A DNA stretch of 64,000 bases from an uncultured bacterium (GTDB lineage: Bacteria > Vulcanimicrobiota > CADAWZ01): the NCBI GenBank assembly GCA_949288455.1, contig CASEKF010000033.1, forward strand, positions 1,244-65,243, written 5' to 3'. This document shows positions 1 through 64,000 of the stretch, piece after piece (position 1 is the first letter of the stretch; the number at the start of each line of letters is the position of its first letter). A model generated the notes under the pieces. It was not told where the DNA came from. It saw nothing but the letters and a program-made list of their open reading frames with translations, and made no database searches. Position numbers and translations under genes: made by a program.

Positions 1-651
1 CAGGAAGAAACGGAAAAGGAAGAGTATCACGACGCCGCGTCAAAAGAAGAGCAAAATGACTCTAACGCTACGACGACGGTTAAAGTGCCTCAAGGTATAG
101 ATGTAAATAAACTTATCGAAATGAGATTAAAAATAAAATTTGATTTTGATAAGTTAATAAAACCCGGAGAAGAATGGATCAGTTTCGAAGAGTTATACAA
201 AATAGCTAATATTCCAAAGTTAAAAAGCGGGTTCGCATTGGAAGATATAATTAACTTTATAAACAACGAAGCAACCGCAGATCTCACTTTTGAAGAAAAG
301 CAAAACATGATTTATCACACTCTGAAGAGCAACGACGTAAGCCTTAAAGCCCTTCTGGCAGACGCGGTAAGAAAAGATAAAGTGATAGATACATATGAAG
401 TTTTTCTTCATGACAGAATAAAACGAAGAAGAATGAAATTCGAAACTGAAATTGCGGTTCTACAAAGAAAAATAGAACAGCGTCAGGCCATCATTGAAGA
501 AGACGAAATTTACCTGCAACACTGGGACAATGAAAAATTAAAATTGGAACAAGATATGCAGCAAGCTTGTCTATATCTTGGAGACGTAAATAAAATGACG
601 GTAGGATTGGTAACCGAAGGAGCTCAGGGACGAATTCAAAACATAGATTAA
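1..651 (+). CDS. Hypothetical protein, 3' part of an ORF that enters from upstream of the window; charged, coiled-coil-rich
   Basis: Frame 1 is open from position 1 with no stop before 651. No recognisable catalytic motifs. Confidence 0.4.
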   Translation, partial: QEETEKEEYHDAASKEEQNDSNATTTVKVPQGIDVNKLIEMRLKIKFDFDKLIKPGEEWISFEELYKIANIPKLKSGFALEDIINFINNEATADLTFEEKQNMIYHTLKSNDVSLKALLADAVRKDKVIDTYEVFLHDRIKRRRMKFETEIAVLQRKIEQRQAIIEEDEIYLQHWDNEKLKLEQDMQQACLYLGDVNKMTVGLVTEGAQGRIQNID

Positions 652-663
652 CAAGGGGTTTAT

Positions 664-1353
664 ATGACGGAGGCAATTATAACTCAAGTAGAACATTTAG
701 CATCATATGCTTTTGTATGGGGATTTATACTTATCTTTTTATTTATGACAATGGAAAGCACCGTTCTTCCCATTCCAAGCGAAGTAGTAATGATTCCGGC
801 CGGTTTTATGGCATATAGGGAGGAATTGACGTTTAGAGCCTTTTGGCCCGATATGATTGCGGTCATAATTATCGGAACTTTGGGTTCCGTTTGCGGAGCA
901 TGGATTAACTATTATGTTTCCGCAAAATTAGGAAGGCCTTTTCTATATAAATACGGTAAATATTTCTTCTTATCTGAAAAATCTCTTCAAAGAGCCGAAG
1001 AAGTTTTCAGACAATATGGAGAAATGGCTACGTTCGTCTGCAGATTAATACCGGTGCTTAGGCATCTAATTTCAATCCCCGCGGGACTTGCTCAAATGAA
1101 TAGAAAAAGCTTCACAGTCTATACTGCCGCTGGAGCGGGTCTTTGGATGGCTATTTTAGCCGGTATAGGAGCTTATCTGGGACATATTCTGGGGCAAAAA
1201 GCCTCTTATAGAGAAATAATATATAAAGGCGAAGAACTTCTTCATGAACATTTTTTATTAATAATGATTATAACTTTTTTACTGGCGGGGATCTACTATG
1301 TTATTCATCACAAAATTATGACGAAAAAAATTAGCGAAGCAGAAAACGCTTAA
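664..1353 (+). CDS. DedA/SNARE-associated family integral membrane protein
   Basis: 229 aa with multiple TM helices. The 'ESTVLPIPSEVVMIPAG' re-entrant loop motif is typical of DedA/TVP38 proteins. Confidence 0.6.
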   Translation: MTEAIITQVEHLASYAFVWGFILIFLFMTMESTVLPIPSEVVMIPAGFMAYREELTFRAFWPDMIAVIIIGTLGSVCGAWINYYVSAKLGRPFLYKYGKYFFLSEKSLQRAEEVFRQYGEMATFVCRLIPVLRHLISIPAGLAQMNRKSFTVYTAAGAGLWMAILAGIGAYLGHILGQKASYREIIYKGEELLHEHFLLIMIITFLLAGIYYVIHHKIMTKKISEAENA

Positions 1354-1430
1354 TAATTCACCGCAGTTATTATTCCGTTTTAACGCAAAACTTATAATCG
1401 AAAATTAAAAACTACATATTTATCGTTGAT

Positions 1431-1470
1431 AAAATAATACCGCAGGGCTGTAGCCCTGCGGTATTATTTT
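1431..1470. terminator. Bidirectional rho-independent terminator between convergent genes
   Basis: Perfect 18-bp inverted repeat aaaataataccgcagggc/gccctgcggtattatttt with loop tgta. A-run on the 5' side and T-run on the 3' side, so it can terminate in both orientations. Confidence 0.8.
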
Positions 1471-1573
1471 ATTAAAATCTTAGCGAAAATCGACTTAAAG
1501 TTTTAACTCTAACGCTAAAAACGATATAAGAGTATTTATAGCCCCGTTTTAACGTCTTAGCAAAATCTAAAAG

Positions 1574-4405
1574 TTATTTTTTCATACCGGTAGTAAAATC
1601 ATATAAATGAGGAACGTCCTTGTTTTCCTTAAGCGCTTTATATACATATTCGGCAGTAAAAGGCCATTCCTGCATCCATATGCCCGTGGCGTTATAAATA
1701 GCTATTCCTATAGCCGGAGCGGCTCCGTTAGTGCTTATTTCAGATACTGATTTACCGCCGTAAGGGCCCAGATGATCCGCAACCTCAATCAGCTCGCACT
1801 TAAATTCTTCAGGCAAATCTCTGATCATAGGCACTTTATAATCCATAAAATTAGGATTCAAACACTTGCCTTTATTGTCAAACTTCATCTCCTCATAAAT
1901 ACAATGACCTATAGATTTGACGACTCCTCCATATACCTGACCAAGAGCTAATTCAGGGTTTATCGGCGTCCCGCACTCTTGAACGGCATAATATTTATCT
2001 ACGACTACTTCTCCGGTTCTAGTATCGACGCTTACTTCCGCAAAATGAGCTCCATAAGGAATAGGAGCTTCCTCTGTCGTAAAATTACCTTCCGCTATTA
2101 TCTGGCCTGAACCGGTACCGCATTGAGTGGCGGCCGATATCTCCGCATAAGAGAGTTTAGAAGTTCCGTCCGTGACAAAGCCCGGATACTCTATTTTCAC
2201 ATTTTTCAAATCTGTTTTTAAAAGTTCGGCGCCTTTTTCCAAAAGCTTTGACTTCATATCCAAAGCGGCCCTATAAACGGCCATTCCGCTGAAATATGTG
2301 CCGGAAGACGCATACGCTCCTACGTCAAACGGAGTTACGTCAGTATCGGAAGAAATAATGGAAAAACGATCGAAATCACAACACAACGTTTCGGAAGAAA
2401 CTTTTACGGCTAGAGTATCCAATCCCGTGCCAAGATCAGTGCCGCCCATCAGAATCATAAACGTGCCGTCTCCAAGCATTTTGATTTCCGCGTTTGCGGA
2501 ATCTATGCCCGGCAATCCTGAACCCTGTTGTATAATCGCCGCTCCCCTACCCTTTTTTATATAAGGTTTATCGGAAACTAACGGTTTGTCCCAGCCTATC
2601 AATTCGGCTCCCCTGTCGAGACATTCTTTTAAACCGCAGGAACTAATTACTTGCGCTATACCCTCTTGCCCCTCTCCAAGAGATTTTAAAATTTCCAAAT
2701 GATAGCCTTTCTCAACCATATTTTTTCTTAATAATTCAAGCTGATCAATACCAAGCTTATGAGCGAGTTCCGCCACGGCCATCTGTATGGCAAAACTTCC
2801 CTGAGGAGCTCCGTAACCCTGATAAGCCCCTGAAATAACGTTGTTCGTATAATATGTGCTTACGTCGTAACGCATATTTTCGCATTTAAAAAGAGGCAGC
2901 GATTTAGAACATGCGTTCATCGGCACAGTCAAACAATGATTTCCATACGGCCCGGTATCGGAAACCTCACGTATATCCAGAGCGGTTATGGTTCCGTCGT
3001 TCTTTGCGCCCGCCCTAACTCTAAAAAACATAGTATGACGAACTCTTGAGTTAACGAATTCCTCTTCTCTGGTCATTTCATGATAAGCCGGCTTTCCGGT
3101 CTGCCATACTACCCAAGCGACAATATCTTCAATAACAAGATCCTGCTTGGAACCGTACCCTCCGCCAACTCTCTCTTTTATAATATGAATTTGATTTTCT
3201 TTTATATCCAAAATATTAGCTATAATTCTTCTCAAATGCCATGGAACTTGAGTTGAAGCTCGAAGAGTAAGTCTTCCGTTCTCTATATAACCGAAACATC
3301 TATGCGTTTCCATAGGAGTGCATTGAACTCTATGGGAGCCGTAATCTCTCTCCACGACTACGTCGGCTTCTTGCAATCCTTTTTCTACGTCCCCTATTCC
3401 TCCGGCGTTATGAGCCGCCCTGTTCGTCTTAGGATCCTGGCCTATAGGAAGAGGATCCACGGAAATATCCCTGTCCTGAATAAGAACTGCTCCGGGCTTT
3501 TTTGCGTCGAAAGGACTAAAAACGGCCGGAAGAAGTTCATACTCGACTTTAATAAGCTCTATGGCCTTATCCGCTATCTCTTCGGAAACGGCTGCTACTA
3601 TCGCTACTCTATCTCCGTAATAACGCATAGTCCGATCTACGAGATGAAAATCGTAAGGCGAAGGTTCCGGATATCCCTGGCCCGCGGTATTATAAGGTTT
3701 AGAAGGACCGTTTTTATAAGTTACGATAAGTTCTACGCCTTCAAGCTCCTCCGCCTCGGAAGTATCTATATCTTTAATAAAAGCATGAGGGTACGGACTT
3801 TTTTTCACCTTAATAATAAGAGCATCCGGAGTAACCATATCGCCTACGTATGAAGGCTCGGCCTTTACCAGCCTGGGCCCGTCGACTTTCTCAACGGGCT
3901 TGCCCACGATTCTTAAATCGTCCCTAAAAGTTTTTGGCTGGCCGGGATTCTCGTCTTTTAAATATTTCAACACGTCAAAATACTGTTTGTATCCCGTACA
4001 TCTGCACAAATTACCGGAAAGATAATCTTTCATATCCTCTATATCAGGATTTTCGCAATTATCAAGCATCTCTTTAACAGCCAACATCATACCTGGAGTA
4101 CAATGACCGCATTGAACGACTCCCGCTTTCAAAAACGCCCTCTGAATAGGATGCAATTCGCGCCCTTTAGCTAAACCTTCCGCGGTAAAAATATCGTCTC
4201 CGTCCGAAAGCTGGCCAAACCTAACCTGGCAAGAGTTGACCTTAACTCCGTTAAGAATCACGCTGCAGGCTCCGCAAGTCCCTTCTCCGTCACAGTTTGT
4301 TCTTATGGAGAGAAGACCTGATTCTCTAAGAATTTTAGCCAGAGACTTCATTGGATTTTCATTAAACGTTTTCTTTTTGCCATTTAATATTAATTTAATT
4401 TTCAT
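1574..4405 (-). CDS. Xanthine dehydrogenase/aldehyde oxidoreductase-family molybdoenzyme with [2Fe-2S] and Mo-pterin-binding domains fused in one chain
   Basis: 943 aa. The N-terminus has a plant-type ferredoxin cysteine cluster (CDGEGTCGACSV) and a second 2Fe-2S motif (CGHCTPG...CRCTGY). A large MoCo-binding a/b-hammerhead domain follows. Architecture matches D. gigas MOP-type enzymes. Confidence 0.8.
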   Translation of the reverse strand: MKIKLILNGKKKTFNENPMKSLAKILRESGLLSIRTNCDGEGTCGACSVILNGVKVNSCQVRFGQLSDGDDIFTAEGLAKGRELHPIQRAFLKAGVVQCGHCTPGMMLAVKEMLDNCENPDIEDMKDYLSGNLCRCTGYKQYFDVLKYLKDENPGQPKTFRDDLRIVGKPVEKVDGPRLVKAEPSYVGDMVTPDALIIKVKKSPYPHAFIKDIDTSEAEELEGVELIVTYKNGPSKPYNTAGQGYPEPSPYDFHLVDRTMRYYGDRVAIVAAVSEEIADKAIELIKVEYELLPAVFSPFDAKKPGAVLIQDRDISVDPLPIGQDPKTNRAAHNAGGIGDVEKGLQEADVVVERDYGSHRVQCTPMETHRCFGYIENGRLTLRASTQVPWHLRRIIANILDIKENQIHIIKERVGGGYGSKQDLVIEDIVAWVVWQTGKPAYHEMTREEEFVNSRVRHTMFFRVRAGAKNDGTITALDIREVSDTGPYGNHCLTVPMNACSKSLPLFKCENMRYDVSTYYTNNVISGAYQGYGAPQGSFAIQMAVAELAHKLGIDQLELLRKNMVEKGYHLEILKSLGEGQEGIAQVISSCGLKECLDRGAELIGWDKPLVSDKPYIKKGRGAAIIQQGSGLPGIDSANAEIKMLGDGTFMILMGGTDLGTGLDTLAVKVSSETLCCDFDRFSIISSDTDVTPFDVGAYASSGTYFSGMAVYRAALDMKSKLLEKGAELLKTDLKNVKIEYPGFVTDGTSKLSYAEISAATQCGTGSGQIIAEGNFTTEEAPIPYGAHFAEVSVDTRTGEVVVDKYYAVQECGTPINPELALGQVYGGVVKSIGHCIYEEMKFDNKGKCLNPNFMDYKVPMIRDLPEEFKCELIEVADHLGPYGGKSVSEISTNGAAPAIGIAIYNATGIWMQEWPFTAEYVYKALKENKDVPHLYDFTTGMKK

Positions 4406-4422
4406 AGAAACTCCATTTCCTT

Positions 4423-5241
4423 TCAGGACGCGGCGATAATATCTTCAAGAAGCGAAGCTGCCACGGCTTTCTTAAAATCGCCGTTTCCTCTTAAATCCGT
4501 TCTAGCCGGAGCCATTTGATTCAAAGTTTCTCCGATAAGCGAAGAAATTTTATCGTCATCATAATTTTTGCCTTCTAACGCTTCTTCAAGCTCATAAAGA
4601 CGAACAGGCTTATCATAAAGCCCGCCGGCAGCTATTTTAAGATCCGTCATAGTCGTGCCTAAAGGAGTATAGAAAACAGCCATCTTTATAACGGGCAAAT
4701 CGTTCGAATTACGAGCGAAGCGAGCGCTTTTAAAGAAAAAAGGCTCTCTGTCTTCCTTTACTAAAATATTAGTTATTAAGCCGGATTTTGAAGGAGGACG
4801 CATAAGAAAATCCTCGACAGACTCTCGTCTTTCGCCTTCCGAAGTAATCGAAACAACTTCAGCCTCAAGAACTAAAAATAAAGGGAGAAAATCGCTTCGA
4901 GTATATCTGGAACCTAATACTCCTCCCACAGTAGCCATATTTCTTATGTTTTTAGAAACTATCTTGCAAGATTTTAAAATTTCCTCTAAAGGATAATTAT
5001 CTTTCATAACTCCGCCGTTAAAAAGTTCCGTTAAAGTAGTCATCGCTCCTATACTAATAAATCCGGTCTGTCTTTCGATAGATTTTAAACCTAATTTATG
5101 AAGCGATATTAATTTTTTAGCAGACTTTTTTGTCCAGGCGTTTAAAATAGTTCCTCCGCCCAGATAGAACGCTCTTTTCAAAGTCTCTTTCAGATTTACG
5201 GCTTCCGATACCGTCTCTGGAATATAAAATTCCGAACTCAT
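4423..5241 (-). CDS. FAD-binding subunit of molybdopterin dehydrogenase (CoxM/XdhB-like)
   Basis: 272 aa with an 'FYLGGGT' FAD-binding PCMH-type motif. Stop lies 18 nt before the Mo-subunit start. Confidence 0.7.
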   Translation of the reverse strand: MSSEFYIPETVSEAVNLKETLKRAFYLGGGTILNAWTKKSAKKLISLHKLGLKSIERQTGFISIGAMTTLTELFNGGVMKDNYPLEEILKSCKIVSKNIRNMATVGGVLGSRYTRSDFLPLFLVLEAEVVSITSEGERRESVEDFLMRPPSKSGLITNILVKEDREPFFFKSARFARNSNDLPVIKMAVFYTPLGTTMTDLKIAAGGLYDKPVRLYELEEALEGKNYDDDKISSLIGETLNQMAPARTDLRGNGDFKKAVAASLLEDIIAAS

Positions 5242-5263
5242 TATATGCCGCCTTTCTATTACG

Positions 5264-5656
5264 TTATTTTAAAGAAAAAGAATCTGAAGCGATATATATC
5301 CTCGCTTCTTCAATCAAACTGGCTCTGTTAAGATCAAAAAACGCGGCTCCGGCTCCTCGCATAGGTCTGCCTTTTTTATTGTTCCCGTCGAAAGTCCACT
5401 CCGCAGACACTCTATCCCCGGTCGCAAGAACGTTCTTAACTTCAATATTTAAATCAAGAGCAACTTGAAAAAATCTTTTCAAAATACGATTTATCTTGTC
5501 TTTTCCAAAAATAAAGCCTAATCTGCTGTTAGCAAGTCCGGGAAAAGCTAATCTGGCGGAATCGTCAAACTGTTCCAGCAGAGCGTTTAAATCTTTATTT
5601 TCTATCTGATGAAAAAAATCCAAAACAAAATCAACCGCTTTGCCCGACATTCTCAT
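5264..5656 (-). CDS. NTF2/SnoaL-like small protein
   Basis: About 130 aa from the internal start MRMSG, with NTF2-like fold signatures. The longest ORF (to 5710) would overlap the thiolase by 52 nt, so the later start giving an ATGA-type 4-nt overlap is preferred. Confidence 0.45.
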   Translation of the reverse strand: MRMSGKAVDFVLDFFHQIENKDLNALLEQFDDSARLAFPGLANSRLGFIFGKDKINRILKRFFQVALDLNIEVKNVLATGDRVSAEWTFDGNNKKGRPMRGAGAAFFDLNRASLIEEARIYIASDSFSLK

Positions 5657-5658
5657 AT

Positions 5659-6852
5659 CTATACCTCTCTCTCTACTATCATTGCAATCCCCATGCCGCC
5701 TCCGATACATAACGCGGCCAACCCGGTTTTCATTTTCTTCCTTTCAAGGTTATATAAAAGAGTAGTCAAAATCCTACAGCCGGACGCGCCTATAGGATGT
5801 CCCAAAGCAATAGCTCCTCCGCTTATGTTAACTCTGTCCTCAAATTCGGTCTTATACCAACCCAATTCCTTGCCCACGGCAATAGCCTGAGCCGCAAACG
5901 CCTCGTTTGCCTCTATCAAATCTATATCTTCAAGCTTCATGCCGGTTTTTTCGAAAAGCTTTCTCACCGCCGCTATCGGACCGGTTCCCATAATGGCGGG
6001 CTCTACTCCTGCATAAGCCCAAGCTTTTATCGAGGCAGTCGGCTTTATGGAATATTTTTCTACCGCCCGTTCAGACAAAACCGCAACAGCTGCGGCTCCG
6101 TCGTTGATTCCGGAAGAATTTCCGGCAGTAACCGTGCCATCCTTTTTAAAAGCGGGACGCAGCCTTGAGAGAACTTCCAAACTGGTAGAAGGACGAGGGT
6201 GTTCGTCTTTATGCATAACGATAGAAGTCTTTTTACCCGTAATAGTTATCGGAACTATTTCAGCGTCAAAATATCCCGACTTTATAGCCGATACCGCTTT
6301 CATATGACTAAAATACGCTAACTCATCCTGCATTTCTCTGGTTATAGAAAAACGTTCGGCTAGATTCTCGGCAGTAACGCCCATATGCTGAGCTTCAATC
6401 GCGCACGTAAGACCGTCATGTATTAAGCCGTCGATAACCGTTATATTGCCCATTCTGGATCCGGCTCTAACGTCAGGAAGCAAATAAGGAGCCATTGACA
6501 TAGACTCGGTTCCGCCCGCAATAATTATGTCGGCCTCATTTGCTTTTATAATTCTGCAGGCGTCTACGACGGTTCTTAACCCGGAGCCGCACACCATATT
6601 TACGGTCATTGCGGGCACAGACCAATCAAGGCCGACTCCCAAAGCTATTTGGCGAGAAACGTTCTGTCCCTGTCCGGCCTGAATAACGGAACCTATTATC
6701 ACTTCGTCCACCTTTTCATAAGGTACGCCGGAACGTTCCAAAGACGCTTTAACTACCGCTATGCCGAGATCTTTAGCCGAAACTTTTGAAAGAGCCCCTT
6801 GAAAACTTCCTATGGGAGTTCTGGCGGCGCCCGCAAGATAGATTTTTTCCAT
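5659..6852 (-). CDS. Acetyl-CoA C-acetyltransferase (thiolase II)
   Basis: 397 aa with thiolase signatures NMVCGSGL (active Cys), GHPIGASGCRIL and CIGGGMGIAMIVE. Confidence 0.9.
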   Translation of the reverse strand: MEKIYLAGAARTPIGSFQGALSKVSAKDLGIAVVKASLERSGVPYEKVDEVIIGSVIQAGQGQNVSRQIALGVGLDWSVPAMTVNMVCGSGLRTVVDACRIIKANEADIIIAGGTESMSMAPYLLPDVRAGSRMGNITVIDGLIHDGLTCAIEAQHMGVTAENLAERFSITREMQDELAYFSHMKAVSAIKSGYFDAEIVPITITGKKTSIVMHKDEHPRPSTSLEVLSRLRPAFKKDGTVTAGNSSGINDGAAAVAVLSERAVEKYSIKPTASIKAWAYAGVEPAIMGTGPIAAVRKLFEKTGMKLEDIDLIEANEAFAAQAIAVGKELGWYKTEFEDRVNISGGAIALGHPIGASGCRILTTLLYNLERKKMKTGLAALCIGGGMGIAMIVEREV

Positions 6853-7080
6853 ATAGAAAACTCCTTAACTATATTTTAACGCCAATTCAATTCTTCTCTT
6901 CTTTGAAGCCTGTAAATATTCCTTTTACGATAACCTTAAATTATACTCTGCGTAAACTAAATATTTTCTATATACATAACAATAGGAGTTTTTTAACAAA
7001 AATAAAAATTAAAGATTATATTAAACTACGGCTAAGTATAATAATCAAAAAAATTAGATTTTATCCGAAAGGCAACCGAC

Positions 7081-7587
7081 ATGATCAATAAAGAAATAAT
7101 CAAAGAAATAAGACCGGCCGCCATCGAAGACGCCGACGAAGTGGCCGCTCTAGGAAAAGAAATATGGAACGAGCACTATCTCCCGATTCTCGGCAAAAAA
7201 CAAATCGACTACATGATAAATAAATATCAGTCTTGCCGGGCGGTAAAAGAACAAATGACAAACGAAAAATACAGGTATTTTTTTATAGTTTACGGCGACA
7301 CAAAAGCCGGGTACGTCGGAATACAAAATAACGACGGGTTATATTTAAGCAAATTATATATTTTAAAAGATTTCAGAAAAAAAGGACTGGCAAAATTCAG
7401 CTTTAATTTTCTTAAAGATCTATGCCGCAAAGAAAATATCGATAAGATATGGCTCACGGTAAATAAAAATAATTATCCTGCTATAGAAACTTATAAAGCG
7501 TTGGGAATGACGCTAACCAGAGAAGAAAAAGCCGACATAGGAGAAGGCTTTTTTATGGACGACTATATTTTTGAATATTATCTATAA
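7081..7587 (+). CDS. GNAT family N-acetyltransferase
   Basis: 168 aa with acetyl-CoA-binding motif 'RKKGLAKF' (Q/RxxGxG/A). Confidence 0.7.
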   Translation: MINKEIIKEIRPAAIEDADEVAALGKEIWNEHYLPILGKKQIDYMINKYQSCRAVKEQMTNEKYRYFFIVYGDTKAGYVGIQNNDGLYLSKLYILKDFRKKGLAKFSFNFLKDLCRKENIDKIWLTVNKNNYPAIETYKALGMTLTREEKADIGEGFFMDDYIFEYYL

Positions 7588-7655
7588 AAAATAAACGGAA
7601 CAATACGGCGAACGCGATAATAAAAGAAATAAAGAGCAAGACTCAGACGATAGCC

Positions 7656-9866
7656 TCATAAATATGATAAAGGATCCGAATCTATTATAGAATTTACGTC
7701 TGCGGAAGACATCTTTTCAGATATTTTTCTATATTGCTCGACAATTTTTATAACGTTTCTGCATTTTATGTAAATATGAACTCTATAATAATTTTTAATC
7801 TTTTCGACAGGACATGGAGAAGGACCTAATAAGTCTTCTTCTTCAGAAAGAAAAAATTCTTTCGCAAAAGCCTCCGCATAATTCGAGCAGATAATTTTAT
7901 CCTTACTAAGGAATAAAATTCTAACTAAGTGTCCAAAAGGCGGATAGCCTAATTCTTTCCGGTCGGCCAGCTCATTATTATAAAAACTTTCCGGATTAGA
8001 GGCGGATAAAGCCCGTAAAGCCGGATGTAAGGGGTCGTAAGTCTGAGCCGCGAATTCTGCGCCGGCTAACTTTCTTCCGGCTCTGCCCGCCACCTGAACC
8101 ATAAGCTGCCAAGCTCTTTCCTGAGCTCTAAAATCAGGCATAGAAAAAGCCGCGTCGGCAAGAACCATCGCTGAAAGAGCTACGTTGGGAAAATCAAATC
8201 CTTTAGTTATCATTTGAGTTCCTATAAGAATATCGGCTTCATTATTTCTGAAAGCGTCGTAAATTTTCTCGGCGGAATATTTTGCCGAGACGGTATCGCG
8301 ATCCATTCTTAAAACTCTAGCCCCGGGGAATTCTCTTTTTATTTCGTCTTCAAGCCTCTGAGTGCCCCCGCCTTCAGGAACTATGTTAAAACTTCCGCAG
8401 CTCTCGCAAAAATCAGGAGGAACATCTTCATAAGCGCAATAATGACATTTTAAAACAGACGGATTTTTATGAAGCTTCAAAGTTACGGCGCAATTAGGAC
8501 ATGTAATCCTCTTGCCGCAATCAGCGCAAAAAAGATAACGGAAAAAACCTCTTCTATTTATAAAAAGCAAAGCCTGAAGTCCCGCTTTAAGAGTTTGATC
8601 CAGCCGCTTTAAAAGCCAAGGACTTAAAAGAGCTCCCTCCTTCCTGGAAAAAGAACGGCGCATATCTATTATTTTTAATTTAGGACGATATCCGGATACC
8701 CTTTTAGACAGATAAAGAAGAGCGTAACCTCCGTATTTCGCTCTAAAATATGTTTCAAGAGAAGGCGTAGCCGTTCCCAACACTAATACGGAATTATTCA
8801 TAGCCGCTCGCTTAACCGCGACATGACGAGCATGATATCGAGGAGAAGAATCCTGTTTATAAGCGGGTTCATGCTCTTCGTCTATAATTATCACTCCTAT
8901 GTCCTTAAGAGGAGCGAACACGGCGCTTCTCGTCCCAAGGACAATTTTAGCGTCTCCGTTCAATATTCTCCTCCATTCGCCGACTCTTTCGCCGTTAGAA
9001 AGAGACGAATGAAGAAAAGCTACCGCATCGCCAAATCTACTTCTGTAAATATCGGCAAATTGAGCCATCAAAGACAGTTCCGGAACAAGAACTAGAGCGG
9101 TTTTCCCTTTAGAAAGGGCATAGTCTATAAGTTTTAAATAAACTAACGTTTTCCCGCTTCCTGGCGCCCCATATAAAAGAACTCCCGCAGGCCGACCGCC
9201 GTCAATTAAAGACGCCGCCTTTTCAAAAGCGGCTTTCTGTTCCAAAGAAGGCTCTAACTCTACGTAAGGGCGTAGACTTCGCCTGGCCTCGGCCGGCAAT
9301 ATGGGCAAAGGACTATCTTCCAAACCGATAATCCCCTTTTTCTCCAATTCATATAAAAGAGAAAGAGGCATCGAAGAATCTCTTAATATTCTTGTCTCGC
9401 CCAAATTAAAGAGACGATCCGCAAGCTCCGCTTGCCTGGGACTCCCGGCCAATCTCAAGGAAACTTGGCGTTGATCCGTCTCAATAAGACGAATTATTAT
9501 TTTTTTTCTGTTTTTCAGGAAAGAGCCGCGCGTAAAATAAAAGCATGGCGGAATAACCGTTTTAACGGCGTCGATAAAAGAACATCCGTAATAATCATGA
9601 AGCCATTGCGCAAGATAAACGATTTCTTTACGGCAAGACGACGCGTCTAATAAAATGTCCTCAATCGATTTTAACGCCGTTCCTTCGGGAAGGCAGGGAA
9701 GTTCGTCGGAAAGCTTAAAAATAAATGCGGGAAGAATCCGCTTTCCGAACGGAACAGCGGCTATTGCCCCGGGGACGGCTCTTTCCTCTAATTTTTCAGG
9801 AATGGAATATGAGAACAAACGATCGATAGATCTAACCTTCAAATTAACTACGGTCTGAGCGTACAT
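7656..9866 (-). CDS. priA: Primosomal protein N' (replication restart helicase PriA)
   Basis: 736 aa with Walker A GAPGSGKT and DEEH box 'IIIDEEHE'. The Cys-rich zinc-binding insert (CADCGKRITCPNCAVTL...CHYCAY...CESCGS) is characteristic of PriA. Confidence 0.9.
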   Translation of the reverse strand: MYAQTVVNLKVRSIDRLFSYSIPEKLEERAVPGAIAAVPFGKRILPAFIFKLSDELPCLPEGTALKSIEDILLDASSCRKEIVYLAQWLHDYYGCSFIDAVKTVIPPCFYFTRGSFLKNRKKIIIRLIETDQRQVSLRLAGSPRQAELADRLFNLGETRILRDSSMPLSLLYELEKKGIIGLEDSPLPILPAEARRSLRPYVELEPSLEQKAAFEKAASLIDGGRPAGVLLYGAPGSGKTLVYLKLIDYALSKGKTALVLVPELSLMAQFADIYRSRFGDAVAFLHSSLSNGERVGEWRRILNGDAKIVLGTRSAVFAPLKDIGVIIIDEEHEPAYKQDSSPRYHARHVAVKRAAMNNSVLVLGTATPSLETYFRAKYGGYALLYLSKRVSGYRPKLKIIDMRRSFSRKEGALLSPWLLKRLDQTLKAGLQALLFINRRGFFRYLFCADCGKRITCPNCAVTLKLHKNPSVLKCHYCAYEDVPPDFCESCGSFNIVPEGGGTQRLEDEIKREFPGARVLRMDRDTVSAKYSAEKIYDAFRNNEADILIGTQMITKGFDFPNVALSAMVLADAAFSMPDFRAQERAWQLMVQVAGRAGRKLAGAEFAAQTYDPLHPALRALSASNPESFYNNELADRKELGYPPFGHLVRILFLSKDKIICSNYAEAFAKEFFLSEEEDLLGPSPCPVEKIKNYYRVHIYIKCRNVIKIVEQYRKISEKMSSADVNSIIDSDPLSYL

Positions 9867-9872
9867 ATTCTA

Positions 9873-12800
9873 TTAATCCAATAAAGCGCTCCTAAGTTTA
9901 ATAAGTTCTTCCCTGCTGTTTTCCGGACAATTTTGGAGAGCTTCGGAAAAATACTCTTCGGCTTCTTCCTTTCTCTTCCGCGAGGCCAGAAAAACAGCGT
10001 AATCCCTCGTATATTCCCAAAAATAAGAACTGTCTTTCATCGCCGCTATACGCTCTCTCTCTTCAGTCAAAGGATCTTTTCTCCTATTGGCCGCATATGC
10101 TTTCAAAGAGTGATAATAAGCGGAATTGGAAGGATCTTTCGTCATAAGTTCATCGATAAGATTTACCGCCTCGGAAAATCTTCCCGAAGCTATATAAATG
10201 TCGATTTTTAAATTATATAAATCCGATTTACCGGGAGAAAGCTCATATATAACATCCCAAGTCTTTAAAGCCGTATCATACTCTCCCAAAAGCACGTTTG
10301 CTCGGGCAAAATCAGCGAGAACGGCGACGTTGGAAGGCTGGGCCTTTAAAACGTCAAATAAATAATCGTAAGCCTGTTGCCCCTTTTTCTCATGAATAGC
10401 TATAATACCAAGCATATGAGACACCGAAGGGGTATCCGGAGCCAATTTTTCAGCCGAAAGCAAAACCTGTTTAGCCTTTGTGTATTCCCCTTTATCAATA
10501 TGAGCTCTAGCTAAATCCACATACGCTTTGCTCATGACGGCGCTGTAATCTCCCCGATTCTTCGAAGGCATAAGGTTTAACGCCATCCTAAAAGATTCTA
10601 TGGCAAGATCAGGCTGATTCCTCTTAGCGTAAGCCTTCGCTATGTAAATATGATACAGATAATTCGTAGGCTGTAAAGACAAAGCTTTTTTATATTCAAT
10701 TAAAGCCATGCTTACGAGTCCTTGATTAAAGTACACTTTGCCTATAAGAGCGGGGATTAAGGAATCTCTGGGAGATAATTCCTCAGCCTTCCTGAACATT
10801 TTAATAGCTTCGTCATATCTTTCTTCCTCTTCCAGAATAACGCCTATAGCTTTATAATAATCTACGTTTCTGCTATCCAAAGTGGCGGCCTTTTTTAATT
10901 CTTCCACAGCTCTGGCTTTATCTCCCTGACAATAATACGCCATACCTAAATCTTCTCTGTATTCGGGATTGGAAGGCTGCATCGCGACGGCCTGTCTGTA
11001 CTCCAATATTCCCAGCTGAGTATAATCCTTCTTTAAATAAAGCATGCCAAGTTTATTATGAGCGTGAGCGCTGGACGAGCCTGCTCCGGCTTCGACAGAT
11101 TTTTCATAATGACTAATCGCGTTGTCATAAGCTCCCATAGTCATATAAAGATCCCCAAGATGCTGGTGCACTTCGGTATCTCCGGGATGAGAAGCAGCTA
11201 TGTGCTCAAGTTCGGCCGCGGCTCCATATGTATCTCCTTGTCTTAGATACATATCTGCCAACTGAAGTCTAGCCTCCCTGTTGTTTTCTTCAAGGGAAAG
11301 AGCGTTGGTTATAGTTTTGTAAGCTAGATCCGATCGATTCTGCCTCAAATAAAGATCGCTTAAAGAAGTATAAATTTCAGGATTTTCAGGATTTATAGTT
11401 ATAGCCGAAGTATAATTTTTCTCAGCCTGTCCGAACTTTCTCTTTTTCTTGTAAAGATCTCCAAGCCAAACGTATATCTGAGGATTTTCAGGCTCATATT
11501 TAAGAACGATTTCAAACTCCCTTATAGCGTTGTCTACTTGATTAAGACCGGAATATAAATAAGCGAGCTGCTTATGAGCGTCTATATTTTCAGGATCTAT
11601 AGCTAAAATATAAGAATATTCCTTAATAGCTTGAGATACTTCGCCCTGTTGAGCGAACAAAAAAGCCAGAGAACTTCTTACCTCCAAATTGTTTTGATCG
11701 AACTTCAAAGCCTGAAGATAATATCTGACCGCTTCAGACGGATTTTCAATGCGTCTGTAATATTCCGCCAAATAGACATAGCTTTCATAATTGTCGGGAA
11801 ATAACTCGCAAGCCTCGGAAAAATCCTTGAAAGCCTGTTCCAAATTTCCTTCTTCAAGCCTGGCTCTGCCCTTATTATAATAAGGAGGAGCATAGTTTGG
11901 ATCGTATTTTATAGCAAGTTCAAACCTATCTATGGCCTCTTCGTAATCTCCGGAGGAAAAATAAAACATCCCCTGGCGATTATGATACTCCGCGTCGCAA
12001 ATTTCTCCCGAAGACGATGGAAGAGAAGCGTTGCATCTGGAACAACACAATTGAGAAGCTAAATTTTCCTGTCCGCATTCGGGACATATCACCGAAGAAG
12101 TTATAACTGAGGTTTCGGAAACAGTTTGAGATACTTCGGCGTCCTTTTTCATTTTATCAATGAAAAGATTATATTTTTCTCTCTCGCTAATACCGGGTTC
12201 GCTCTCCGGTATAGGAGGAATAACCGGAGCAACCTCGGAAGGAGACGTTTTTTTCTCACGTTCCTCTTTTTGCTCCTCCTGAACTGCCTTAGGCTGAACG
12301 TCAATATTGGAAAAATCGTCCGATTTTTTTTCAGATTCTTGTTTTTTTGCGGATTTCCGTTCGGATTCAACTTCCTCAACTAATTGAGTCAATTCTTCGC
12401 TATGCTTAACGCTTGGTTTTGGTTCCTCAGAATCTTCGTTAAGGCCGGCAAGCAGCTCTGCTTTAAGAGCGGCAAGCCTATCCGACGCAAAATTTTCGAC
12501 GTTTTGAGGCTTAGGATTTGAAAAAACCGAAATAGGCTTCGGAGATAAATAATCGCTGATAATATTTTCCATCTCCAAAGCGGATGAAAACCGTCTATCG
12601 GGACTTTTTTCCATACATTTGAGAATTAAACTCTCAAACTCTTTAGGAACCTCAATATTCCTAATAGTAGGAAGGATCGGAGCGTCGTAGAGATGCTTAT
12701 TAAGCATCTCGGGAAGCGAATGGGCTTCGAAAGGCAAATTTTTAGTCAGCATTTCATAAAACACAACGCCCATAGAATATATATCGGCCCTATAATCAGC

Positions 12801-13355
12801 CTCTAAGCCTCTAGCCTGTTCCGGAGAAAAGTAAGCTATAGTTCCCATAACGCTACCGGTTTCAGTAATCGAATGACTATCGTCCAATACCGCTATGCCA
12901 AAATCCATAACTTTAACTTTATTGTCGTCCGTAACTTTTATATTTTCCGGTTTTATATCTCTATGAGTAATTTTTTGTTCATGAGCATAAGACATAGCGT
13001 CGCACAATTGCTTAAATAACTCGGCCATGAATCGTATATCGGGCTTGCCGTCCGCTTCAATGATATCTCGAAGAGAATCGCCCGGAACGTATTCCATAAC
13101 GATATGGAACAAACCGTCTTCCTCGCCGATGTCATAAACTTTAACGATATGAGGATGATCCAATCTAGCCGAAACTCTAGCTTCTCTCAAAAACCGCTGA
13201 ACGGCTTTCTTTGAAGCCGTTTTTTTAGGAGGCAGAACTTTTATCGCCACCGGACGATCGAGAATAGGATCTTCTCCTTGGTAAACTATCCCCATACCGC
13301 CGCGGCCTAGCTCTTTAATTACTTTGTATCTTCCTATGTAAAGTTCTTTAGACAT
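9873..13355 (-). CDS. Ser/Thr protein kinase with central zinc-ribbon and long C-terminal TPR array
   Basis: 1160 aa. The N-terminus has Hanks kinase motifs (GRGGMG..., AIK, HRDIKPEN, DFG, SPE). It is followed by an acidic/Lys-rich linker, a CPECG...CSRCN zinc ribbon and at least 15 TPR repeats. Stop lies 6 nt before the priA start. Confidence 0.85.
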   Translation of the reverse strand: MSKELYIGRYKVIKELGRGGMGIVYQGEDPILDRPVAIKVLPPKKTASKKAVQRFLREARVSARLDHPHIVKVYDIGEEDGLFHIVMEYVPGDSLRDIIEADGKPDIRFMAELFKQLCDAMSYAHEQKITHRDIKPENIKVTDDNKVKVMDFGIAVLDDSHSITETGSVMGTIAYFSPEQARGLEADYRADIYSMGVVFYEMLTKNLPFEAHSLPEMLNKHLYDAPILPTIRNIEVPKEFESLILKCMEKSPDRRFSSALEMENIISDYLSPKPISVFSNPKPQNVENFASDRLAALKAELLAGLNEDSEEPKPSVKHSEELTQLVEEVESERKSAKKQESEKKSDDFSNIDVQPKAVQEEQKEEREKKTSPSEVAPVIPPIPESEPGISEREKYNLFIDKMKKDAEVSQTVSETSVITSSVICPECGQENLASQLCCSRCNASLPSSSGEICDAEYHNRQGMFYFSSGDYEEAIDRFELAIKYDPNYAPPYYNKGRARLEEGNLEQAFKDFSEACELFPDNYESYVYLAEYYRRIENPSEAVRYYLQALKFDQNNLEVRSSLAFLFAQQGEVSQAIKEYSYILAIDPENIDAHKQLAYLYSGLNQVDNAIREFEIVLKYEPENPQIYVWLGDLYKKKRKFGQAEKNYTSAITINPENPEIYTSLSDLYLRQNRSDLAYKTITNALSLEENNREARLQLADMYLRQGDTYGAAAELEHIAASHPGDTEVHQHLGDLYMTMGAYDNAISHYEKSVEAGAGSSSAHAHNKLGMLYLKKDYTQLGILEYRQAVAMQPSNPEYREDLGMAYYCQGDKARAVEELKKAATLDSRNVDYYKAIGVILEEEERYDEAIKMFRKAEELSPRDSLIPALIGKVYFNQGLVSMALIEYKKALSLQPTNYLYHIYIAKAYAKRNQPDLAIESFRMALNLMPSKNRGDYSAVMSKAYVDLARAHIDKGEYTKAKQVLLSAEKLAPDTPSVSHMLGIIAIHEKKGQQAYDYLFDVLKAQPSNVAVLADFARANVLLGEYDTALKTWDVIYELSPGKSDLYNLKIDIYIASGRFSEAVNLIDELMTKDPSNSAYYHSLKAYAANRRKDPLTEERERIAAMKDSSYFWEYTRDYAVFLASRKRKEEAEEYFSEALQNCPENSREELIKLRSALLD

Positions 13356-13469
13356 ATCGCGTACTCGTTTATAATAAAGATTATGGTGACATTAAGAAAC
13401 ATAAAATAGTCAAAGTAAAAAAATACGAATTCTACGTTCCATTATAATATTTTCATAAAAATTAAAAAA

Positions 13470-16208
13470 TTACCTTTCTAAAATCAATTTTAATCCCGGA
13501 GGAATAGAATCTCCCAAAAAAACGTCCTCTTCTTCAATAGTTTCTTGGGCAACTTCAAATAAAGGTTTTATAAACTTATCGTCGGCTTCAAGCTTTTTCA
13601 AATAAGACGAAACTAAATTTCTGACTTCTTCGCTTACGTCTCTACTCCTGTCTCCGGTCAGCTCAGCCATAGCGGATAAAGCCATAAACGCGGAATTTCC
13701 CGAAAATTCCGCCGAAATAATCTCGCGGATCCACTCCTCGGATATTTCGGCGGGCAATATAAAATTCGCGTTGCCGTATATAGTTCTGCGCCCCGCTATC
13801 CTTCTTATCATATTTAAAGCCTGAACCGGATCCTTCCTAAGAATATTTTTCATTACGTAACCGCCCAATTCTATCTTCAAAGATACCGATAGTTTGTCAA
13901 AATAAGACGCCATCTGTAAAATTTCCATCAGCTCGCTCTTAGAAGGATTCGGACCTGAAAATGACTTTAGATGTTTCTTGCCTTTCAAAAACCATGAAGA
14001 AACTCTGTCGAAAATAAGCTTCTGAGCCTCCCCTGAAAGACCTCCGGCGCATCTTCTCCAAAATATCCACCACTCCAGTCTATTCTGCTCTTCTTTATTA
14101 AATTGCAGCCATTTCACGATAAGACTTTCGGCCTTTTTTATTCTCCAGTCGTCCAAAGGGTACCCATACCCCGGCCTAAGCGTGAATCCCGCGGCGTTAA
14201 ACCAAGCTCCTTCGGATTTGGCGTCTATTCTTCTCTTTGAAGATATGTCTATAAGAGAATCAAAGATTAAGCGATTTACGGAAATATCCCAATCTTTTTT
14301 TCCGGTCTGCCATAAATTTTCAAGATCCGCTAAAAGTTTTCTATATTTTTCTCCGTTTTTTTTCTCAAAAGCTAATCGTATAATAGATTGAGATTCTCGG
14401 GCAAGTTCGGCGTTTACTATCGAACTTCTAACCGGAACCGCCAATGTCTGCTCGTCTGTCTTATCGCCGCCTTCTCTAAAAACTCCAAAATTAAGTTTCC
14501 ATTCTCCGGAATTGTCCGGAGTCGAGCATTTTAATTCTAAAGTCCCAATCTCAGTTAAATTAGACTTCAAAAACACTTCCTTAAATTTATCTTTATCTTC
14601 TCCCCTTGGCAATACGGTAAATAAAGGAGGCAGAGGAGAAAGGGAATCCCCGTTTACGGAAATTATGTCTCCGGGCATATCGCTGTCTCTGCTTGTCGAG
14701 CTGAACACAGAAAAACTTACCGGATGCTCAAGAGAAAGCAAAAAAGTTTTATTTTTGATTTCCTGAACGTTCTCGGTCATAAGATCTTTTGGAATAAGGC
14801 AAAGATAGGTATCTCCTGACGTCGTTCCGGCGTCTATCTTGACATAGTACGATCTTGGAGAACCTCCCCCTATTCTTACTCCGTCTCCCCGTTTAGCTTT
14901 TGAAAAATATGCTGCTCCAAGAGCTACGGCAGCGTCGAATTCGTCGTTTTGAAGTTCTTTAACAGGTTTTCCGCCCCATTCTTCAAGCTGATTTTTTACC
15001 CTGCTCCTAAACAGCGCGGATCTAAAGACTCCGCCGTTAAAAAGAACTGCGTCCGGAATTTCCTCTCTTTCGGCATGTTTTTTAATAAAATCGGCCATAT
15101 GTCTAGTAATTCTTGGATCTTTCTGATAAGGAAGGCCCCACTCGGATAAGCCCGAAGAAACAGACGGAGTTATATCGCCGAATCGTAAAGAAGGGAAAAA
15201 TCCCTCCAATACAGCCGACTCGCAATCCTCAAAGGAAATTTCAGCCGATATGCTTGAGGAAATAATTCTGCTTCCTCTTCCAAGAATAGCAACGGAAACT
15301 TTTTCAGGAGGATTGTCGGCCAAAAGCTTTTCCTTAGCAGTTCGGCATTCCGCGCATAAAGACGCCCACATTACCGCGTCAAGCTTTCCTGACGAACCTA
15401 AATATTTTTTTTCAGTCATAAGCGCGAGAGCCATATCCATATTATCTCCGCCTAACAAGAGATGATCTCCTACGGCAACGCGTTTTAAAGAGGCTCCGGT
15501 ATCGTCGCTTGAAGCTCTTATAATCGTAAAATCGGCGGTGCCTCCTCCTACGTCGCATACGAGAACGTCTTTTACGCCTCTCAATTCTTTTTTCCAAAGC
15601 GACTCATTTTTCAGCAGCCAAGCGTAAAACGCGGCCTGGGGCTCTTCAAGCAAAGTCAAATTCTTAATTCCGGCTTTCTCGGCCGCCTCGACGGTGAGTT
15701 CTCTTCCTGCGTCGTCAAACGAAGCCGGAACGGTAAGAGTGACTTCTTGATTTTCAAAAGCCGACGTCCCGCCTCCCATCTTATAATTCCAAGAGTGTTT
15801 TATATGAGTCAGAATTCTGGACGCAGCCTCGAAAGGAGAAATTTTATCGGAGCTTCCTACCTGATTCCAAGGCAAAATAGGAGCCTTCCTATCAACTTTC
15901 ATATTTGAAAGCCAAGATTTTGAAGAAGATACGACTTTTTGAGGATAATAAATTAAACTCTTTTTAGCCAATTCTCCAACTGAATAATTGAGATCTTTAT
16001 CCCAAGGAAGCGCAAATGTTTTAGCGCCCATGTCTACTTGATCAAGCAAAAAAATAAAAGAAGGGAGCATAAGTCGCTCGGCCGTTTCCCCCGGTTCAAT
16101 CGCTTGTTCTATAGGGAACAACTCCGGCTTTTTTAAGTCCGACTCTAAATCTATATAAGCGCAACACGAATTAGTAGTTCCTAAATCTATGCCTATCGCG
16201 TACCTCAT
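13470..16208 (-). CDS. Atypical Hsp70-family ATPase, 912 aa, with large non-canonical C-terminal extension
   Basis: Actin-like ATPase motifs are present (IGIDLGTTNS, DVGGGTADF, GGDNMD). There is no recognisable DnaK substrate-binding domain. A C-terminal region of about 450 aa has unknown function. Confidence 0.75.
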   Translation of the reverse strand: MRYAIGIDLGTTNSCCAYIDLESDLKKPELFPIEQAIEPGETAERLMLPSFIFLLDQVDMGAKTFALPWDKDLNYSVGELAKKSLIYYPQKVVSSSKSWLSNMKVDRKAPILPWNQVGSSDKISPFEAASRILTHIKHSWNYKMGGGTSAFENQEVTLTVPASFDDAGRELTVEAAEKAGIKNLTLLEEPQAAFYAWLLKNESLWKKELRGVKDVLVCDVGGGTADFTIIRASSDDTGASLKRVAVGDHLLLGGDNMDMALALMTEKKYLGSSGKLDAVMWASLCAECRTAKEKLLADNPPEKVSVAILGRGSRIISSSISAEISFEDCESAVLEGFFPSLRFGDITPSVSSGLSEWGLPYQKDPRITRHMADFIKKHAEREEIPDAVLFNGGVFRSALFRSRVKNQLEEWGGKPVKELQNDEFDAAVALGAAYFSKAKRGDGVRIGGGSPRSYYVKIDAGTTSGDTYLCLIPKDLMTENVQEIKNKTFLLSLEHPVSFSVFSSTSRDSDMPGDIISVNGDSLSPLPPLFTVLPRGEDKDKFKEVFLKSNLTEIGTLELKCSTPDNSGEWKLNFGVFREGGDKTDEQTLAVPVRSSIVNAELARESQSIIRLAFEKKNGEKYRKLLADLENLWQTGKKDWDISVNRLIFDSLIDISSKRRIDAKSEGAWFNAAGFTLRPGYGYPLDDWRIKKAESLIVKWLQFNKEEQNRLEWWIFWRRCAGGLSGEAQKLIFDRVSSWFLKGKKHLKSFSGPNPSKSELMEILQMASYFDKLSVSLKIELGGYVMKNILRKDPVQALNMIRRIAGRRTIYGNANFILPAEISEEWIREIISAEFSGNSAFMALSAMAELTGDRSRDVSEEVRNLVSSYLKKLEADDKFIKPLFEVAQETIEEEDVFLGDSIPPGLKLILER

Positions 16209-16361
16209 AAGTACAAATCTCCATTATTCCTCAAAAGTTACGTAAGGTCTTAACGATTCTAATAAGTCCGTCATTTTATTCGTATTCATGATAAACAGCT
16301 GCCCCATTAATTTATAAGGTCCGCGAATAAAATTTATTTAAGAAGTTTTATCGCGATATCT

Positions 16362-18170
16362 CTAATCGGCATCGCTGTGACGAACGTCAAACTCCAGCTT
16401 TCTGCGAAAGCCGTCGGCTGAAATACACCATAATTCTATGGTTCCTATTTCAGTTACGTAAGTTTCTAATTTAACCGGAATAAATCCCGCGTCGGTATTG
16501 TCCGATTCGAGAAAAACCTTTAACGAAGGAAGCTCTTTTATGCCTACGTCTTCCCAATTCTCAACTATATTCCCAATAGCGTCGTCTTCTCTCGTCGAAG
16601 ATGAGAAGAACCTGAATTCCGCTTCATATCCTACTCCAAGCGCAAATTCTCTATCGTCAAGTTTAATCTTAGTTCCCTCTTCAACTCCTTTCCCGGCTAT
16701 GCAAAGAGCTTTTACGGGAGGTTCAAATCCTGGGATGGAAGGCATTGAAGTTTCTATGCCTATATAATAAGATCTTGAAGTTCCGCCTTTAATTCGTATT
16801 CCTTTGCCCCGTTTGGAAAGGGCGTAAGCGGCGGCTCCCTTAGCCACGGACAAATCCAAATCCGCGCCTTTTAAAACGGTAAAAGATTCGCCGTCAGGAT
16901 ACCATTCTTTCAATGCGGCTATAAACCTGGAAGTTATGGCTTCAGATTTAAAAACTCCTCCGTTCAGCAGCAAATGCGTAGGCAAAGGAGCGTAGCCTTT
17001 TTTAACGAGAGTCTCTCGGTTCACGCTAAGAAAAGCGGCCAAATGACGCGTAACGACGGCGTCATGTTCATATGGAAGCCCGATTTCGGCTAATCCTAAC
17101 CGTCTTCTAGGCTCCGGGCGAGAATTTAAAGGAACAGACCGGAAAAAGCCGTCGAATATAATTCGTTCCAAAGTCTCTCTCTTTAAAAGAGCGGTCAAAC
17201 TGCCTCCAAAAATACTGCTTGAACGGCCCGGTATGATAATTTCCGCTTCTTTTACAGAATTATCCGACAACATTCTTTCCTTTGCCGCGGAACAGCTTCT
17301 TGCCATAGCGTTTAACTGCCAAGGTTCCAGCTTAACTTTTTTTCTTGCGCGCATATCCTCATATAAAGCCATTGCCGCCGCAAGATCCATATTGTCTCCG
17401 CCAAGAAGAATATGGTCTCCTACGGCTATTCTCTCAAGCTCTAAATTTCCTTCGTTCTCAGATACGGCTATAAGACTGAAATCAGTCGTGCCTCCTCCTA
17501 TATCGCATACCAACACGGTGTCGTTTAATTTTAAAATTTTTCTCCATTCTTCTCCCATTGAAAACAGCCAAGCATACAAAGCCGCTTGAGGTTCTTCAAG
17601 TAAAGTTACGTCCATATTGGAAGCGGTAGCGGCTTTTACCGTAAGTTCTCTCGCAACCGCGTCAAAAGAAGCGGGCACGGTTAGAGCTATATCCTGAATG
17701 CAAAAAGACGCATGTTTAACGTCCTTAAATTTATAATTCCAGGCTTCGTACAAATGAGTCAAACATCTCATAGCGGATTCTACCGGAGAAATTTTAGCGA
17801 CTTTCTTAGAATCCGAACCCCATGGAAGAATCATTCCCTCTCTATCTACGGCGTTTGCGCATAACCAAGATTTAGAAGACGAAACAAGTCTGTCGGGGAC
17901 TTTAAGTCCCTGTTTTAAAGCAAATTCTCCTATTATATACGGGAAATCTCCCCAAGGCAGTTCGGCGGCTCCTTCAGGAAGCTCATGACTGCCGGGAATA
18001 TATATGAAGGAAGGCAGCGTGGTTCTCTCCTTGATTTCTCTAATGTCCGCTATCTGAGGTATCTTGAATATCTCAATAGTTGCGCCGTCTTCATCCTTAG
18101 AAAAAGCCATAGCGGTATTTGTAGTTCCCAGATCTATTCCTATAACGTAAGGCGATTTTGTCATTTTCAT
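16362..18170 (-). CDS. Atypical Hsp70-family ATPase, 602 aa
   Basis: Motifs IGIDLGTTNT, DIGGGTTDF, LLGGDNMD. Paralogous to the downstream 912-aa protein. Confidence 0.75.
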   Translation of the reverse strand: MKMTKSPYVIGIDLGTTNTAMAFSKDEDGATIEIFKIPQIADIREIKERTTLPSFIYIPGSHELPEGAAELPWGDFPYIIGEFALKQGLKVPDRLVSSSKSWLCANAVDREGMILPWGSDSKKVAKISPVESAMRCLTHLYEAWNYKFKDVKHASFCIQDIALTVPASFDAVARELTVKAATASNMDVTLLEEPQAALYAWLFSMGEEWRKILKLNDTVLVCDIGGGTTDFSLIAVSENEGNLELERIAVGDHILLGGDNMDLAAAMALYEDMRARKKVKLEPWQLNAMARSCSAAKERMLSDNSVKEAEIIIPGRSSSIFGGSLTALLKRETLERIIFDGFFRSVPLNSRPEPRRRLGLAEIGLPYEHDAVVTRHLAAFLSVNRETLVKKGYAPLPTHLLLNGGVFKSEAITSRFIAALKEWYPDGESFTVLKGADLDLSVAKGAAAYALSKRGKGIRIKGGTSRSYYIGIETSMPSIPGFEPPVKALCIAGKGVEEGTKIKLDDREFALGVGYEAEFRFFSSSTREDDAIGNIVENWEDVGIKELPSLKVFLESDNTDAGFIPVKLETYVTEIGTIELWCISADGFRRKLEFDVRHSDAD

Positions 18171-18181
18171 ATTCTCCCCGT

Positions 18182-18643
18182 CTACTTTATTTCAACCTCA
18201 GCCGGAGCCACTACGTTCCCTGACGGTATGGAAATCGGAAATTTTGCGTTTTCAATTTTCCAACCGTGGTGAATTAAAATTCCTCTAAAAGGAGGATCCC
18301 CCGAAACGTTTCCCAACAGCCTAACTGACGCCGGACTGAATCCTTTTTCAACTTCTACGCACGTATTCTCCGGTTCTTCTCTCAAACTTTTAAACTCTAC
18401 GTAATCTCTTAAAGTCTTTCGACAACCTTCCTGAACGTTTCTAACTCCGGCTCCTAACGCAGAGTCCGGAACGCCGGATAAATCCTCCATTAAAAAATCG
18501 ATAAATCTACCGTCTCTCTGAAGAATAGAAAAAATTACCGCCGGCTCGCATAATTTGCCGTCTAAAGCCAATTCGACTTTTTTAAAAAGGTCGGCTGAAA
18601 AAAGCATTTTAAAAAAATATGTCAACGCCTTGACAAAACGCAT
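18182..18643 (-). CDS. DUF2760-like small protein, first gene of the Hsp70-like trio
   Basis: 153 aa. Stop lies 11 nt before the 602-aa Hsp70-like gene. Family assignment is from memory of sequence character and is uncertain. Confidence 0.4.
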   Translation of the reverse strand: MRFVKALTYFFKMLFSADLFKKVELALDGKLCEPAVIFSILQRDGRFIDFLMEDLSGVPDSALGAGVRNVQEGCRKTLRDYVEFKSLREEPENTCVEVEKGFSPASVRLLGNVSGDPPFRGILIHHGWKIENAKFPISIPSGNVVAPAEVEIK

Positions 18644-18977
18644 AAAAACTCCTTTAAAAATATTTTCTTAAAATAATAATTTCTACCTATTTTTAAGAAT
18701 ATCTTTTAAAATTTATATTTTTAATCTAAATTTCAAACTTTAAACTGTTTCCAATCGTTTTCGACAAATCTCCTCAGTCAAACTTTCTATAAATTTACGC
18801 TCGTAATCGCTGTATTAGAATATTTCGATAAAACGTAAAAAAAATAACCGCATCGTACCAAAAAAGGAAAAATATATAAAAATACAAAATACTAAACCTA
18901 TATCTAAAAACATTCGATACGCCGTCTAAACATATCTATATAAATATTAAAATGCGTTATAAGAGGCTTGCTAAAAA

Positions 18978-20066
18978 ATGACAGACAAAATAAAAGACAC
19001 TGAAAAAAACGCAAAAAAAACTTACGAACAATGTCCGAATTGCGGAGAAAGAATGGATTTAAATCCGGAGTCAGGACGCCTAATCTGCGCTTTTTGCAAT
19101 TATGAAGAACAGACCGAAGCTGCGGAGTCAAAACCTCAAAAAGCGAAAGAATTAAATTTTGAAGACGTTGCCGCGGCGGAAAGCTGCGGTTGGCAAAAGG
19201 AATATAAATCTCTAAAATGCGGAGCCTGCAAAACGGAACTAATATGTCTCTCCGATCAAATACCGAGAACTTGCCCGTACTGCGGCTCGGATCAAATAAG
19301 AGAGGAAAACAACACACAAACTCTCGCTCCAAGAATATGCGAATTTGAACTAACGGCAAAACAGGCCGAAGAAAAATTTAAAAGCCGGAACAAAAACAAC
19401 TGGCTCTATCCCAGCGAAATTCAGAAACACTTAAAAGCCGAGGCCTTTAAAGCAGTTTACTTTCCATACTGGATCTTCGACGTAAATACTTTTTCCAAAT
19501 ATCAAGCGGAATACGGGCTCACAAGAACGGAAACGGACGACGACGGAAATACGAAAACGATCACAGACTGGTATCAAACTGACGGCTGTTATCAAGAATT
19601 TATCGAAAACCAACCTATATACGCGTCAAAAAGATACGATAAAAAAATTATTAAAGCTCTGGAGCCTTTTAACGCGGGCAAGAGCAAAGAGTTTAAACCT
19701 GAATATTTAAACGAACGCGCGGCGGAAAGATATCAAATAACCCTTAAAGAAAGTTGGGAAACGGCAATATCCGATATAAAAAGAAAATTAGAAAAGTCCA
19801 TAGACGCCAGAATACGAAACAAAAATAAAGCAGACTCGGCAAGATGCATAATGTTTACTACGGAATATTACGACTTAAAATATCAATATCTGTTATTGCC
19901 GGTATGGATATCGTCGTTCAAATACAAAGATCAAGACTATAGCGTTATAATAAACGGACAAACCGGACAAGTATACGGAAAAGCGCCTGAATTAAAATCT
20001 AAAACGGCTCTGCTGACGGCCGCAATCATCTTAGTTCTGCTCATCGCGTTTTTCTTGTTTAAATAA
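18978..20066 (+). CDS. Hypothetical protein with three CxxC...CxxC zinc ribbons and a C-terminal TM anchor
   Basis: 362 aa with ribbon motifs CPNCG...CAFCN, CGACK...CPYCGS, and a hydrophobic C-terminal tail (LLTAAIILVLLIAFFLF). Confidence 0.6.
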   Translation: MTDKIKDTEKNAKKTYEQCPNCGERMDLNPESGRLICAFCNYEEQTEAAESKPQKAKELNFEDVAAAESCGWQKEYKSLKCGACKTELICLSDQIPRTCPYCGSDQIREENNTQTLAPRICEFELTAKQAEEKFKSRNKNNWLYPSEIQKHLKAEAFKAVYFPYWIFDVNTFSKYQAEYGLTRTETDDDGNTKTITDWYQTDGCYQEFIENQPIYASKRYDKKIIKALEPFNAGKSKEFKPEYLNERAAERYQITLKESWETAISDIKRKLEKSIDARIRNKNKADSARCIMFTTEYYDLKYQYLLLPVWISSFKYKDQDYSVIINGQTGQVYGKAPELKSKTALLTAAIILVLLIAFFLFK

Positions 20067-20097
20067 CGGTCGCATGTCCGCTTGTCATAAATAAACG

Positions 20098-20144
20098 TAT
20101 AAATATAACGTCCTTTTTTATTTTTTTAGGACGTTATATTTATA
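20098..20144. terminator. Large inverted repeat (possible terminator) after the zinc-ribbon gene
   Basis: tataaatataacgtcct / aggacgttatatttata arms of about 17 bp around a T-rich loop. Confidence 0.5.
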
Positions 20145-20150
20145 CCCGGC

Positions 20151-20190
20151 AAAAAAAAATTGGAGAAAATCTAAGGGAGATTTTCTCCAA
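20151..20190 (-). terminator. Rho-independent terminator of secF
   Basis: 13-bp perfect hairpin ttggagaaaatct/agattttctccaa with loop aaggg. On the minus strand it is followed by a 9-nt U-run (A9 at 20151-20159). Confidence 0.75.
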
Positions 20191-20217
20191 TTCAATATTA
20201 AACTATCTTAATTAGAG

Positions 20218-21948
20218 TTATCTTCTCTTCCTGCGAACGGCTCTTCGCGAAGTGCGTTTAGCCGGTTTAGCAGTCTTAGAAGGCTTATCTTCTTCTTGAG
20301 AAACCTCTTGATCGTCAAGCTCGTCATGTTCCGATTCCGGAGGAAGTTCTTCCGTATCGGCGATTCTATTGGCTTCGCGTCTTTTCCTTTTAGACGCCGC
20401 CGCTTCCATCAAAGCTCCGCGTCTCTCCTGAGCCTTTTTCTCCTCTTCTTTTTTAACTCTAGCTTCAAAAACGGAAAGACAGGAAGGCACCAGGAAAACG
20501 GAAGAGTAAGCTCCGGCGATGCAGCCTACTATCAAAGCGAACGCAAAGTTTTTCAAGGTAGCTCCGCCGAAGAAATATAAAGCGAACAAAGTTATCAAAA
20601 CGGTAAGAAGAGTGTTTACGGAACGCGTCATCGTCAAATTACACGAAGTGTTAACCACCTCGTCGAACGTCTGCTCCTTAAACAGGATCAAATCTTCTCT
20701 TACCCTATCGAAAATAACTATGGAATTCATAACTGAATAGCCGATGATAGTCATCATCGCGGATACGAACGGCGAATCGAATTCGAGATCAAGAATGGCG
20801 TACACGCCAAGCATAATTATAAGGTCATGCAAAAGACCTATATCTGCGGCTAAGCCATAATACCACTTATTATTAAATCTTACGGTTATATAGATAAGCT
20901 GCATGATCAAGGCTACCAATAAGGCTATCGCCGCTTTTTGAGCGAGCTCTTTGCCAATCGACGGACCTATGCTCTCTTTTTTGAAAAGATAAATAGATCC
21001 GACTTTATTTTCTATTTTTTTACTTATCATAATCAGCAAATCGTTTATTTCATCATTAGCCAAACTGGTTCCGTCTTTCTTGGAAAGTCTTATAAAAGCC
21101 GCCTGAAAAGCGTCGCTGACGCCAACCAGCGAAATCGGAGGATCGATTGTTACGGATACTATTTCTAAATTTTCGTCAAAACTTCTCAGAAGATTCAATA
21201 TATCGTTCTGATCGGCAAAAACAATCCGACGATTAACGACCGGCTCGGAAGCGTCCTCCTTTTTAGATTCTCCGGAATCAGACTGCTCGGAAGAATTTAC
21301 GCCTGACTTCTCCTCGTCGGGGACATCTACGATAATAGAAGTAAAAAGTTCGGGATCCGATTCCAACATAACGGAAAAAGTAACCGTCCCGTCTTTTTCA
21401 ACAAAGGAATCCTCAATAAAACGCACTTTTCCAAAACGATCGATAAAAGTCGCGGGAAGCCCCTTCAAATCAGCCGCCGAAAGCGATGCGTCAGGCTTCT
21501 TTAAAGTAAAAGTAACCTTATTCATGTTTTTTTCATAAACGACTACTTTAGGAGAACCTTCGGGCTGAGTAATAGGATGTTTTAACTGACGCTTTTCGTC
21601 CGAAATTTCCGAATTATATTGCTCTACAACGTCCGATATCAAAGACGGTATAGCGCTTTTTTCCTGTTTGCCTACCGGGAAACCTACTTCAAGCATCGTT
21701 CCGCCGGTAAATTCAAGAGAAAGATTAAGGCCGCTTGAAAAAATCTGATATACGATAAATATTAAGCATAAGGCCGTAATAATACCTGAAAAAGTAAAAA
21801 AAGTATTTTTATGCCCTACTATTTTTATAGGTTGTTTTCTAAAACGTCTGGTGTAAAAGGCCAGCCAAAACATGATGGCTATAACAACAAGCATTAACGT
21901 TACGTTAGTCGCGTTTAATTGCTTTACAAAAATCTCTAAAAAATTCAT
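20218..21948 (-). CDS. secF: Protein translocase subunit SecF (expanded periplasmic domain, polybasic C-tail)
   Basis: 576 aa. SecF hallmarks are 'LEFTGGT' and a C-terminal six-TM bundle 'GPSIGKEL...IIGYSVMNSIVIFDRVRE'. There is a roughly 230-aa insertion and a roughly 75-aa Lys/Arg/Glu-rich tail ending RRAVRRKRR. Confidence 0.85.
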   Translation of the reverse strand: MNFLEIFVKQLNATNVTLMLVVIAIMFWLAFYTRRFRKQPIKIVGHKNTFFTFSGIITALCLIFIVYQIFSSGLNLSLEFTGGTMLEVGFPVGKQEKSAIPSLISDVVEQYNSEISDEKRQLKHPITQPEGSPKVVVYEKNMNKVTFTLKKPDASLSAADLKGLPATFIDRFGKVRFIEDSFVEKDGTVTFSVMLESDPELFTSIIVDVPDEEKSGVNSSEQSDSGESKKEDASEPVVNRRIVFADQNDILNLLRSFDENLEIVSVTIDPPISLVGVSDAFQAAFIRLSKKDGTSLANDEINDLLIMISKKIENKVGSIYLFKKESIGPSIGKELAQKAAIALLVALIMQLIYITVRFNNKWYYGLAADIGLLHDLIIMLGVYAILDLEFDSPFVSAMMTIIGYSVMNSIVIFDRVREDLILFKEQTFDEVVNTSCNLTMTRSVNTLLTVLITLFALYFFGGATLKNFAFALIVGCIAGAYSSVFLVPSCLSVFEARVKKEEEKKAQERRGALMEAAASKRKRREANRIADTEELPPESEHDELDDQEVSQEEDKPSKTAKPAKRTSRRAVRRKRR

Positions 21949-21961
21949 CGTTCACTCCTCC

Positions 21962-23221
21962 CTATTCCCCATAGTGTTTCCTATTGGTATCCCAATTATT
22001 AAGGAATATGGTATCTACGAACACTCTCGTACCGACAGTCGCGGTGATAAGGCTCCAGAAAGTTCCTATCATAAGAGTAAGACCAAAGCCTTTCATCGAG
22101 GTAGCTCCAAGCACATATATCATCAAGGCTCCTATAAAAGTAGTTACATGACTATCAAGAATAGGATCGAAAGCTCTTTTGAAACCGATTTCTATTGAAG
22201 ATTTAAGACTCTTTCCCTGCCATAACTCTTCTTTAATTCTCTCAAAAATAAGAACGTTAGCGTCTACGGCCATGCCTATCGATAAAATAAATCCGGCTAT
22301 ACCGGGAAGCGTTAAAACAAAACCGCCTACCACCATAGTAGCGAGAGTAACTATAGTGTAAACTATCAAAGCTATATCGGCCGTAAATCCGAGAACTCTG
22401 TAATAGAACAACATAAAAAAACATACGACCAACAGTCCTATAACTCCGGCGGCCAAACTTGACATAAGAGATTCTTGCCCAAGCATCGGATCAACCGTCA
22501 TACTCTCAAGAATTTCTACGTTAAGAGGAAGCGAACCTGAATTCATCAAAACTTTCAACTCTTCGCACTCTTCGATGGTCATGGATCCGCCGCTGATAGT
22601 GCCGCTGCCTCCGGTAATGACGCTCTGTACCACGGGAGCGCTTATTTCCTTATTGTCAAACCATATTGCCAGAGGTTTATTAAGATTATCTCTCGTAATC
22701 TGAGCAAACCTTTCGGCTCCTTTTGAGTCAAAGGTAAAAGACACATAAGGCTTACCGGAAGCGTCTATGCCGACGTTAGCGGAATTAGGTTTTAAAGAAG
22801 CTCCCGTAATAACGGTTTTCCAAGCGTTAGTCCCCAAAGAAAGCACTTTAAACTCTAAAACTCCAACTTTTTTTACAAGGGCTTCGGCTTTCTTAACGTC
22901 TGTTTCTTCGGGAATTTCTATTATAAGACGATCGACTCCCTCTCGCTGAATCAAAATTTCCTTAGTGCCGTCAGGATTAAGTCTTTTTTCAAAAATTCCG
23001 ATAGCGGTAGCTATATTGACGTCGTTTACCGGTATAGTTTCCCCCGTCTCATAGCTTACCATAGGCTTAAGCTGCAAAGCTATATGAGTGCCCGATCTCA
23101 AATCCAATCCAAGCTTAATATTAAACTTCTTTAAAGCGGGGTTGTAAATTAGGTATAAGCCTAAAATCGAAATTGCCGCTATAAAAACTAGGTAAATCCA
23201 ATTTTTATTTCTGTCAGTCAT
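21962..23221 (-). CDS. secD: Protein translocase subunit SecD
   Basis: 419 aa with N-terminal TM, periplasmic domain and C-terminal RND-like six-TM bundle. Lies immediately upstream of secF. Confidence 0.85.
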   Translation of the reverse strand: MTDRNKNWIYLVFIAAISILGLYLIYNPALKKFNIKLGLDLRSGTHIALQLKPMVSYETGETIPVNDVNIATAIGIFEKRLNPDGTKEILIQREGVDRLIIEIPEETDVKKAEALVKKVGVLEFKVLSLGTNAWKTVITGASLKPNSANVGIDASGKPYVSFTFDSKGAERFAQITRDNLNKPLAIWFDNKEISAPVVQSVITGGSGTISGGSMTIEECEELKVLMNSGSLPLNVEILESMTVDPMLGQESLMSSLAAGVIGLLVVCFFMLFYYRVLGFTADIALIVYTIVTLATMVVGGFVLTLPGIAGFILSIGMAVDANVLIFERIKEELWQGKSLKSSIEIGFKRAFDPILDSHVTTFIGALMIYVLGATSMKGFGLTLMIGTFWSLITATVGTRVFVDTIFLNNWDTNRKHYGE

Positions 23222-23430
23222 GACATTCTCCTTTCTATAAAAAACTACGAAAACACAAGACGCCGTCTTCCGCCGATAAACTCCGCAAGCTGGAAAAATC
23301 TTTGAAAATACCTTATAAAACTCGCTTTTATCATGCTAAAAGCGTTCGTAAAAACTAAAAAGCTCCGTTAGTAGTCATATACCGGACAGAAGAAGCGAAA
23401 ATTTTAAAATTATAAAATTCTGATTGAACT

Positions 23431-24549
23431 TCAACTCCTCTCCGCGTCGCTAAAATATTTTTCCAAAAAATCCTTTTTAAATTCAGAAAATCTTTTTTCT
23501 AAAATAGACAACCTTATTTCCCGCATAAGAGAACATAAAAAATATAAATTATGGATAGAAGCCAATTCCGGACCCAGCATCTCGTCTACCATAAAAAGAT
23601 GACGCAAATAAGCTCTTGAAAAATTAGAGCATGCATAACAGCCGCATCCTTCTTCAACCGGGATATCGGAAAACTTATGTCTGGAATTTTTAATGACAAG
23701 CTTGCCGAAGCGAGTCATAAATGTTCCGGTTCTTGCAGTTCTGGTCGGCAAAACGCAATCGAACATATCGACTCCTCTTTCGACCGCTTCAAGAATATCC
23801 TCCGGAGCTCCTACTCCCATGAGGTATCTGGGCTTATTCTTAGGAACGTAAGGAGTAGTCTGCTCAAGAACCGAATACATAACGGGCTTTGCTTCTCCCA
23901 CGCTTAACCCGCCGATGGAAAAACCGGAAAAATCGCCTTGAGATAAAGTCTCCGCGCTGATTTTTCTTAAATCAGGATACATCCCTCCTTGAATTATGCC
24001 GAACAAACGATTGTTCGAAGTTTTCGCTTTCAAACATCTGAACGCCCAGTCATGCGTTCTCTTTAAAGACTGTTTGACATACTCATGATCCGAAGAGGGA
24101 GGAACGCATTCGTCTATAGGCATCATGATATCGCTGCCAAAAGCTTCTTGAAACCCGATTACGTTTTCCGGAGAAAACATATGAAGAGAACCGTCTATAT
24201 GACTTCTAAACGTAACTCCTTCGTCGGTTATGGAAATTCTATCCCTAAGGCTGAAAACCTGAAAACCTCCGCTATCAGTTAAAATTCCTTTTTTCCAGTT
24301 CATAAACTTATGAAGTCCTCCCATTTTTCTGATAAGTTCATGTCCCGGGCGAAGATATAAATGATAAGTATTTGACAGGACGATAGGGAAACCTATTTCT
24401 TCTATGTCTCTCGGGAAAAGGCCCTTAACCGTAGCCTGAGTTCCAACGGGCATAAAGACCGGAGTCTCCGCTTCAAATCTATCGGTTTTCAAAATTCCGG
24501 TTCTGGCTCCGCCGTCTTCCGACGTCACGGTAAAAAAATTGCCTGGCAT
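23431..24549 (-). CDS. tgt: Queuine tRNA-ribosyltransferase (tRNA-guanine transglycosylase)
   Basis: 372 aa with the catalytic region 'YLMGVGAPEDILEAVERGVDMFDCVLPTRTARTG' and zinc site CGCYAC...H. Confidence 0.9.
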   Translation of the reverse strand: MPGNFFTVTSEDGGARTGILKTDRFEAETPVFMPVGTQATVKGLFPRDIEEIGFPIVLSNTYHLYLRPGHELIRKMGGLHKFMNWKKGILTDSGGFQVFSLRDRISITDEGVTFRSHIDGSLHMFSPENVIGFQEAFGSDIMMPIDECVPPSSDHEYVKQSLKRTHDWAFRCLKAKTSNNRLFGIIQGGMYPDLRKISAETLSQGDFSGFSIGGLSVGEAKPVMYSVLEQTTPYVPKNKPRYLMGVGAPEDILEAVERGVDMFDCVLPTRTARTGTFMTRFGKLVIKNSRHKFSDIPVEEGCGCYACSNFSRAYLRHLFMVDEMLGPELASIHNLYFLCSLMREIRLSILEKRFSEFKKDFLEKYFSDAERS

Positions 24550-24639
24550 ATAAGCTACCCTCTCGATAAAAATAATAATAAAAACCCTCTCGCCGCGGCC
24601 AAGTGCCGAAACAAAAGGGAATTAAAAAGCTAATAACTA

Positions 24640-25638
24640 TTAGTTTTCAGAAGCTTCTTTCTCCTTCTCCGGCCATATGAAAGAAGCTAAAATTCCGCAT
24701 AAAAGCAAACCGAGCACAACGAACAGGCTGATCTCCGGAGTGGGCTTCAGAAACGAAACGTCCAGATTAAAATTAAATATTTTTTTGACATACATATCGT
24801 AAAGACCGGTGATCAACATCTTATAACCTATAAACGCAAGAATGGCGACAACGGCTTTTTCCAGATGACACAATTTATTTTTCGCGGCGGCCAACATAAA
24901 ATACATGCTTCTTAAACCCAAGATAGCAAAAATATTTGAAGTGTAAACCAAAAATAAATTATCGGTCACCGCTATTATAGCCGGAACGGAATCGAAAGCA
25001 AACATTATATCGGCTATTTCAATAACTATAAGACACATCAAAAGAGGGGTTGCCAAAAGCTTTCCGTCAACTTTAGTAAAAAAATTATGTCCGACCATTT
25101 TATTGTTAATCGGAATAAATTTTTTAGTCAGATGAACGGACCAATGATTACTGTAATCCTCTATTTCTTCATGACCGCCCTTCATAGACTCAAACATTTT
25201 CCAAGCGCTCCATAAGATGAACACCGCGAAAACAAGCATAGCGATCCACCCTAAAAGATGTATCAGCGTAGTGCCCGCCAGAATAAAAACAAGCCTAAAT
25301 ACGATCGCTCCTATTATTCCAAAATAAAGAACTCTATGTTGAAATTCGTCTTTAACGGCGAAATTTGCGAAAATAGCCATCATAACGAATAAGTTGTCGA
25401 CAGATAAAGATTTTTCTAAAACATACCCCGTAAGATAGAGATAGGAATCTTCCGCGCCATGTTTAAGCCATATATAGCCGGCAAAAGCAATAGCTAAAAC
25501 TACCCAGAAAATCGTCCATAAAGTAGCGTTTTTAACAGATATAGCCTCGTCCTTTTTATGAGCGTATAAATCTATAAGAAGGCAAACGATAACAAGAATA
25601 AAAAAACAGCTAAGCTCGATCCATGAATATCCGCCCAT
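24640..25638 (-). CDS. TerC-family integral membrane protein
   Basis: 332 aa, polytopic, with TerC-like repeated hydrophobic modules. Confidence 0.6.
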   Translation of the reverse strand: MGGYSWIELSCFFILVIVCLLIDLYAHKKDEAISVKNATLWTIFWVVLAIAFAGYIWLKHGAEDSYLYLTGYVLEKSLSVDNLFVMMAIFANFAVKDEFQHRVLYFGIIGAIVFRLVFILAGTTLIHLLGWIAMLVFAVFILWSAWKMFESMKGGHEEIEDYSNHWSVHLTKKFIPINNKMVGHNFFTKVDGKLLATPLLMCLIVIEIADIMFAFDSVPAIIAVTDNLFLVYTSNIFAILGLRSMYFMLAAAKNKLCHLEKAVVAILAFIGYKMLITGLYDMYVKKIFNFNLDVSFLKPTPEISLFVVLGLLLCGILASFIWPEKEKEASEN

Positions 25639-25733
25639 CGTACAAATTCTCCTGAGTATTTATGTTTATTAATTTATAAATCAAAAACTGACTTCACAAA
25701 ATAGTTTCGTCTTAAGACATTCGTCAGATATCT

Positions 25734-26399
25734 CTACTGTTTGCCTATATCTCCTATGAGAGTTCGAATAGGAATCATGCTGTAGGGATGCTCCGCAAGA
25801 AATCTCACTTGCTTATCTATAGTCGCGATAACGCCTATTCCGTTAACTCTTCCGCTTCTTCTATGAACTTCGTCTATAATAATTTTTAACGTATACCCCG
25901 ATCCTATAAACTCATCCAATATGTAAACGTTTTTATTTGCGAAATCTATTCCCGACGAGAAAGACACTTTTTCTACGGTAACGGTGCCGTCCGGATTGTA
26001 AACCTTAGCTCGTTTGGCTTCGGCTACGCTTATTTCTCTCATAGTATAGACAAATCTAGAAAGAAGCTCTCCGGCATGATCTACTACGAGAACTATATCG
26101 GTATTAGGCCAAGGCATCATCGCAAGCGAAGCGCATATCCCGGCATATTCCGAGCCGTTTCTGAATTCGTTTCTTTCTTCCGGCGAAAGATTGGCGAAAC
26201 GCTTAAGATCTGTTTTTGGATGAAGCAGCACGGTAGCGGAATATCCGTCGAAAAACTCTACGTTTTTCTCCGTAGAAGGATGTACGTTTACGATAGAAAC
26301 TCTGAGATCAAAGCTATCCGAATCTTTTTGGAAAACTGCCCCTCCCTCGATATAACCGGGCATGCACTGCGATATTTTAGGGATATAAATGGACTCCAT
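25734..26399 (-). CDS. Phosphoribosyltransferase-like domain protein (function uncertain)
   Basis: 221 aa. 'VYILDEFIGSGYTL' resembles the PRPP-binding loop of type I PRTases. Confidence 0.4.
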   Translation of the reverse strand: MESIYIPKISQCMPGYIEGGAVFQKDSDSFDLRVSIVNVHPSTEKNVEFFDGYSATVLLHPKTDLKRFANLSPEERNEFRNGSEYAGICASLAMMPWPNTDIVLVVDHAGELLSRFVYTMREISVAEAKRAKVYNPDGTVTVEKVSFSSGIDFANKNVYILDEFIGSGYTLKIIIDEVHRRSGRVNGIGVIATIDKQVRFLAEHPYSMIPIRTLIGDIGKQ

Positions 26400-26411
26400 A
26401 TAAACCTCTTG

Positions 26412-26918
26412 TCAAATATGTATTACGTCTTTTTTCATAGCGGACTTTTTAGCCGTATTTATTATTTTTTCCATTTCGTTATACTTATCGAAAAAAAGCG
26501 AATCTATGTATATATATTTTCCGTCGTCTTTTTTATCGTCTTTAAACAACACGCATTTATAAAATAATTCCTGAGCTATATAGAAAGGAAAATCCTTCCA
26601 TTCCGCTCTAATATGAGTTTTTCCCGAAATAAATTCAAAAAAGACCGGCGTAAGGATAACTTTCTTTTTTAAATTAACGATTAAAGCGCAGAAAGACGGC
26701 ACAATTATTAAAACGGCCGATAACGCAAGAATAAGCAAAACGATAATTTTAGAATCGTCGACTTTGGAAAGACTATCCAAAACGTCTAAGGTGCGATACG
26801 CCAAATAGATAAAAACGGCGAAGCAAACGAATAAAAACAAAATAAATTTAGAAGGATTAGATTTATATTCTTTTTTTAACTCTTTCGATTGTACCTGAGC
26901 TCTGCGAAACATTAACAA
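26412..26918 (-). CDS. Hypothetical membrane protein
   Basis: 168 aa with 2 predicted TM helices. 12-nt gap to the upstream PRTase-like gene. Confidence 0.45.
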   Translation of the reverse strand: MLMFRRAQVQSKELKKEYKSNPSKFILFLFVCFAVFIYLAYRTLDVLDSLSKVDDSKIIVLLILALSAVLIIVPSFCALIVNLKKKVILTPVFFEFISGKTHIRAEWKDFPFYIAQELFYKCVLFKDDKKDDGKYIYIDSLFFDKYNEMEKIINTAKKSAMKKDVIHI

Positions 26919-27316
26919 GATCCTTAACGTTTTTTTAATTATAAAATATCTATACTAAAGCTACATGCTAATTAAAGTTATAAAATGGAAATTTTATTTA
27001 TGTTCTACCATTATCCGCCTAACTCCTTTAATATTAATCGGGCATAAATATTTTAGCGCGAATCTTACGTTAAAGAATTCCGCGGCATATAGGCTTATAT
27101 ATCGAGCGAGAGTCGACAAAATCAAATTAAAATCAAAATAAAACCGCCGCGCAAAATAAAAATAAAGGCGACTTTCGCGGAAAGATTACATTTTTAAATA
27201 AAGAAAAGGGAAAATAAGAAAACGTCAAGAAGTTAATGCAGAAATTTTGGAATTTTCTGTATCTTAAAAAAACTCAGCCTATTTTTATTTACAATCGATA
27301 TAAAACAATAAAATTT

Positions 27317-27922
27317 ATGAATAAGGACAAATTATCGCAATACGTAACACAAGAAATAAACGAAGCGCTTCGCGCGGCCAAATTAACGTTTCTTATAAAA
27401 TCAGAAATAATACAAGCCGCGAAGATTCTAGCGGAATCTATATTGTCGGGCGGCAAAGCCATTATATGCGGAAACGGCGGAAGCGCCGCCGAAGCTCAAC
27501 ATATGGCGGCCGAGCTTGTGGGAAGATTCGAAATTGAACGTCCCGGAATTCCGGCCGTTTCAATTACCTCAGACACGGCAATCCTAACTTCTGCGTCTAA
27601 CGATTATTCTTTCGATCTCGTCTATGCCAGACAAATAGAAGCGTTAGGAGACGATAAGGACGTTTTGATATGCTTTTCCACGTCAGGAAATTCTGAAAAT
27701 ATCGTCCAAGCTTTAAAAACTGCCAAAACAAAAGGCATGACTGCTATTTTAATCGCAGGCGAATCCGCGGGAAAATCGAAAAATCTAGCGGACGTAGAAA
27801 TTAAAGTCAAATCTTCCAGAACGTGTAGAATACAGGAGATTCATTCCGTAATTACTCATATTATCTGCGGCTTCGTCGAAAAGGAAATATGTCGCGGGAA
27901 GAAACAGCAAACTTTCGAATAA
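27317..27922 (+). CDS. gmhA: Phosphoheptose isomerase (SIS domain)
   Basis: Strong similarity to GmhA (CGNGGSAAEAQHMAAEL, SDTAILTS.SNDYSFD, FSTSGNSENI). Probable start is the internal Met at 27317 (ORF opens at 27236). Confidence 0.85.
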   Translation: MNKDKLSQYVTQEINEALRAAKLTFLIKSEIIQAAKILAESILSGGKAIICGNGGSAAEAQHMAAELVGRFEIERPGIPAVSITSDTAILTSASNDYSFDLVYARQIEALGDDKDVLICFSTSGNSENIVQALKTAKTKGMTAILIAGESAGKSKNLADVEIKVKSSRTCRIQEIHSVITHIICGFVEKEICRGKKQQTFE

Positions 27923-27932
27923 GGAAACCCAT

Positions 27933-29111
27933 ATGAATATAGCGATTTTTACAAACGCATACAAGCCTATTATAAGCGGCGTGGTAAACTGTATTGATTT
28001 AATGAGAAAATTTCTTGAAAAAAAAGGGCACGGCGTATATATATTCGCTCCCTATTTTCATGGATATACCGATCCTGAAAACGAAAAAGTCTTTAGATAC
28101 CCTTCTCTAAACCTCACGAATAAAGTTAAATTTCCGGTTCCCATACCTTTTTATCCTAAAGCGGAAAAATTTCTATCCGAAACGAAAATAGACGTAATTC
28201 ATTGTCATCATCCTTTTATATTGGGAGACGAAGGAGCCAAATGGGCGGCAAAACTCAACGTTCCCCTGTTTTTTACTTTTCACACCCAATATGAAATGTA
28301 TTCCCATTATATACCTCTCCCTCAGGATTTCGTAAAATCGGCTTCCAAAACGCTAGTATCGGCATATACGAAAAAATGTTCCGTCATAATAACTCCGGGA
28401 ACGGCTATTGAAGAACTTTTAAAACGAGACTACAATATAACTAATCAAAAAATAGCGTATATGAGAAACTCTATAGACTTAGACGCCTTTAAAAATCCGA
28501 ATAAAACTCGGATAAGAAAAATGCACTCTATAGACGACGATGAAAAACTTCTCGTTTACGTGGGAAGAATGGCCGAAGAAAAAAACATACCTTTTCTCAT
28601 AGACGCCTTCGTTAAAATACGGCGAGAAATAAAATCGAAATTAATGATTATAGGAGAAGGTCCGGAACTGGAATCTTTTAAGGAGTACGCCTCCAAAACT
28701 CCTGCGAAATCTTCGATTATTTTCAAAGGAAGAGTCGAATATTCCGGTATTCCGGATTATTACGGCGGCTCGGATCTTTTCGTTATGGCCTCGACTACGG
28801 AAGTAAAGCCGCTGGCTCTCCTAGAAGCTATGGCGGCAGGACTTCCTATCGTAGCGGTATCGGCATGCGGGGCGTCCGATACTGTCGTCAATGGTAAAAA
28901 CGGCTATCTTACTTCGGAAAACATAGACGAATTCGCGCAAAAAACGATAGAACTACTTAAGAATCAAGAACTTTTATCAAAAATGAGCGAAGAAAGCGAA
29001 AAAATAGCGGACTCATATTCTGCCGACGCAGCGATGGATCGCCTTATCGAACTATACGAAAGAGAAATATTTCTAAAAGCGAAACTGCAAAAGCAAGTTT
29101 CCGAAGCGTAA
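27933..29111 (+). CDS. Family GT4 glycosyltransferase
   Basis: 392 aa with the GT-B C-terminal EX7E-like region (LLEAMAAGLPIVA). Confidence 0.75.
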   Translation: MNIAIFTNAYKPIISGVVNCIDLMRKFLEKKGHGVYIFAPYFHGYTDPENEKVFRYPSLNLTNKVKFPVPIPFYPKAEKFLSETKIDVIHCHHPFILGDEGAKWAAKLNVPLFFTFHTQYEMYSHYIPLPQDFVKSASKTLVSAYTKKCSVIITPGTAIEELLKRDYNITNQKIAYMRNSIDLDAFKNPNKTRIRKMHSIDDDEKLLVYVGRMAEEKNIPFLIDAFVKIRREIKSKLMIIGEGPELESFKEYASKTPAKSSIIFKGRVEYSGIPDYYGGSDLFVMASTTEVKPLALLEAMAAGLPIVAVSACGASDTVVNGKNGYLTSENIDEFAQKTIELLKNQELLSKMSEESEKIADSYSADAAMDRLIELYEREIFLKAKLQKQVSEA

Positions 29112-29122
29112 AAAAATAAAGT

Positions 29123-29503
29123 ATGAACACAGCGGCATACGGCATACCAATTATATTAGCCATAGCGGCGATTATACTCGCGATACAAGACGGCAAACAA
29201 GAAAAAGAAGAAACTTCGAAACGCGGGCCTATAAAAAATATACGGAGGAAAGCCGGCTTAGCGTTCATGTTTGCCACCGCAATTTTTTTATTTATGGGCA
29301 TACGTTCTCTCGAACAGCACGTCATAGATATCCCCATATGGATCGGAGGGGCGATTTCTTTCGTATTAACGTCCGCCATAGGATTGTGGGACGCGCTATA
29401 TGAATTGCAAGAATTAAAAAAGAGTTTATCGAAAGTCTGTGAAGAAGATTACAAAAATCTTATAGGCGAAATAGAAAAAGCAACAAAAGAAAATAGAAAT
29501 TAA
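29123..29503 (+). CDS. Small hypothetical membrane protein
   Basis: 126 aa with 3 TM helices. 11-nt gap after the GT4 gene. Confidence 0.45.
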   Translation: MNTAAYGIPIILAIAAIILAIQDGKQEKEETSKRGPIKNIRRKAGLAFMFATAIFLFMGIRSLEQHVIDIPIWIGGAISFVLTSAIGLWDALYELQELKKSLSKVCEEDYKNLIGEIEKATKENRN

Positions 29504-29604
29504 GAAAGAAAAACGCTTGGGACTCAAGCTATTTAATCGTCCAATAAATCGATAAAATCCGAAATACAAACGATACATATTAAACGAAAGGTACTTTATA
29601 TACA

Positions 29605-30093
29605 ATGGCTCTAAGACCAATTCGCCTTCTAGGAGACGATATATTAAGAAAAAAAGCGAAAAAAGTCGAAAAGGTAAACGATTTTATAAGAACAATATTA
29701 GACGACATGGCCGATACGATGTATAAAAACGACGGTTTAGGACTTGCGGGAAATCAAGTCGGAATCCTTAAAAGATTAATAGTAATAGACGACGGCTACG
29801 GTCTGTTGCAGCTTGTCAATCCAACGATCACGGAACGCGAAGGATGCGTAAAAAAGGAAGAAGGATGTCTTAGCCTTCCTCAAACGTACGGAGAGGTGGA
29901 AAGAGCCGAAGCAATAAAGGTTAACGCTCAGGATAGAAAAGGAAGAAAAATAGAGTTTGAAGCGAAAGGCATATTGGCGCGCATAATTCAGCACGAAATA
30001 GATCATTTAGACGGCAAACTTTTCATAGACTCGGCCGAGAACGTGTATAAAGCGAACGAAAAAGAAACGGCGGAAAACGAAGAAAAAGAATAA
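29605..30093 (+). CDS. def: Peptide deformylase
   Basis: Motifs GLAGNQVG, EGCLSLP and HEIDHLDG. Confidence 0.9.
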   Translation: MALRPIRLLGDDILRKKAKKVEKVNDFIRTILDDMADTMYKNDGLGLAGNQVGILKRLIVIDDGYGLLQLVNPTITEREGCVKKEEGCLSLPQTYGEVERAEAIKVNAQDRKGRKIEFEAKGILARIIQHEIDHLDGKLFIDSAENVYKANEKETAENEEKE

Positions 30094-30110
30094 ACGAGGA
30101 GAACCAAAAA

Positions 30111-31046
30111 ATGAAAATTTGCTTTTTTGGATCCGACGAGTTTTCTCTGCATCCACTTGAAGCTTTATGCGAAGCAGGATATGAAATTGCATGTATAATC
30201 ACCAAGCCAGACGCGAAGAAAGGGAGAGGACACTTTGAAAGCTCGACCATAATAGCTGATTTTGCCGAAAAAAGGCATATTCCGGTTCTAAAGCCAAAGA
30301 ATTTAAAAGAAGATTCTTTTCGTAAAAATCTTAAGCTATTTCAATTGGAACTGGGAATCGTCTGTTCCTATGGCAAAATACTTCCGAAAACTATCCTCGA
30401 CGTTCCGGACAACGGATGCATAAACGTACATCCTTCTCTGTTGCCGAAATATCGAGGAGCTACGCCGGTGGAATCGGCTCTCATAAACGGAGAAGAAACT
30501 ACGGGAGTAACGATTTTTCAAATGAACGAAGCTTGCGACGCCGGAGACATAATTCTGCAGAAAGAATTTATCATAAAACCCGACGACGATAGACAAACCT
30601 TAAAACAATCCCTCTCGTATTTTGCCGCAGAGGTTCTTTTGCAGGCAGTTGCGCTAATAAAAGAAAAAACGGCGCAGCCGACGCCGCAGGACGACTCCAA
30701 AGCAACGTATACCAGGCTTATCAAAAAGGAAGATCTACAGATCGACTGGACATCGACGTCTCGGAATATAATAAATCAAACAAGGGCGTTTTGGCCCGTT
30801 CCAGGAGCAAGGACGACTTTTAGAGGTAAAACGATAGCTATAGCTCCTATGTCTGAAATAAGTTCGACTACCGAATACGCTCCGGGAACTATAGTAAAGT
30901 GCGTCAAAAACCAAGGCGTTTGCGTAGCGTCAGGAGACGGAATTCTCATGCTGTCGGAAATTAAACCGGAAGGGAAAAAAATAATGACATCTTGGCAATT
31001 CGCATGCGGCTGCATGCCTAAGCCCGGAGAAAAACTTGGAAAATAA
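30111..31046 (+). CDS. fmt: Methionyl-tRNA formyltransferase
   Basis: 311 aa with formyltransferase core (INVHPSLLPKYRGATP) and C-terminal tRNA-binding domain. Follows def, as in the conserved operon. Confidence 0.9.
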   Translation: MKICFFGSDEFSLHPLEALCEAGYEIACIITKPDAKKGRGHFESSTIIADFAEKRHIPVLKPKNLKEDSFRKNLKLFQLELGIVCSYGKILPKTILDVPDNGCINVHPSLLPKYRGATPVESALINGEETTGVTIFQMNEACDAGDIILQKEFIIKPDDDRQTLKQSLSYFAAEVLLQAVALIKEKTAQPTPQDDSKATYTRLIKKEDLQIDWTSTSRNIINQTRAFWPVPGARTTFRGKTIAIAPMSEISSTTEYAPGTIVKCVKNQGVCVASGDGILMLSEIKPEGKKIMTSWQFACGCMPKPGEKLGK

Positions 31047-31058
31047 GGAGAACAAGCG

Positions 31059-32075
31059 ATGAAAAAAGTTGTAGCGATCACGATTAACTTATTAGCTTTG
31101 CTATGCTTATGCCTAGGAATATCCCAGGCCCAGCAGACGGAAGATAAAGCATGTGCGGCCCGTATTAAGACGTTTTCTCAGGCCGTGGAATTATGGGCTA
31201 ACGACCACGATGGAAAATTTCCCGATATAAGCGAATTTGGGTCGGACGAATTTTTTAAATACGTAAAAAAAGTCGAGCCTACGGCGACGCCAAAAATTCG
31301 CTATTGCAAAGATTCAGACTTAACTTACGAATATGCCTTGTCCGGTAAAAATTACCTTATAAAATGTCCGAATCCTTGGATTCATAAAACCGGAGCATAT
31401 TTTTACAGCAGGGATACCGGAACAGTTCAAACTAAAGGCGAGCCTTTAAGCGACAAAGAAATAAAAGATCTCAAGAGCCAAAAACTAAAACAAAAAGAAA
31501 ACGCGAAAACAGCGGATAAAACAAAAGAACGGAAAAAAGAAAACGCGAAAAAAACGGATAAAACAAAAGAACGGAAAAAAGAAAACGTACAAAAAACAGA
31601 GAAAGACGTAAAAGACGATACTAAAACTCCAAAGGCGACCAATACGTCGGCAGTACTGACCGAGGAAGATAAAAACGCGATGGTATCGGTAATAAAAGAA
31701 CTTTATGACGCCTACGCGACAAGAAATCTTGAAAAAGTTCTCGAATTGCAAAAAGAATCCATAGAATCTTCAGCCGTAGAGTATGAAAGACAAGGCAAAG
31801 GTTCGGCTCAAGACGTAAGAGACGCATATAGAAGCGCTACGGACGAGATTCTTAATCATAAAGAATTCAGAATGTTGCCTTTGAATATTTCCGATCTCAC
31901 TTTCCAGAAAAAAGGAGAGCTCTGCAGAGTTACCAGCGTAGTTCCAATAATAGCCACGGATAGATTGGAAGTCTCGGAAGACGGGAAATATTTCTTCGTA
32001 AGGTTGAGAATAGGAGAATTCGTATTCGCGCCAAACGAAAAAGGATGGAAAATACATACGATGTATTTATATTGA
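31059..32075 (+). CDS. Secreted hypothetical protein with Lys/Glu-rich 14-aa tandem repeats
   Basis: 338 aa with a signal peptide (ITINLLALLCLCLGISQA). Repeats are KENAKTADKTKERK / KENAKKTDKTKERK. Confidence 0.6.
   Translation: MKKVVAITINLLALLCLCLGISQAQQTEDKACAARIKTFSQAVELWANDHDGKFPDISEFGSDEFFKYVKKVEPTATPKIRYCKDSDLTYEYALSGKNYLIKCPNPWIHKTGAYFYSRDTGTVQTKGEPLSDKEIKDLKSQKLKQKENAKTADKTKERKKENAKKTDKTKERKKENVQKTEKDVKDDTKTPKATNTSAVLTEEDKNAMVSVIKELYDAYATRNLEKVLELQKESIESSAVEYERQGKGSAQDVRDAYRSATDEILNHKEFRMLPLNISDLTFQKKGELCRVTSVVPIIATDRLEVSEDGKYFFVRLRIGEFVFAPNEKGWKIHTMYLY
31496..31605 (+). repeat. 42-bp direct tandem repeat (about 2.6 copies) inside a coding region
   Basis: aagaaaacgcgaaaa(c/a)a(g/a)cggataaaacaaaagaacggaaaa appears twice near-identically, followed by a degenerate third copy. 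Confidence 0.7.
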
Positions 32076-32079
32076 TCGG

Positions 32080-32106
32080 CAAGGGGCTGAGGCCCCTTTT
32101 TTTTAT
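32080..32106 (+). terminator. Rho-independent terminator
   Basis: GC hairpin aggggc-tgag-gcccct followed by T9. Confidence 0.85.
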
Positions 32107-32144
32107 ATTTTAAACGCGTCGGATAAAATTCGGGATAAGATAAT

Positions 32145-33221
32145 ATGGAAACTAATTTTAAAATCGATTTAAAAGGCATGAATACTACGGATCTTGAAAA
32201 CTTTTTTTTACGGATGAACGAAAAGTCTTTCAGATCAAAACAAATGATAAAATGGATATATCAAAAAGGATCTTCAAATTTTGACGAGATGACAGATTTC
32301 AGTAAGGTCCTTAAAATGCGTCTAAAAAAAACGGCCCATATAAGCGCGCTTAAAACGTTAAGGCATATTATCTCAGACAATCGAGATACAGAGAAATTTC
32401 TTTTTGAGCTTAACGACGGGAACTTAATAGAAAGCGTAGTAATGAGTTATGAAGATCACGTCGGGCCTTCCAGATTGACGGCATGTATTTCCTCTCAAGT
32501 AGGGTGCGCTATGAACTGTTCGTTCTGCGCCACCGGTAAAAGCGGCTTTATCAGGAACCTCACGGCGGGAGAAATAGTAGATCAAGTAATACAAATGCAA
32601 AAATCAGTCTCGCAATCGGAAAGGCGAATAGCAAACGTAGTGCTTATGGGGATGGGAGAACCTCTGCTTAATTATGATAACGTTCTTAAAGCGATTAGAA
32701 TACTTAATATTCCGGAAGGGACGGCGATAGGACTACGTCATATAGCCATATCTACCTGCGGTATTATTCCGGGAATAGAAAGAATAAGCGACGAGGGACT
32801 TCAAATAAAACTCGCAGTATCTCTTCACTCTCCATTCGATAAAGTAAGAAGCTCAATCATGCCTATAAACAACAAGTATCCTCTGGCTTACTTAATGGCT
32901 TCGCTCAAAAATTACCAGCTAAAGACAGGGAGAAGAATTACTTTCGAATACGCCATGATCGACGGAATCAACGACGATTTAGAATCAGCCTCGGAATTGG
33001 CCAAAATATTAAAAGGATTTACGGCGCTGATAAATTTAATTCCTCTAAATTCAGTAGCGGAGGCCAAAGCAAACAGAAGTCCAAATCACAAAATAGAAGC
33101 GTTCCAAAAATTCATGCAGTCAAAAGGGATAAGAACGACTATCAGAAAAGAAAGAGGAACAGATATTGAAGCGGCATGCGGCCAGCTCAGAAAAAAAACT
33201 ATGGGAAAAACATATGAATGA
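32145..33221 (+). CDS. rlmN: 23S rRNA (adenine2503-C2)/tRNA methyltransferase, radical SAM
   Basis: 358 aa with radical-SAM CAMNCSFCATG and conserved RlmN C-terminal Cys. Confidence 0.85.
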   Translation: METNFKIDLKGMNTTDLENFFLRMNEKSFRSKQMIKWIYQKGSSNFDEMTDFSKVLKMRLKKTAHISALKTLRHIISDNRDTEKFLFELNDGNLIESVVMSYEDHVGPSRLTACISSQVGCAMNCSFCATGKSGFIRNLTAGEIVDQVIQMQKSVSQSERRIANVVLMGMGEPLLNYDNVLKAIRILNIPEGTAIGLRHIAISTCGIIPGIERISDEGLQIKLAVSLHSPFDKVRSSIMPINNKYPLAYLMASLKNYQLKTGRRITFEYAMIDGINDDLESASELAKILKGFTALINLIPLNSVAEAKANRSPNHKIEAFQKFMQSKGIRTTIRKERGTDIEAACGQLRKKTMGKTYE

Positions 33222-34059
33222 AAATTTTCTATTGATGTGGAAAAAATTCAAAAAAAATAAAATGGCTCTTATTTCCTTAATCCTTATATCAGGATTTATA
33301 TTAACGGCAATATTTGCTTCTTATATAGCCCCATACAATCCCGACGAACAAAACGCAGCTTACGGCGGAGAGCCCCAACCCCCCTCGGCAAAACATTTGT
33401 TTGGAACCGACAATTACGGAAGAGATCTCTTTTCAAGAGCTATTTTCGGGACTAGAATATCTTTATTGGTAGGCTTTGGTTCAGTTGGCATATATATGAT
33501 TATAGGCATAATTTTAGGAGCTTTATCAGGTTATACGGGAGGCTTGACAGACGCTCTTATTATGAGACTTTCCGATATAATGCTCAGTATTCCGGTATTT
33601 TTCTTTATTATAGCTCTCCAAGCCATATTTACTCCTTCCGTATGGAACGTGATCCTCGTAATAGGGCTAACGGGATGGGCGGCCCCTACAAGACTTATGA
33701 GAGCTCAGGCTCTTTCATTAAAAGAAGCTCTCTTTGTCGAAGCGGCGAAATCTTACGGCGGCAAAACTTTATATATAATATTCAAACACATTATGCCTAA
33801 CGCTTTATCGCCTATGATAGTCATGGCTACCTTAGGAATAGCTTCGGCAATATTAATGGAATCTACTCTTAGTTTCCTCGGCTTAGGGATTCAGGAACCT
33901 CAGGCAAGTTGGGGAAACATGCTTATGAGAGCTCAGGAATATATGTCCTCCGCCCCTTGGATGGCGCTTTATCCCGGCATATTGATAATGACGACGGTAA
34001 TAGCGTTTAATTTTTTCGGCGACGGATTAAGAGACGCGTTAGATCCAAAAACTTCATAA
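33214..34059 (+). CDS. ABC transporter permease, OppC/DppC family
   Basis: Six TM helices and a binding-protein-dependent transport EAA-like loop (EAAKSYGG). The start at 33214 overlaps rlmN by 8 nt. Confidence 0.75.
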   Translation: MNENFLLMWKKFKKNKMALISLILISGFILTAIFASYIAPYNPDEQNAAYGGEPQPPSAKHLFGTDNYGRDLFSRAIFGTRISLLVGFGSVGIYMIIGIILGALSGYTGGLTDALIMRLSDIMLSIPVFFFIIALQAIFTPSVWNVILVIGLTGWAAPTRLMRAQALSLKEALFVEAAKSYGGKTLYIIFKHIMPNALSPMIVMATLGIASAILMESTLSFLGLGIQEPQASWGNMLMRAQEYMSSAPWMALYPGILIMTTVIAFNFFGDGLRDALDPKTS

Positions 34060-34124
34060 AACATAACGATTTAATCAAAAAAATATTTGATATAAGCAGA
34101 CTTACGGTTCAAAAAAAGGAGGCG

Positions 34125-34757
34125 ATGCCGGTGAGCGTTTTTATAATCAGCAACTCTATTACGAATTCTGTATTGACCAAATTAAGAGATAAAAACTCTA
34201 CTAGCGCCGAATTCCGAGAGAATGCCAAACTTTTATCTTTTATAATGGCATATGAAGCGGGCAAAGAGCTTAAAACGGAAGACAAACCGACCGCTTCGGT
34301 TCTGGCCGATATAAATTCGCCCGTTCTTTCAGAACAAATAACTTTAGCGCCTATTTTAAGAGCGGGATTAGGAATGACCGACTCTTTCCTTAAAATATAC
34401 AAAGAGGCGTCCATAGCTCCATTAGGTCTTTCGCGGGATCATGAAACGTTAAAACCTACGCTGTATTACTCTAATATACCCAAAAAAGTTTCGGAAAGCT
34501 TATGCTTTATACTCGATCCGATGCTAGCCACCGGAGGTACGGCATGTTTTGCGGTTGACTATCTAACAAGCCTGGGAGTAAAATGTGAAAGGATGAAACT
34601 TTTTTCAATTCTTGCCAGTCCGGAAGGCATAGATAAAGTAAAATCCTCACATCCTAAAGTAGATATTTATCTCATAGCTAAAGACGAAAAACTCAACGGA
34701 CGAGGATATATACTGCCGGGACTCGGGGACGCCGGAGACAGAATATTCAATACTTAA
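34125..34757 (+). CDS. upp: Uracil phosphoribosyltransferase
   Basis: Near-collinear with E. coli Upp (ILRAGLGM, LDPMLATGG, YILPGLGDAGDRIF). Confidence 0.9.
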   Translation: MPVSVFIISNSITNSVLTKLRDKNSTSAEFRENAKLLSFIMAYEAGKELKTEDKPTASVLADINSPVLSEQITLAPILRAGLGMTDSFLKIYKEASIAPLGLSRDHETLKPTLYYSNIPKKVSESLCFILDPMLATGGTACFAVDYLTSLGVKCERMKLFSILASPEGIDKVKSSHPKVDIYLIAKDEKLNGRGYILPGLGDAGDRIFNT

Positions 34758-34770
34758 AATAAAGAAACGC

Positions 34771-35172
34771 TTGGGAGAAAAAATGGAAAATATAACGAAA
34801 AAACACAATATAAAAATAGATCATATAGGATATGTGACCAACTCTCTGGAAAAACTGATAAAATTCCACGAAGATCTCGGTTTTAACGTATATCCGGAAG
34901 AAGACGCTCCGAATATGAATCAAAAAATGCAAATAATAGAAAAAGACGGGGTGAAAATAGAATTTCTAGCTCCTTATACATCTCCTCCGCCGCAAAGCTT
35001 AGGAGCGCAGCATTTCGCCTATTCATGTTCCGGCATAGAAGAACTCTTAGCGACTTTTGAAAAAAAAGGCTATAAAGCCGTCGTGCCTATCTCGAAATAT
35101 AAGGACAGAAAATTTTTCTTTATAAGAGATCCTCAAGGCGTATATATCGAATTCATGGAATATGAAAAATAA
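34771..35172 (+). CDS. VOC/glyoxalase-family protein (methylmalonyl-CoA epimerase-like)
   Basis: 133 aa with a vicinal oxygen chelate fold (IDHIGYVTNSLE ... YIEFMEY). Confidence 0.6.
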   Translation: MGEKMENITKKHNIKIDHIGYVTNSLEKLIKFHEDLGFNVYPEEDAPNMNQKMQIIEKDGVKIEFLAPYTSPPPQSLGAQHFAYSCSGIEELLATFEKKGYKAVVPISKYKDRKFFFIRDPQGVYIEFMEYEK

Positions 35173-35193
35173 ATGCGGAAAGGGACTTAAACG

Positions 35194-35976
35194 ATGAATT
35201 TAAACGGTAAGCATTATCTGATAACGGGGGCTTCGAGAGGTTTGGGAAAAGCGGTCGCTCTGAAATGTGCCGAAGCCGGATGCAAAGCCTTAACCTTATG
35301 GTCAAGAAATATGGAACTATTGGAAGAACTCTCCAGAAACGAAGCGTTCGAAAATATAGACGTATTTTGTCAGGCTATCGACGTATCAGACTCTGAAGCG
35401 CTTGTAGAAGCGTTTAAAGAAGCGGAGACTAACGGGCCTTTCGACGGTCTTGTAAATTGCGCGGGATACGGCAAACCTTGTCCGTTTGAAAAAGTAACGC
35501 CTGAAATTTTCGCCAAAACGATGGACACTAATTTTAAAGCGGTTTTTTTTCTTTCCCAGCTTATGTTTAAACATCTGAAAACCGACAAAAGAGAAGGATG
35601 CGTAATAAACGTAGGCTCCGTTTCGGGGAAAACTCCGGATAGAACGTTAAGCGTCTATTCGCCTTCAAAAGCGGCCGTAATAGCTTTGACTCAAGTTATG
35701 TCAAAAGAACTCGCTCCATATAAAATAAGGGTTAACTGCGTATGTCCCGGAGCGATGGATACGGATATGTTTCATAAGGATACGATAGGCGCCTTTTCCG
35801 AAATGTTCTCGGTTTCCGAAGAACAGCTGCTGCGTTCGACAATTAACGCTATTCCGCTCAAGCGTCTTGTAAAACCTGAAGAAGCGGCAGAATTAATAGT
35901 TTATTTATTGTCGGATAAAGCCTCGGCAATAACGGGACAATCCATAAATATAGACTGCGGTTTAGAATTTCATTAA
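35194..35976 (+). CDS. SDR-family oxidoreductase (FabG-like)
   Basis: TGASRGLGKA Rossmann motif and YSPSKAA catalytic motif. Confidence 0.8.
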   Translation: MNLNGKHYLITGASRGLGKAVALKCAEAGCKALTLWSRNMELLEELSRNEAFENIDVFCQAIDVSDSEALVEAFKEAETNGPFDGLVNCAGYGKPCPFEKVTPEIFAKTMDTNFKAVFFLSQLMFKHLKTDKREGCVINVGSVSGKTPDRTLSVYSPSKAAVIALTQVMSKELAPYKIRVNCVCPGAMDTDMFHKDTIGAFSEMFSVSEEQLLRSTINAIPLKRLVKPEEAAELIVYLLSDKASAITGQSINIDCGLEFH

Positions 35977-36102
35977 GCCGAGTATAAAAAAGGGTTTTAA
36001 TTTATATCATAGAATAAATTATAATTTCATCTGATATATTTTTGTATCAATGGTTGGAAATAAACTTAATTTTTTCAAAGACTCAAGAAAGAGGTGTAAT
36101 AA

Positions 36103-36273
36103 ATGGCTAAAAGCTCTAATAAAAAACCGGGCGATCCTAAATGTAGAGGATGCAGAGGAGTTCTCGAAGGCTCTGAGGTAGTGCGTATAGGAGGAGCAAA
36201 ATGGCATAAAGAATGCGCTGTAAAAGCAGGCAAGAAAATTCCTGCCGAATATCAGCAAGCTACAGAAGTTTAA
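36103..36273 (+). CDS. Unannotated 56-aa Cys4 zinc-ribbon mini-protein
   Basis: ATG preceded by AGAAAGAGGTG RBS. Sequence is MAKSSNKKPGDPKCRGCRGVLEGSEVVRIGGAKWHKECAVKAGKKIPAEYQQATEV. It falls below the ORF-track length cutoff and lies directly upstream of the EF-G-like gene. Confidence 0.55.
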   Translation: MAKSSNKKPGDPKCRGCRGVLEGSEVVRIGGAKWHKECAVKAGKKIPAEYQQATEV

Positions 36274-36314
36274 GCAACAAAGCAGTTTTTATCTTTTAAG
36301 GAGGATTTCGACAG

Positions 36315-38393
36315 GTGAAAAGATACGCCACCGAAAAAATAAAAAATATCGCCTTCTATGGTCATGGTGGAAGCGGAAAAACATCCATGGTCGAAGCGAT
36401 GCTTTTCAATACAGGCGTCATAGATAGAATTGGGCGAGTAGAAGACGGAAACACGGCTATGGATTTTGACGAAGACGAAAAAAAACGGGGAATGTCAATA
36501 TACACGTCTCTGGCTCCATGCCAATGGAAGGATTATAAAATAAATTGTCTCGACGTTCCGGGCTTTCTGGATTTTATATCGGAAATTAAAAGCTCAATCG
36601 CCGCAATAGAAGGCGCGGTTCTTTTTGCGTCGGCCAACGTAGGTCTAGAAGTAGGATTAGAGAGAGTATGGAATGAAATTGAAGAGAGACGCATTCCGTC
36701 TATCCTTGTAATAAATAAAATGGATAAAGAAAACTCGGACTATTTTAAAGTAGTTCAAGAAGTTCAAGAAAAGCTCTCTCCTATATTCCATCCGCTTCAC
36801 CTGCCGATAGGTTCTTTCGACTCCTACAGCGGATACGTAGATCTGCTTACTTTAACCGCTTACAAATATACGAACGGCAAACCCGAAAAAATAGATATTC
36901 CCAAAGAATTGACTGATAAAGTCGAAGAATACAGAGCTTCTTTGATAGAATCCGCCGCAGAGGGCGACGACGAACTAATTGAAAAATTTCTTATGGAAGA
37001 AACTCTTACCGACGAAGAAATAGCCCGCGGACTTAAAGAAGCCGTTAAAGCGGGAAAATTAATTCCGATAGTATGCGCGTCGGCCACCAAGAATATAGCG
37101 GTAGACGCTCTAATGAATACCGTTATAAATTTAATTCCGGCTCCAAACGAAGTCGCCCCGCATAAAGCGATTAACGTAAAAACGGAAGAAGAAGTCCAAG
37201 TAGAATGCTCTTCTAAAGATCCTTTCTCTGCGATAGTATTCAAGACTACCGCAGATCCTTACGTCGGCAAACTTTCATTCTTAAAAATAATGTCCGGAAC
37301 ATTTTCCGGAGACGCCGTAGTAATTAACGCAAACAAAGATAAAGAAGAAAAAATAGCCGGTTTAATGGTTATGAGGGGCAAAACTCAAGAAAATATAGAA
37401 GAAGCGGAATGCGGCGATATAGTTACCGTAGCCAAACTTGCGGACACCACGACGGGAGAAACTCTTTGCGCTAAAGAGAGACAAATAAAATTCATGCCTA
37501 TAGAATATCCCGAGCCGGCTATGTCCCTGGCGGTATTTCCAAAGAGCAAAGGCGACGAAGATAAACTTGGAAGCGGTCTTGCTAAAATAAGCGACGAAGA
37601 TCCTACGTTTAGAGTCAAAAGAGACTCCGAAACAAAGGAAACTATATTAAGCGGAATGGGAGAACTCCATCTTGAAATAGCCAAAGACAAACTTAAACGG
37701 AAATTTGGCGTCGAAGTAGAGTTTAAAACTCCAAGAATACCGTATAAAGAAACAATTAAGAAAAAAGCTCACGTAGACAGCAAATATAAAAAGCAATCCG
37801 GAGGAAAAGGTCAGTACGGACATTGCGTAATCGATATAGAACCTCTGGAAAGAGGAAAATATTTCGATTTCATAGATAAAACTGTCGGAGGAGCCATACC
37901 TAAAAACTTTATACCTTCTATTGAAAAAGGCATAAGGAATACCATGGAAAAAGGAGCTATAGCCGGATATCCTATCGTCGACATTTCCATAACCGTAGTA
38001 GACGGTTCTTATCATACCGTCGACTCTTCGGACATGGCTTTTCAAATAGCCGGAAGCATGGGGCTGAAAAAGGGAATGGCAGACGCGTCTCCCTGTCTCT
38101 TGGAACCTATAAACAACGTTGAAATCACAGTCCCTGATCAATATATGGGAGACGTTATAGGCGATATAAACTCAAAAAGAGGCAGAATCATGGGAATGGA
38201 TCCTGCCGGAAAAGGGAACCAAATAGTAAAAGCTCAGGTTCCTTTGGCCGAAATGCAGAGATATGCGATAGATCTTCGCTCTATGACCCAAGGCAGAGGC
38301 GTTTATACGATGGAATTTGATCATTATGAAGAAGTTCCGTCGCAGATAGCCGAAACTATAATAGAAGAATATAAGAAAGAAAATGAGGCTTAA
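36315..38393 (+). CDS. Elongation factor G paralog with non-canonical switch II (PGF instead of PGH)
   Basis: 692 aa with a GTG start. trGTPase motifs are GHGGSGKTS (G1), DVPGF (G3), NKMD (G4) and SAT (G5), followed by EF-G domains II-V. Confidence 0.8.
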   Translation: MKRYATEKIKNIAFYGHGGSGKTSMVEAMLFNTGVIDRIGRVEDGNTAMDFDEDEKKRGMSIYTSLAPCQWKDYKINCLDVPGFLDFISEIKSSIAAIEGAVLFASANVGLEVGLERVWNEIEERRIPSILVINKMDKENSDYFKVVQEVQEKLSPIFHPLHLPIGSFDSYSGYVDLLTLTAYKYTNGKPEKIDIPKELTDKVEEYRASLIESAAEGDDELIEKFLMEETLTDEEIARGLKEAVKAGKLIPIVCASATKNIAVDALMNTVINLIPAPNEVAPHKAINVKTEEEVQVECSSKDPFSAIVFKTTADPYVGKLSFLKIMSGTFSGDAVVINANKDKEEKIAGLMVMRGKTQENIEEAECGDIVTVAKLADTTTGETLCAKERQIKFMPIEYPEPAMSLAVFPKSKGDEDKLGSGLAKISDEDPTFRVKRDSETKETILSGMGELHLEIAKDKLKRKFGVEVEFKTPRIPYKETIKKKAHVDSKYKKQSGGKGQYGHCVIDIEPLERGKYFDFIDKTVGGAIPKNFIPSIEKGIRNTMEKGAIAGYPIVDISITVVDGSYHTVDSSDMAFQIAGSMGLKKGMADASPCLLEPINNVEITVPDQYMGDVIGDINSKRGRIMGMDPAGKGNQIVKAQVPLAEMQRYAIDLRSMTQGRGVYTMEFDHYEEVPSQIAETIIEEYKKENEA

Positions 38394-38404
38394 CGCCATC
38401 CTAA

Positions 38405-38437
38405 AGGCGAAAACCGCAATAAGTTTGGTTTTCGCCT
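38405..38437 (+). terminator. Hairpin downstream of the EF-G-like gene (possible terminator/attenuator)
   Basis: 11-bp stem aggcgaaaacc/ggttttcgcct with an 11-nt loop and weak U-tract. Confidence 0.4.
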
Positions 38438-38460
38438 TTACATAAAATAAGGAGGATTCT

Positions 38461-39606
38461 ATGAAAAAAATTTTTTCTTTATTCGCCGCTATCCTTATAA
38501 CTTTAGCCGTAGTAGGCTGCGGCGAAGAATATAAAGACGGAACTCCCGCTCAGACGATTCCCGGCGGAAACACACCCTTGCCAGACGTCCCGGTAACGGT
38601 AGACGAATCTGTCCGGCAATTATTCTACACGTCTTCTGAAGGAACCGTAGCGGACGTATGCGTAAGCGGCAACGTCATATATTTCCCGGTCGCTTCAGGC
38701 AACAACAGCTCGATAAAAGCATACGACTTAACGACAGACGTTTTGTCTACTTTCGAAACCGGCCTGACAAATCCATTCAGCGTATGCGCCGCTAACGGCG
38801 GAATATATTATACGGAACGTATTGGCGGCTATGGACAATTGAGTTTTTCGGACGGAGTATCCGCTCCGGTAGCAATTACCGCTTCAAGACAGCTCCTTGA
38901 TCCGACTTATATAAGATCTAACGGCTCAAATATTTTAGGAGTCGACTTCGCCGTAACTTCAAGCTTCGTTTTTTCATTGCCTATAGGCGCAACCGAATAT
39001 ACTGTGTCGACGCCTTCCACAAGCTGGTCTCCGGCTGCGTTTTTTGATTTTTCCATATACGGCGGAAACGTCCTGGCCGGAAACTTCTCGGCTAACGGCG
39101 GCCTATCGTTATTCGATACCGCTTCCGAAACAGGAGCTTGGGGAACCGGCGGAAAATTTGTAACTTCGCCTTTCTATGATTCCGCGCTCGGACATTTTGT
39201 CTTCTCAAGCTGGCAGGAAGAAGGCAAATTAATGATCAAATCTTTGGATCCCGCCTCCAACTTGGAAAATACTATCGTAAGCGACAATATTCCGGCGGCT
39301 TATAAAGTAGTTCAATCCAAAGTCAATCCTAATAAATACTATTTTACGTCCTGCGGAACAAATGGAAGTCAGGGAGTTTACTCTATTAACAGCGACGGCA
39401 CAAATATGGTCAGAATCGCTCAGGATACCCAAACTACTCCTATGCTTTCTCCGGCTATGATAATTATAAATCAAAGAGACGATCTGCCGGACGGATACGA
39501 ACAGATCATATGGACATGCGGCGGCGGTTCTTTCGATAAAACGACCGGAAAATTCACGGGTTCAAACGGAGCAGTCTATACAAAAATACATAATATAAGC
39601 GAATAA
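38461..39606 (+). CDS. Lipoprotein, hypothetical (beta-propeller-like repeats)
   Basis: Signal peptide with lipobox LAVVGC. No catalytic motifs recognised. Confidence 0.6.
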   Translation: MKKIFSLFAAILITLAVVGCGEEYKDGTPAQTIPGGNTPLPDVPVTVDESVRQLFYTSSEGTVADVCVSGNVIYFPVASGNNSSIKAYDLTTDVLSTFETGLTNPFSVCAANGGIYYTERIGGYGQLSFSDGVSAPVAITASRQLLDPTYIRSNGSNILGVDFAVTSSFVFSLPIGATEYTVSTPSTSWSPAAFFDFSIYGGNVLAGNFSANGGLSLFDTASETGAWGTGGKFVTSPFYDSALGHFVFSSWQEEGKLMIKSLDPASNLENTIVSDNIPAAYKVVQSKVNPNKYYFTSCGTNGSQGVYSINSDGTNMVRIAQDTQTTPMLSPAMIIINQRDDLPDGYEQIIWTCGGGSFDKTTGKFTGSNGAVYTKIHNISE

Positions 39607-39618
39607 TTAAATATAATA

Positions 39619-39655
39619 AAAGTCTCCGGATTTTTTTTCCGGAGACTTTTTATTA
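39619..39655. terminator. Bidirectional rho-independent terminator
   Basis: agtctccgg-loop T8-ccggagact. A/T runs on both sides. Lies between convergent genes. Confidence 0.8.
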
Positions 39656-39668
39656 TATTGTTAAAAAA

Positions 39669-40802
39669 TCATTTTAATATTTCAGACGAAGAAAAATCCC
39701 TATCAAGCGATAATTTTCTAAATAAATTCTCGTCAATCAACGGTTTTCCCGTTTTTATCATATTATCGATATTAACGGCTATGCCAGGGCCAAGCATAAG
39801 CCCTTGTCCGCACATTCCCAAAGCCGTTATTATATTGCCGCGTCTATCAACAAAAGGCACGCCGTCTTTTGTCATAGGATAAAAACCGCACCAGGAACGC
39901 CTAACCTTAACGTCGACCAATCCGGGAATCAAATTCAGCATGCGCCGACATATATTTGGAAGAAACGACGAAGTGTTTGTATTTGAAGAAGCGCTTAAAT
40001 CAGGCGGATCCGGCGATAAGCAGAAAATAATTTGCCCTTCCCTATTCTGATAAAAATAACAGCTGGCATAATCTCCTTTTTTCTCTATATCTACGACCAT
40101 AGCCTCAGTAAATCGTCCCACAGGTTCGGTTATAGCCGCCTCATGCCGCTCCATAAAAATTTCAGCCGATATTCCGGCTAATTTATGTACGTCGCAAACG
40201 CCGCTTGCCAAAATACAAACTCCGAATCCATATTTAGATTTATTAGTCTCAACCGTAGACGAAGATACTTTTAAAGCTTCTTCATTGAATAAAAATTCAG
40301 TTCCATTTTTAACCGCTTGTCTATAAAAAGCCTGCGCGGCAAGAAGAGAAGATATAGTCCCGTCCCCGGGCGCAAAGGAAGCTCCGCGCAAACCTTCCTT
40401 TTTTAAACCGGAGACTATCTCTAACGTTTCGTCAGGGGAAATCCAGCTTATATTTAAATTAAAGGAAGTCTGAACTTTTAAAAGGTCTTTTAAAATTGTT
40501 TCGGTAGCCTCCGTATAAGCAGGATAAAGATAACCTCCCTGAGTCCAAGAAATATCGTCCCCGTAAGTATCCTGCCAAGATGAAAGAACTTGCAGACTCG
40601 CGTGACATAAAGCTATTTTGCATCCCTCCGAATGAGTAGCCCTGATCCCTCCGATCGCGGCTTTATTCTGTCCCTGGGAGAATGAAAATTCACGCTCTAT
40701 AACCGCCGTCTTAAATCCTGATTCCGAAAGCTTCCAAGCCAGAGGCAGCCCGACGCTTCCGGCTCCGACTATTATAATATCATAATTTTTCATATATTCC
40801 AT
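39669..40802 (-). CDS. FAD-dependent oxidoreductase, HcnC/SoxB/DadA-like
   Basis: 377 aa with N-terminal dinucleotide fold 'DIIIVGAGSVGLPLAWKL'. Confidence 0.7.
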   Translation of the reverse strand: MEYMKNYDIIIVGAGSVGLPLAWKLSESGFKTAVIEREFSFSQGQNKAAIGGIRATHSEGCKIALCHASLQVLSSWQDTYGDDISWTQGGYLYPAYTEATETILKDLLKVQTSFNLNISWISPDETLEIVSGLKKEGLRGASFAPGDGTISSLLAAQAFYRQAVKNGTEFLFNEEALKVSSSTVETNKSKYGFGVCILASGVCDVHKLAGISAEIFMERHEAAITEPVGRFTEAMVVDIEKKGDYASCYFYQNREGQIIFCLSPDPPDLSASSNTNTSSFLPNICRRMLNLIPGLVDVKVRRSWCGFYPMTKDGVPFVDRRGNIITALGMCGQGLMLGPGIAVNIDNMIKTGKPLIDENLFRKLSLDRDFSSSEILK

Positions 40803-40815
40803 GCCTTATTCTTAT

Positions 40816-42918
40816 TTATTTTTTTACTTCATAAGCTCCTGAAAGAACCCTGAAAGAAGTTTCAAATTCAAGCGGTCTTAAACTTCTGCCCTCTATTTCT
40901 AGTCCTTCCGAACGACAAATTCTCTCTATCAAAGAAGCGCAAGTTTTACCTGCGCATGGCCCCATAGCGCATCTTAATAAAGCTTTCAACTCATGCAAAG
41001 AAGACGCTCCGTTCCGAATCATAGTCTTAATTTGTCCCGCCGTTACAGATTCGCATCTGCATACGATTTCATCGTCTTCAGGAAGGTCGCTATCAAGAGA
41101 GAAATCTTTTGAAACAAGTTCTTCAACTATAAATCCGGCGGCGTTTTTGCATATAAATTCAGACGACGCTACGGTAACCAAAGCTCTTTTATAACGATTG
41201 CTAAACGATATGTCTTGAATTATGCCGTCTCCTAAAGCTTTTCCTTCTATATCGGTAAGCTCAACTTTCTTTCCTACGTTTATTAAAGAAAGATTAAGTT
41301 CATAAGGTAAAATAGCTTTAGGATTTTCAGGATCTCGCCCGTCGAATAAAGTTATGCTAAGCGCAGGGCAAACTCTTAAACATTGGCCGCATCCCGAACA
41401 CTTTCCGGAAAAAACCGGAATCCCCGTAATCTTATCCGAATTTAACTTAATAGAGCCGTTAGGACATGCATATGCGCAAGGATTGCAAGGTATCTCTTGA
41501 ACGCATCTTATAATAGGATAAAGTTCTCCATATTCTGTCGGCTGAAAATCATAGATTTTTCCCGGTCTGCTTTTCATAACGTTAAATTTTTCCAGCCAAT
41601 CTTCAGGAATTTCAACTTTTTGGCCAAAAGATCGCAAAACTTTACGCGCAGTCAATTTGCCGCTAAACATAGCGGCTCCGGCCTCCGCTATTTCGGCTGC
41701 GTCTCCGCATGAATATATGTTAAAATTAAGTTTCTTACCCTCTAGGAACAATTCGTTGACGCTTTGAAAGCCAACGCTAAGCAACACGGCGTCAGCGTCA
41801 ATTTTCTTACTGGAACTTAAATCAGCCTTACCGTCTTTTATTTCGGCTATTACTACGGATTTAACTCCTTTTGCGTCGCCCAAAGCGGCCTGTACGGTAT
41901 GAGAAAAGTAAAAAGGGACTCCAAGCCTCTTTAACTTTAAGGCATGTACTTGGTAACCTCCGGCGTCCGCCCCAAGCTCGCAAATGCCGCATACCTTAAT
42001 TCCCGCCTGCATAGCATGAAAAGCCGCGATAAGTCCTACGTTTCCGGCTCCTATGATAAAAAGCTTTTCCGCGGGCTTAACGAGATCTCTGTTAAGAATA
42101 GTCTGAAAAGCTCCCGCTCCATATACTCCCGGCAAATGCCATCCGGGGAAAGAGAAAGCTTTTTCCCGCGCTCCCGTAGCTACTACGACGCATTCAGGCT
42201 TAATAAGGATATACCCCGAATCCGAAACTGCACCCACAGTAAAGTCGCTAAACATCCCTATAGCCGATACCGAGGGCATATATTTGATCTCGTCGTAAGA
42301 AGAAATCTTCTCGTAAAGTTTCGATGCGATTTCAAAACCTCTTACGCCCGCGTAGCATTCCTCTTTTGATCCGAAAAACGGATGCGTCTGCATTAAAAGT
42401 TTTCCTCCGGCTTCGGGTTTATCGTCTATTAAAAGAGTTTCCACTCCCGCCTCGGCAAGCTCGACGGCACATGATAGGCCGGCAGGTCCGGCTCCTATAA
42501 CCAAAACCTTAGTTGACAGATATATCGGATCCTTAAATTCAAGCGGCGAAACGGAATCCGGAAGGCTCTCAGGCTTTAAAAACGGACGGACGTCCATACC
42601 TTCTTTAACTAAAGTCATACAGGCTTTTACTACTTTGCCGTCTGCGATCACGGAGCATTGAGAACACTGCCCGTTAGCGCAAAAAATACCCTGAGGCCGC
42701 CCTTTTTTCTCGCCGAAAATCCTTATGCCGGCCGCGAACAAAGCGGAAGAAATCGTCTCGCCGGCTTTAGCCGAAATCTTCTCGCCGGAAAAGAAAAACG
42801 ATAAAGAATCTTTTTCCTTTATAGAAAGAATAGGATGAGACTTCAAACGGAAATCAAGCATAAAATTCCTCTCATAAATAAAATTTAACTTCTCTGATTC
42901 TTCTTTAGAAAAAATCAA
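40816..42918 (-). CDS. Multi-cluster Fe-S flavoprotein, equivalent to an HcnA/HcnB or SoxA-like fusion
   Basis: 700 aa with a 2Fe-2S motif (CANGQCSQCSV...C), FAD/NAD fold 'VLVIGAGPAGLSCAVELAEAGV', two 4Fe-4S ferredoxin motifs (CNPCAYACP, CSGCGQCLRVCP) and a C-terminal BFD-like [2Fe-2S] (CRCESV...CAMGPCAGKTC). Confidence 0.7.
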   Translation of the reverse strand: MIFSKEESEKLNFIYERNFMLDFRLKSHPILSIKEKDSLSFFFSGEKISAKAGETISSALFAAGIRIFGEKKGRPQGIFCANGQCSQCSVIADGKVVKACMTLVKEGMDVRPFLKPESLPDSVSPLEFKDPIYLSTKVLVIGAGPAGLSCAVELAEAGVETLLIDDKPEAGGKLLMQTHPFFGSKEECYAGVRGFEIASKLYEKISSYDEIKYMPSVSAIGMFSDFTVGAVSDSGYILIKPECVVVATGAREKAFSFPGWHLPGVYGAGAFQTILNRDLVKPAEKLFIIGAGNVGLIAAFHAMQAGIKVCGICELGADAGGYQVHALKLKRLGVPFYFSHTVQAALGDAKGVKSVVIAEIKDGKADLSSSKKIDADAVLLSVGFQSVNELFLEGKKLNFNIYSCGDAAEIAEAGAAMFSGKLTARKVLRSFGQKVEIPEDWLEKFNVMKSRPGKIYDFQPTEYGELYPIIRCVQEIPCNPCAYACPNGSIKLNSDKITGIPVFSGKCSGCGQCLRVCPALSITLFDGRDPENPKAILPYELNLSLINVGKKVELTDIEGKALGDGIIQDISFSNRYKRALVTVASSEFICKNAAGFIVEELVSKDFSLDSDLPEDDEIVCRCESVTAGQIKTMIRNGASSLHELKALLRCAMGPCAGKTCASLIERICRSEGLEIEGRSLRPLEFETSFRVLSGAYEVKK

Positions 42919-45900
42919 GACCCCTTTTTCAAACTCTCCGTTTTCAGTTTTTTCGGCATAGCGTAAACTCTGTCATACGAGTTCATTAACAAGTAAACTG
43001 AAGCTGGAGGAACGGTAAGACTGCCCTCTTGAACGGATTTGAAATATAAAGATTTTGACAATCGCCTTTTAGGTTCCAATTTATTTATATAAATCGTAAC
43101 TTTAGCGTTATCGAACAAATATCCGCCGATATCGGAATCTTCAAGAAAGCTCAGTTCCGGCGAAAATCCAGGAATATAAGGTATCTCCAAAACAAGGTTT
43201 CTAATTTCGGTATCTCCGGAATTAACTACCGAAACTGAATACTTTATAGTTTGGCCTAAAGAAACCTCGCTTTCGGAAGTATGAGAGTATATTTTTAAAT
43301 TTTTCAAGTCGGAAGACGGCAAGACTTTTTCTTCGTCGTTCTTAATTGAGAAAAGATATGAGCCGGATATCTCGCCCGGTATTTGAATCTTGAATATATT
43401 ATCGGCTTTCAAAAGACGTTTATCTAAATTTAAATTCACTATGCGGTTATATTTTTTATTGTACGTAGCGTAAAATAAGGCGTCGTTTACAGATATTCCT
43501 ACGTTTATATCTCCTTCGGGCAAATTATTATCAAATACCAAAGATAAAGTTTCCAAAACGTCTGCCGTAGCCGGAGAAGAATACCAAATTCCAGTCCTAT
43601 GCCTGGTCTGCATTATGTAATCGACCGCTCTCTTGACAACGTCGCGATAACCTCCGGATTTAAGAAGGACTCTAAGACAAAGCGCAGTCGCCTGCACGTT
43701 TTCAGGTTTGCCTGGCAGAGCCGAATATAATCCCTCCAGAGCGTTCCAACAAACTATATCATGAGTATGAAGAGCATTTTTATTGATAAGACCGGCAATC
43801 TTACCGGTCAATTCCTCGTCTATTTTATAAAAAGTCAAGGCCGCGTAAGCTAGAGCGTAGGGATCCTTACTCGCTAAAATATTTTTTTTAAGCCAATTCA
43901 GAGACTTTTTAAACTCCGGCGAACCGGAATATCCGCTTTTTGATAAGGAATATAAAACTTTTGAGGTAATTCTTACGTTATCTTCCCAAGATCCGTTCTT
44001 TTTCTGCAGGTTAAAAATCCATTTTACAGACGAATCTATGATTTTAGGATCTACGAAAATATGCTTTTTAGACATAATTAAAGCTTCTACTGCGGAAGAC
44101 GTGATCCATAAATCGGCTTTTGAATTATGAGTTAAGGCGAAACTGCCGTCAGGATCGCCGTAAGAGATTACGTTTTGCACGTTGCAAGCCAAAGAATATT
44201 TAAATCGTTTCATGTATTCGGAAGACGAAGAAGAAAGATAATCTAAAATGGAAGAAGATATCTTAATCATATTTACGTAATATATGCAATTATGTCTATC
44301 GTCGTCGGCAAAAGAGTCGAAACATGATATATAATGAGACAGTATCCCGGGATAGACGCTTAACTCTATGCCTTCCATAGTTTTTAGCTCTTCGTCGGAA
44401 AATCTTATCCTCTGAGATACGGATCCGGAAAATCTGCCTCCGGCAGAACGTTCGTCTAAAGCGTACCGAGCGGGAATCGTAATATTTTCATATTTGGAAT
44501 CCCTATAAAAACCGCAGTTTAAAGACGCGATAATCCTCCCCTTTCCTTCTTTCTCAGCCGACACCCATATGGGCAATGATATTGTTTCATAAGGCATCAG
44601 CTTTATTTTAAAGGGCGAGGAAGAATCGCACTTAATCATCCCCTCCCCTTTAATCAGGACGGATATTTCCTCAGAGGAATTCGAATGATTTTTTATATTC
44701 GCAAAACATTTTAGTCTATCGCCTTTATACATAGTTCTAGAAGCGTTGAACGCTATGCTGTACGGACGTTTGACTTCAAAATCGACAGGCTCTGAAAAAT
44801 TTACTCCCTTCCCGGTAAAAGCCGCCGCCATAAGAGAAAATTTTCCGGATGCGGAAGGAGCGATAAAAGAAGTTTTCGCGGAACCGGAAGGAGATAATTT
44901 AACGTTAAAAAAATCAATCCATTCTCCGGAAGAAAACGGTTCGTAACGCGCAAAATCGTTGTTTCCGGTTTCAGTCCGCATAAGCGAGGCAGTTTGAGGT
45001 TTTGGATCTGACAAAGAGGAAATAAAAGGAGTCGAAGATAAAAAACGAGCGTAACCTTTATAAGAAATAAAAAAAATGAAGCAGGCCGCTAAAAGAATTC
45101 CCGTTAAAAAAACGGGTCTGAAAACTTTTTCGTTCTCCGGTTTGCTCAATTTTAAATAAGTTAATACTAAAGTTAAAACGGGCAAAAGCAAAAACGACAT
45201 GACCGAGAGTTCCGAAATCAAAATATTTGACGAGAATAGAGTTCTATAATTCCATATATCCCATAAATTTAAAGACGATATTATAACCAGCAAACCCGCG
45301 ATAGTAACGGCAAAAATATAAACGATGGTAAAACTCAAAATATTTATAAACGCCCTATCGGCAGGCTTATTTACCCGGCGATGAAGAAAGTGGGCAAGAA
45401 ACATTAAATATACGAATAAAAGACATACCGCGAGAGCGTCGACAGCCAGAGCGTATCTGGACGTAAAAAATTCGCTTACGTCCATACTCTTAATAGACAT
45501 TAAACATAACGCGGTTAAAAAGACGATAAATAAAATAAACGGCAGCCCGAAAGTAAAAATAAAAGCCCCCGGAATATCGTCAGAGTCAAAAGGATCCGGC
45601 TCCTTTTTAAAAAACAGAGACGCAAAACATTCTTTCAAAGCGTAAAATAAAAGACCAAAAAAGGCTAACAAAGACACTACAAGACAAACTTTAAAAAAAT
45701 ACGAAAATAAACGCTTATAATACGATATTTTTGCCTCGGCGCTTCTATCTGATTTCAACTTATAAATATCTTCAAAATAAAATCCGGGAATTTTAGAGTA
45801 AGATTCGCTCAAAACGATCCGGCATATACTCTGAATTTCAGAAGATCCGATGTCCATAGACTCTCTAAAGAAAACGGGGCGTTTTTTAAAATAATTTACA

Positions 45901-47759
45901 AAATTTCTTCCGAAATCATTTACGTCGCGTACGTCAATTCCGGATGAAGAATTGTCGCACAAAGCGGCAAAAACCATTCCGCTTCCTTTTTCAGCGTTTT
46001 TGGCATAAAAAGACACGTCTGCCTTTTCTCCGGTATTAAACGTGTCTTTAGCGAGCTCGGCGTTTAAAAGAGGCTTGTCTATGCCCATTATATATACGGG
46101 AAAAACTTTTTGTTCCAATACCCCTTCCAAATCCATTCTTTGGATAATAATTTCGCATACGCCTTCAATATCTTCAGGAATGAAAAAATCAAAACTTGTC
46201 TCTGGAATTTCAACTTTCGTCATATCTGACTTAACAATTACTCCGTCTTTAGAAAGAGAAATTAAAACCGGTTCGGCGTCCGAAGACGAATAAATCTTTA
46301 AACCGGCGTTGCTTCCGGCCTTCATACAAGAATTTAAAAGACGAACGGAGAAGGAAGACACGGAAGTATAAGCGGAAAAATCAAAAGGAATTTTGCGAAA
46401 CGCTCCGTTCGGCGCAGTTATTTCAAATATAGGCACGGATCCGATTTCCAAAGCCGGATCAATTTCGAGCTCAGCTAAACCGGCTTTATCGCTTTTAATC
46501 GAAACCTCGCCGTTTTTCAGCCTAACTTTCAGGTTTGCGGAAACTGGAGAGCCATCCGGAAGACAAGTGAAAACAAATAAACGATTAGGAGTTCCGGGAG
46601 TAAGAGAATTGCCTTCGGGAATAAAAGATACGAGAAAAGGCTCGTCCGATATTTTATAGGAAGCGGAAGCCTCGGCAAAGGAACTGTCTAGGCGCTTAGC
46701 CTTTATATTTAAAGTCAACTCTAAGGAATTTTCCAATAAGAAATCTTTCTCATAAACCGAAGGGGAATACTCAAAAACAAATTTTCCCGCAGAATCCGTG
46801 ACGCCTGAAATTTGTTTTTCAGCTAATATGGAATCTCCCGTTTTTTCGGTTATAAAAGAAGAAATTTCGGCATTAGGCATCCTCATTCCGTATTGATCTT
46901 CCAGCAAAGCGGAAATTCTAGTCGTCTTCCCGGACATAAAATAAGAAGGATTAAGTTCCGTTTTAATTTTTAAATCGGGGGTCTGAACGGAAGATATTCC
47001 GATACTTTTTGAAGCTGAAACTCCTCCGGACGAAACGACTATTTTATAAGTTCCCTGCCTAAGCATAGAAGCAAGGGGAACTTTATCCATATAACAGCCA
47101 AAAGATAAGGTTTTAGAAGCATTAGAATATAAAATTCTTCCATGCTCGTCTAGCAAACTTATTGAGATATCCCTCTCTACCATCGACGGAGTTTTAGATA
47201 TAACGGCGCATATAACGTCGATATCGTCGCCCGGAGAATAGCTCGAACTATTAGTAGATATGACTATTCTGTTAGACGATTCAATCTTAAACGTTTTTTT
47301 AAAACTTACGTTGCCTAATCTATGATACGCCGAAATATCGCATACGGCTTCTCCCGAAATATAAGAAGGTATATACGAAGACAAGAGCGCGTAACCGGAA
47401 GAATCAGACTTAGCTTCGGCTTTCCCGAATATCAGTCCCGCGGAATCGCGAAAACTAACGGTAACTAAAGCCCCGTTAACGGGCGTATTAGTCTCAGCGT
47501 CTTTAAGCGCGCATATCAAGGTAAAATCGGAATCAGAATAAGGGGTTTCCGGCGACAGCATAAATATCTGCAAATTTCCTTTAAAATATCCGGAAAAGGA
47601 TATCCATAAAGTAACGGCCGCAAAAACGATCAAAAGAATTGCCGCGACTCGTTTAATTAAAATATTATTTCGTTCGGACAAAGAAAACAGCTTCATAAAA
47701 TACGCTCCAAAAATTCGTTTTTTTGCCGGGCGATGGACGCATAATACCAGAAAATCCAA
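42915..47759 (-). CDS. Giant polytopic membrane protein with alpha-macroglobulin-like MG/Ig domains, a central six-TM block and an alpha-alpha toroid domain; thioester motif not found
   Basis: 1614-aa ORF. Probable start is the internal Met at 47696 (MKLFSLSERN). There is an N-terminal signal anchor, repeated beta-sandwich segments, several strongly hydrophobic helices around aa 680-900, toroid-like signatures (GSWEDNVRITSKVLYSL, TGIWYSSPATADVLETL) and a C-terminal DUF11-like beta domain. Stop overlaps the next gene's start by 4 nt. Confidence 0.6.
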   Translation of the reverse strand: MDFLVLCVHRPAKKRIFGAYFMKLFSLSERNNILIKRVAAILLIVFAAVTLWISFSGYFKGNLQIFMLSPETPYSDSDFTLICALKDAETNTPVNGALVTVSFRDSAGLIFGKAEAKSDSSGYALLSSYIPSYISGEAVCDISAYHRLGNVSFKKTFKIESSNRIVISTNSSSYSPGDDIDVICAVISKTPSMVERDISISLLDEHGRILYSNASKTLSFGCYMDKVPLASMLRQGTYKIVVSSGGVSASKSIGISSVQTPDLKIKTELNPSYFMSGKTTRISALLEDQYGMRMPNAEISSFITEKTGDSILAEKQISGVTDSAGKFVFEYSPSVYEKDFLLENSLELTLNIKAKRLDSSFAEASASYKISDEPFLVSFIPEGNSLTPGTPNRLFVFTCLPDGSPVSANLKVRLKNGEVSIKSDKAGLAELEIDPALEIGSVPIFEITAPNGAFRKIPFDFSAYTSVSSFSVRLLNSCMKAGSNAGLKIYSSSDAEPVLISLSKDGVIVKSDMTKVEIPETSFDFFIPEDIEGVCEIIIQRMDLEGVLEQKVFPVYIMGIDKPLLNAELAKDTFNTGEKADVSFYAKNAEKGSGMVFAALCDNSSSGIDVRDVNDFGRNFVNYFKKRPVFFRESMDIGSSEIQSICRIVLSESYSKIPGFYFEDIYKLKSDRSAEAKISYYKRLFSYFFKVCLVVSLLAFFGLLFYALKECFASLFFKKEPDPFDSDDIPGAFIFTFGLPFILFIVFLTALCLMSIKSMDVSEFFTSRYALAVDALAVCLLFVYLMFLAHFLHRRVNKPADRAFINILSFTIVYIFAVTIAGLLVIISSLNLWDIWNYRTLFSSNILISELSVMSFLLLPVLTLVLTYLKLSKPENEKVFRPVFLTGILLAACFIFFISYKGYARFLSSTPFISSLSDPKPQTASLMRTETGNNDFARYEPFSSGEWIDFFNVKLSPSGSAKTSFIAPSASGKFSLMAAAFTGKGVNFSEPVDFEVKRPYSIAFNASRTMYKGDRLKCFANIKNHSNSSEEISVLIKGEGMIKCDSSSPFKIKLMPYETISLPIWVSAEKEGKGRIIASLNCGFYRDSKYENITIPARYALDERSAGGRFSGSVSQRIRFSDEELKTMEGIELSVYPGILSHYISCFDSFADDDRHNCIYYVNMIKISSSILDYLSSSSSEYMKRFKYSLACNVQNVISYGDPDGSFALTHNSKADLWITSSAVEALIMSKKHIFVDPKIIDSSVKWIFNLQKKNGSWEDNVRITSKVLYSLSKSGYSGSPEFKKSLNWLKKNILASKDPYALAYAALTFYKIDEELTGKIAGLINKNALHTHDIVCWNALEGLYSALPGKPENVQATALCLRVLLKSGGYRDVVKRAVDYIMQTRHRTGIWYSSPATADVLETLSLVFDNNLPEGDINVGISVNDALFYATYNKKYNRIVNLNLDKRLLKADNIFKIQIPGEISGSYLFSIKNDEEKVLPSSDLKNLKIYSHTSESEVSLGQTIKYSVSVVNSGDTEIRNLVLEIPYIPGFSPELSFLEDSDIGGYLFDNAKVTIYINKLEPKRRLSKSLYFKSVQEGSLTVPPASVYLLMNSYDRVYAMPKKLKTESLKKGS

Positions 47760-47783
47760 GGAATCGAAGGCATGTCTCCGCTA

Positions 47784-48491
47784 TTATATGCAATTCGGCG
47801 ATTCAATTAAAAATTCGCGCAAATCCGGAAAATAAATAACCGGTTCAACTTCGTCCTCTGAACAGACTATTGTCATAAAGTCGTCGCCGTAAGGCATCCG
47901 TTTAAAAAAATAATCTCTGTACTCTAAAGGATAAATAACTTTCAATCGTACAAGATCAAAAATAATATTTTCCGACATTAGTTTCCAGACGCTTATTCCC
48001 TTAGCTTTAGCTAAAGATTCCCTCAAGCACCATGCGGTATAAAAAGATTGGGCTTGATCAGGGGAAGACGCGATAAAATCATATTCTCTTCGGCTAAAAT
48101 AACGAAAAGAAATACGGTTAAAATCTTTTCTTTCTAATTTTTCGCAATCTATTCCTACCGGCAAATCTGACACGGCTATAAAACATTTGCCGCCGGAATG
48201 ACTCATATTAAATTCAACTCCGTCCGTTCCTGGTTTTCCATAAATAGAATAGTTAAATTTAACGTTCTGAGGCTCGCAGCCGATATATCTAGAAACTACC
48301 GTTCTTAAAAGTCCTCTGCAAATGATAAAACGCTCCCCTGAAGAAGCGTTTTTATAATTCAAAGCTCGTTCCGTTTCGTCTGCGGAAAGAAAATGTTTCA
48401 TCGAGCATAGTAATCTTCCGTCTATAGCAAATTCAAAGCAATCACACCAAGCCATGTTCAAAAGCCCACCTTCTAAGCCTTTCCAAGCCAT
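47784..48491 (-). CDS. Sfp-type 4'-phosphopantetheinyl transferase (PfaE/EntD-like)
   Basis: Motifs YGKPG, FNMSHSG, VGIDCE and WCLRESLAKAKG. Start is ambiguous (48491, 48455 or 48401) and may overlap the oleD 3' end. Confidence 0.8.
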   Translation of the reverse strand: MAWKGLEGGLLNMAWCDCFEFAIDGRLLCSMKHFLSADETERALNYKNASSGERFIICRGLLRTVVSRYIGCEPQNVKFNYSIYGKPGTDGVEFNMSHSGGKCFIAVSDLPVGIDCEKLERKDFNRISFRYFSRREYDFIASSPDQAQSFYTAWCLRESLAKAKGISVWKLMSENIIFDLVRLKVIYPLEYRDYFFKRMPYGDDFMTIVCSEDEVEPVIYFPDLREFLIESPNCI

Positions 48492-49449
48492 CGTTGAAAG
48501 AGACGCTCGGAACGTATCCGAAATCTCGCGCGGACGCGCTTATATCAAACCAATGATCGCATGAAAATTCCTTAACTACAAATCTTGTAAGAAGCGGTTC
48601 GTCCTTTCTGCCGCTTATAAAGTAATAAAACTCCAATAAAGAACCGGCGGCATACGCCAAAGGCTCCGGGATATCTCTTTTAATGGAACTTAAATTAAAT
48701 TTCTCAAGTATTGAGTTTAAAATCTCGTTAAGAGGCTTAGGAGAACCGTCGGTTATAAAATAAGCCTTTCCGGCGCATTTTGACCATTCTGAAGACGCCA
48801 GTTTCTTAAGCGCGAGAATATGAGCTATAACGGCGTTGTCTATATAAGTTATGTCGATTATATTGTTTCCTCCGTTTACCAAGGTCATAGTCCCGGCTTT
48901 TGCCCTTGCGATAAGACGAGGTATAAGATGTCTGTCGCCAGGGCCCCATATAAGATGAGGGCGAAGAGAAATCGTTCGAAAATCGGGAGAAGACGCGCTC
49001 AAAACAAGTTTCTCAGCCATAGCCTTCGTCTTAGGATAATGAGAGTAATACTTCTCGGGATAAGGAGCCGTCTCATCTATTCCTTTTTGATCCTTCATGT
49101 CGAAAACCGCGCTGGGAGTCCCGGTATAAACGAAAACTTTAACTCCGCATTTCAAACAAACGTCTAGTAAATTCTGAACAGAAACGACGTTGCTTAAATA
49201 ATAATCTTTATACTCTCCCCAAATTCCAGGCTTAGCGGCGGTATGAATCACGGCTTCGACGCCGTCTAAACATGTTTCGACATAACTTTTGTCAGACAAA
49301 TCTCCCATAAAAACTCTATCCGATATCGAAGATAAAGCTTTAGACGGATCTCTTCTAACGGCGATAAAAAGCTCATGTCCCTCTTCCTTCAATCGTTTGG
49401 CCAAAGCTCCGCCAAGGAAACCGTTAGCTCCGGTTAAAAGCACTTTCAT
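48442..49449 (-). CDS. oleD: OleD, NAD(P)-dependent 3-beta-HSD/epimerase-family reductase of the olefin pathway
   Basis: TGANGFLGGALAKRL Rossmann motif and YxxxK region (YSHYPKTKA). Position and size fit OleD. Start overlaps the oleC stop in an ATGA arrangement. Confidence 0.75.
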   Translation of the reverse strand: MKVLLTGANGFLGGALAKRLKEEGHELFIAVRRDPSKALSSISDRVFMGDLSDKSYVETCLDGVEAVIHTAAKPGIWGEYKDYYLSNVVSVQNLLDVCLKCGVKVFVYTGTPSAVFDMKDQKGIDETAPYPEKYYSHYPKTKAMAEKLVLSASSPDFRTISLRPHLIWGPGDRHLIPRLIARAKAGTMTLVNGGNNIIDITYIDNAVIAHILALKKLASSEWSKCAGKAYFITDGSPKPLNEILNSILEKFNLSSIKRDIPEPLAYAAGSLLEFYYFISGRKDEPLLTRFVVKEFSCDHWFDISASARDFGYVPSVSFNDGLERLRRWAFEHGLV

Positions 49450-51098
49450 TTTCCCACCGCCCATACGGCTAATTTTTCTCTAAAGATCTTAGCGTTATGC
49501 CTGATGTCGACAGGGAAAGACGGATGAATAAGAAATTTTTCTATATTTTCGGTGTGTTTAAATTTTTTCGCTAGATCTCTCAAGTCAGATAAAATTTTTT
49601 CCTGAGAAGAAGACGCGTCTTTTTCCAACTCTACGCATAAAACCGGTTTTTCATATTTACCGTCCGGAACGCCGACCAAAGCGGTTCTGTAGACATCCTT
49701 ATGCGCGTTGAAGACCCCTTCTACGCATATGGTGAACATATCCCCGTTTTCAGTTTTCACTCTATGAGATTTTCTGCCGCAAAACCAAAATTTGCCTTCT
49801 GAATCTCTATAACCGACGTCTCCCATTCTATGATAAAAAGAATCTCCGTCATATATCTTTGCAAGCTTTGTCGCATGATTATTGTTATAATATTCCCTGG
49901 TGACAACCGGCCCCTTAACTACGAATTCTCCGATTTGCCCGTCAGGCAACTCAAGGGAATCGCTCCATTCTTCTATCGGATCGTCGGAAATTTTTATAAC
50001 TTTCAAAATTATGCCTTCGTTAGGCTCGCCTATGCAGGCGCCTTTTCCGCATGCCGTTTTCTGTCCGGCTGTCTCTATAATTTCTCTGCTTCCTATATTA
50101 CAAACCGGAAGAGCCTCTGTCGCTCCGTAAGGAGTAAAAATATCGACTCCTTCCAGAAGCGCGTTCTGGAGCCTCTCAAGAGAATCCGGCCTAGCGGGAG
50201 CCCCGGCTGAAATGACTCTCTTTAAAGAAGGAAGCATGATATTTTCCGATTCCGCATACCTGCCTAAAAGATTTACTACTGCGGGAGAAGCGAACATATT
50301 AGTAGCTCCGAAATCTTCTATAGCCGACACTAACTTCGCAGGGTTAGCTCCGGCTGGTCGCGTTGGATCCATATCAGGGATAATTGAAGTCATTCCCAAA
50401 GCGGGGCCGAATAAAGCGAAAAGAGGAAAAGTAGATAAATCCATTTCGCCGGGCTGAATATGATAAACTTTTTTTAAATATTCTACCTGACTGACAAAAA
50501 TAGAATGCGTATAAACGGCTCCTTTAGGTATCCCGGTGCTGCCGCTGGTAAAAAGTATGGCGGCGGCATCTCCGCCGGAAGGAACCGCCATATCGTATCC
50601 GTCGGCATTACATCCTAATTTTCTTATATCGGAAAGAGTATATCCTCCCCAAAACCACTTTTTGCCTACCGTAATAATATGTTTTAATTTTTTCCCGCCC
50701 CATCTAAAAATAATTCTGGCGATCTGAGCGGCGGGAATTCCTACAAAAGCTTCCGGTTCCGCCTCGTCTAAACATTTTCCCAGACTTTTTATTCCAATTC
50801 CGGGATCTATCACTACCGGGACAGCTCCTACCTTAAAAAGCGCGAAAACGATCGCGAAGAATACGGGAGACGATTTCACCAGTAAAGCCGTTCTGGAGCC
50901 TTTAGTCACTCCTACGGACTCAAAACCGTTGGCTATCCTGTCGCTCTCGTCGTTAAGCTGTCTGTATGTCAAATGAGCATAAGCGGTTCTGCCCATTTCG
51001 TCATAACTGCAAGGAGCCGCTACGGCCAGAGCATGAGGACGCTCTATTGCCATAGACGTCAGATAAGACGCTATATTAATATTATTTAAATTATTCAT
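49446..51098 (-). CDS. oleC: OleC, AMP-dependent synthetase/ligase (beta-lactone synthetase)
   Basis: 550 aa with ANL adenylation motifs (TSGSTGIPKG, YGATE). Sits in oleABCD context. Confidence 0.8.
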   Translation of the reverse strand: MNNLNNINIASYLTSMAIERPHALAVAAPCSYDEMGRTAYAHLTYRQLNDESDRIANGFESVGVTKGSRTALLVKSSPVFFAIVFALFKVGAVPVVIDPGIGIKSLGKCLDEAEPEAFVGIPAAQIARIIFRWGGKKLKHIITVGKKWFWGGYTLSDIRKLGCNADGYDMAVPSGGDAAAILFTSGSTGIPKGAVYTHSIFVSQVEYLKKVYHIQPGEMDLSTFPLFALFGPALGMTSIIPDMDPTRPAGANPAKLVSAIEDFGATNMFASPAVVNLLGRYAESENIMLPSLKRVISAGAPARPDSLERLQNALLEGVDIFTPYGATEALPVCNIGSREIIETAGQKTACGKGACIGEPNEGIILKVIKISDDPIEEWSDSLELPDGQIGEFVVKGPVVTREYYNNNHATKLAKIYDGDSFYHRMGDVGYRDSEGKFWFCGRKSHRVKTENGDMFTICVEGVFNAHKDVYRTALVGVPDGKYEKPVLCVELEKDASSSQEKILSDLRDLAKKFKHTENIEKFLIHPSFPVDIRHNAKIFREKLAVWAVGK

Positions 51099-51147
51099 AA
51101 TACGTTAAAAGAAAACCCCAAGACGCAAAATATTTCAATAATCAAAG

Positions 51148-52035
51148 CTAATGTTTCAACGGATGTCTTTCCAAAAAGGAAAGAATATCTCCGCCTGCCT
51201 CTTCTCCGGCATCTTCAAGAATATAATGGCCGGAATACGGAAAAATCTTTATCTCCGCATTAGGAAAATCTTTTTCCCACCTTTCAAAAAAATGCTTGTC
51301 AAACACAAAATCTTGTCCGGCCCAGCATATTAAAACCGGAAGAGAATTAAAATCCGAAAGTTTCTTCTCCGTTTCTTTCAATACGTTCCAAGAAACATGT
51401 CCCGGCGAAAGAGGAACGTCTAAAATAAAAGCCAAAACGCCATAACGATTTTTCCAAGAATCATAAGGATACAAATACATATTTTTAACGTCTTCAGACA
51501 TTTTCTTTTTAACGCAAAAAATATTGGCTCCTTTGGAAAACAGATTCATACCTTGAACAAGAAGAGGCCCTAATAAATTATTTTTACACAAAGCTATCAT
51601 CCAGGGGAAAGGGCGCCCGTCGGGAAGGCCAAAAGCCGCCGAATTAAGGACTACTATCCTCTTGACGGTTTCAGGATGCCTAGCGGCGTAAGTCATGCCT
51701 ACTAAAGCTCCCCAATCATGCATCACAAGAGTTAAATCGTTAATATTAAGACTTTTAACAAGGGCGTATATATTTTCGGCCCTATCGGATAAGGCATAAG
51801 AATAGCGTTCTTTAGAAGGCTTATCCGAAAGTCCGCTCCCGATATGATCCGGAGCTACGCACCTATATTTATGCGAAAGAAGTTTTATTAGGTCTCTATA
51901 AAAAAAAGACCACGTAGGATTGCCATGAAGCATTAAAACGACTTCTCCGGCCCCTTCGTCTATATAATGCATTTTAAGTTTATTAATATCCAAGAAATTA
52001 CTTTTAAAAGGATACAAGACTTTATTTAAATTCAC
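51148..52035 (-). CDS. oleB: OleB, alpha/beta-hydrolase (haloalkane-dehalogenase-like beta-lactone decarboxylase)
   Basis: 295 aa with HGNPTWSFFYR and a nucleophile elbow (VMHDWGA). Confidence 0.75.
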   Translation of the reverse strand: MNLNKVLYPFKSNFLDINKLKMHYIDEGAGEVVLMLHGNPTWSFFYRDLIKLLSHKYRCVAPDHIGSGLSDKPSKERYSYALSDRAENIYALVKSLNINDLTLVMHDWGALVGMTYAARHPETVKRIVVLNSAAFGLPDGRPFPWMIALCKNNLLGPLLVQGMNLFSKGANIFCVKKKMSEDVKNMYLYPYDSWKNRYGVLAFILDVPLSPGHVSWNVLKETEKKLSDFNSLPVLICWAGQDFVFDKHFFERWEKDFPNAEIKIFPYSGHYILEDAGEEAGGDILSFLERHPLKH

Positions 52036-52039
52036 CGAG

Positions 52040-53080
52040 CTACCACTCCAATCCGAGCATCATACAATTCAGTCCGCTGCCTATGCCCATAAATGCAGTT
52101 TTCATATTTTTCTTCAGAAATCCGCGTTCTTCCGCTATAGCCGCAGTTATCGGAAGAGAAACGGTACCCATGTTTCCTAAGTAAGGATACGTAACGAAAT
52201 CCCTGTCTACAGACAGACCTAAGGCTTTCAGCACCGCGATCCTATGGGCCAATCCTACTTGATGGCAGATAGTTCCGTCTATGTCTTCAATATTCCATCC
52301 CGAATTTTTCAAAAACGTTTTCCATGTCAATTTCGCGAGCTCAACCCCATTTTTGAGAACAGCCGAAGAATCGGTCAGCATAAACATACGTTCCAGCTCT
52401 CCGGATACCTTTTCCATTCCCCAAGTACACAGCTTGTTAAATTCAGGAGCGGCGCAAGAGGCGGAATAAAGAAGTTTTCTATCTTTATTTCCAAAACTTC
52501 CGTCGGTAAGTATTAGAGCCGAGCTTCCGCTTCCTCCGGTCAAGACTGCGATTGAAGCGAGAAATAAACCTATATCGGATCCTTCTGATAATTTTCTTAT
52601 GGTAACTTCATTTATTTCTCTTGCTGATTCGGCCGATACGACCATTCCGGCTTTTATATGTCCAAGCTCGATATGAGAGGCGATCTCTATAACGGCGTTA
52701 ATAACTCCAAGACAAGCGTTGCTCAGATCAAAGATCATAGCGTTACGCCCTATCCCAAGCCTATCGGCGGCCGCTGTGGCGGTAGCGGGTTCGAAATTGT
52801 CCCGACAAACTCCGGCGTATATAAGCAGCTCAATATCCTCAGGTCTGACATAGGATTTAGCGAAAGCTTTTGCTCCGGCTTCAGCCGCGCATTCGGCTAA
52901 ACTTACGCCCGGTTCCCACCAACGTCTTTCGTAAATGCCCGTCATTTCCTCAAGCTGTCCTTCGGGTATATGGAGCTTTTCAAAAACATGAGACAGCCGC
53001 TCCTCCAGATCCGACGTCATAACGATAGTCGAAGGCAAATGATAGCTTATAGCGTCGACAAATACTTTAGAAAATTTCAT
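52040..53080 (-). CDS. oleA: OleA, thiolase-superfamily condensing enzyme (FabH-like, head-to-head Claisen condensation)
   Basis: 346 aa, near-collinear with Xanthomonas OleA (FDLSNACLGVINAV active Cys, C-terminal IGSGLNCMMLGLEW). Confidence 0.85.
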   Translation of the reverse strand: MKFSKVFVDAISYHLPSTIVMTSDLEERLSHVFEKLHIPEGQLEEMTGIYERRWWEPGVSLAECAAEAGAKAFAKSYVRPEDIELLIYAGVCRDNFEPATATAAADRLGIGRNAMIFDLSNACLGVINAVIEIASHIELGHIKAGMVVSAESAREINEVTIRKLSEGSDIGLFLASIAVLTGGSGSSALILTDGSFGNKDRKLLYSASCAAPEFNKLCTWGMEKVSGELERMFMLTDSSAVLKNGVELAKLTWKTFLKNSGWNIEDIDGTICHQVGLAHRIAVLKALGLSVDRDFVTYPYLGNMGTVSLPITAAIAEERGFLKKNMKTAFMGIGSGLNCMMLGLEW

Positions 53081-53167
53081 TTTTTTATGTTTCCAAACGA
53101 TAAATTACTTGAATAATTTTTCCGAGATAAAGTTAAAAACCTTCTTCAAAGAAGCGTTATTTATTGT

Positions 53168-56100
53168 CTATCGCTTAATTTTAATCGAAAAACCCTCCAT
53201 AGAATATATATTTCTGCCGTCTACGGACAAAATTCCGTCGCATATCAGAACTCCTTCTTCAAGAAAGCGAGATTTTACCCATACCAAAACCTTAACTCTG
53301 GAATCCGAAGGAATTATCTGCCCTCTATAAGTCCACTTGTGAGAGGACATAGGAAGCAAAGACGAAAAACCGCTAATATTTGCAGAAGTTCCTTTTGCAA
53401 AATAGACAGCCATATATTTCATAAGAGAAATCATAGATTCAAGACCAAGAGATCCCGGTATTACAGGATCTTGATAAAAATGAGCTTTGAAAAACCAGGA
53501 ATCAGGCTCCACGTACAAAACGCCTTCTATGAGTCCTAAGCCAAAAGGTCCCCCGTCGGGATAAAAAGCCGAAATTTCATCTATCATTCCCAACTTTTTA
53601 GAGGGAAAAGGAGAACCGAAAGGATACGGACCCTTAAAAACAGAACCATGAGAAACTCCGGGAGAAGGGATATCTAGATCCCTTATGCCTATCTGATTTT
53701 TAAGAGCTTCTTTCGAAAAGAAACCAAAATAAGTCGTTCCTTCATATACTAAGCCGCGTTCATCGAAAACTTTAAGCGAATAATTTTGAATCAGCATTCC
53801 GGCGGCTTGAGAAACTTTATCGAGAACAACTTTAGTTTCCAACAGTTTGGTATTCCTAGTCGCCGCGCGGATGACTCTGGCTTCTCCGCCCAAATTTCGA
53901 AACGAGAGATCTTCCGAAGAAGTCAAAGCCGAACCGAGATAAGCGGCCAGCCAACCGCAAGGTTGCAGAGCGACTTCCAGAAGGATGGAAAAAGGCATGG
54001 AATCTAAAGAAGATTCGTCAAAATACCATTCGTCTCCTGATATATCATATTGCGCGACAGCCGAAGCCGGAGCGGTTAAAACCCATTTTTCGCCCGAAAC
54101 TTCTACTATTCGATCCAAAAATTTATAAGGAGGTCTTGGAAGCCTAGCGATAATTCTATCTTCGTCAAAGGGTTTATACTTGTCTCCAAAAGCCTTTGAA
54201 GGTTTGCCGGCGGCAAACTCCATTATAGATTCGTTATCATACGCCGCCTTTTTGATTTCAGCTTTAAAAGGCGCGGAAACGTTATGCCATATTGCCTCTA
54301 ATTTCTGCTTACCGCTTCCGGTTAATTGAATGGACATATTGAGCATTTCTACGACAGGCTTATCGTCGGCGTACATTAAAGCGTCAGCTAAAGCGTAAGG
54401 ATAAGGATTATATCCGATTTCTTTTACCGATATTTTAAACGAAGCTTTTTTAGTCGAAGCCGTGACCTGCCCTCTGCACTTTAAAGAACTTGAAACTCCC
54501 TGAACAGGCTCCCAGCGGCATTCCGAAGCTTCCCCGACAAAACCGGCTCTCATTAAAAAAAACCTCAACGTATGCATACAGCACTCGTACATCAAAGTGC
54601 CCGGCATCACATTGTCGTCTGAAAAGTGACAAACCAGGAACCAATCGTCAGGATGAATATCAAGTTCGGAAACGATGGATCCCAGAGAATATTTTCCGCC
54701 GCAGGGCGAAAGCGACACTACTCTGTCAATAAGCTTCATATATTTATGAGAAGGCAAGGCCGCTACCCGTTTTATCGGGAGGTTTTCAAACAGCTCTCCA
54801 AAACAACCTCCCGGATTGCCTTTGCGAAGTTCGTTTAAAGCGGCATCTCCGTAAGCTTCTTCAAAAATAATCTCCACGGGAAATTCAAAACCGTTCTTTA
54901 AAACTCCGGCTACAGGCTTCAAATCAAGTCCGGTACGTATAAGTCCTCTGCCGGAATCCAGCTGTTCCCGCGTAAAAAAGCCCGCGCATCCGTTTGTCAT
55001 AGACAAAAGCTTTCTGCCTGAAACAAAACTTTCAAAATTAAAATAGAACAGCCAAGTTGATCCTTGAGTAAAAAACCTTTCTATATTTATTTCATAACGA
55101 ATAGTTTCTCCGGGAGAAGGCAAAGAACCATGAAAAGATATCTTAGCGTCTAAAAGTCTATAAACGGCCAATCCTTTCGTTATTTTATCGATACCAAGCC
55201 AGGCCGAAAGAAATAAATCGGATTGCCCCGCTTCTACCGCTATGCAAGTCGGTATAACTCCGTTATCCAAATACCAACGATCGGGCAAAACGTCATGCTC
55301 GGTAACGACTCTTCCTGAAGTCAAAGACATAGGCTCTCCCTCTACGCTTATGATTCTATCGACAAGCATTAAGGGTTCGTCTGGAAGTCTGACTCTGGTT
55401 GGATGAGAGTCTATAAAAGCAAATTTTTCTCCTAAGACACGGCCTATAGAGCCTACCGCAAACTCCATGCAGCTCTCTCTATCCATAAAAACTGTTTTTG
55501 CTACCGAAGGCGAGTCAATATGTTCGCAAGCCGAAATATGAAGCGGCTCCGGAAACGTCTGTTCCAAAATACCCGGCCGTAAAGAAGACAAAGCCAATAG
55601 AGAAGACGTCAGCTCGAACGATAAAGTTAAAAATTCTGAATGAGCCCTGCTCTGAGCGGTTAGAATCCGTAACAAAGCATCCGTATCAACGTAAGGTTCA
55701 TCAACGTTGCAGGTTTTTAAATCTCTCTTGACGTTAATATCCGCAGATTGATCTTTTATAAGATTCGGCGAAGGACAATCTCTATTATTCGAGGCGATAA
55801 GAGGAAGTTTTTCTTTATAATTAGCGCGAACGCGAGACGCTTTATCCGCGACGGAGCCCGTTCGATCGGCTGCGTCCAGTTTAAATTTCTCGGCTCTTTT
55901 TAAAAATGGTTCGGGAGCGAGCGAAACGATCATCCCGGATTTTAGAGAAGGAACGCGGCGATCAAATAAAGGCTCGGGATTAAAATTGACGCCAAAGACG
56001 AAAAGTTCAGCGCAAAGCGTAATAAGCGCAGTTATTTCCGATTCGCCCTCCCTAGTCATGTTTACGGCGAGATGAGGCCGATTTTTCAATATAGCGTTTA

Positions 56101-59100
56101 TCATTCTGGAACAAGACTTGCCCGGGCCTACTTCGATAAAAATTCTAACGCCGTCTTCGTAAGCTCGATTTATAACGGCAGGGAAATCAATCGTATCGGA
56201 AGCTTGAGCCAAAATAGCATCGGCTATCGATTCCGACGTAGGTTCGAAACATCTTCCCCATGCCGAACTATAGAAAGATATTTGTTCAGGGTTATCGGCG
56301 GGGAAAAAATGCAAATCGCGGTATTTGTCCGCCACCGGCTTCACAACCTCGCAATGTACTGAGGTGACTCCCTTTATAGGCAAAAGTTCGCAGCCTAAAT
56401 CTTTTGCCAATCTTAAAACCTCATTTTTATCTCCTCCTATAACGCAATCTTCAGGAGTATTTATTATTAAAAGATAAACTTTTTTTCTGTCTTTGAGCAA
56501 TGATTTAATTTTATCAGGCGGAGCCGCGACTACTCCTATGAGCCAATTAATCTTCTCCGAAACTCCCCAAGTTTTTTTGACCGCGTTAAAATCTCCGGCT
56601 AAATCGGAAGTAAAAAGAGACGAAGAGAGCATCTTCTCTCGCATTTTGTCCCTGCTTTTCCAAACCCTTAGAGCCGTTACTCCGGCCATTTCGCCGAGGG
56701 AATAACCTATTGAAACGTCAGGCTTCACGCCTAAAAAACATAATACGTCCGAAGCGATCGAAGACATTGCGGTCTGGCCCTGCAGCAGAGCGGGATGATT
56801 ATCCGCTACGGCTTCGGCATCCATTCCGCTCCAGAATATGTCCGGAAGGATCTGGTCTTTAAGCCTCATATTCTCTCTATCCTGAACGTTCATCACTTCG
56901 GGGAATCTTAAGGCAAGTTCCCTGCCCATACCCATATAATAATTTCCCGAGCCCGGGAATACGAAAGCTAACTTGCCTTTTAAAGAAGGATCGGGCTTGC
57001 CAATAAAAATAGAGGAAGACGTTTTGGGAAAAAGATCAGCCAAATTCCTTAGTTCCGCGGCGCTTTCCGCAACTACGGCGCACCTCAAATCTCCGGAGCC
57101 GATTTCTTCGCTCTCGTAAAATAAACGAGCGGCTTGACTAAAGCTAAAAGCCGAATTTTCCATAAAATCAGCCGCCTTTTGAAGTTTTTTCTTTAACTCG
57201 CTTTCCGAATAACCTGAAAAGAAGAAAATCTCTTTCTTTTGGAAGCGGTGTATATGCTCCGGTTTTGCGGCTCCTTCGGAGATAAAAATTTTTCGCGACG
57301 TCCCATTTATATTTACGGCAGAAACCTCCGTTTTCAAAGGTTCGTCGGCTCTGTTTCTAAGAGCGTAGGAGCCGAAAAAGCGATATCTGTCTTTCAAAAA
57401 AAGACACTGCAGCGCAAGCTCTAAAGCTCCTCCGCAGCAGCCGAAAGAAAGGGCTTCTAAAGACTGCGGAACTAACGAAGCATTGTCGACGACAGCGCCG
57501 TCTATCACCGCGTAAATTTTATTTCCGTCCTTTAAGGCGTCGTCGAAACGTTTCAAAACGAAAGCGACGGCGGAGTCTCGAAAATTAATCTTTTGGGAAT
57601 ATATTTTTCTTTTAGCGAACGCCGCGCGATCATCCGACGCCATATCTGCGCTTCCGGCGACGGCCAGAGAAATTTCCCCTAAAGACAAGGCTCTTACCGC
57701 TTCGGAGACCGCGGCTAAACCTCCTGTCTCCGCTTCCGACATCGTAAAAGAAGAATTAGAGCACTTAAATTCCCGAGCTATTCGGCTGGCAGTTATGCTT
57801 CCTAAAGAACCCATAGTTCTGTTAGCGTTTAACGGCGGAGCAAAACGATCGCTACCGGTTTTCCACCTAACGTAAAAATCGGTAGAGGAAAAATCAAAAC
57901 TTATTCCTATAAATACTCCTCCGTCCTTAAGTTCGTCTTCGGAAACTCCCGAATCTACAACGGCTTCTTTAGCCGTAAACAACATGGCTTTTTGCTGAGG
58001 CAAGGCTTCCTTAAGTTCGTTAGGCGGAATTCTAAAAGATCCGTAAGGTATTCTAGTCGGATTCATAAAACGAGCCCCGTCTTCCTCTCCGCAAGCTCGC
58101 GCAGATTCAAATTCATACGCGTTATCTGCTCCTCCGGTTCTCAAGGCCAAACCAATCACGGCGACTTTTACGGAAGGTTTTAAAAATACGGAAGAATATA
58201 TTTTACGTTCGCTCGGAACATAATTTTCAACGAGTAAATGAGCGTTTATACCTCCGAATCCAAAAGCGCTGACAGCCGCCTTTTTATGAATAGAATCCCA
58301 TTTTTCAGCCTTCTTCAAAACTTCAAAAGGCGAACATGAAAGAGGCACGGAAGGATCCTCAAAATTAGCCGTAGGCGGCAAAAGGCCACGGTTGACGGAA
58401 AGAAGCGCTTTCAAAATTCCGGCTCCTCCGGCTCCGGTGAGCAAATGCCCTATATTTGATTTCGAACTGGAGAGGACATGACGTTTTTTATTTGAAGGAT
58501 AAGCGTTAAAAAGCGCGGTTAAACTGTCGAACTCAATTCTATCTCCTACCGGAGTCCCGGTGGCATGACACTCGAAAAGCTCTACGTCCCAAGGAGACCA
58601 GCCGGTCTGTTCGTAAGCCTTTTTCATAGATCTTAACTGTCCTTCCGAAGAAGGAGACAAAAGACTTCCGGAAATATCGTTTGACAACCCTACGGCTCTA
58701 ATGATTCCATATATTCTGTCTCCGTCCTTAAGAGCGTCGTCAAACCTTTTAAGAGCCACGATTCCGGCTCCTTCTCCTATGACGAGTCCCTTGCCCTTTT
58801 TGTCAAAAGGAGCGCAAATTCCGTCCGACGACAAAGCCGAAAGCTGAGTGAAACCTATGGCGGTATACATACAATCCGGCCTCGAGACTCCTCCTGCCAG
58901 CATGAGATCGGCTTCTCCGCAAGTCAGTCGATCGCATGCAAGTTTTATAGCGTAAAGGGATGAAGCGCATGCGGCGTCTAAAGTAACAGCTTCCCCCTTA
59001 AAACCTAAAGATTTCGCAAGAGAAATAGCGGTAAAGGAGTTAACGAAAGAATTTAAGGGATTTACCGTAACCGAATCCGCCGATTCGGCCAATTCGCATG

Positions 59101-59506
59101 CAAGCCTGGACGCCGTCTCGGTAGGCAAAGCTATGCTGCCTAATATAACTCCGGCTCTATCCAAAGAAATATTAGAAGAATTAACTTCGGCGAAGGCATC
59201 TTGTCCGGCAGCCATCGCTATCAGAAACAGAGGATCAAACGATAGGATCGTTTCCTTTGAAAAAGCTCCGGCTTTAAGGCGTGAAGGATCGGGCGTATCT
59301 ACGAAACAACCCATATCCGACGCTGCTTTATCAGGAGCTTTCTCCCTTGACAACGCCTGTTCGACAGGTAGAACCCATCTTCCGGCCGGAACATGCCTAA
59401 CGGCTGACTCGGCGTTTTCCACAAGCTTCCAAAAACCGTCCAAATTTCCGCAGCCGGGCAAAACTCCGCCCAAACCGACTACGGCGACGTCATAACACTT
59501 ATTCAT
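53168..59506 (-). CDS. PUFA-synthase PfaC/Pfa3-like multidomain enzyme: KS, CLF-like KS, AT, tandem FabA-like DH domains
   Basis: Probable start is MNKCYD at 59506 (GGAGG RBS upstream). The ORF extends to 59593. KS1 has DAACASSL/ECHATGT/KSNIGH. KS2 lacks the Cys (SEAETGG). AT has GYSLGEMAG. There are two FabA-type hotdog pairs (CHFSDDNVMPGTLMYE and AHFYQDPVIPGSLGLE). No ACP, KR or ER is seen. Confidence 0.85.
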   Translation of the reverse strand: MNKCYDVAVVGLGGVLPGCGNLDGFWKLVENAESAVRHVPAGRWVLPVEQALSREKAPDKAASDMGCFVDTPDPSRLKAGAFSKETILSFDPLFLIAMAAGQDAFAEVNSSNISLDRAGVILGSIALPTETASRLACELAESADSVTVNPLNSFVNSFTAISLAKSLGFKGEAVTLDAACASSLYAIKLACDRLTCGEADLMLAGGVSRPDCMYTAIGFTQLSALSSDGICAPFDKKGKGLVIGEGAGIVALKRFDDALKDGDRIYGIIRAVGLSNDISGSLLSPSSEGQLRSMKKAYEQTGWSPWDVELFECHATGTPVGDRIEFDSLTALFNAYPSNKKRHVLSSSKSNIGHLLTGAGGAGILKALLSVNRGLLPPTANFEDPSVPLSCSPFEVLKKAEKWDSIHKKAAVSAFGFGGINAHLLVENYVPSERKIYSSVFLKPSVKVAVIGLALRTGGADNAYEFESARACGEEDGARFMNPTRIPYGSFRIPPNELKEALPQQKAMLFTAKEAVVDSGVSEDELKDGGVFIGISFDFSSTDFYVRWKTGSDRFAPPLNANRTMGSLGSITASRIAREFKCSNSSFTMSEAETGGLAAVSEAVRALSLGEISLAVAGSADMASDDRAAFAKRKIYSQKINFRDSAVAFVLKRFDDALKDGNKIYAVIDGAVVDNASLVPQSLEALSFGCCGGALELALQCLFLKDRYRFFGSYALRNRADEPLKTEVSAVNINGTSRKIFISEGAAKPEHIHRFQKKEIFFFSGYSESELKKKLQKAADFMENSAFSFSQAARLFYESEEIGSGDLRCAVVAESAAELRNLADLFPKTSSSIFIGKPDPSLKGKLAFVFPGSGNYYMGMGRELALRFPEVMNVQDRENMRLKDQILPDIFWSGMDAEAVADNHPALLQGQTAMSSIASDVLCFLGVKPDVSIGYSLGEMAGVTALRVWKSRDKMREKMLSSSLFTSDLAGDFNAVKKTWGVSEKINWLIGVVAAPPDKIKSLLKDRKKVYLLIINTPEDCVIGGDKNEVLRLAKDLGCELLPIKGVTSVHCEVVKPVADKYRDLHFFPADNPEQISFYSSAWGRCFEPTSESIADAILAQASDTIDFPAVINRAYEDGVRIFIEVGPGKSCSRMINAILKNRPHLAVNMTREGESEITALITLCAELFVFGVNFNPEPLFDRRVPSLKSGMIVSLAPEPFLKRAEKFKLDAADRTGSVADKASRVRANYKEKLPLIASNNRDCPSPNLIKDQSADINVKRDLKTCNVDEPYVDTDALLRILTAQSRAHSEFLTLSFELTSSLLALSSLRPGILEQTFPEPLHISACEHIDSPSVAKTVFMDRESCMEFAVGSIGRVLGEKFAFIDSHPTRVRLPDEPLMLVDRIISVEGEPMSLTSGRVVTEHDVLPDRWYLDNGVIPTCIAVEAGQSDLFLSAWLGIDKITKGLAVYRLLDAKISFHGSLPSPGETIRYEINIERFFTQGSTWLFYFNFESFVSGRKLLSMTNGCAGFFTREQLDSGRGLIRTGLDLKPVAGVLKNGFEFPVEIIFEEAYGDAALNELRKGNPGGCFGELFENLPIKRVAALPSHKYMKLIDRVVSLSPCGGKYSLGSIVSELDIHPDDWFLVCHFSDDNVMPGTLMYECCMHTLRFFLMRAGFVGEASECRWEPVQGVSSSLKCRGQVTASTKKASFKISVKEIGYNPYPYALADALMYADDKPVVEMLNMSIQLTGSGKQKLEAIWHNVSAPFKAEIKKAAYDNESIMEFAAGKPSKAFGDKYKPFDEDRIIARLPRPPYKFLDRIVEVSGEKWVLTAPASAVAQYDISGDEWYFDESSLDSMPFSILLEVALQPCGWLAAYLGSALTSSEDLSFRNLGGEARVIRAATRNTKLLETKVVLDKVSQAAGMLIQNYSLKVFDERGLVYEGTTYFGFFSKEALKNQIGIRDLDIPSPGVSHGSVFKGPYPFGSPFPSKKLGMIDEISAFYPDGGPFGLGLIEGVLYVEPDSWFFKAHFYQDPVIPGSLGLESMISLMKYMAVYFAKGTSANISGFSSLLPMSSHKWTYRGQIIPSDSRVKVLVWVKSRFLEEGVLICDGILSVDGRNIYSMEGFSIKIKR

Positions 59507-59917
59507 CAAAAGCCTCCATACGTTGAATGCCTCTCGGCCAAGCGGACAAACGCGCGAAAATATCTCAGTCAATATAAAAACAAATGACCGCAATAAAAAC
59601 GATTTTATTCACGCTGAAAACACGTTCCGATATTGCAAATTATCCGCTTTAAAAGAAGAAAAACAGCCTATATCATTTTATACGCCGTTTTTCAGCTAAC
59701 TGCATTTAATTCTTTAATATTTTACGATATCCTTTAACTGACGGCTAAAGCTTATGTCTAAACGACATAATTGAAAGAATCGGCGAAAGGCGTCTGATAA
59801 CGTCATATAAAATAAGCCGAGGAATAAACAAAAATCAATTTAACGAGCAAAGTATTTTTCAACTATTTTCAAAATTCGGCGAAGTGATAAAAAGCTCAAA
59901 ATTTTATAAAAAAGCTA

Positions 59918-59946
59918 TTGACAAATTCAAAAACGGAAGATATAAT
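59918..59946 (+). promoter_or_regulatory. Consensus sigma70 promoter of the tRNA operon
   Basis: TTGACA, a 17-bp spacer, then TATAAT. Lies about 40 nt upstream of the tRNA-Pro 5' end. Confidence 0.8.
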
Positions 59947-59986
59947 AACATCACTGCGACGGAAGATTTCCATAAAGCAGATGAAT

Positions 59987-60061
59987 CGGGGCGTAGCGCA
60001 GCTTGGCTAGCGCATCTGGTTTGGGACCAGGGGGTCGGAGGTTCAAATCCTCTCGCCCCGA
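59987..60061 (+). tRNA. tRNA-Pro (anticodon TGG)
   Basis: Manually folded cloverleaf with anticodon loop TTTGGGA and 7-bp acceptor CGGGGCG/CGCCCCG. Confidence 0.9.
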
Positions 60062-60080
60062 TAGGGAGTCCCATTAAAAT

Positions 60081-60157
<77 letters not shown>

Positions 60158-60167
60158 TTAGATACGC

Positions 60168-60242
60168 GGTGAGCGTAGCTCAGCTGGTTAGAGCGCCGGT
60201 CTGTGGAACCGGAGGTCGTGGGTTCGAATCCCATCGCTCACC
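60168..60242 (+). tRNA. tRNA-His (anticodon GTG)
   Basis: Loop CTGTGGA, encoded G-1, acceptor GTGAGCG/CGCTCAC. Confidence 0.9.
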
Positions 60243-60288
60243 TTTCCGTCAGGCAATTTCGTTAATTGTTTAATTTTTGTTTTCATAA

Positions 60289-60361
60289 GGGTCGTTAGCT
60301 CAGTTGGCAGAGCACCTGACTTTTAATCAGGGTGTCACAGGTTCGAATCCTGTACGACCTA
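60289..60361 (+). tRNA. tRNA-Lys (anticodon TTT)
   Basis: Anticodon stem CCTGA/TCAGG with loop CTTTTAA. Confidence 0.9.
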
Positions 60362-60453
60362 TTATTATTGCGAGTCGTCGTTAGTATTCAAGATAAAGCG
60401 GCTCTTACGGGCGTAGCCGGTTTTAATCCTGCACGGCCTATCTTAGTTATTTT

Positions 60454-60526
60454 GGGCCATTAGCTCAGTTGGTAGAGCACCTGACTCTTAATCAGGGTGT
60501 CGCGGGTTCGAGCCCCTCATGGCCCA
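60454..60526 (+). tRNA. tRNA-Lys (anticodon CTT)
   Basis: Loop CTCTTAA, acceptor GGGCCAT/ATGGCCC. Confidence 0.9.
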
Positions 60527-60542
60527 TCGCTCAAAATTTAAA

Positions 60543-60624
60543 GGGCGAGTGGCGGAATTGGCAGACGCGCTAGACTTAGGATCTAGTGGCTTAGGTCGTG
60601 GGGGTTCAAGTCCCTTCTCGCCCA
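60543..60624 (+). tRNA. tRNA-Leu (anticodon TAG), class II with long variable arm
   Basis: Loop CTTAGGA, 3-bp D stem, long extra arm. Confidence 0.85.
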
Positions 60625-60692
60625 TTATGATCGATGACGGTTATAAGATTTAAAGCTTATGCAAGCTTAATTTCAAATATTAAAATTTTTAC

Positions 60693-60765
60693 GCGGAAGT
60701 AGCTCAGCGGCTAGAGCATCGCCTTGCCAAGGCGGGGGTCGAGGGTTCGAATCCCTTCTTCCGCT
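60693..60765 (+). tRNA. tRNA-Gly (anticodon GCC)
   Basis: Loop TTGCCAA, acceptor GCGGAAG/CTTCCGC, discriminator U. Confidence 0.85.
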
Positions 60766-61000
60766 CTTATAGTCAATTAAATACTTGGGGCATAAGGCTC
60801 TTTTAAAATCAGCTTAAAGCCTTAGCGAATAAAGCGGCTCAAAATAACATTCGTCAATTTGACGCTATCGGGAACGCAACTCAAGTGAAATTTACGAATA
60901 TTTAAGCCGCAAAAAATACCTCTAAAATTCAATTTATCTTTTAGGGGATTGGCTTCGAAGAGCGAACCGCAGAAAACGCCGCCTTCGAGCATATTGTTGG

Positions 61001-61028
61001 GCCGCCGGCGAACGCGGCTATTTTTTTT
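61001..61028 (+). terminator. Rho-independent terminator, likely the end of the tRNA operon
   Basis: gccgc-cggcgaac-gcggc hairpin followed by T8. Confidence 0.6.
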
Positions 61029-61237
61029 AATAAAAACCATAATAAAAAGCTTATCCGCGGCGACTAAGCGAAAATATCGGTTCAGGTCGAAGATATTTTA
61101 TGTCAAACAATGCGGAATGTAAAAAAATAAAGAATAATTCAAGCCGGATTATGGAACATTTCCGGTTCTGTGGCCGGGTGCGTCCGGTTTTTTTTATGTT
61201 TTAACAGACAATCAAAATACGAGAGGTGTATTAAATT

Positions 61238-62608
61238 ATGAAGGTTGATATGACCAAAGGCGAAAAAAGCACATGCACGCTTAAAGTAACGGTAGACGTT
61301 CAGGAGATTCAAAACGTCACTGAAAAAGCAATAACTTCGGCCATAAAGCATGTAACCGTACCGGGATTCAGGAAAGGGAAAGCTCCTCGTAAATTAGCCG
61401 AAAGGGCGATAGAACCGACATTTCTCAGAACTAAAGTAATGGAAAATATAATAACCGAAACGTTGCCTAAAGCTCTTAAAGAGCAGGATGTCAACGCTAT
61501 ATCTAAACCTGAGATAGACATCAAGAGTTATGATCTTCAAAAAGAATTTTCATACGACGCCACGTTTGATTTATATCCGGAACTGGATATAAAAGACGAA
61601 GATTACAAAAATCTTAAACTTGAAGTCGAAAGCGACGATATAAAAGACGCTGCCGTACAGAAAGCCGTAGATTTTTTACGGGAACAAGCCGCGATATATT
61701 CTCCGATAGAAGAAGACAGAGGTCTTGTAGAAGGCGATTACGCTCTAGTAGATTTCGAATGTCTCCACAACGGCAAAAAAGTTAAAGAAGGAAGCGTTAA
61801 AAATTATTCGATGTACGTAAACGAAGCCGGATTTGTTCCCGGTTTCGTCGCGAATATACTGGGGGCTAAAAAAGGCGAATCAAAAGAATTCGACATAAAA
61901 TTCCCGGACGATTATCCTTCTTCCTTAAAAGGCAAGGAAGTTACGTTTAAATTCAAACTTCATGAAATTAGAACTAAAACTCTTCCGGAGCTTAACGACG
62001 AATTTGCGAAAGAAGTTTCCGAGTATGATACATACGAAGAAATGCTCAACGACATAAACAGAAGAATGGAAGAAAATTCTAAGGAACGGACAATGACCAA
62101 CGCGAAAAACGCGGCCGGAGACAAGTTGGCTGAAACTATCAAAGTGGATCTTCCCGAAACTCTGATTGAAGAAGAGCTGAATATTATTTTAAATAGAATG
62201 GCAGAATCGTATACTCGCCAAGGAATAGACGTATTCAAAAATATATCTAAAGAAGATATACGTAAAATCGCCGAAACAAGGCGCCCCGAAGCGGAAAAAT
62301 ACGCGACCGTCAACGTAATACTGCACAGCATCATCAAGAAAGAGGGAATACAAACCTCCGAAGAAGAAATAGAAGAAAAAATAAAGTCTATAGTAGGCTC
62401 AATGGCGAAGGACGTAAGAAAATTTAAAAACGACCTTATTAAGTCGGGAAGAATCGCTAGAATCAAAGAGGCCGTACTAATAGACAAGGCCCTAAAATTC
62501 GTAGTAGATAACGCGGACGTGACGTATATTACAAAGCGCGTAAACGAAGAAGAAAAGCAAGAAGCCTCCGAGCAGGAAGCCGAGACAAGCGACGCCGCCG
62601 AAGCGTAA
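61238..62608 (+). CDS. tig: Trigger factor
   Basis: 456 aa with the FKBP-type PPIase middle domain and ribosome-binding N-terminal motif (GFRKGKAP). Lies upstream of clpP. Confidence 0.9.
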   Translation: MKVDMTKGEKSTCTLKVTVDVQEIQNVTEKAITSAIKHVTVPGFRKGKAPRKLAERAIEPTFLRTKVMENIITETLPKALKEQDVNAISKPEIDIKSYDLQKEFSYDATFDLYPELDIKDEDYKNLKLEVESDDIKDAAVQKAVDFLREQAAIYSPIEEDRGLVEGDYALVDFECLHNGKKVKEGSVKNYSMYVNEAGFVPGFVANILGAKKGESKEFDIKFPDDYPSSLKGKEVTFKFKLHEIRTKTLPELNDEFAKEVSEYDTYEEMLNDINRRMEENSKERTMTNAKNAAGDKLAETIKVDLPETLIEEELNIILNRMAESYTRQGIDVFKNISKEDIRKIAETRRPEAEKYATVNVILHSIIKKEGIQTSEEEIEEKIKSIVGSMAKDVRKFKNDLIKSGRIARIKEAVLIDKALKFVVDNADVTYITKRVNEEEKQEASEQEAETSDAAEA

Positions 62609-62728
62609 TATTTTAAAACGGGCGCTCACGGCAAGGACATCTTTCTTACCGCAGCTTTACGCCGATAAATAAAGCGTAAGAGGCAAAAAGCGAAGGTCAG
62701 CATAAAAAAAGACAGGAGACAAAGCAAT

Positions 62729-63340
62729 ATGGCTACAGACATGAGAATGCAGCATCTTATTCCCATAGTCGTCGAGCAAACGGCAAGAGGCGAAAGATCC
62801 TATGATATTTACTCCAGGCTGTTAAAGAATAGAATAATTTTTCTTGGAGACGAAATCGAAGATTATTTGGCAAACCTTATAATAGCTCAGCTTCTTTTTC
62901 TTGAACAGGAAGATCCGGATAAAGATATAGATCTCTACATAAACAGTCCCGGAGGTTCGGTAACTGCGGGCATGGCAATATACGACTGTATGCAGCTCAT
63001 AAAACCGGACGTATCCACGATATGCTTGGGAATGGCCGCCAGCGCCGCCGCTCTGCTTTTATGTTCCGGAGCTCCCGGCAAGAGATTTTCTCTTCCATAC
63101 TCGCGCATCCTTATACATCAGCCTTGGATAAAGGGTATCGGCGGACAGGCTACCGACGTAGATATACATGCAAGAGAAATAATAAAAACTAAGGCGACTT
63201 TAAACGATATTATATCTCGTCATACCGGACAGCCATTAGAAAAAGTCGCTAAAGATACCGAACGCGATTATTATATGTCTTCGGCAGAAGCGGTAGAGTA
63301 CGGAATAATCGACAAAGTAATAACAAAAGAAAGTCGATAA
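62729..63340 (+). CDS. clpP: ATP-dependent Clp protease proteolytic subunit
   Basis: Catalytic Ser in GMAAS and His in HQP. 203 aa. Confidence 0.9.
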
Positions 63341-63371
63341 CGCAGCGACGTTTCGCAGCTTAAGGAGTTTT

Positions 63372-64000
63372 ATGTATCTTTTTGGAGACGATAGCAGCTT
63401 CCACAGATGTTCGTTTTGCGGCAAGCCCCAAGATCAAACGTTTAAGATGATCGCCGGTCCGGTCGGAATTAATATATGCGCGGAATGCGTAGATTTATGC
63501 AACGAGCTGATAGAGGAAGATTTACTAAGGAAGAAAACGAATAAACAAAGTTCGGCATTACTTAAACCGGCGGAAATCAACAAAATCTTAAACGACTATA
63601 TTATTGGACAGGACAAAGCGAAAAAGATTTTGTCAGTCGCGGTTTATAATCATTATAAACGAATTAACTATTTAGAAAAAAACGGGAAACAGGATCCTTC
63701 AAACGAAGTGGAGCTTCAAAAAAGCAACGTTTTGATGATAGGTCCCACCGGCAGCGGAAAGACGTACCTCGCTCAAACGTTGGCTAAAATTTTAAACGTC
63801 CCTATCGCCATAGCGGACGCAACTTCTCTTACGGAAGCCGGATATGTGGGAGAAGACGTAGAAAATATACTTCTAAAACTGATTCAAAACGCCGATTATG
63901 ATATCAGAAAAGCGGAACGTGGGATTATCTATATCGACGAGATAGATAAAATTTCGCGAAAAAGCGATAATCCTTCTATAACCAGAGACGTATCCGGAGA
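63372..64000 (+). CDS. clpX: ATP-dependent Clp protease ATP-binding subunit ClpX (5' part, runs off the window)
   Basis: N-terminal C4 zinc finger (CSFCGK...CAEC), LIGQD, Walker A GPTGSGKT. Not listed in the ORF track because it is open-ended. Confidence 0.9.

Follow-up and report, generated by a model that had tools for sequence, protein, structure and literature searches.

A bacterial A2M relative with a transmembrane bundle at the bait position

The window, by which we mean the whole 64,000-nucleotide stretch of DNA analyzed here, encodes a rare bacterial relative of alpha-2-macroglobulin (A2M) that carries a bundle of six transmembrane (TM) helices where the protease bait normally sits. 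Sequence profiles and a predicted structure placed both halves of the protein in the A2M/C3/TEP superfamily. We regard the gene product as a lineage-specific, integral-membrane and thioester-less member of this superfamily that would act as a protease trap in the cell envelope and have no role in the ole pathway, a reading to which we give about an even chance of being right.

The gene lies on the minus strand, which the earlier note had not indicated when listing it at 42915-47759 with a product of 1614 aa. The ORF at 42915..47759 is indeed uninterrupted and counts 1614 codons from a TTG, but the likely start codon is the ATG at 47696, giving a product of 1593 aa. A GGAG motif is found 8 nt upstream of this ATG, the N-terminus that starts there is conserved in homologues, including P0002, and gene callers report 1593 aa on 19 public contigs. 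Because of this start, the gap after the PPTase stop is 87 nt and not the 24 nt given before. Hereafter, P0001 is the window protein, and P0002 and P0015 to P0018 are the five other members of its family. The base composition of the gene (38.8% GC, GC3 37.6%) was like that of the neighboring PPTase and oleB genes and, against 41.1% GC for the window, gave no sign of a recent foreign origin. The features of the gene and its protein are as follows.

47697..47783, minus strand: 87-nt gap from the PPTase stop to the ATG, with the GGAG ribosome-binding site and TGGTATTAT, an extended -10-like motif at 47741-47749
42915..47696, minus strand: whole gene, 1593 codons and a TGA stop from the likely ATG (the longest ORF reaches the TTG at 47759)
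47592..47696, minus strand: aa 1-35, predicted K/R-rich cytoplasmic tail and uncleaved signal-anchor helix (TM0) with no lipobox (hydropathy, AF2)
45966..47591, minus strand: aa 36-577, MG1-MG6 ring of macroglobulin beta-sandwiches, predicted to be extracytoplasmic (AF2, Foldseek, profiles)
45861..45965, minus strand: aa 578-612, variable, probably disordered loop, candidate bait segment 1 (pLDDT <50)
45708..45860, minus strand: aa 613-663, helical segment leading into TM1 (AF2 helices, conservation)
45057..45707, minus strand: aa 664-880, six-helix TM module between MG6 and MG7 (hydropathy, AF2 helices)
44922..45056, minus strand: aa 881-925, Ser/Thr/Pro-rich linker after TM6 at the place of alpha'NT, candidate bait segment 2 (low pLDDT at 890-905)
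44508..44921, minus strand: aa 926-1063, 'A2M' domain, MG7 region (Pfam PF00207 at 931-1013)
44247..44507, minus strand: aa 1064-1150, segment ahead of the thioester domain (TED), presumed first half of CUB (profile alignment)
43542..44246, minus strand: aa 1151-1385, alpha/alpha toroid of the TED without thioester (Pfam PF07678, E 1.7e-13)
42918..43541, minus strand: aa 1386-1593, presumed second half of CUB and terminal beta-sandwich of MG8, receptor-binding-like, bMG10 or 'DUF11-like' type (profile alignment)

The two macroglobulin halves

The AF2 model of aa 1-905 (mean pLDDT 77) was all-beta from about aa 42 to 566, with pLDDT values of 80-90 over the MG ring at aa 36-577. In a Foldseek search with this MG half, the best PDB matches were the beta chains of C3, C5 and C4, which comprise MG1-MG6 (E 5e-26, TM-score to the target 0.62-0.68), and the top 50 were all C3/C5/C4/CVF beta chains, CD109 or TEP1. 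Profile comparisons pointed the same way: the family profile aligned to positions 34-389 of the C3 beta chain (E 1.6e-5), in a 12-sequence set, an N-terminal profile recovered the MG regions that belong to ordinary A2Ms (E 1e-20 to 1e-63), and Pfam MG2 was recognized in five of six family members. The earlier note had read A2M MG-like beta-sandwiches in the N-terminal half and proposed a Foldseek comparison of a structural model; both the reading and the A2M similarity were confirmed. At the extreme N-terminus, a hydropathy peak at aa 17-35 and an AF2 helix at 8-33 define TM0, with three or four K/R residues ahead of the helix in all six members. No Cys follows this hydrophobic helix in P0001, hence no lipobox was recognized at its N-terminus.

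Sequence profiles similarly suggest A2M-type domains throughout the C-terminal half. Pfam PF00207 was barely above its threshold (E 2e-4, 21.5 bits for a cut-off of 21), and the family profile matched residues 934-1064 of E. coli YfhM/ECAM with an E-value of 1.8e-13. The TED family PF07678 was matched in all six members (best E 2e-17) and lay above the cut-off in P0001. The family profile also matched human A2M, CD109, TEP1 and C3 (E 1e-16 to 6e-20) as well as the TEDs of C3d, C5 and C4. Its alignment to A2M and CD109 was continuous across aa 926-1570, and that to C3 likewise extended to query position ~1570. An alpha-alpha toroid of the A2M thioester-domain type, as previously proposed for this region, is therefore well founded. 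For the terminal domain, the proposed DUF11-like nature received weak support, with TIGR01451 matched at 1475-1503 in P0001 (E 0.007) and bMG10, A2M_recep or DUF11 matched at the same site in relatives. This domain is missing from P0002.

The thioester motif itself was not found. CxEQ is absent from the TED of all six members, in line with the earlier failure to find it in P0001. The corresponding site within aa 1064-1150 reads ...SCFDSFADDDRHNCIYY; in the family profile alignment, PYGCGEQ of CD109 falls on a stretch without Cys or Gln. In the alignment with P0003, an A2M relative outside the family, FADDDRH of P0001 stands opposite PYGCFEQ. An identity as squalene-hopene cyclase was also considered and rejected, as P0001 had no SQHop match at E <0.01 and the best match among its relatives (3e-5) lay under a far stronger TED match.

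The six-helix transmembrane module

The middle of the protein had been described as containing about six very hydrophobic helices, and hydropathy and the AF2 model located exactly six at aa 664-880, in addition to the single N-terminal helix. The AF2 prediction of the module had pLDDT 72 and pTM 0.67. Loops 1-2, 3-4 and 5-6 are K/R-rich and predicted to be on the cytoplasmic side. The same alternate-side pattern was seen in all six members, consistent with an N-terminus inside and both large domains outside in each of them. The cytoplasmic parts would thus amount to 16 aa of tail and 11-23 aa in each of three short loops, and no output domain was recognizable in the tail or loops of the family. 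Among 1.84 billion protein representatives, the TM module occurred in only six clusters at 50% identity, always at aa ~635-890 of a protein of ~1455-1600 aa and inside the same architecture. A Foldseek search with aa 640-905 returned no PDB match (best E 0.24) and accordingly no transporter- or enzyme-like fold, and few polar residues of the module were invariant across the six members.

The position of the module is informative. The family profile alignment to human A2M starts at query 926, equivalent to A2M 736 (6tav numbering), just past the bait region and alpha'NT. The six helices are thus placed at the insertion point of MG6, the interruption that hosts the bait region in A2M and the ANA domain in C3 (domain scheme in PMC9352918). 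The linkers on both sides of the helix bundle were the only stretches with low AF2 confidence and no conservation. The first, at aa 578-612, varies in length and is unconserved among the six members, and is a candidate for a protease-accessible bait segment. It is followed by an AF2 helix at 619-632, a short strand and the start of a long helix at 644-695, and the segment at aa 613-663 contains a conserved FED..YK...YYK motif. The second linker, at aa 881-925, is also unconserved among family members and is another candidate bait segment; a bait function of either linker is a guess. The Pfam bait-region domain PF07703 was not matched in any of the six members, and the alpha'NT R..F motif was poorly kept.

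A bundle of this kind could also belong to a transmembrane sensor and not a trap, in which seven helices relay ectodomain cleavage or ligand binding to a membrane partner or into the cytoplasm. This would have a parallel in P0008 to P0010, a distinct set of A2M-like proteins whose six TM helices occupy the equivalent site and whose N-terminus holds a zf-HC2 anti-sigma domain; an ECF sigma gene precedes P0009 by 11 nt, and this pairing shows that such ectodomains serve in signaling. In the window family, however, the short tail and loops hold no recognizable output domain, no neighboring regulator was conserved across the family contexts, and no homology was detectable between the TM module and its counterpart in the anti-sigma proteins. 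We therefore consider a sensor unlikely. A wider version of the idea, in which the six-helix insert actively wires the A2M switch into the membrane and defines an undescribed class of membrane-integrated A2M sensors including P0008 to P0010 and P0003, seems improbable to us as well. If it were true, bait cleavage or ligand capture outside would rearrange the seven-helix bundle, and in the source organism the sensor would couple envelope attack to the expression of the ole/pfa lipid-remodeling block.

Distribution of the family

Searching the 1.84 billion representatives recovered five family members besides P0001. Over identities of 26-36%, five of the six kept every domain of the A2M set, the TED and the terminal domain among them. 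Three of the five other contexts follow prs-rplY, and in one of these three the gene is flanked by a conventional A2M and by an overlapping gene for a C39-like peptidase. On contig L009, a 1142-aa ORF turned out to be a conventional A2M, and its candidacy as a homologue of the window's Ser/Thr kinase-TPR protein was rejected. The PriA of one of these relatives is 51% identical to that of the window, a sign of vertical inheritance in a single uncultivated lineage. An alignment scan with P0001 and P0002 found no relatives in 185,579 GTDB representative genomes and the JGI metagenome contigs; both the family and the source species are absent from those collections. The EF-G of the window is a divergent paralogue, for which the scan of GTDB genomes gave matches of at most 52% identity in many phyla.

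These data also bear on whether the protein might have lost trapping and become a structural or adhesive surface protein, that is, a membrane-rooted array of beta-sandwiches for envelope architecture or attachment. The lost thioester, the undetected bait-region domain and the poorly conserved alpha'NT motif would agree with such a fate. So would the matches to Big_1 in two family members, MG and Big-like domains being frequent in adhesins. Yet the full domain set kept in five of six members across such divergent sequences argues for selection on the whole machine, and the relative whose neighbors are a conventional A2M and a peptidase also speaks against it. We give this alternative little credence.

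The ole/pfa neighborhood

The gene sits in a same-strand block of ~20 kb that encodes a PfaC-like PKS, OleA, OleB, OleC, OleD and the PPTase, between the PPTase gene and the last two genes of the block. The next gene, encoding an Fe-S flavoprotein, likely starts at the ATG at 42861, which has AGGA ahead of it and lies 53 nt past the stop of the A2M-TM gene; the 4-nt overlap reported before was an artefact of taking the longest ORF. No terminator-like site was found between the genes of the block, the first strong one being at 39618-39650. In the 87-nt gap upstream, a promoter scan found no full sigma-70-like site, and a promoter role for TGGTATTAT at 47741-47749 is speculative. Co-transcription with the ole/pfa/PPTase genes, which the earlier note had taken as given, is thus plausible because of the shared strand, the short gaps and the lack of a terminator-like site between the genes.

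Co-occurrence was assessed at the level of gene neighborhoods, the contigs of the relatives being short (7-45 kb), so that ole genes may be present in other parts of their genomes. At this level, the proposed check gave a negative answer: no ole genes were found in the five other family contexts (P0002, P0015 to P0018). The ole-linked arrangement was seen only in near-identical contigs of the source species, and the ole/pfa neighborhood is therefore organism-specific. Conversely, an OleC scan of metagenome contigs yielded two distant loci (48% identity), a small sample, with no A2M-like, Fe-S or DAO neighbors. The link to hydrocarbon-synthesis genes is probably accidental, and a regulatory coupling of the A2M-TM gene to lipid synthesis is possible.

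Two explanations had been offered for the presence of this gene in the operon. The first was a scaffold or export machine for the hydrophobic product. More broadly, the protein would be a functional part of the olefin or polyunsaturated-lipid pathway, as a membrane scaffold, chaperone or exporter whose toroid and helix bundle handle the very hydrophobic product of the PfaC-like or OleABCD enzymes. Its position within the block, with gaps of 87 and 53 nt, and the membrane-embedded nature of the protein are compatible with such a role. Moreover, TEDs and terpenoid cyclases share a common toroid fold class, and weak SQHop_cyclase matches occurred in four of six members. We nonetheless judge this role highly unlikely: none of the five other neighborhoods contains ole genes, the arrangement is confined to one species, the TM module shows neither a transporter-like fold nor conserved polar or charged intramembrane residues, and cyclase matches are all far weaker than the match to the TED. 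To our knowledge, described ole clusters consist of oleABCD only. In addition, Ole enzymes act on CoA thioesters in the cytoplasm, whereas both large domains of P0001 are predicted to be outside it. The second explanation, an unrelated envelope protein trapped in the operon, fits the evidence. Olefin gene clusters should hence be annotated without listing this gene among the ole accessories.

Proposed mode of action

In our preferred reading, the protein would be a protease trap that lacks a thioester, is tethered twice to the cytoplasmic membrane and sits on the outer side of it. The N-terminus would remain in the cytoplasm, and the signal-anchor helix would carry the MG1-MG6 ring outside. 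Past the ring, the chain would traverse the membrane six times and re-emerge as MG7-CUB-TED-MG8, and six crossings after an exported ring would leave both halves on the outer face. There they could come together as a normal A2M body, with the seven helices as its base. As an envelope guard, the protein would be cut by a foreign protease in one of its exposed, unconserved linkers (aa 578-612 or 881-925). This cleavage might release an A2M-type conformational change and trap the protease non-covalently, as for MagD, a thioester-less bacterial A2M that traps protease after bait cleavage and needs the membrane partner MagB for its inner-membrane localization (PMC5764988). After cleavage, both fragments would stay anchored in the membrane. 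The gene would probably be read through from the upstream ole/pfa/PPTase genes, its product taking no part in olefin synthesis.

Comparison with known systems

A2M-family proteins are soluble, lipid-anchored or GPI-anchored protease traps, and a flexible bait that runs through the MG ring serves as their trigger. In the open-access literature searched, we found no description of an A2M with internal TM helices or of an A2M-like anti-sigma factor. The type II proteins MagD of Pseudomonas aeruginosa and YfaS of E. coli resemble P0001 in that their A2M body includes MG domains and a TED yet lacks CxEQ, and they act at the outer face of the inner membrane, where P0001 is also predicted to be. However, MagD loses its signal peptide by cleavage and is soluble in the periplasm, whereas P0001 is itself polytopic (1 + 6 TM) and has no detected bait-region domain. 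Type II A2Ms are encoded in a six-gene mag/yfa operon together with the membrane partner MagB; neighbor inspection revealed no mag-like genes here or in the five related contexts. The type I proteins, E. coli YfhM/ECAM and Salmonella Sa-A2M, share the overall domain order with P0001 (see the profile match to YfhM 934-1064 above) and are likewise membrane-tethered. They are nevertheless lipoproteins that possess a CLEQ thioester as well as a bait-region domain and are encoded next to pbpC, none of which applies to the window protein, whose gene is flanked by those for the PPTase and the Fe-S flavoprotein. The best structural and profile matches were eukaryotic, namely A2M, CD109, TEP1 and C3/C4/C5: the MG ring was closest to the C3 beta chain (E 5e-26), and the C-terminal half matched A2M and CD109 (E ~1e-19 to 6e-20). 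These proteins are secreted or GPI-anchored and, except for C5, bear a thioester; in P0001, the inserted module is a six-helix membrane bundle.

The overall design is shared with P0003 and P0008 to P0010, in which an N-terminal anchor, MG1-MG6 and six TM helices precede an A2M domain. Unlike the window family, P0003 has kept a CFEQ thioester and all standard Pfam domains. P0008 to P0010 differ in that they lack a TED, carry a zf-HC2 anti-sigma domain in the cytoplasm and a long Pro/Thr-rich linker, and pair with an ECF sigma gene. The TM modules of P0003 and P0008 showed no detectable similarity to that of the family (hhalign probabilities <1%), a result compatible with independent insertion or with a distant common origin. 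The MG6 insertion point, known for the bait region or the anaphylatoxin domain, therefore also accepts an integral-membrane module. Six TM helices occur at this site in three groups that are unrelated in sequence, one of them a sigma/anti-sigma pair, which suggests a recurring and so far undescribed way in which bacteria link A2M-type ectodomains with the membrane.

Gene Structure and Genomic Context

The gene of the membrane A2M-like (alpha-2-macroglobulin-like) protein lies within a block of ole and pfa genes, whose assignments in the earlier note (ole genes, PPTase and pfa) were correct by profile matches. The following features were considered:

42915-47759, minus strand: uninterrupted open reading frame of the A2M-like protein, 1614 codons from a TTG in the longest reading
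47741-47749, minus strand: extended -10-like motif TGGTATTAT
53168-59593, minus strand: PfaC-like synthase upstream of oleA, with KS, second KS-like (CLF), AT and two FabA-type DH domains
ole/pfa block: OleA (NF006720, E 1e-128)
ole/pfa block: OleB-like hydrolase
ole/pfa block: OleC (olefin beta-lactone synthetase models, E ~1e-199)
ole/pfa block: OleD (E 3.5e-104)
ole/pfa block: PPTase of HetI/Sfp type
39669-42861, minus strand: final two genes of the block, namely a 2Fe-2S / FAD-NAD oxidoreductase / 4Fe-4S / BFD fusion protein (SoxA/HcnB-like) and a DAO-family flavoprotein (ThiO/SoxB/HcnC-like)
39618-39650: strong bidirectional terminator (13-bp stem) after the last gene of the block
59986-60766, plus strand: seven tRNA genes (Pro-TGG, Arg-TCT, His-GTG, Lys-TTT, Lys-CTT, Leu-TAG, Gly-GCC)
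13470-18170, minus strand: pair of atypical Hsp70-like genes, one of 912 aa with a DUF3731 'DnaK-related' C-terminal domain

The reported extent of the reading frame holds, on the minus strand. Its likely start is the ATG at 47696, 21 codons downstream of the TTG, because GGAG precedes it at 8-nt spacing, the N-terminus begun there aligns with the closest homologue, and it is used on 19 public contigs. These contigs carry a 1593-aa product one residue different from the window protein; at codon 663 (45708-45710) the window has Arg and the public cluster representative (P0001) Leu, the sole difference noticed. Residue 663 sits within a conserved YYK-x-x-FS motif, immediately ahead of the first internal transmembrane (TM) helix.

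With this start, the distance from the PPTase stop becomes 87 nt instead of the 24 nt claimed earlier. Likewise, the 4-nt overlap with the Fe-S flavoprotein gene was an artefact of that gene's longest reading frame, as its likely ATG (42861, with AGGA ahead) lies 53 nt past the stop of the A2M-like gene. Co-transcription of the PPTase, A2M-like and Fe-S flavoprotein genes is still plausible from their layout. The nine genes running from the PfaC-like synthase through the DAO-family oxidoreductase (39669-40802) are all on the minus strand, no terminator-like hairpin was found between these three genes, and the tRNA cluster, located between the block start and tig-clpP, forms the upstream boundary. 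The -10-like motif, which lies within the 87-nt gap some 45 nt before the ATG, could be an internal promoter; a consensus promoter scan reported no full two-hexamer site there.

The PfaC-like synthase lacks ACP, KR and ER domains. Since no PfaA-, PfaB- or PfaD-like genes are present in the 64-kb window, any remaining components of a Pfa-type synthase must be encoded elsewhere or be missing. The two genes that close the block together resemble heteromeric sarcosine, proline, opine or HCN-type amino-acid dehydrogenases and have no obvious olefin role.

Distribution of the Family and Source Lineage

The earlier note had raised, as one of two possibilities, a link to the ole genes, with the protein acting as an olefin scaffold or exporter; the other was an unrelated envelope protein caught in the operon. 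The A2M-like gene adjoins ole genes only on contigs of the window species, and a check of gene neighbourhoods found none on the contigs (7-45 kb each) of the five other family members (P0002, P0015-P0018). The genes of P0015, P0016 and P0017 come straight after prs and rplY, that of P0002 comes after pfk, and that of P0018 precedes an amino-acid permease gene. PriA on the P0016 contig is 51% identical to window PriA, so the family appears to have been passed down vertically in a single uncultivated lineage, with the position next to ole genes apparently derived. The scaffold or exporter role is thus improbable. The gene tells nothing about olefin biosynthesis, and it very probably encodes a polytopic member of the A2M superfamily that is not specific to that pathway.

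The P0015 contig (L009 3-11093) carries, in order, a conventional bacterial A2M (bMG5, A2M_BRD, A2M, bMG10; truncated at the contig edge), then prs, rplY, the gene of the membrane A2M and a Peptidase_C39_2 gene, which overlaps the P0015 gene 3' end by 11 nt. This gene order may represent a protease-related cluster, and the neighbourhood appears to point to protease rather than lipid biology.

The source lineage is deep-branching. The A2M-like gene had no match in GTDB representative genomes or JGI metagenomes, window EF-G shares no more than 52% identity with anything in the GTDB representative genomes, and window ClpP is the only member of its 90% cluster. Relatives of window TGT are found at 72-79% identity, the next ones at about 60% in mixed phyla. 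Identical or near-identical window contigs turn up in many public sequencing runs. Elsewhere in the window, the Hsp70-like pair lies upstream of a 1160-aa Ser/Thr kinase-TPR gene and priA; nothing obviously related precedes the pair.

An A2M Body Without a Thioester

The architecture proposed earlier was recovered element by element using Pfam, profiles, AlphaFold2, Foldseek and hydropathy. For the beta-sandwich N-terminal half, Pfam MG2 (MG, macroglobulin domain) was sub-threshold in the window protein; MG2 or MG4 was matched in five of the six family members, and a profile of aa 36-640 matched ordinary bacterial A2Ms in their MG1-MG6 region. We modelled aa 1-905 with AlphaFold2 (alignment of 13 sequences, mean pLDDT 77). 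Residues ~42-566 were all-beta, and the 50 best PDB matches were beta chains of C3, C5, C4 or cobra venom factor, CD109 and TEP1 (E down to 5e-26, TM-score to target 0.62-0.68). As modelled, this half is the MG1-MG6 'key ring'.

The toroid-like C-terminal third was also borne out. TED_complement (TED, thioester-domain toroid) was matched at aa 1151-1385 (E 1.7e-13) and the A2M domain, barely over the cut-off, at aa 931-1013. The six-member family profile matched CD109, human A2M and TEP1 (E ~1e-18 to 6e-20), A2ML1 and C3 (~1e-16) and E. coli YfhM (1.8e-13), with human A2M giving the best continuous match (aa 926-1570). The terminal beta domain, described earlier as DUF11-like, probably corresponds to the MG8 / receptor-binding / bMG10 position. 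The reported lack of a CxEQ thioester was confirmed, as no C.EQ occurs in the TED of any of the six members and FADDDRH aligns opposite PYGCGEQ or PYGCFEQ.

Membrane Topology and the Six-Helix Module

Hydropathy and both AlphaFold2 models placed one N-terminal helix at aa 17-35, in addition to the six expected in the middle (aa 664-880). In all six family members, K/R are enriched in the N-terminal tail and loops 1-2, 3-4 and 5-6, and loops 2-3 and 4-5 are K/R-poor, which indicates an N-in topology by the positive-inside rule. Given the even count of internal helices, both large halves are therefore predicted to lie on the same, extracytoplasmic side, the only arrangement letting an A2M body assemble.

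The profile alignment restarts at human A2M residue 736 (6tav numbering), just beyond both the bait region and R732/F735, two conserved residues of the alpha'NT segment (PMC9352918). MG6 is split by insertion of the linker and bait regions, and in complement proteins the ANA domain is located there (PMC9352918). Hence, the six-helix module is at the superfamily's classical insertion point. The only poorly predicted, unconserved stretches (aa 578-612 and ~881-925) are on either side of it.

A profile of aa 640-905 from the two closest members, scored against all 1.84 billion representatives, retrieved only six clusters (proteins of 1455-1600 aa, module at ~aa 635-890) and no stand-alone copy. 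Only E642, F664, F679, S746, F761, N824, P839 and F863 are invariant, a pattern that, judged by sequence, does not resemble a catalytic or ion-binding site.

Internal TM helices were present in 10 of 84 collected A2M relatives, namely the six family members and four proteins outside the family (P0003, P0008-P0010). In each of these four, the helices between MG6 and the A2M domain also number exactly six, but have no detectable similarity to the window-family module. Either common descent followed by rapid divergence or repeated insertion could account for this. Two of the loci are as follows:

L097 145-5061 (GCA_054921015.1, JBUDRZ010000174.1): P0003, a 1638-aa complete bacterial A2M
L096 5283-10233 (JGI 3300056999, Ga0558716_01943): P0009 and an ECF sigma gene

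P0003 has an intact CFEQ thioester and all standard Pfam domains. P0008-P0010 carry a zf-HC2 anti-sigma domain at the N-terminus. In P0009 (1410 aa), a TM helix and MG1-MG6 come next, then the six TM helices, a long linker rich in Pro and Thr, and finally an A2M domain, without TED; the ECF sigma gene (Sigma70_r2/r4_2) is 11 nt upstream. P0009 resembles an anti-sigma factor whose ectodomain is A2M-like. A literature search of limited coverage found no account of an A2M carrying internal TM helices, or of an anti-sigma factor resembling A2M. By analogy with this group, the window protein might be a transmembrane sensor, an unlikely role considering the tiny cytoplasmic portions in its family.

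Proposed Mode of Action and Comparison With Known A2Ms

The established parts are a thioester-less A2M-superfamily body, seven TM helices and an insert at the bait position. By analogy with MagD, which traps protease upon bait cleavage without a thioester and needs MagB, a membrane protein, to localise to the inner membrane (PMC5764988), there is an even chance that the window protein is a membrane-tethered protease trap. The MG ring and TED half would come together at the outer surface of the cytoplasmic membrane, atop their own helical pedestal, and one of the two exposed linkers would act as bait. Its cleavage would trigger an A2M-type rearrangement, caging the protease non-covalently, and because anchoring is built in and double, both cleavage fragments would remain on the membrane.

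The window protein belongs to the A2M/C3/TEP superfamily and is relevant to A2M and complement structural biology and to envelope-stress research. Protease-trapping A2Ms have a recognisable bait-region domain, which it lacks; there is a small chance that it is a non-trapping structural or adhesive protein. Unlike bacterial type I A2Ms, it has no lipobox, CxEQ or pbpC neighbour. It also differs from type II A2Ms, which have a mag operon and a soluble periplasmic form, but resembles them in the absence of a thioester and in its proposed inner-membrane site of action.

Follow-up and report, generated by a model that had tools for sequence, protein, structure and literature searches.

The association between pfa and ole genes has been described in several forms. 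In the Type I supercluster, published for Geobacter and relatives, the gene order is pfaD-pfaA-pfaBC-oleABCD-pfaE (PMC3098273; PMC4882568). Geobacter bemidjiensis carries pfaD, A, B, C, oleA, B, C, D and pfaE in tandem and makes the C31:9 polyene hydrocarbon (PMC4882568, PMC3098273). In Photobacterium profundum SS9 the pfa genes adjoin ole (PMC6463001), and OleA was found to connect the output of the Pfa synthase with hydrocarbon synthesis in vivo (Allemann et al. 2019, PMC6463001). A further locus type, Type J, consists of pfaD-pfaA only and is known from Planctomyces limnophilus (PMC3098273).

Here we analyzed a stretch of 64,000 nucleotides (64 kb; hereafter the window) that contains a pfaBC-type gene followed by a complete set of ole genes. 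Neither the coupling of pfa to ole nor the tandem cluster is new, and the locus does not represent a new pathway; the suggestion in a preliminary description that the arrangement might be undescribed does not hold, as this order had been published for Type I loci (PMC3098273; PMC4882568). What is unusual about this locus is its occurrence in the Candidatus Xenobia lineage, together with the missing pfaD-pfaA partners.

Gene and domain content of the six-gene block

An ORF check of the window confirmed six collinear genes on the minus strand (Table 1) and the gaps given for them in the preliminary description. A spacer of 87 nt separates the stop of the megasynthase gene (53168) from the start of OleA (53080), followed by gaps of 4 nt between OleA and OleB and 49 nt between OleB and OleC. 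OleC and OleD share an ATGA overlap, provided that OleD starts at 49449 as called on the near-identical contig L083, and OleD and the PPTase overlap by 14 nt if the latter is taken as the 223-aa call and by 50 nt if it is taken as the 235-aa ORF.

Table 1. Positions of the genes, the PfaBC domains and the upstream region in the window.
Feature	Coordinates	Strand	Basis
pfaBC-type megasynthase, 2,112 aa, KS-CLF-AT-DH(FabA)-DH(FabA)	53168..59506	-	Pfam and NCBIfam domains, ATG with RBS, P0001 identity
KS domain, aa 6-383, Cys-His-His triad DAAC180ASS, CH314ATGT, NIGH354	58358..59491	-	
Chain-length-factor-like second KS, about aa 447-700, boundaries approximate	57407..58168	-	Second ketoacyl-synt stretch, alignment
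Acyltransferase, aa 848-1153, GYS936LG motif, PfaB-family-like	56048..56965	-	Pfam Acyl_transf_1, NCBIfam
First FabA-type dehydratase/isomerase, His1627 in CHFSDDNVMPG	54320..54772	-	Pfam, NCBIfam, alignment
Second FabA-type dehydratase/isomerase, His2009 in AHFYQDPVIPG	53198..53605	-	Pfam, alignment
OleA, head-to-head Claisen condensing thiolase, 346 aa	52040..53080	-	NCBIfam PRK09258, PDB matches
OleB, haloalkane-dehalogenase-like alpha/beta hydrolase (beta-lactone decarboxylase), 295 aa, GTG start	51148..52035	-	Pfam, NCBIfam, PDB
OleC, AMP-dependent olefin beta-lactone synthetase, 550 aa	49446..51098	-	NCBIfam
OleD, NAD(P)H-dependent 2-alkyl-3-oxoalkanoate reductase, 335 aa; alternative start 49464	48442..49449	-	NCBIfam OleD models, L083 gene call
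PfaE-like Sfp/HetI-type 4'-phosphopantetheinyl transferase, 223 aa; alternative start 48491	47784..48455	-	Pfam, NCBIfam
Upstream intergenic region, presumed operon promoter, ends at divergent tRNA array	59507..59985	.	

The probable start of pfaBC is the ATG at 59506, which is preceded by GGAGG at 59517-59513 and yields a protein of 2,112 aa, the same length as the database protein P0001, to which the window protein is 99.8% identical. The TTG at 59593 is the less likely start. Pfam analysis of PfaBC recognized the N- and C-terminal halves of a KS, another stretch resembling a KS, an acyltransferase and, in four stretches, FabA-like dehydratase matches. Alignment shows that the active-site Cys position of the CLF-like domain is substituted (GSLGSITAS), and that the catalytic residues of the KS, the AT and both DH domains are intact in the window protein and in orthologues of 50-59% identity. 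The AT domain scores 115 bits with the NCBIfam model TIGR02816 (pfaB_fam), under the cut-off of 144. PfaBC is homologous from end to end with the Geobacter and Eremiobacterota PfaBC proteins. Because an AT domain is present, the large protein is a PfaB/PfaC fusion ('pfaBC'), like its counterparts in Type I clusters (PMC3098273), and not PfaC alone; PfaC sensu stricto, i.e., a Shewanella-type KS-CLF-DH-DH protein with the AT on a separate PfaB, is ruled out by the GYSLG AT between CLF and DH. The '2.1-kDa-scale' of the preliminary description should read about 2,100 aa (roughly 235 kDa), and the 'physical fusion' into the ole cluster is one of adjacent genes and not of proteins. Pfam and NCBIfam searches detected no ACP, KR or ER domain in PfaBC, which therefore cannot build chains alone.

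In the domain search, the 346-aa protein is thiolase/FabH-like, and it reaches 429 bits with the NCBIfam model PRK09258 (cut-off 285). Its best PDB matches are structures of Xanthomonas campestris OleA (3ROW, 3S21, 4KTI and others) with 173 bits, whereas the highest-scoring FabH-type KAS III apart from these reaches 80 bits. The alignment places the E in FEPAT, the C in NACL, the H in CHQV and the N in GNMG at the positions equivalent to Glu117, Cys143, His285 and Asn315. In X. campestris numbering, we take Cys143 to be the nucleophile and Glu117 to be specific to OleA, with His285 and Asn315 completing the set. OleB belongs to Pfam Abhydrolase_1 and also matches haloalkane dehalogenases in the PDB; with the NCBIfam haloalkane dehalogenase models it scores 171 bits, under the cut-off, as expected of a non-dehalogenase. 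The 550-aa OleC contains an AMP-binding domain and matches the 'olefin beta-lactone synthetase' models NF045786 (662 bits) and NF045785 (660 bits) over the full length with an E-value of about 1e-199, but stays under the equivalog cut-offs of these models (900 and 850, respectively), which are tuned to Xanthomonas and Shewanella. With the broader PRK09274 it scores 726 bits (cut-off 478; next family 191 bits), and its membership at family level is clear. OleD (about 335 aa), a 3-beta-HSD/epimerase-type SDR, matches the NCBIfam OleD models NF042422 (349 bits) and NF042423 (346 bits) over the full length, under the cut-off of 580, with HpnA as the next best family at 126 bits. The places of OleB between OleA and OleC and of OleD after OleC are kept in relatives. 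The PPTase matches Pfam ACPS and AASDHPPT_N, scores 94 bits with the HetI-like NCBIfam model (under the cut-off of 370) and is 27-41% identical to PPTases at the equivalent place in related clusters. Taken together, the Pfam and NCBIfam results and the OleA PDB alignment bear out the proposed identities of KS-CLF-AT-DH-DH, OleA-D and an Sfp-type PPTase. That the operon has kept this PPTase implies that a dedicated carrier protein serves as its substrate.

Distribution of the block among relatives

To describe gene linkage, we used 80 species-representative loci, of which 60 were informative for the OleA and PfaA neighbors. OleA lies downstream of the PfaBC family in 51 of the 60 loci and PfaA directly upstream in 53. 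The full OleA-D set is present in 35/47 related loci, and a PPTase follows OleD as well in 29/47. Linkage between PfaBC and ole is the rule for the PfaBC protein family. These counts show that pfaBC abutting ole recurs across genomes. The preliminary description was also right to couple a PUFA-synthase-type enzyme with head-to-head condensation. The six-gene order recurs in dozens of genomes and is far beyond chance.

The window has a GC content of 41% and belongs to a gut-associated clade of low GC content that carries the label Candidatus Xenobia (Eremiobacterota/Vulcanimicrobiota), with MAGs from horse faeces and rumen. The layout lacking pfaD and pfaA is common to this monophyletic clade. 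Two clade members, L047 and L087, have pfaBC with neither ole nor PPTase genes nearby, so that the function of pfaBC is not strictly tied to ole. At the gene level, gut-associated Candidatus Xenobia are thereby added to the carriers of the pfa/ole hydrocarbon system, in a recurrent architecture, pfaBC-oleABCD-pfaE, that is uncoupled from pfaD-pfaA.

The missing pfaD-pfaA partners

Across the 64-kb window, tblastn with Geobacter PfaA gave matches confined to pfaBC, in its KS, CLF and AT regions, and a search for PfaD gave no match. The place upstream of pfaBC that pfaD-pfaA hold in other loci is occupied by a tRNA array, tig and clpP. PP-binding, KR and thioesterase domains were not detected by Pfam in the six operon proteins, nor was an ACP gene or ACP-like small ORF found in or beside the operon. 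The pair is also not at the locus in eight independent contigs of the clade whose upstream flank extends for 2 kb or more. In the sister lineage L082, the PfaA C-terminus lies 17 nt upstream of pfaBC; a homologue search with this fragment returned nothing above 44% identity, and a database search for PfaD produced a flat list of 52-62% identity with no recognizable clade partner. A contig of 39% GC (L089) carries pfaD followed by a PfaA N-terminus, and this fragment and the Eremiobacterota PfaA are each other's best match (79%). Low-GC relatives thus do encode PfaA and PfaD, and as it cannot be tied to the clade of the window, this contig represents a candidate partner locus only.

Most likely, the locus is a chromosomal pfaBC-oleABCD-pfaE operon equivalent to the downstream two-thirds of the Type I pfa/ole supercluster described before, with pfaD-pfaA encoded elsewhere in the genome and a polyunsaturated olefin as the product; we regard this reading as probable. 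The tandem ACP repeats of pfaA tend to break short-read assemblies, which would make absence from contigs weak evidence, and split systems have precedent in the Type J locus and in two Schlesneria loci (L006, L007) that have pfaBC and lack pfaA. In such a system, an unlinked PfaA-type protein (KS-MAT-tandem ACP-KR-DH'), primed by the PPTase of the cluster, and the enoyl reductase PfaD would work with PfaBC to form a medium-chain polyunsaturated acyl thioester (predicted to be 16:4n-3 in Shewanella). OleA would condense two of these chains head-to-head to a 2-alkyl-3-ketoacid, which OleD would reduce before OleC closes the beta-lactone and OleB decarboxylates it to the cis-olefin. A polyunsaturated olefin is the predicted product, and the long-chain polyunsaturated hydrocarbon named in the preliminary description is plausible. 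If the partners have merely been relocated, their absence is a bookkeeping detail, and mining tools that seek a tandem-ACP PfaA would miss half-clusters of this kind.

Alternatively, PfaA and PfaD may be truly absent and PfaBC an evolutionary left-over of little or no function, with OleABCD alone making olefins from ordinary type II FAS chains as in Xanthomonas or Micrococcus. The eight contigs and the database searches that surfaced no clade-specific homologue agree with this, and the loss of the KS active-site Cys motif in the lone pfaBC of L087 may be a sign of decay in one lineage or more. However, an ORF of 6.3 kb with KS, AT and DH residues kept across 50-59% identity would be unexpected for a useless gene, the PPTase is still present, the lone pfaBC of L047 has intact catalytic residues, and the assembly problem posed by pfaA applies to these contigs as well. 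We consider this scenario unlikely.

It is also rather improbable that gut Xenobia do without PfaA and PfaD altogether and use a reduced system, in which the stand-alone KS-CLF-AT-DH2 protein would cooperate with a discrete carrier (the housekeeping AcpP or an unlinked, PPTase-primed ACP) and with FabG and FabI/K-type reductases of type II FAS to supply unsaturated chains to OleABCD. To our knowledge, no PfaC- or PfaBC-type protein has so far been seen to function in the absence of the tandem ACPs and KR of PfaA. AcpP is normally primed by AcpS, so that the Sfp-type PPTase would be superfluous, an ACP gene does not accompany the operon, and the phylogeny is read most simply as relocation of pfaD-pfaA and not as a change of mechanism. 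On the other hand, PfaA, PfaD and ACP escaped the searches described above, the catalytic residues of PfaBC are conserved, and the six-gene unit recurs unchanged beside unrelated neighbors in five clade lineages, as a coherent module would. In addition, the Pfa synthase and type II FAS of Photobacterium reportedly show genetic crosstalk (PMC8174602). Should the partners be truly absent, PfaBC would have to rely on other carrier and reductase proteins, which would be mechanistically new for PUFA-type synthases. Dispensing with PfaA and PfaD would then define a minimal trans-acting PUFA-type module and would mean that long-chain (poly)unsaturated hydrocarbons are produced inside animal guts by anaerobic bacteria from a phylum with hardly any cultured members.

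Finally, the six collinear genes leave little space between them and recur as a block in relatives, but the earlier idea of a compact, undescribed unit in which a self-sufficient PUFA-type module, OleABCD and the PPTase suffice for the synthesis of a polyunsaturated hydrocarbon, a beta-lactone or a ketone is very improbable, since six proteins without ACP, KR and ER cannot complete iterative reductive chain building, PfaA/PfaD-type partners are not in the window, and the block is already on record as the 3' part of Type I pfa/ole clusters (PMC3098273, PMC4882568).

Comparison with known pfa and ole systems

Like the window, the Type I loci of Geobacter have a fused pfaBC that is directly followed by oleA, oleB, oleC, oleD and a pfaE-type PPTase on one strand. 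Identity to the Geobacter PfaBC is about 45%, and the Ole proteins are 41-55% identical to those of Geobacter/Desulfuromonadales loci. The Geobacter loci have pfaD-pfaA immediately upstream, whereas the divergent tRNA array, tig and clpP stand there in the window, and their hosts are metal-reducing deltaproteobacteria and not a low-GC, gut-associated Xenobia lineage.

The pfaEABCD and oleABCD genes of Shewanella and Photobacterium share the same logic: Pfa makes the polyunsaturated chain, OleA condenses it and OleBCD finish the C31:9 product (Sukovich et al. 2010 as cited in PMC3098273; PMC6463001). In these organisms PfaB is a protein distinct from PfaC and the pfa operon includes pfaA and pfaD, whereas the window has a fused pfaBC and neither pfaA nor pfaD. 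The Type J locus of P. limnophilus is the mirror image of the pfaBC-ole-pfaE block, i.e., the opposite half in a different phylum.

Within the same phylum, the closest relative is the Eremiobacterota MAG GCA_031082125.1 (L086), which carries a complete pfaD-pfaA-pfaBC-oleABCD-PPTase set and has a GC content of 59% compared to 41% in the window. Its PfaBC is 48% identical and its oleABCD-PPTase order is equal, but it keeps pfaD (568 aa) and pfaA (2,149 aa; PP-binding, KR, PS-DH) directly upstream, both of which the window lacks. In comparison with these systems, the locus represents a lineage-specific variant of a known system.

Composition of the six-gene operon

Six collinear ORFs of 2141, 346, 295, 550, 340, and 235 aa, each counted from the first possible start, lie on the minus strand between positions 47784 and 59593. 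For pfaBC, the ATG at 59506, six bases past a GGAGG motif, is the most likely start judging from the sequence and would give a protein of 2,112 aa. The database protein P0001, encoded on a 28.8-kb Logan contig (L083), matches this length. The pfaBC copies of contig and window are 99.8% identical, and their 13 differing codons are too few for synonymous/non-synonymous inference. Gene calls on the same contig yield an OleD of 335 aa, with an ATGA overlapping the oleC stop, and a PPTase of 223 aa. The preliminary description thus gave correct intervals (87, 4, and 49 nt, with overlaps at the last two junctions), and its six-gene observation as a whole is confirmed; its "2.1-kDa" size should read about 2,100 aa.

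Domain searches, proposed as a check in the preliminary description and run here with Pfam and NCBIfam, identified KS, AT, and FabA-type DH domains in the large protein and OleA to OleD types in the following four. The N-terminal part of PfaBC carries a KS domain matched in both its N- and C-terminal halves. The second KS-like domain is a chain-length factor (CLF) that reads GSLGSITAS at the active-site Cys position. An acyltransferase with a PfaB-family match was also found, as were two FabA-type dehydratase/isomerase domains, each with a pseudo-DH stretch ahead of it. The KS-CLF-AT-DH-DH order in the preliminary description is correct, but because an AT domain is present, the protein is a PfaB/PfaC fusion and not PfaC alone. 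PfaBC retains every catalytic residue expected (KS Cys180, His314, and His354; AT Ser936; FabA histidines 1627 and 2009). No PP-binding (ACP), KR, or ER domain was matched in PfaBC by Pfam or NCBIfam.

OleA (346 aa) scores above the cut-off of the NCBIfam model PRK09258. Among solved structures, it matches those of Xanthomonas campestris OleA best (173 bits), whereas no other FabH-type KAS III match exceeds 80 bits, and it retains the equivalents of Cys143, Glu117, His285, and Asn315. The next protein (295 aa) belongs to the haloalkane-dehalogenase-like alpha/beta hydrolases and is of the OleB type. The 550-aa OleC matches two "olefin beta-lactone synthetase" models over its full length (E about 1e-199), below their narrow equivalog cut-offs, and passes the broader PRK09274 model. 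The SDR of about 335 aa scores about 348 bits against each of two OleD models, the next family reaching 126 bits, and Pfam and NCBIfam assign the last protein to the Sfp/HetI-type PPTases.

Genomic surroundings

The remaining window consists of ordinary chromosomal housekeeping DNA (priA, secDF, tgt, fmt, rlmN, fusA). Upstream of pfaBC, an intergenic region of 480 bp is followed by a tRNA array and then by tig and clpP. A perfect plus-strand sigma-70 consensus (TTGACA-17-TATAAT) lies directly ahead of this array; a pattern scan for promoters and terminators returned counts no better than shuffled sequence. An RNA-family search for regulatory RNAs around the operon gave only the seven tRNAs. 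Using Geobacter PfaA and PfaD as tblastn queries against the whole 64 kb, we detected nothing outside pfaBC, whose KS, CLF, and AT regions were matched, and a small-ORF search revealed no ACP-sized ORF in or beside the operon.

Three minus-strand genes follow the PPTase gene, the last two of which encode flavoprotein oxidoreductases. The first, encoding an alpha-2-macroglobulin-like protein, was rejected as a member of the unit; it is missing after the PPTase in all other loci of the clade. Since the trio is not conserved at this position in related loci, this odd set probably has nothing to do with the ole unit. Further features of the window are included in the table.

Features of the window and of two loci with a lone pfaBC
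Feature	Location	Strand	Remarks
Xanthine-dehydrogenase-family molybdoenzyme	1574-5241	-	two subunit genes: fused 2Fe-2S and MoCo-binding; FAD
Thiolase	5659-6852		after the molybdoenzyme subunit genes
Ser/Thr protein kinase (1,160 aa) and two atypical Hsp70-like proteins	9873-18170	-	adjoining; kinase with long TPR array; one Hsp70-like protein with DUF3731 "DnaK-related" domain
DAO-family flavoprotein	39669-40802	-	after the 700-aa oxidoreductase
2Fe-2S/FAD/4Fe-4S oxidoreductase, 700 aa	40816-42918	-	4-nt overlap with end of alpha-2-macroglobulin-like gene
Alpha-2-macroglobulin-like protein (TED, A2M, MG2), 1,614 aa	42915-47759	-	24-88 nt past PPTase
Sigma-70 consensus	59918-59946		
Seven tRNA genes	59986-60766	+	Pro-Arg-His-Lys-Lys-Leu-Gly
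Lone pfaBC, L047	9974-16582		no ole/PPTase within 6-10 kb downstream; all catalytic residues present
Lone pfaBC, L087	6476-12862		no ole/PPTase within 6-10 kb downstream; KS active-site cysteine motif missing

The gut Xenobia clade and the search for PfaA and PfaD

The closest relatives, 50-59% identical, were found in two MAGs labelled "Candidatus Xenobia" (one of them ruminal), in a rumen MAG (RUG13580), in a MAG from horse faeces, and on several Logan/ENA contigs; Xenobia is a class of Vulcanimicrobiota/Eremiobacterota. In a neighbour-joining tree, they form one clade with the window (GC 30-48%), with locus L082 as sister and the Eremiobacterota MAG locus L086 as next outgroup. L086 holds a full nine-gene cluster, and L082 encodes a PfaA C-terminus (KR-PS-DH) 17 nt upstream of pfaBC. 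Neither pfaA nor pfaD is present in any clade member with the upstream flank on its contig. Instead, pfaBC is preceded by the tRNA array in the window and L083, by a 5'-nucleotidase gene in L091, by radical-SAM genes in L009, and by CinA/HAD genes in L081 and L088, and is followed in each of them by oleABCD-PPTase. In the horse MAG (L001), tRNA-Pro and then a divergent 604-aa ORF, placed like the 5'-nucleotidase of L047 and L091, lie upstream, and OleA and then the contig end downstream. L047 and L087 have no pfaA or pfaD upstream and no ole or PPTase genes at all downstream.

Because the rumen MAG (L047) has the same tRNA array ahead of pfaBC, and L001 has the array's first tRNA there, the array-then-pfaBC synteny is conserved among these two and the window. 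In both window and L047, clpP-tig lies ahead of the array, with clpP 91% identical. The catalytic residues of PfaBC are kept throughout the clade, the sole exception being L087 with its deleted KS cysteine motif. Most simply, pfaD-pfaA would have been lost or relocated once in the ancestor of the clade, and some members would later have lost or relocated the ole-PPTase genes.

A homologue search with the PfaA fragment of L082 found no clade partner: the best match was 44% identical, and two top matches are split-PfaA variants within otherwise classical clusters. With the Eremiobacterota PfaD, the search gave a flat list at 52-62% identity, which we screened by amino-acid composition for low-GC candidates, looking up three. 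On the 39%-GC contig L089, pfaD is followed by the start of pfaA and the contig end, and this PfaA N-terminus and the Eremiobacterota PfaA are each other's best match (79%). The short contig L090 has a PPTase-like gene divergent from pfaD, and L092 shows the classical pfaD-pfaA-KS arrangement. None of the three could be tied to the clade, and a metagenome scan with the PfaD of L089 found nothing closer than 57%.

Some loci differ in gene organization. On L090 (34%-GC Logan contig, 3-2673), the gene divergent from pfaD has weak translated similarity to the PPTases of the L081/L088 clusters, so that the pfaE-like gene is placed differently. The 59%-GC metagenome contig L084 (3986-19617) carries pfaD, some 4 kb with small, unannotated ORFs on the minus strand, a stand-alone 848-aa KR-PS-DH protein, pfaBC, and OleA; PfaA seems to lack its KS-MAT-ACP part or to have had it replaced. 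In L085, PfaA is split otherwise, into KS-AT-ACP and KR-DH proteins.

Proposed pathway and relation to the Type I cluster

In the Ole pathway, OleA joins two acyl thioesters by Claisen condensation, OleD reduces the product, OleC forms a beta-lactone in an ATP-dependent step, and OleB decarboxylates it to a cis-alkene. In PUFA synthases, the growing chain is carried on the tandem ACPs of PfaA, with the KR in PfaA and the ER in PfaD. At the sequence level, the operon is a conserved six-gene block with intact active sites that lacks carrier and reductase functions. PfaBC would need PfaA- and PfaD-type partners, most likely from a second locus and primed by the PPTase of the operon; the resulting product would be a very-long-chain, polyunsaturated olefin like C31:9. 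As no PfaA or PfaD, those of L089 included, could be connected to the clade, the second locus is one that we infer. Tandem ACP repeats commonly break up short-read assemblies, so the lack of pfaA on MAG contigs presumably says little about whether the gene is truly absent. A split system is supported by the strong conservation of PfaBC, by the PPTase having been kept, and by the pfaD and PfaA N-terminus of L089. Further support comes from the "Type J" locus of Planctomyces limnophilus with pfaD-pfaA only (PMC3098273), together with loci of related Schlesneria (L006 and L007) that have pfaBC without pfaA.

It is unlikely that PfaBC survives as a relic and that OleABCD takes ordinary chains from FAS: the decay in L087 gives this some room, but the 6.3-kb pfaBC ORF and its active sites are conserved. 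Still less probable is a reduced, PfaA-independent system in which PfaBC works with a separate ACP and with reductases of type II FAS; no precedent is known to us, and AcpP would be an unusual substrate for an Sfp-type PPTase. The self-contained six-gene unit originally proposed is highly improbable, being ruled out by the domain content. The locus would gain in importance only if complete genomes showed PfaA and PfaD to be truly absent.

A scan of one genome per species yielded 80 loci encoding relatives, which were mapped with the window's proteins and Geobacter PfaA and PfaD. OleA follows PfaBC in 51 of 60 informative loci (within 2 kb in 49), and a PfaA C-terminus abuts PfaBC upstream, usually with PfaD ahead of PfaA, in 53 of 60. 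All of OleA to OleD are present in 35/47 informative loci, and 29/47 have the PPTase as well. Geobacter sp. AOG1 (L033) is typical, with pfaD-pfaA-pfaBC-oleA-oleB-oleC-oleD-PPTase. Shulse and Allen defined a "Type I" secondary-lipid cluster with the pfaBC fusion, observed that such clusters frequently have ole genes linked to them, and proposed Type I as source of olefin precursors (PMC3098273). G. bemidjiensis, with pfaD, A, B, C, oleA, B, C, D, and pfaE in tandem, makes C31:9 (Yoshida et al., PMC4882568). Allemann et al. (PMC6463001) demonstrated in vivo that OleA connects both pathways, and showed pfa to lie next to ole in P. profundum SS9. Given this linkage in survey and literature, the central claim of novelty in the preliminary description cannot be upheld. 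Its interpretation is supported in part, including the gene identities. The Type I cluster of Geobacter and others has the same pfaBC-oleABCD-PPTase order, with pfaD-pfaA upstream, whereas these two genes are missing at the window locus. The latter is a lineage-specific variant, found in gut Xenobia and lacking pfaD and pfaA, of a cluster type already described in the literature.
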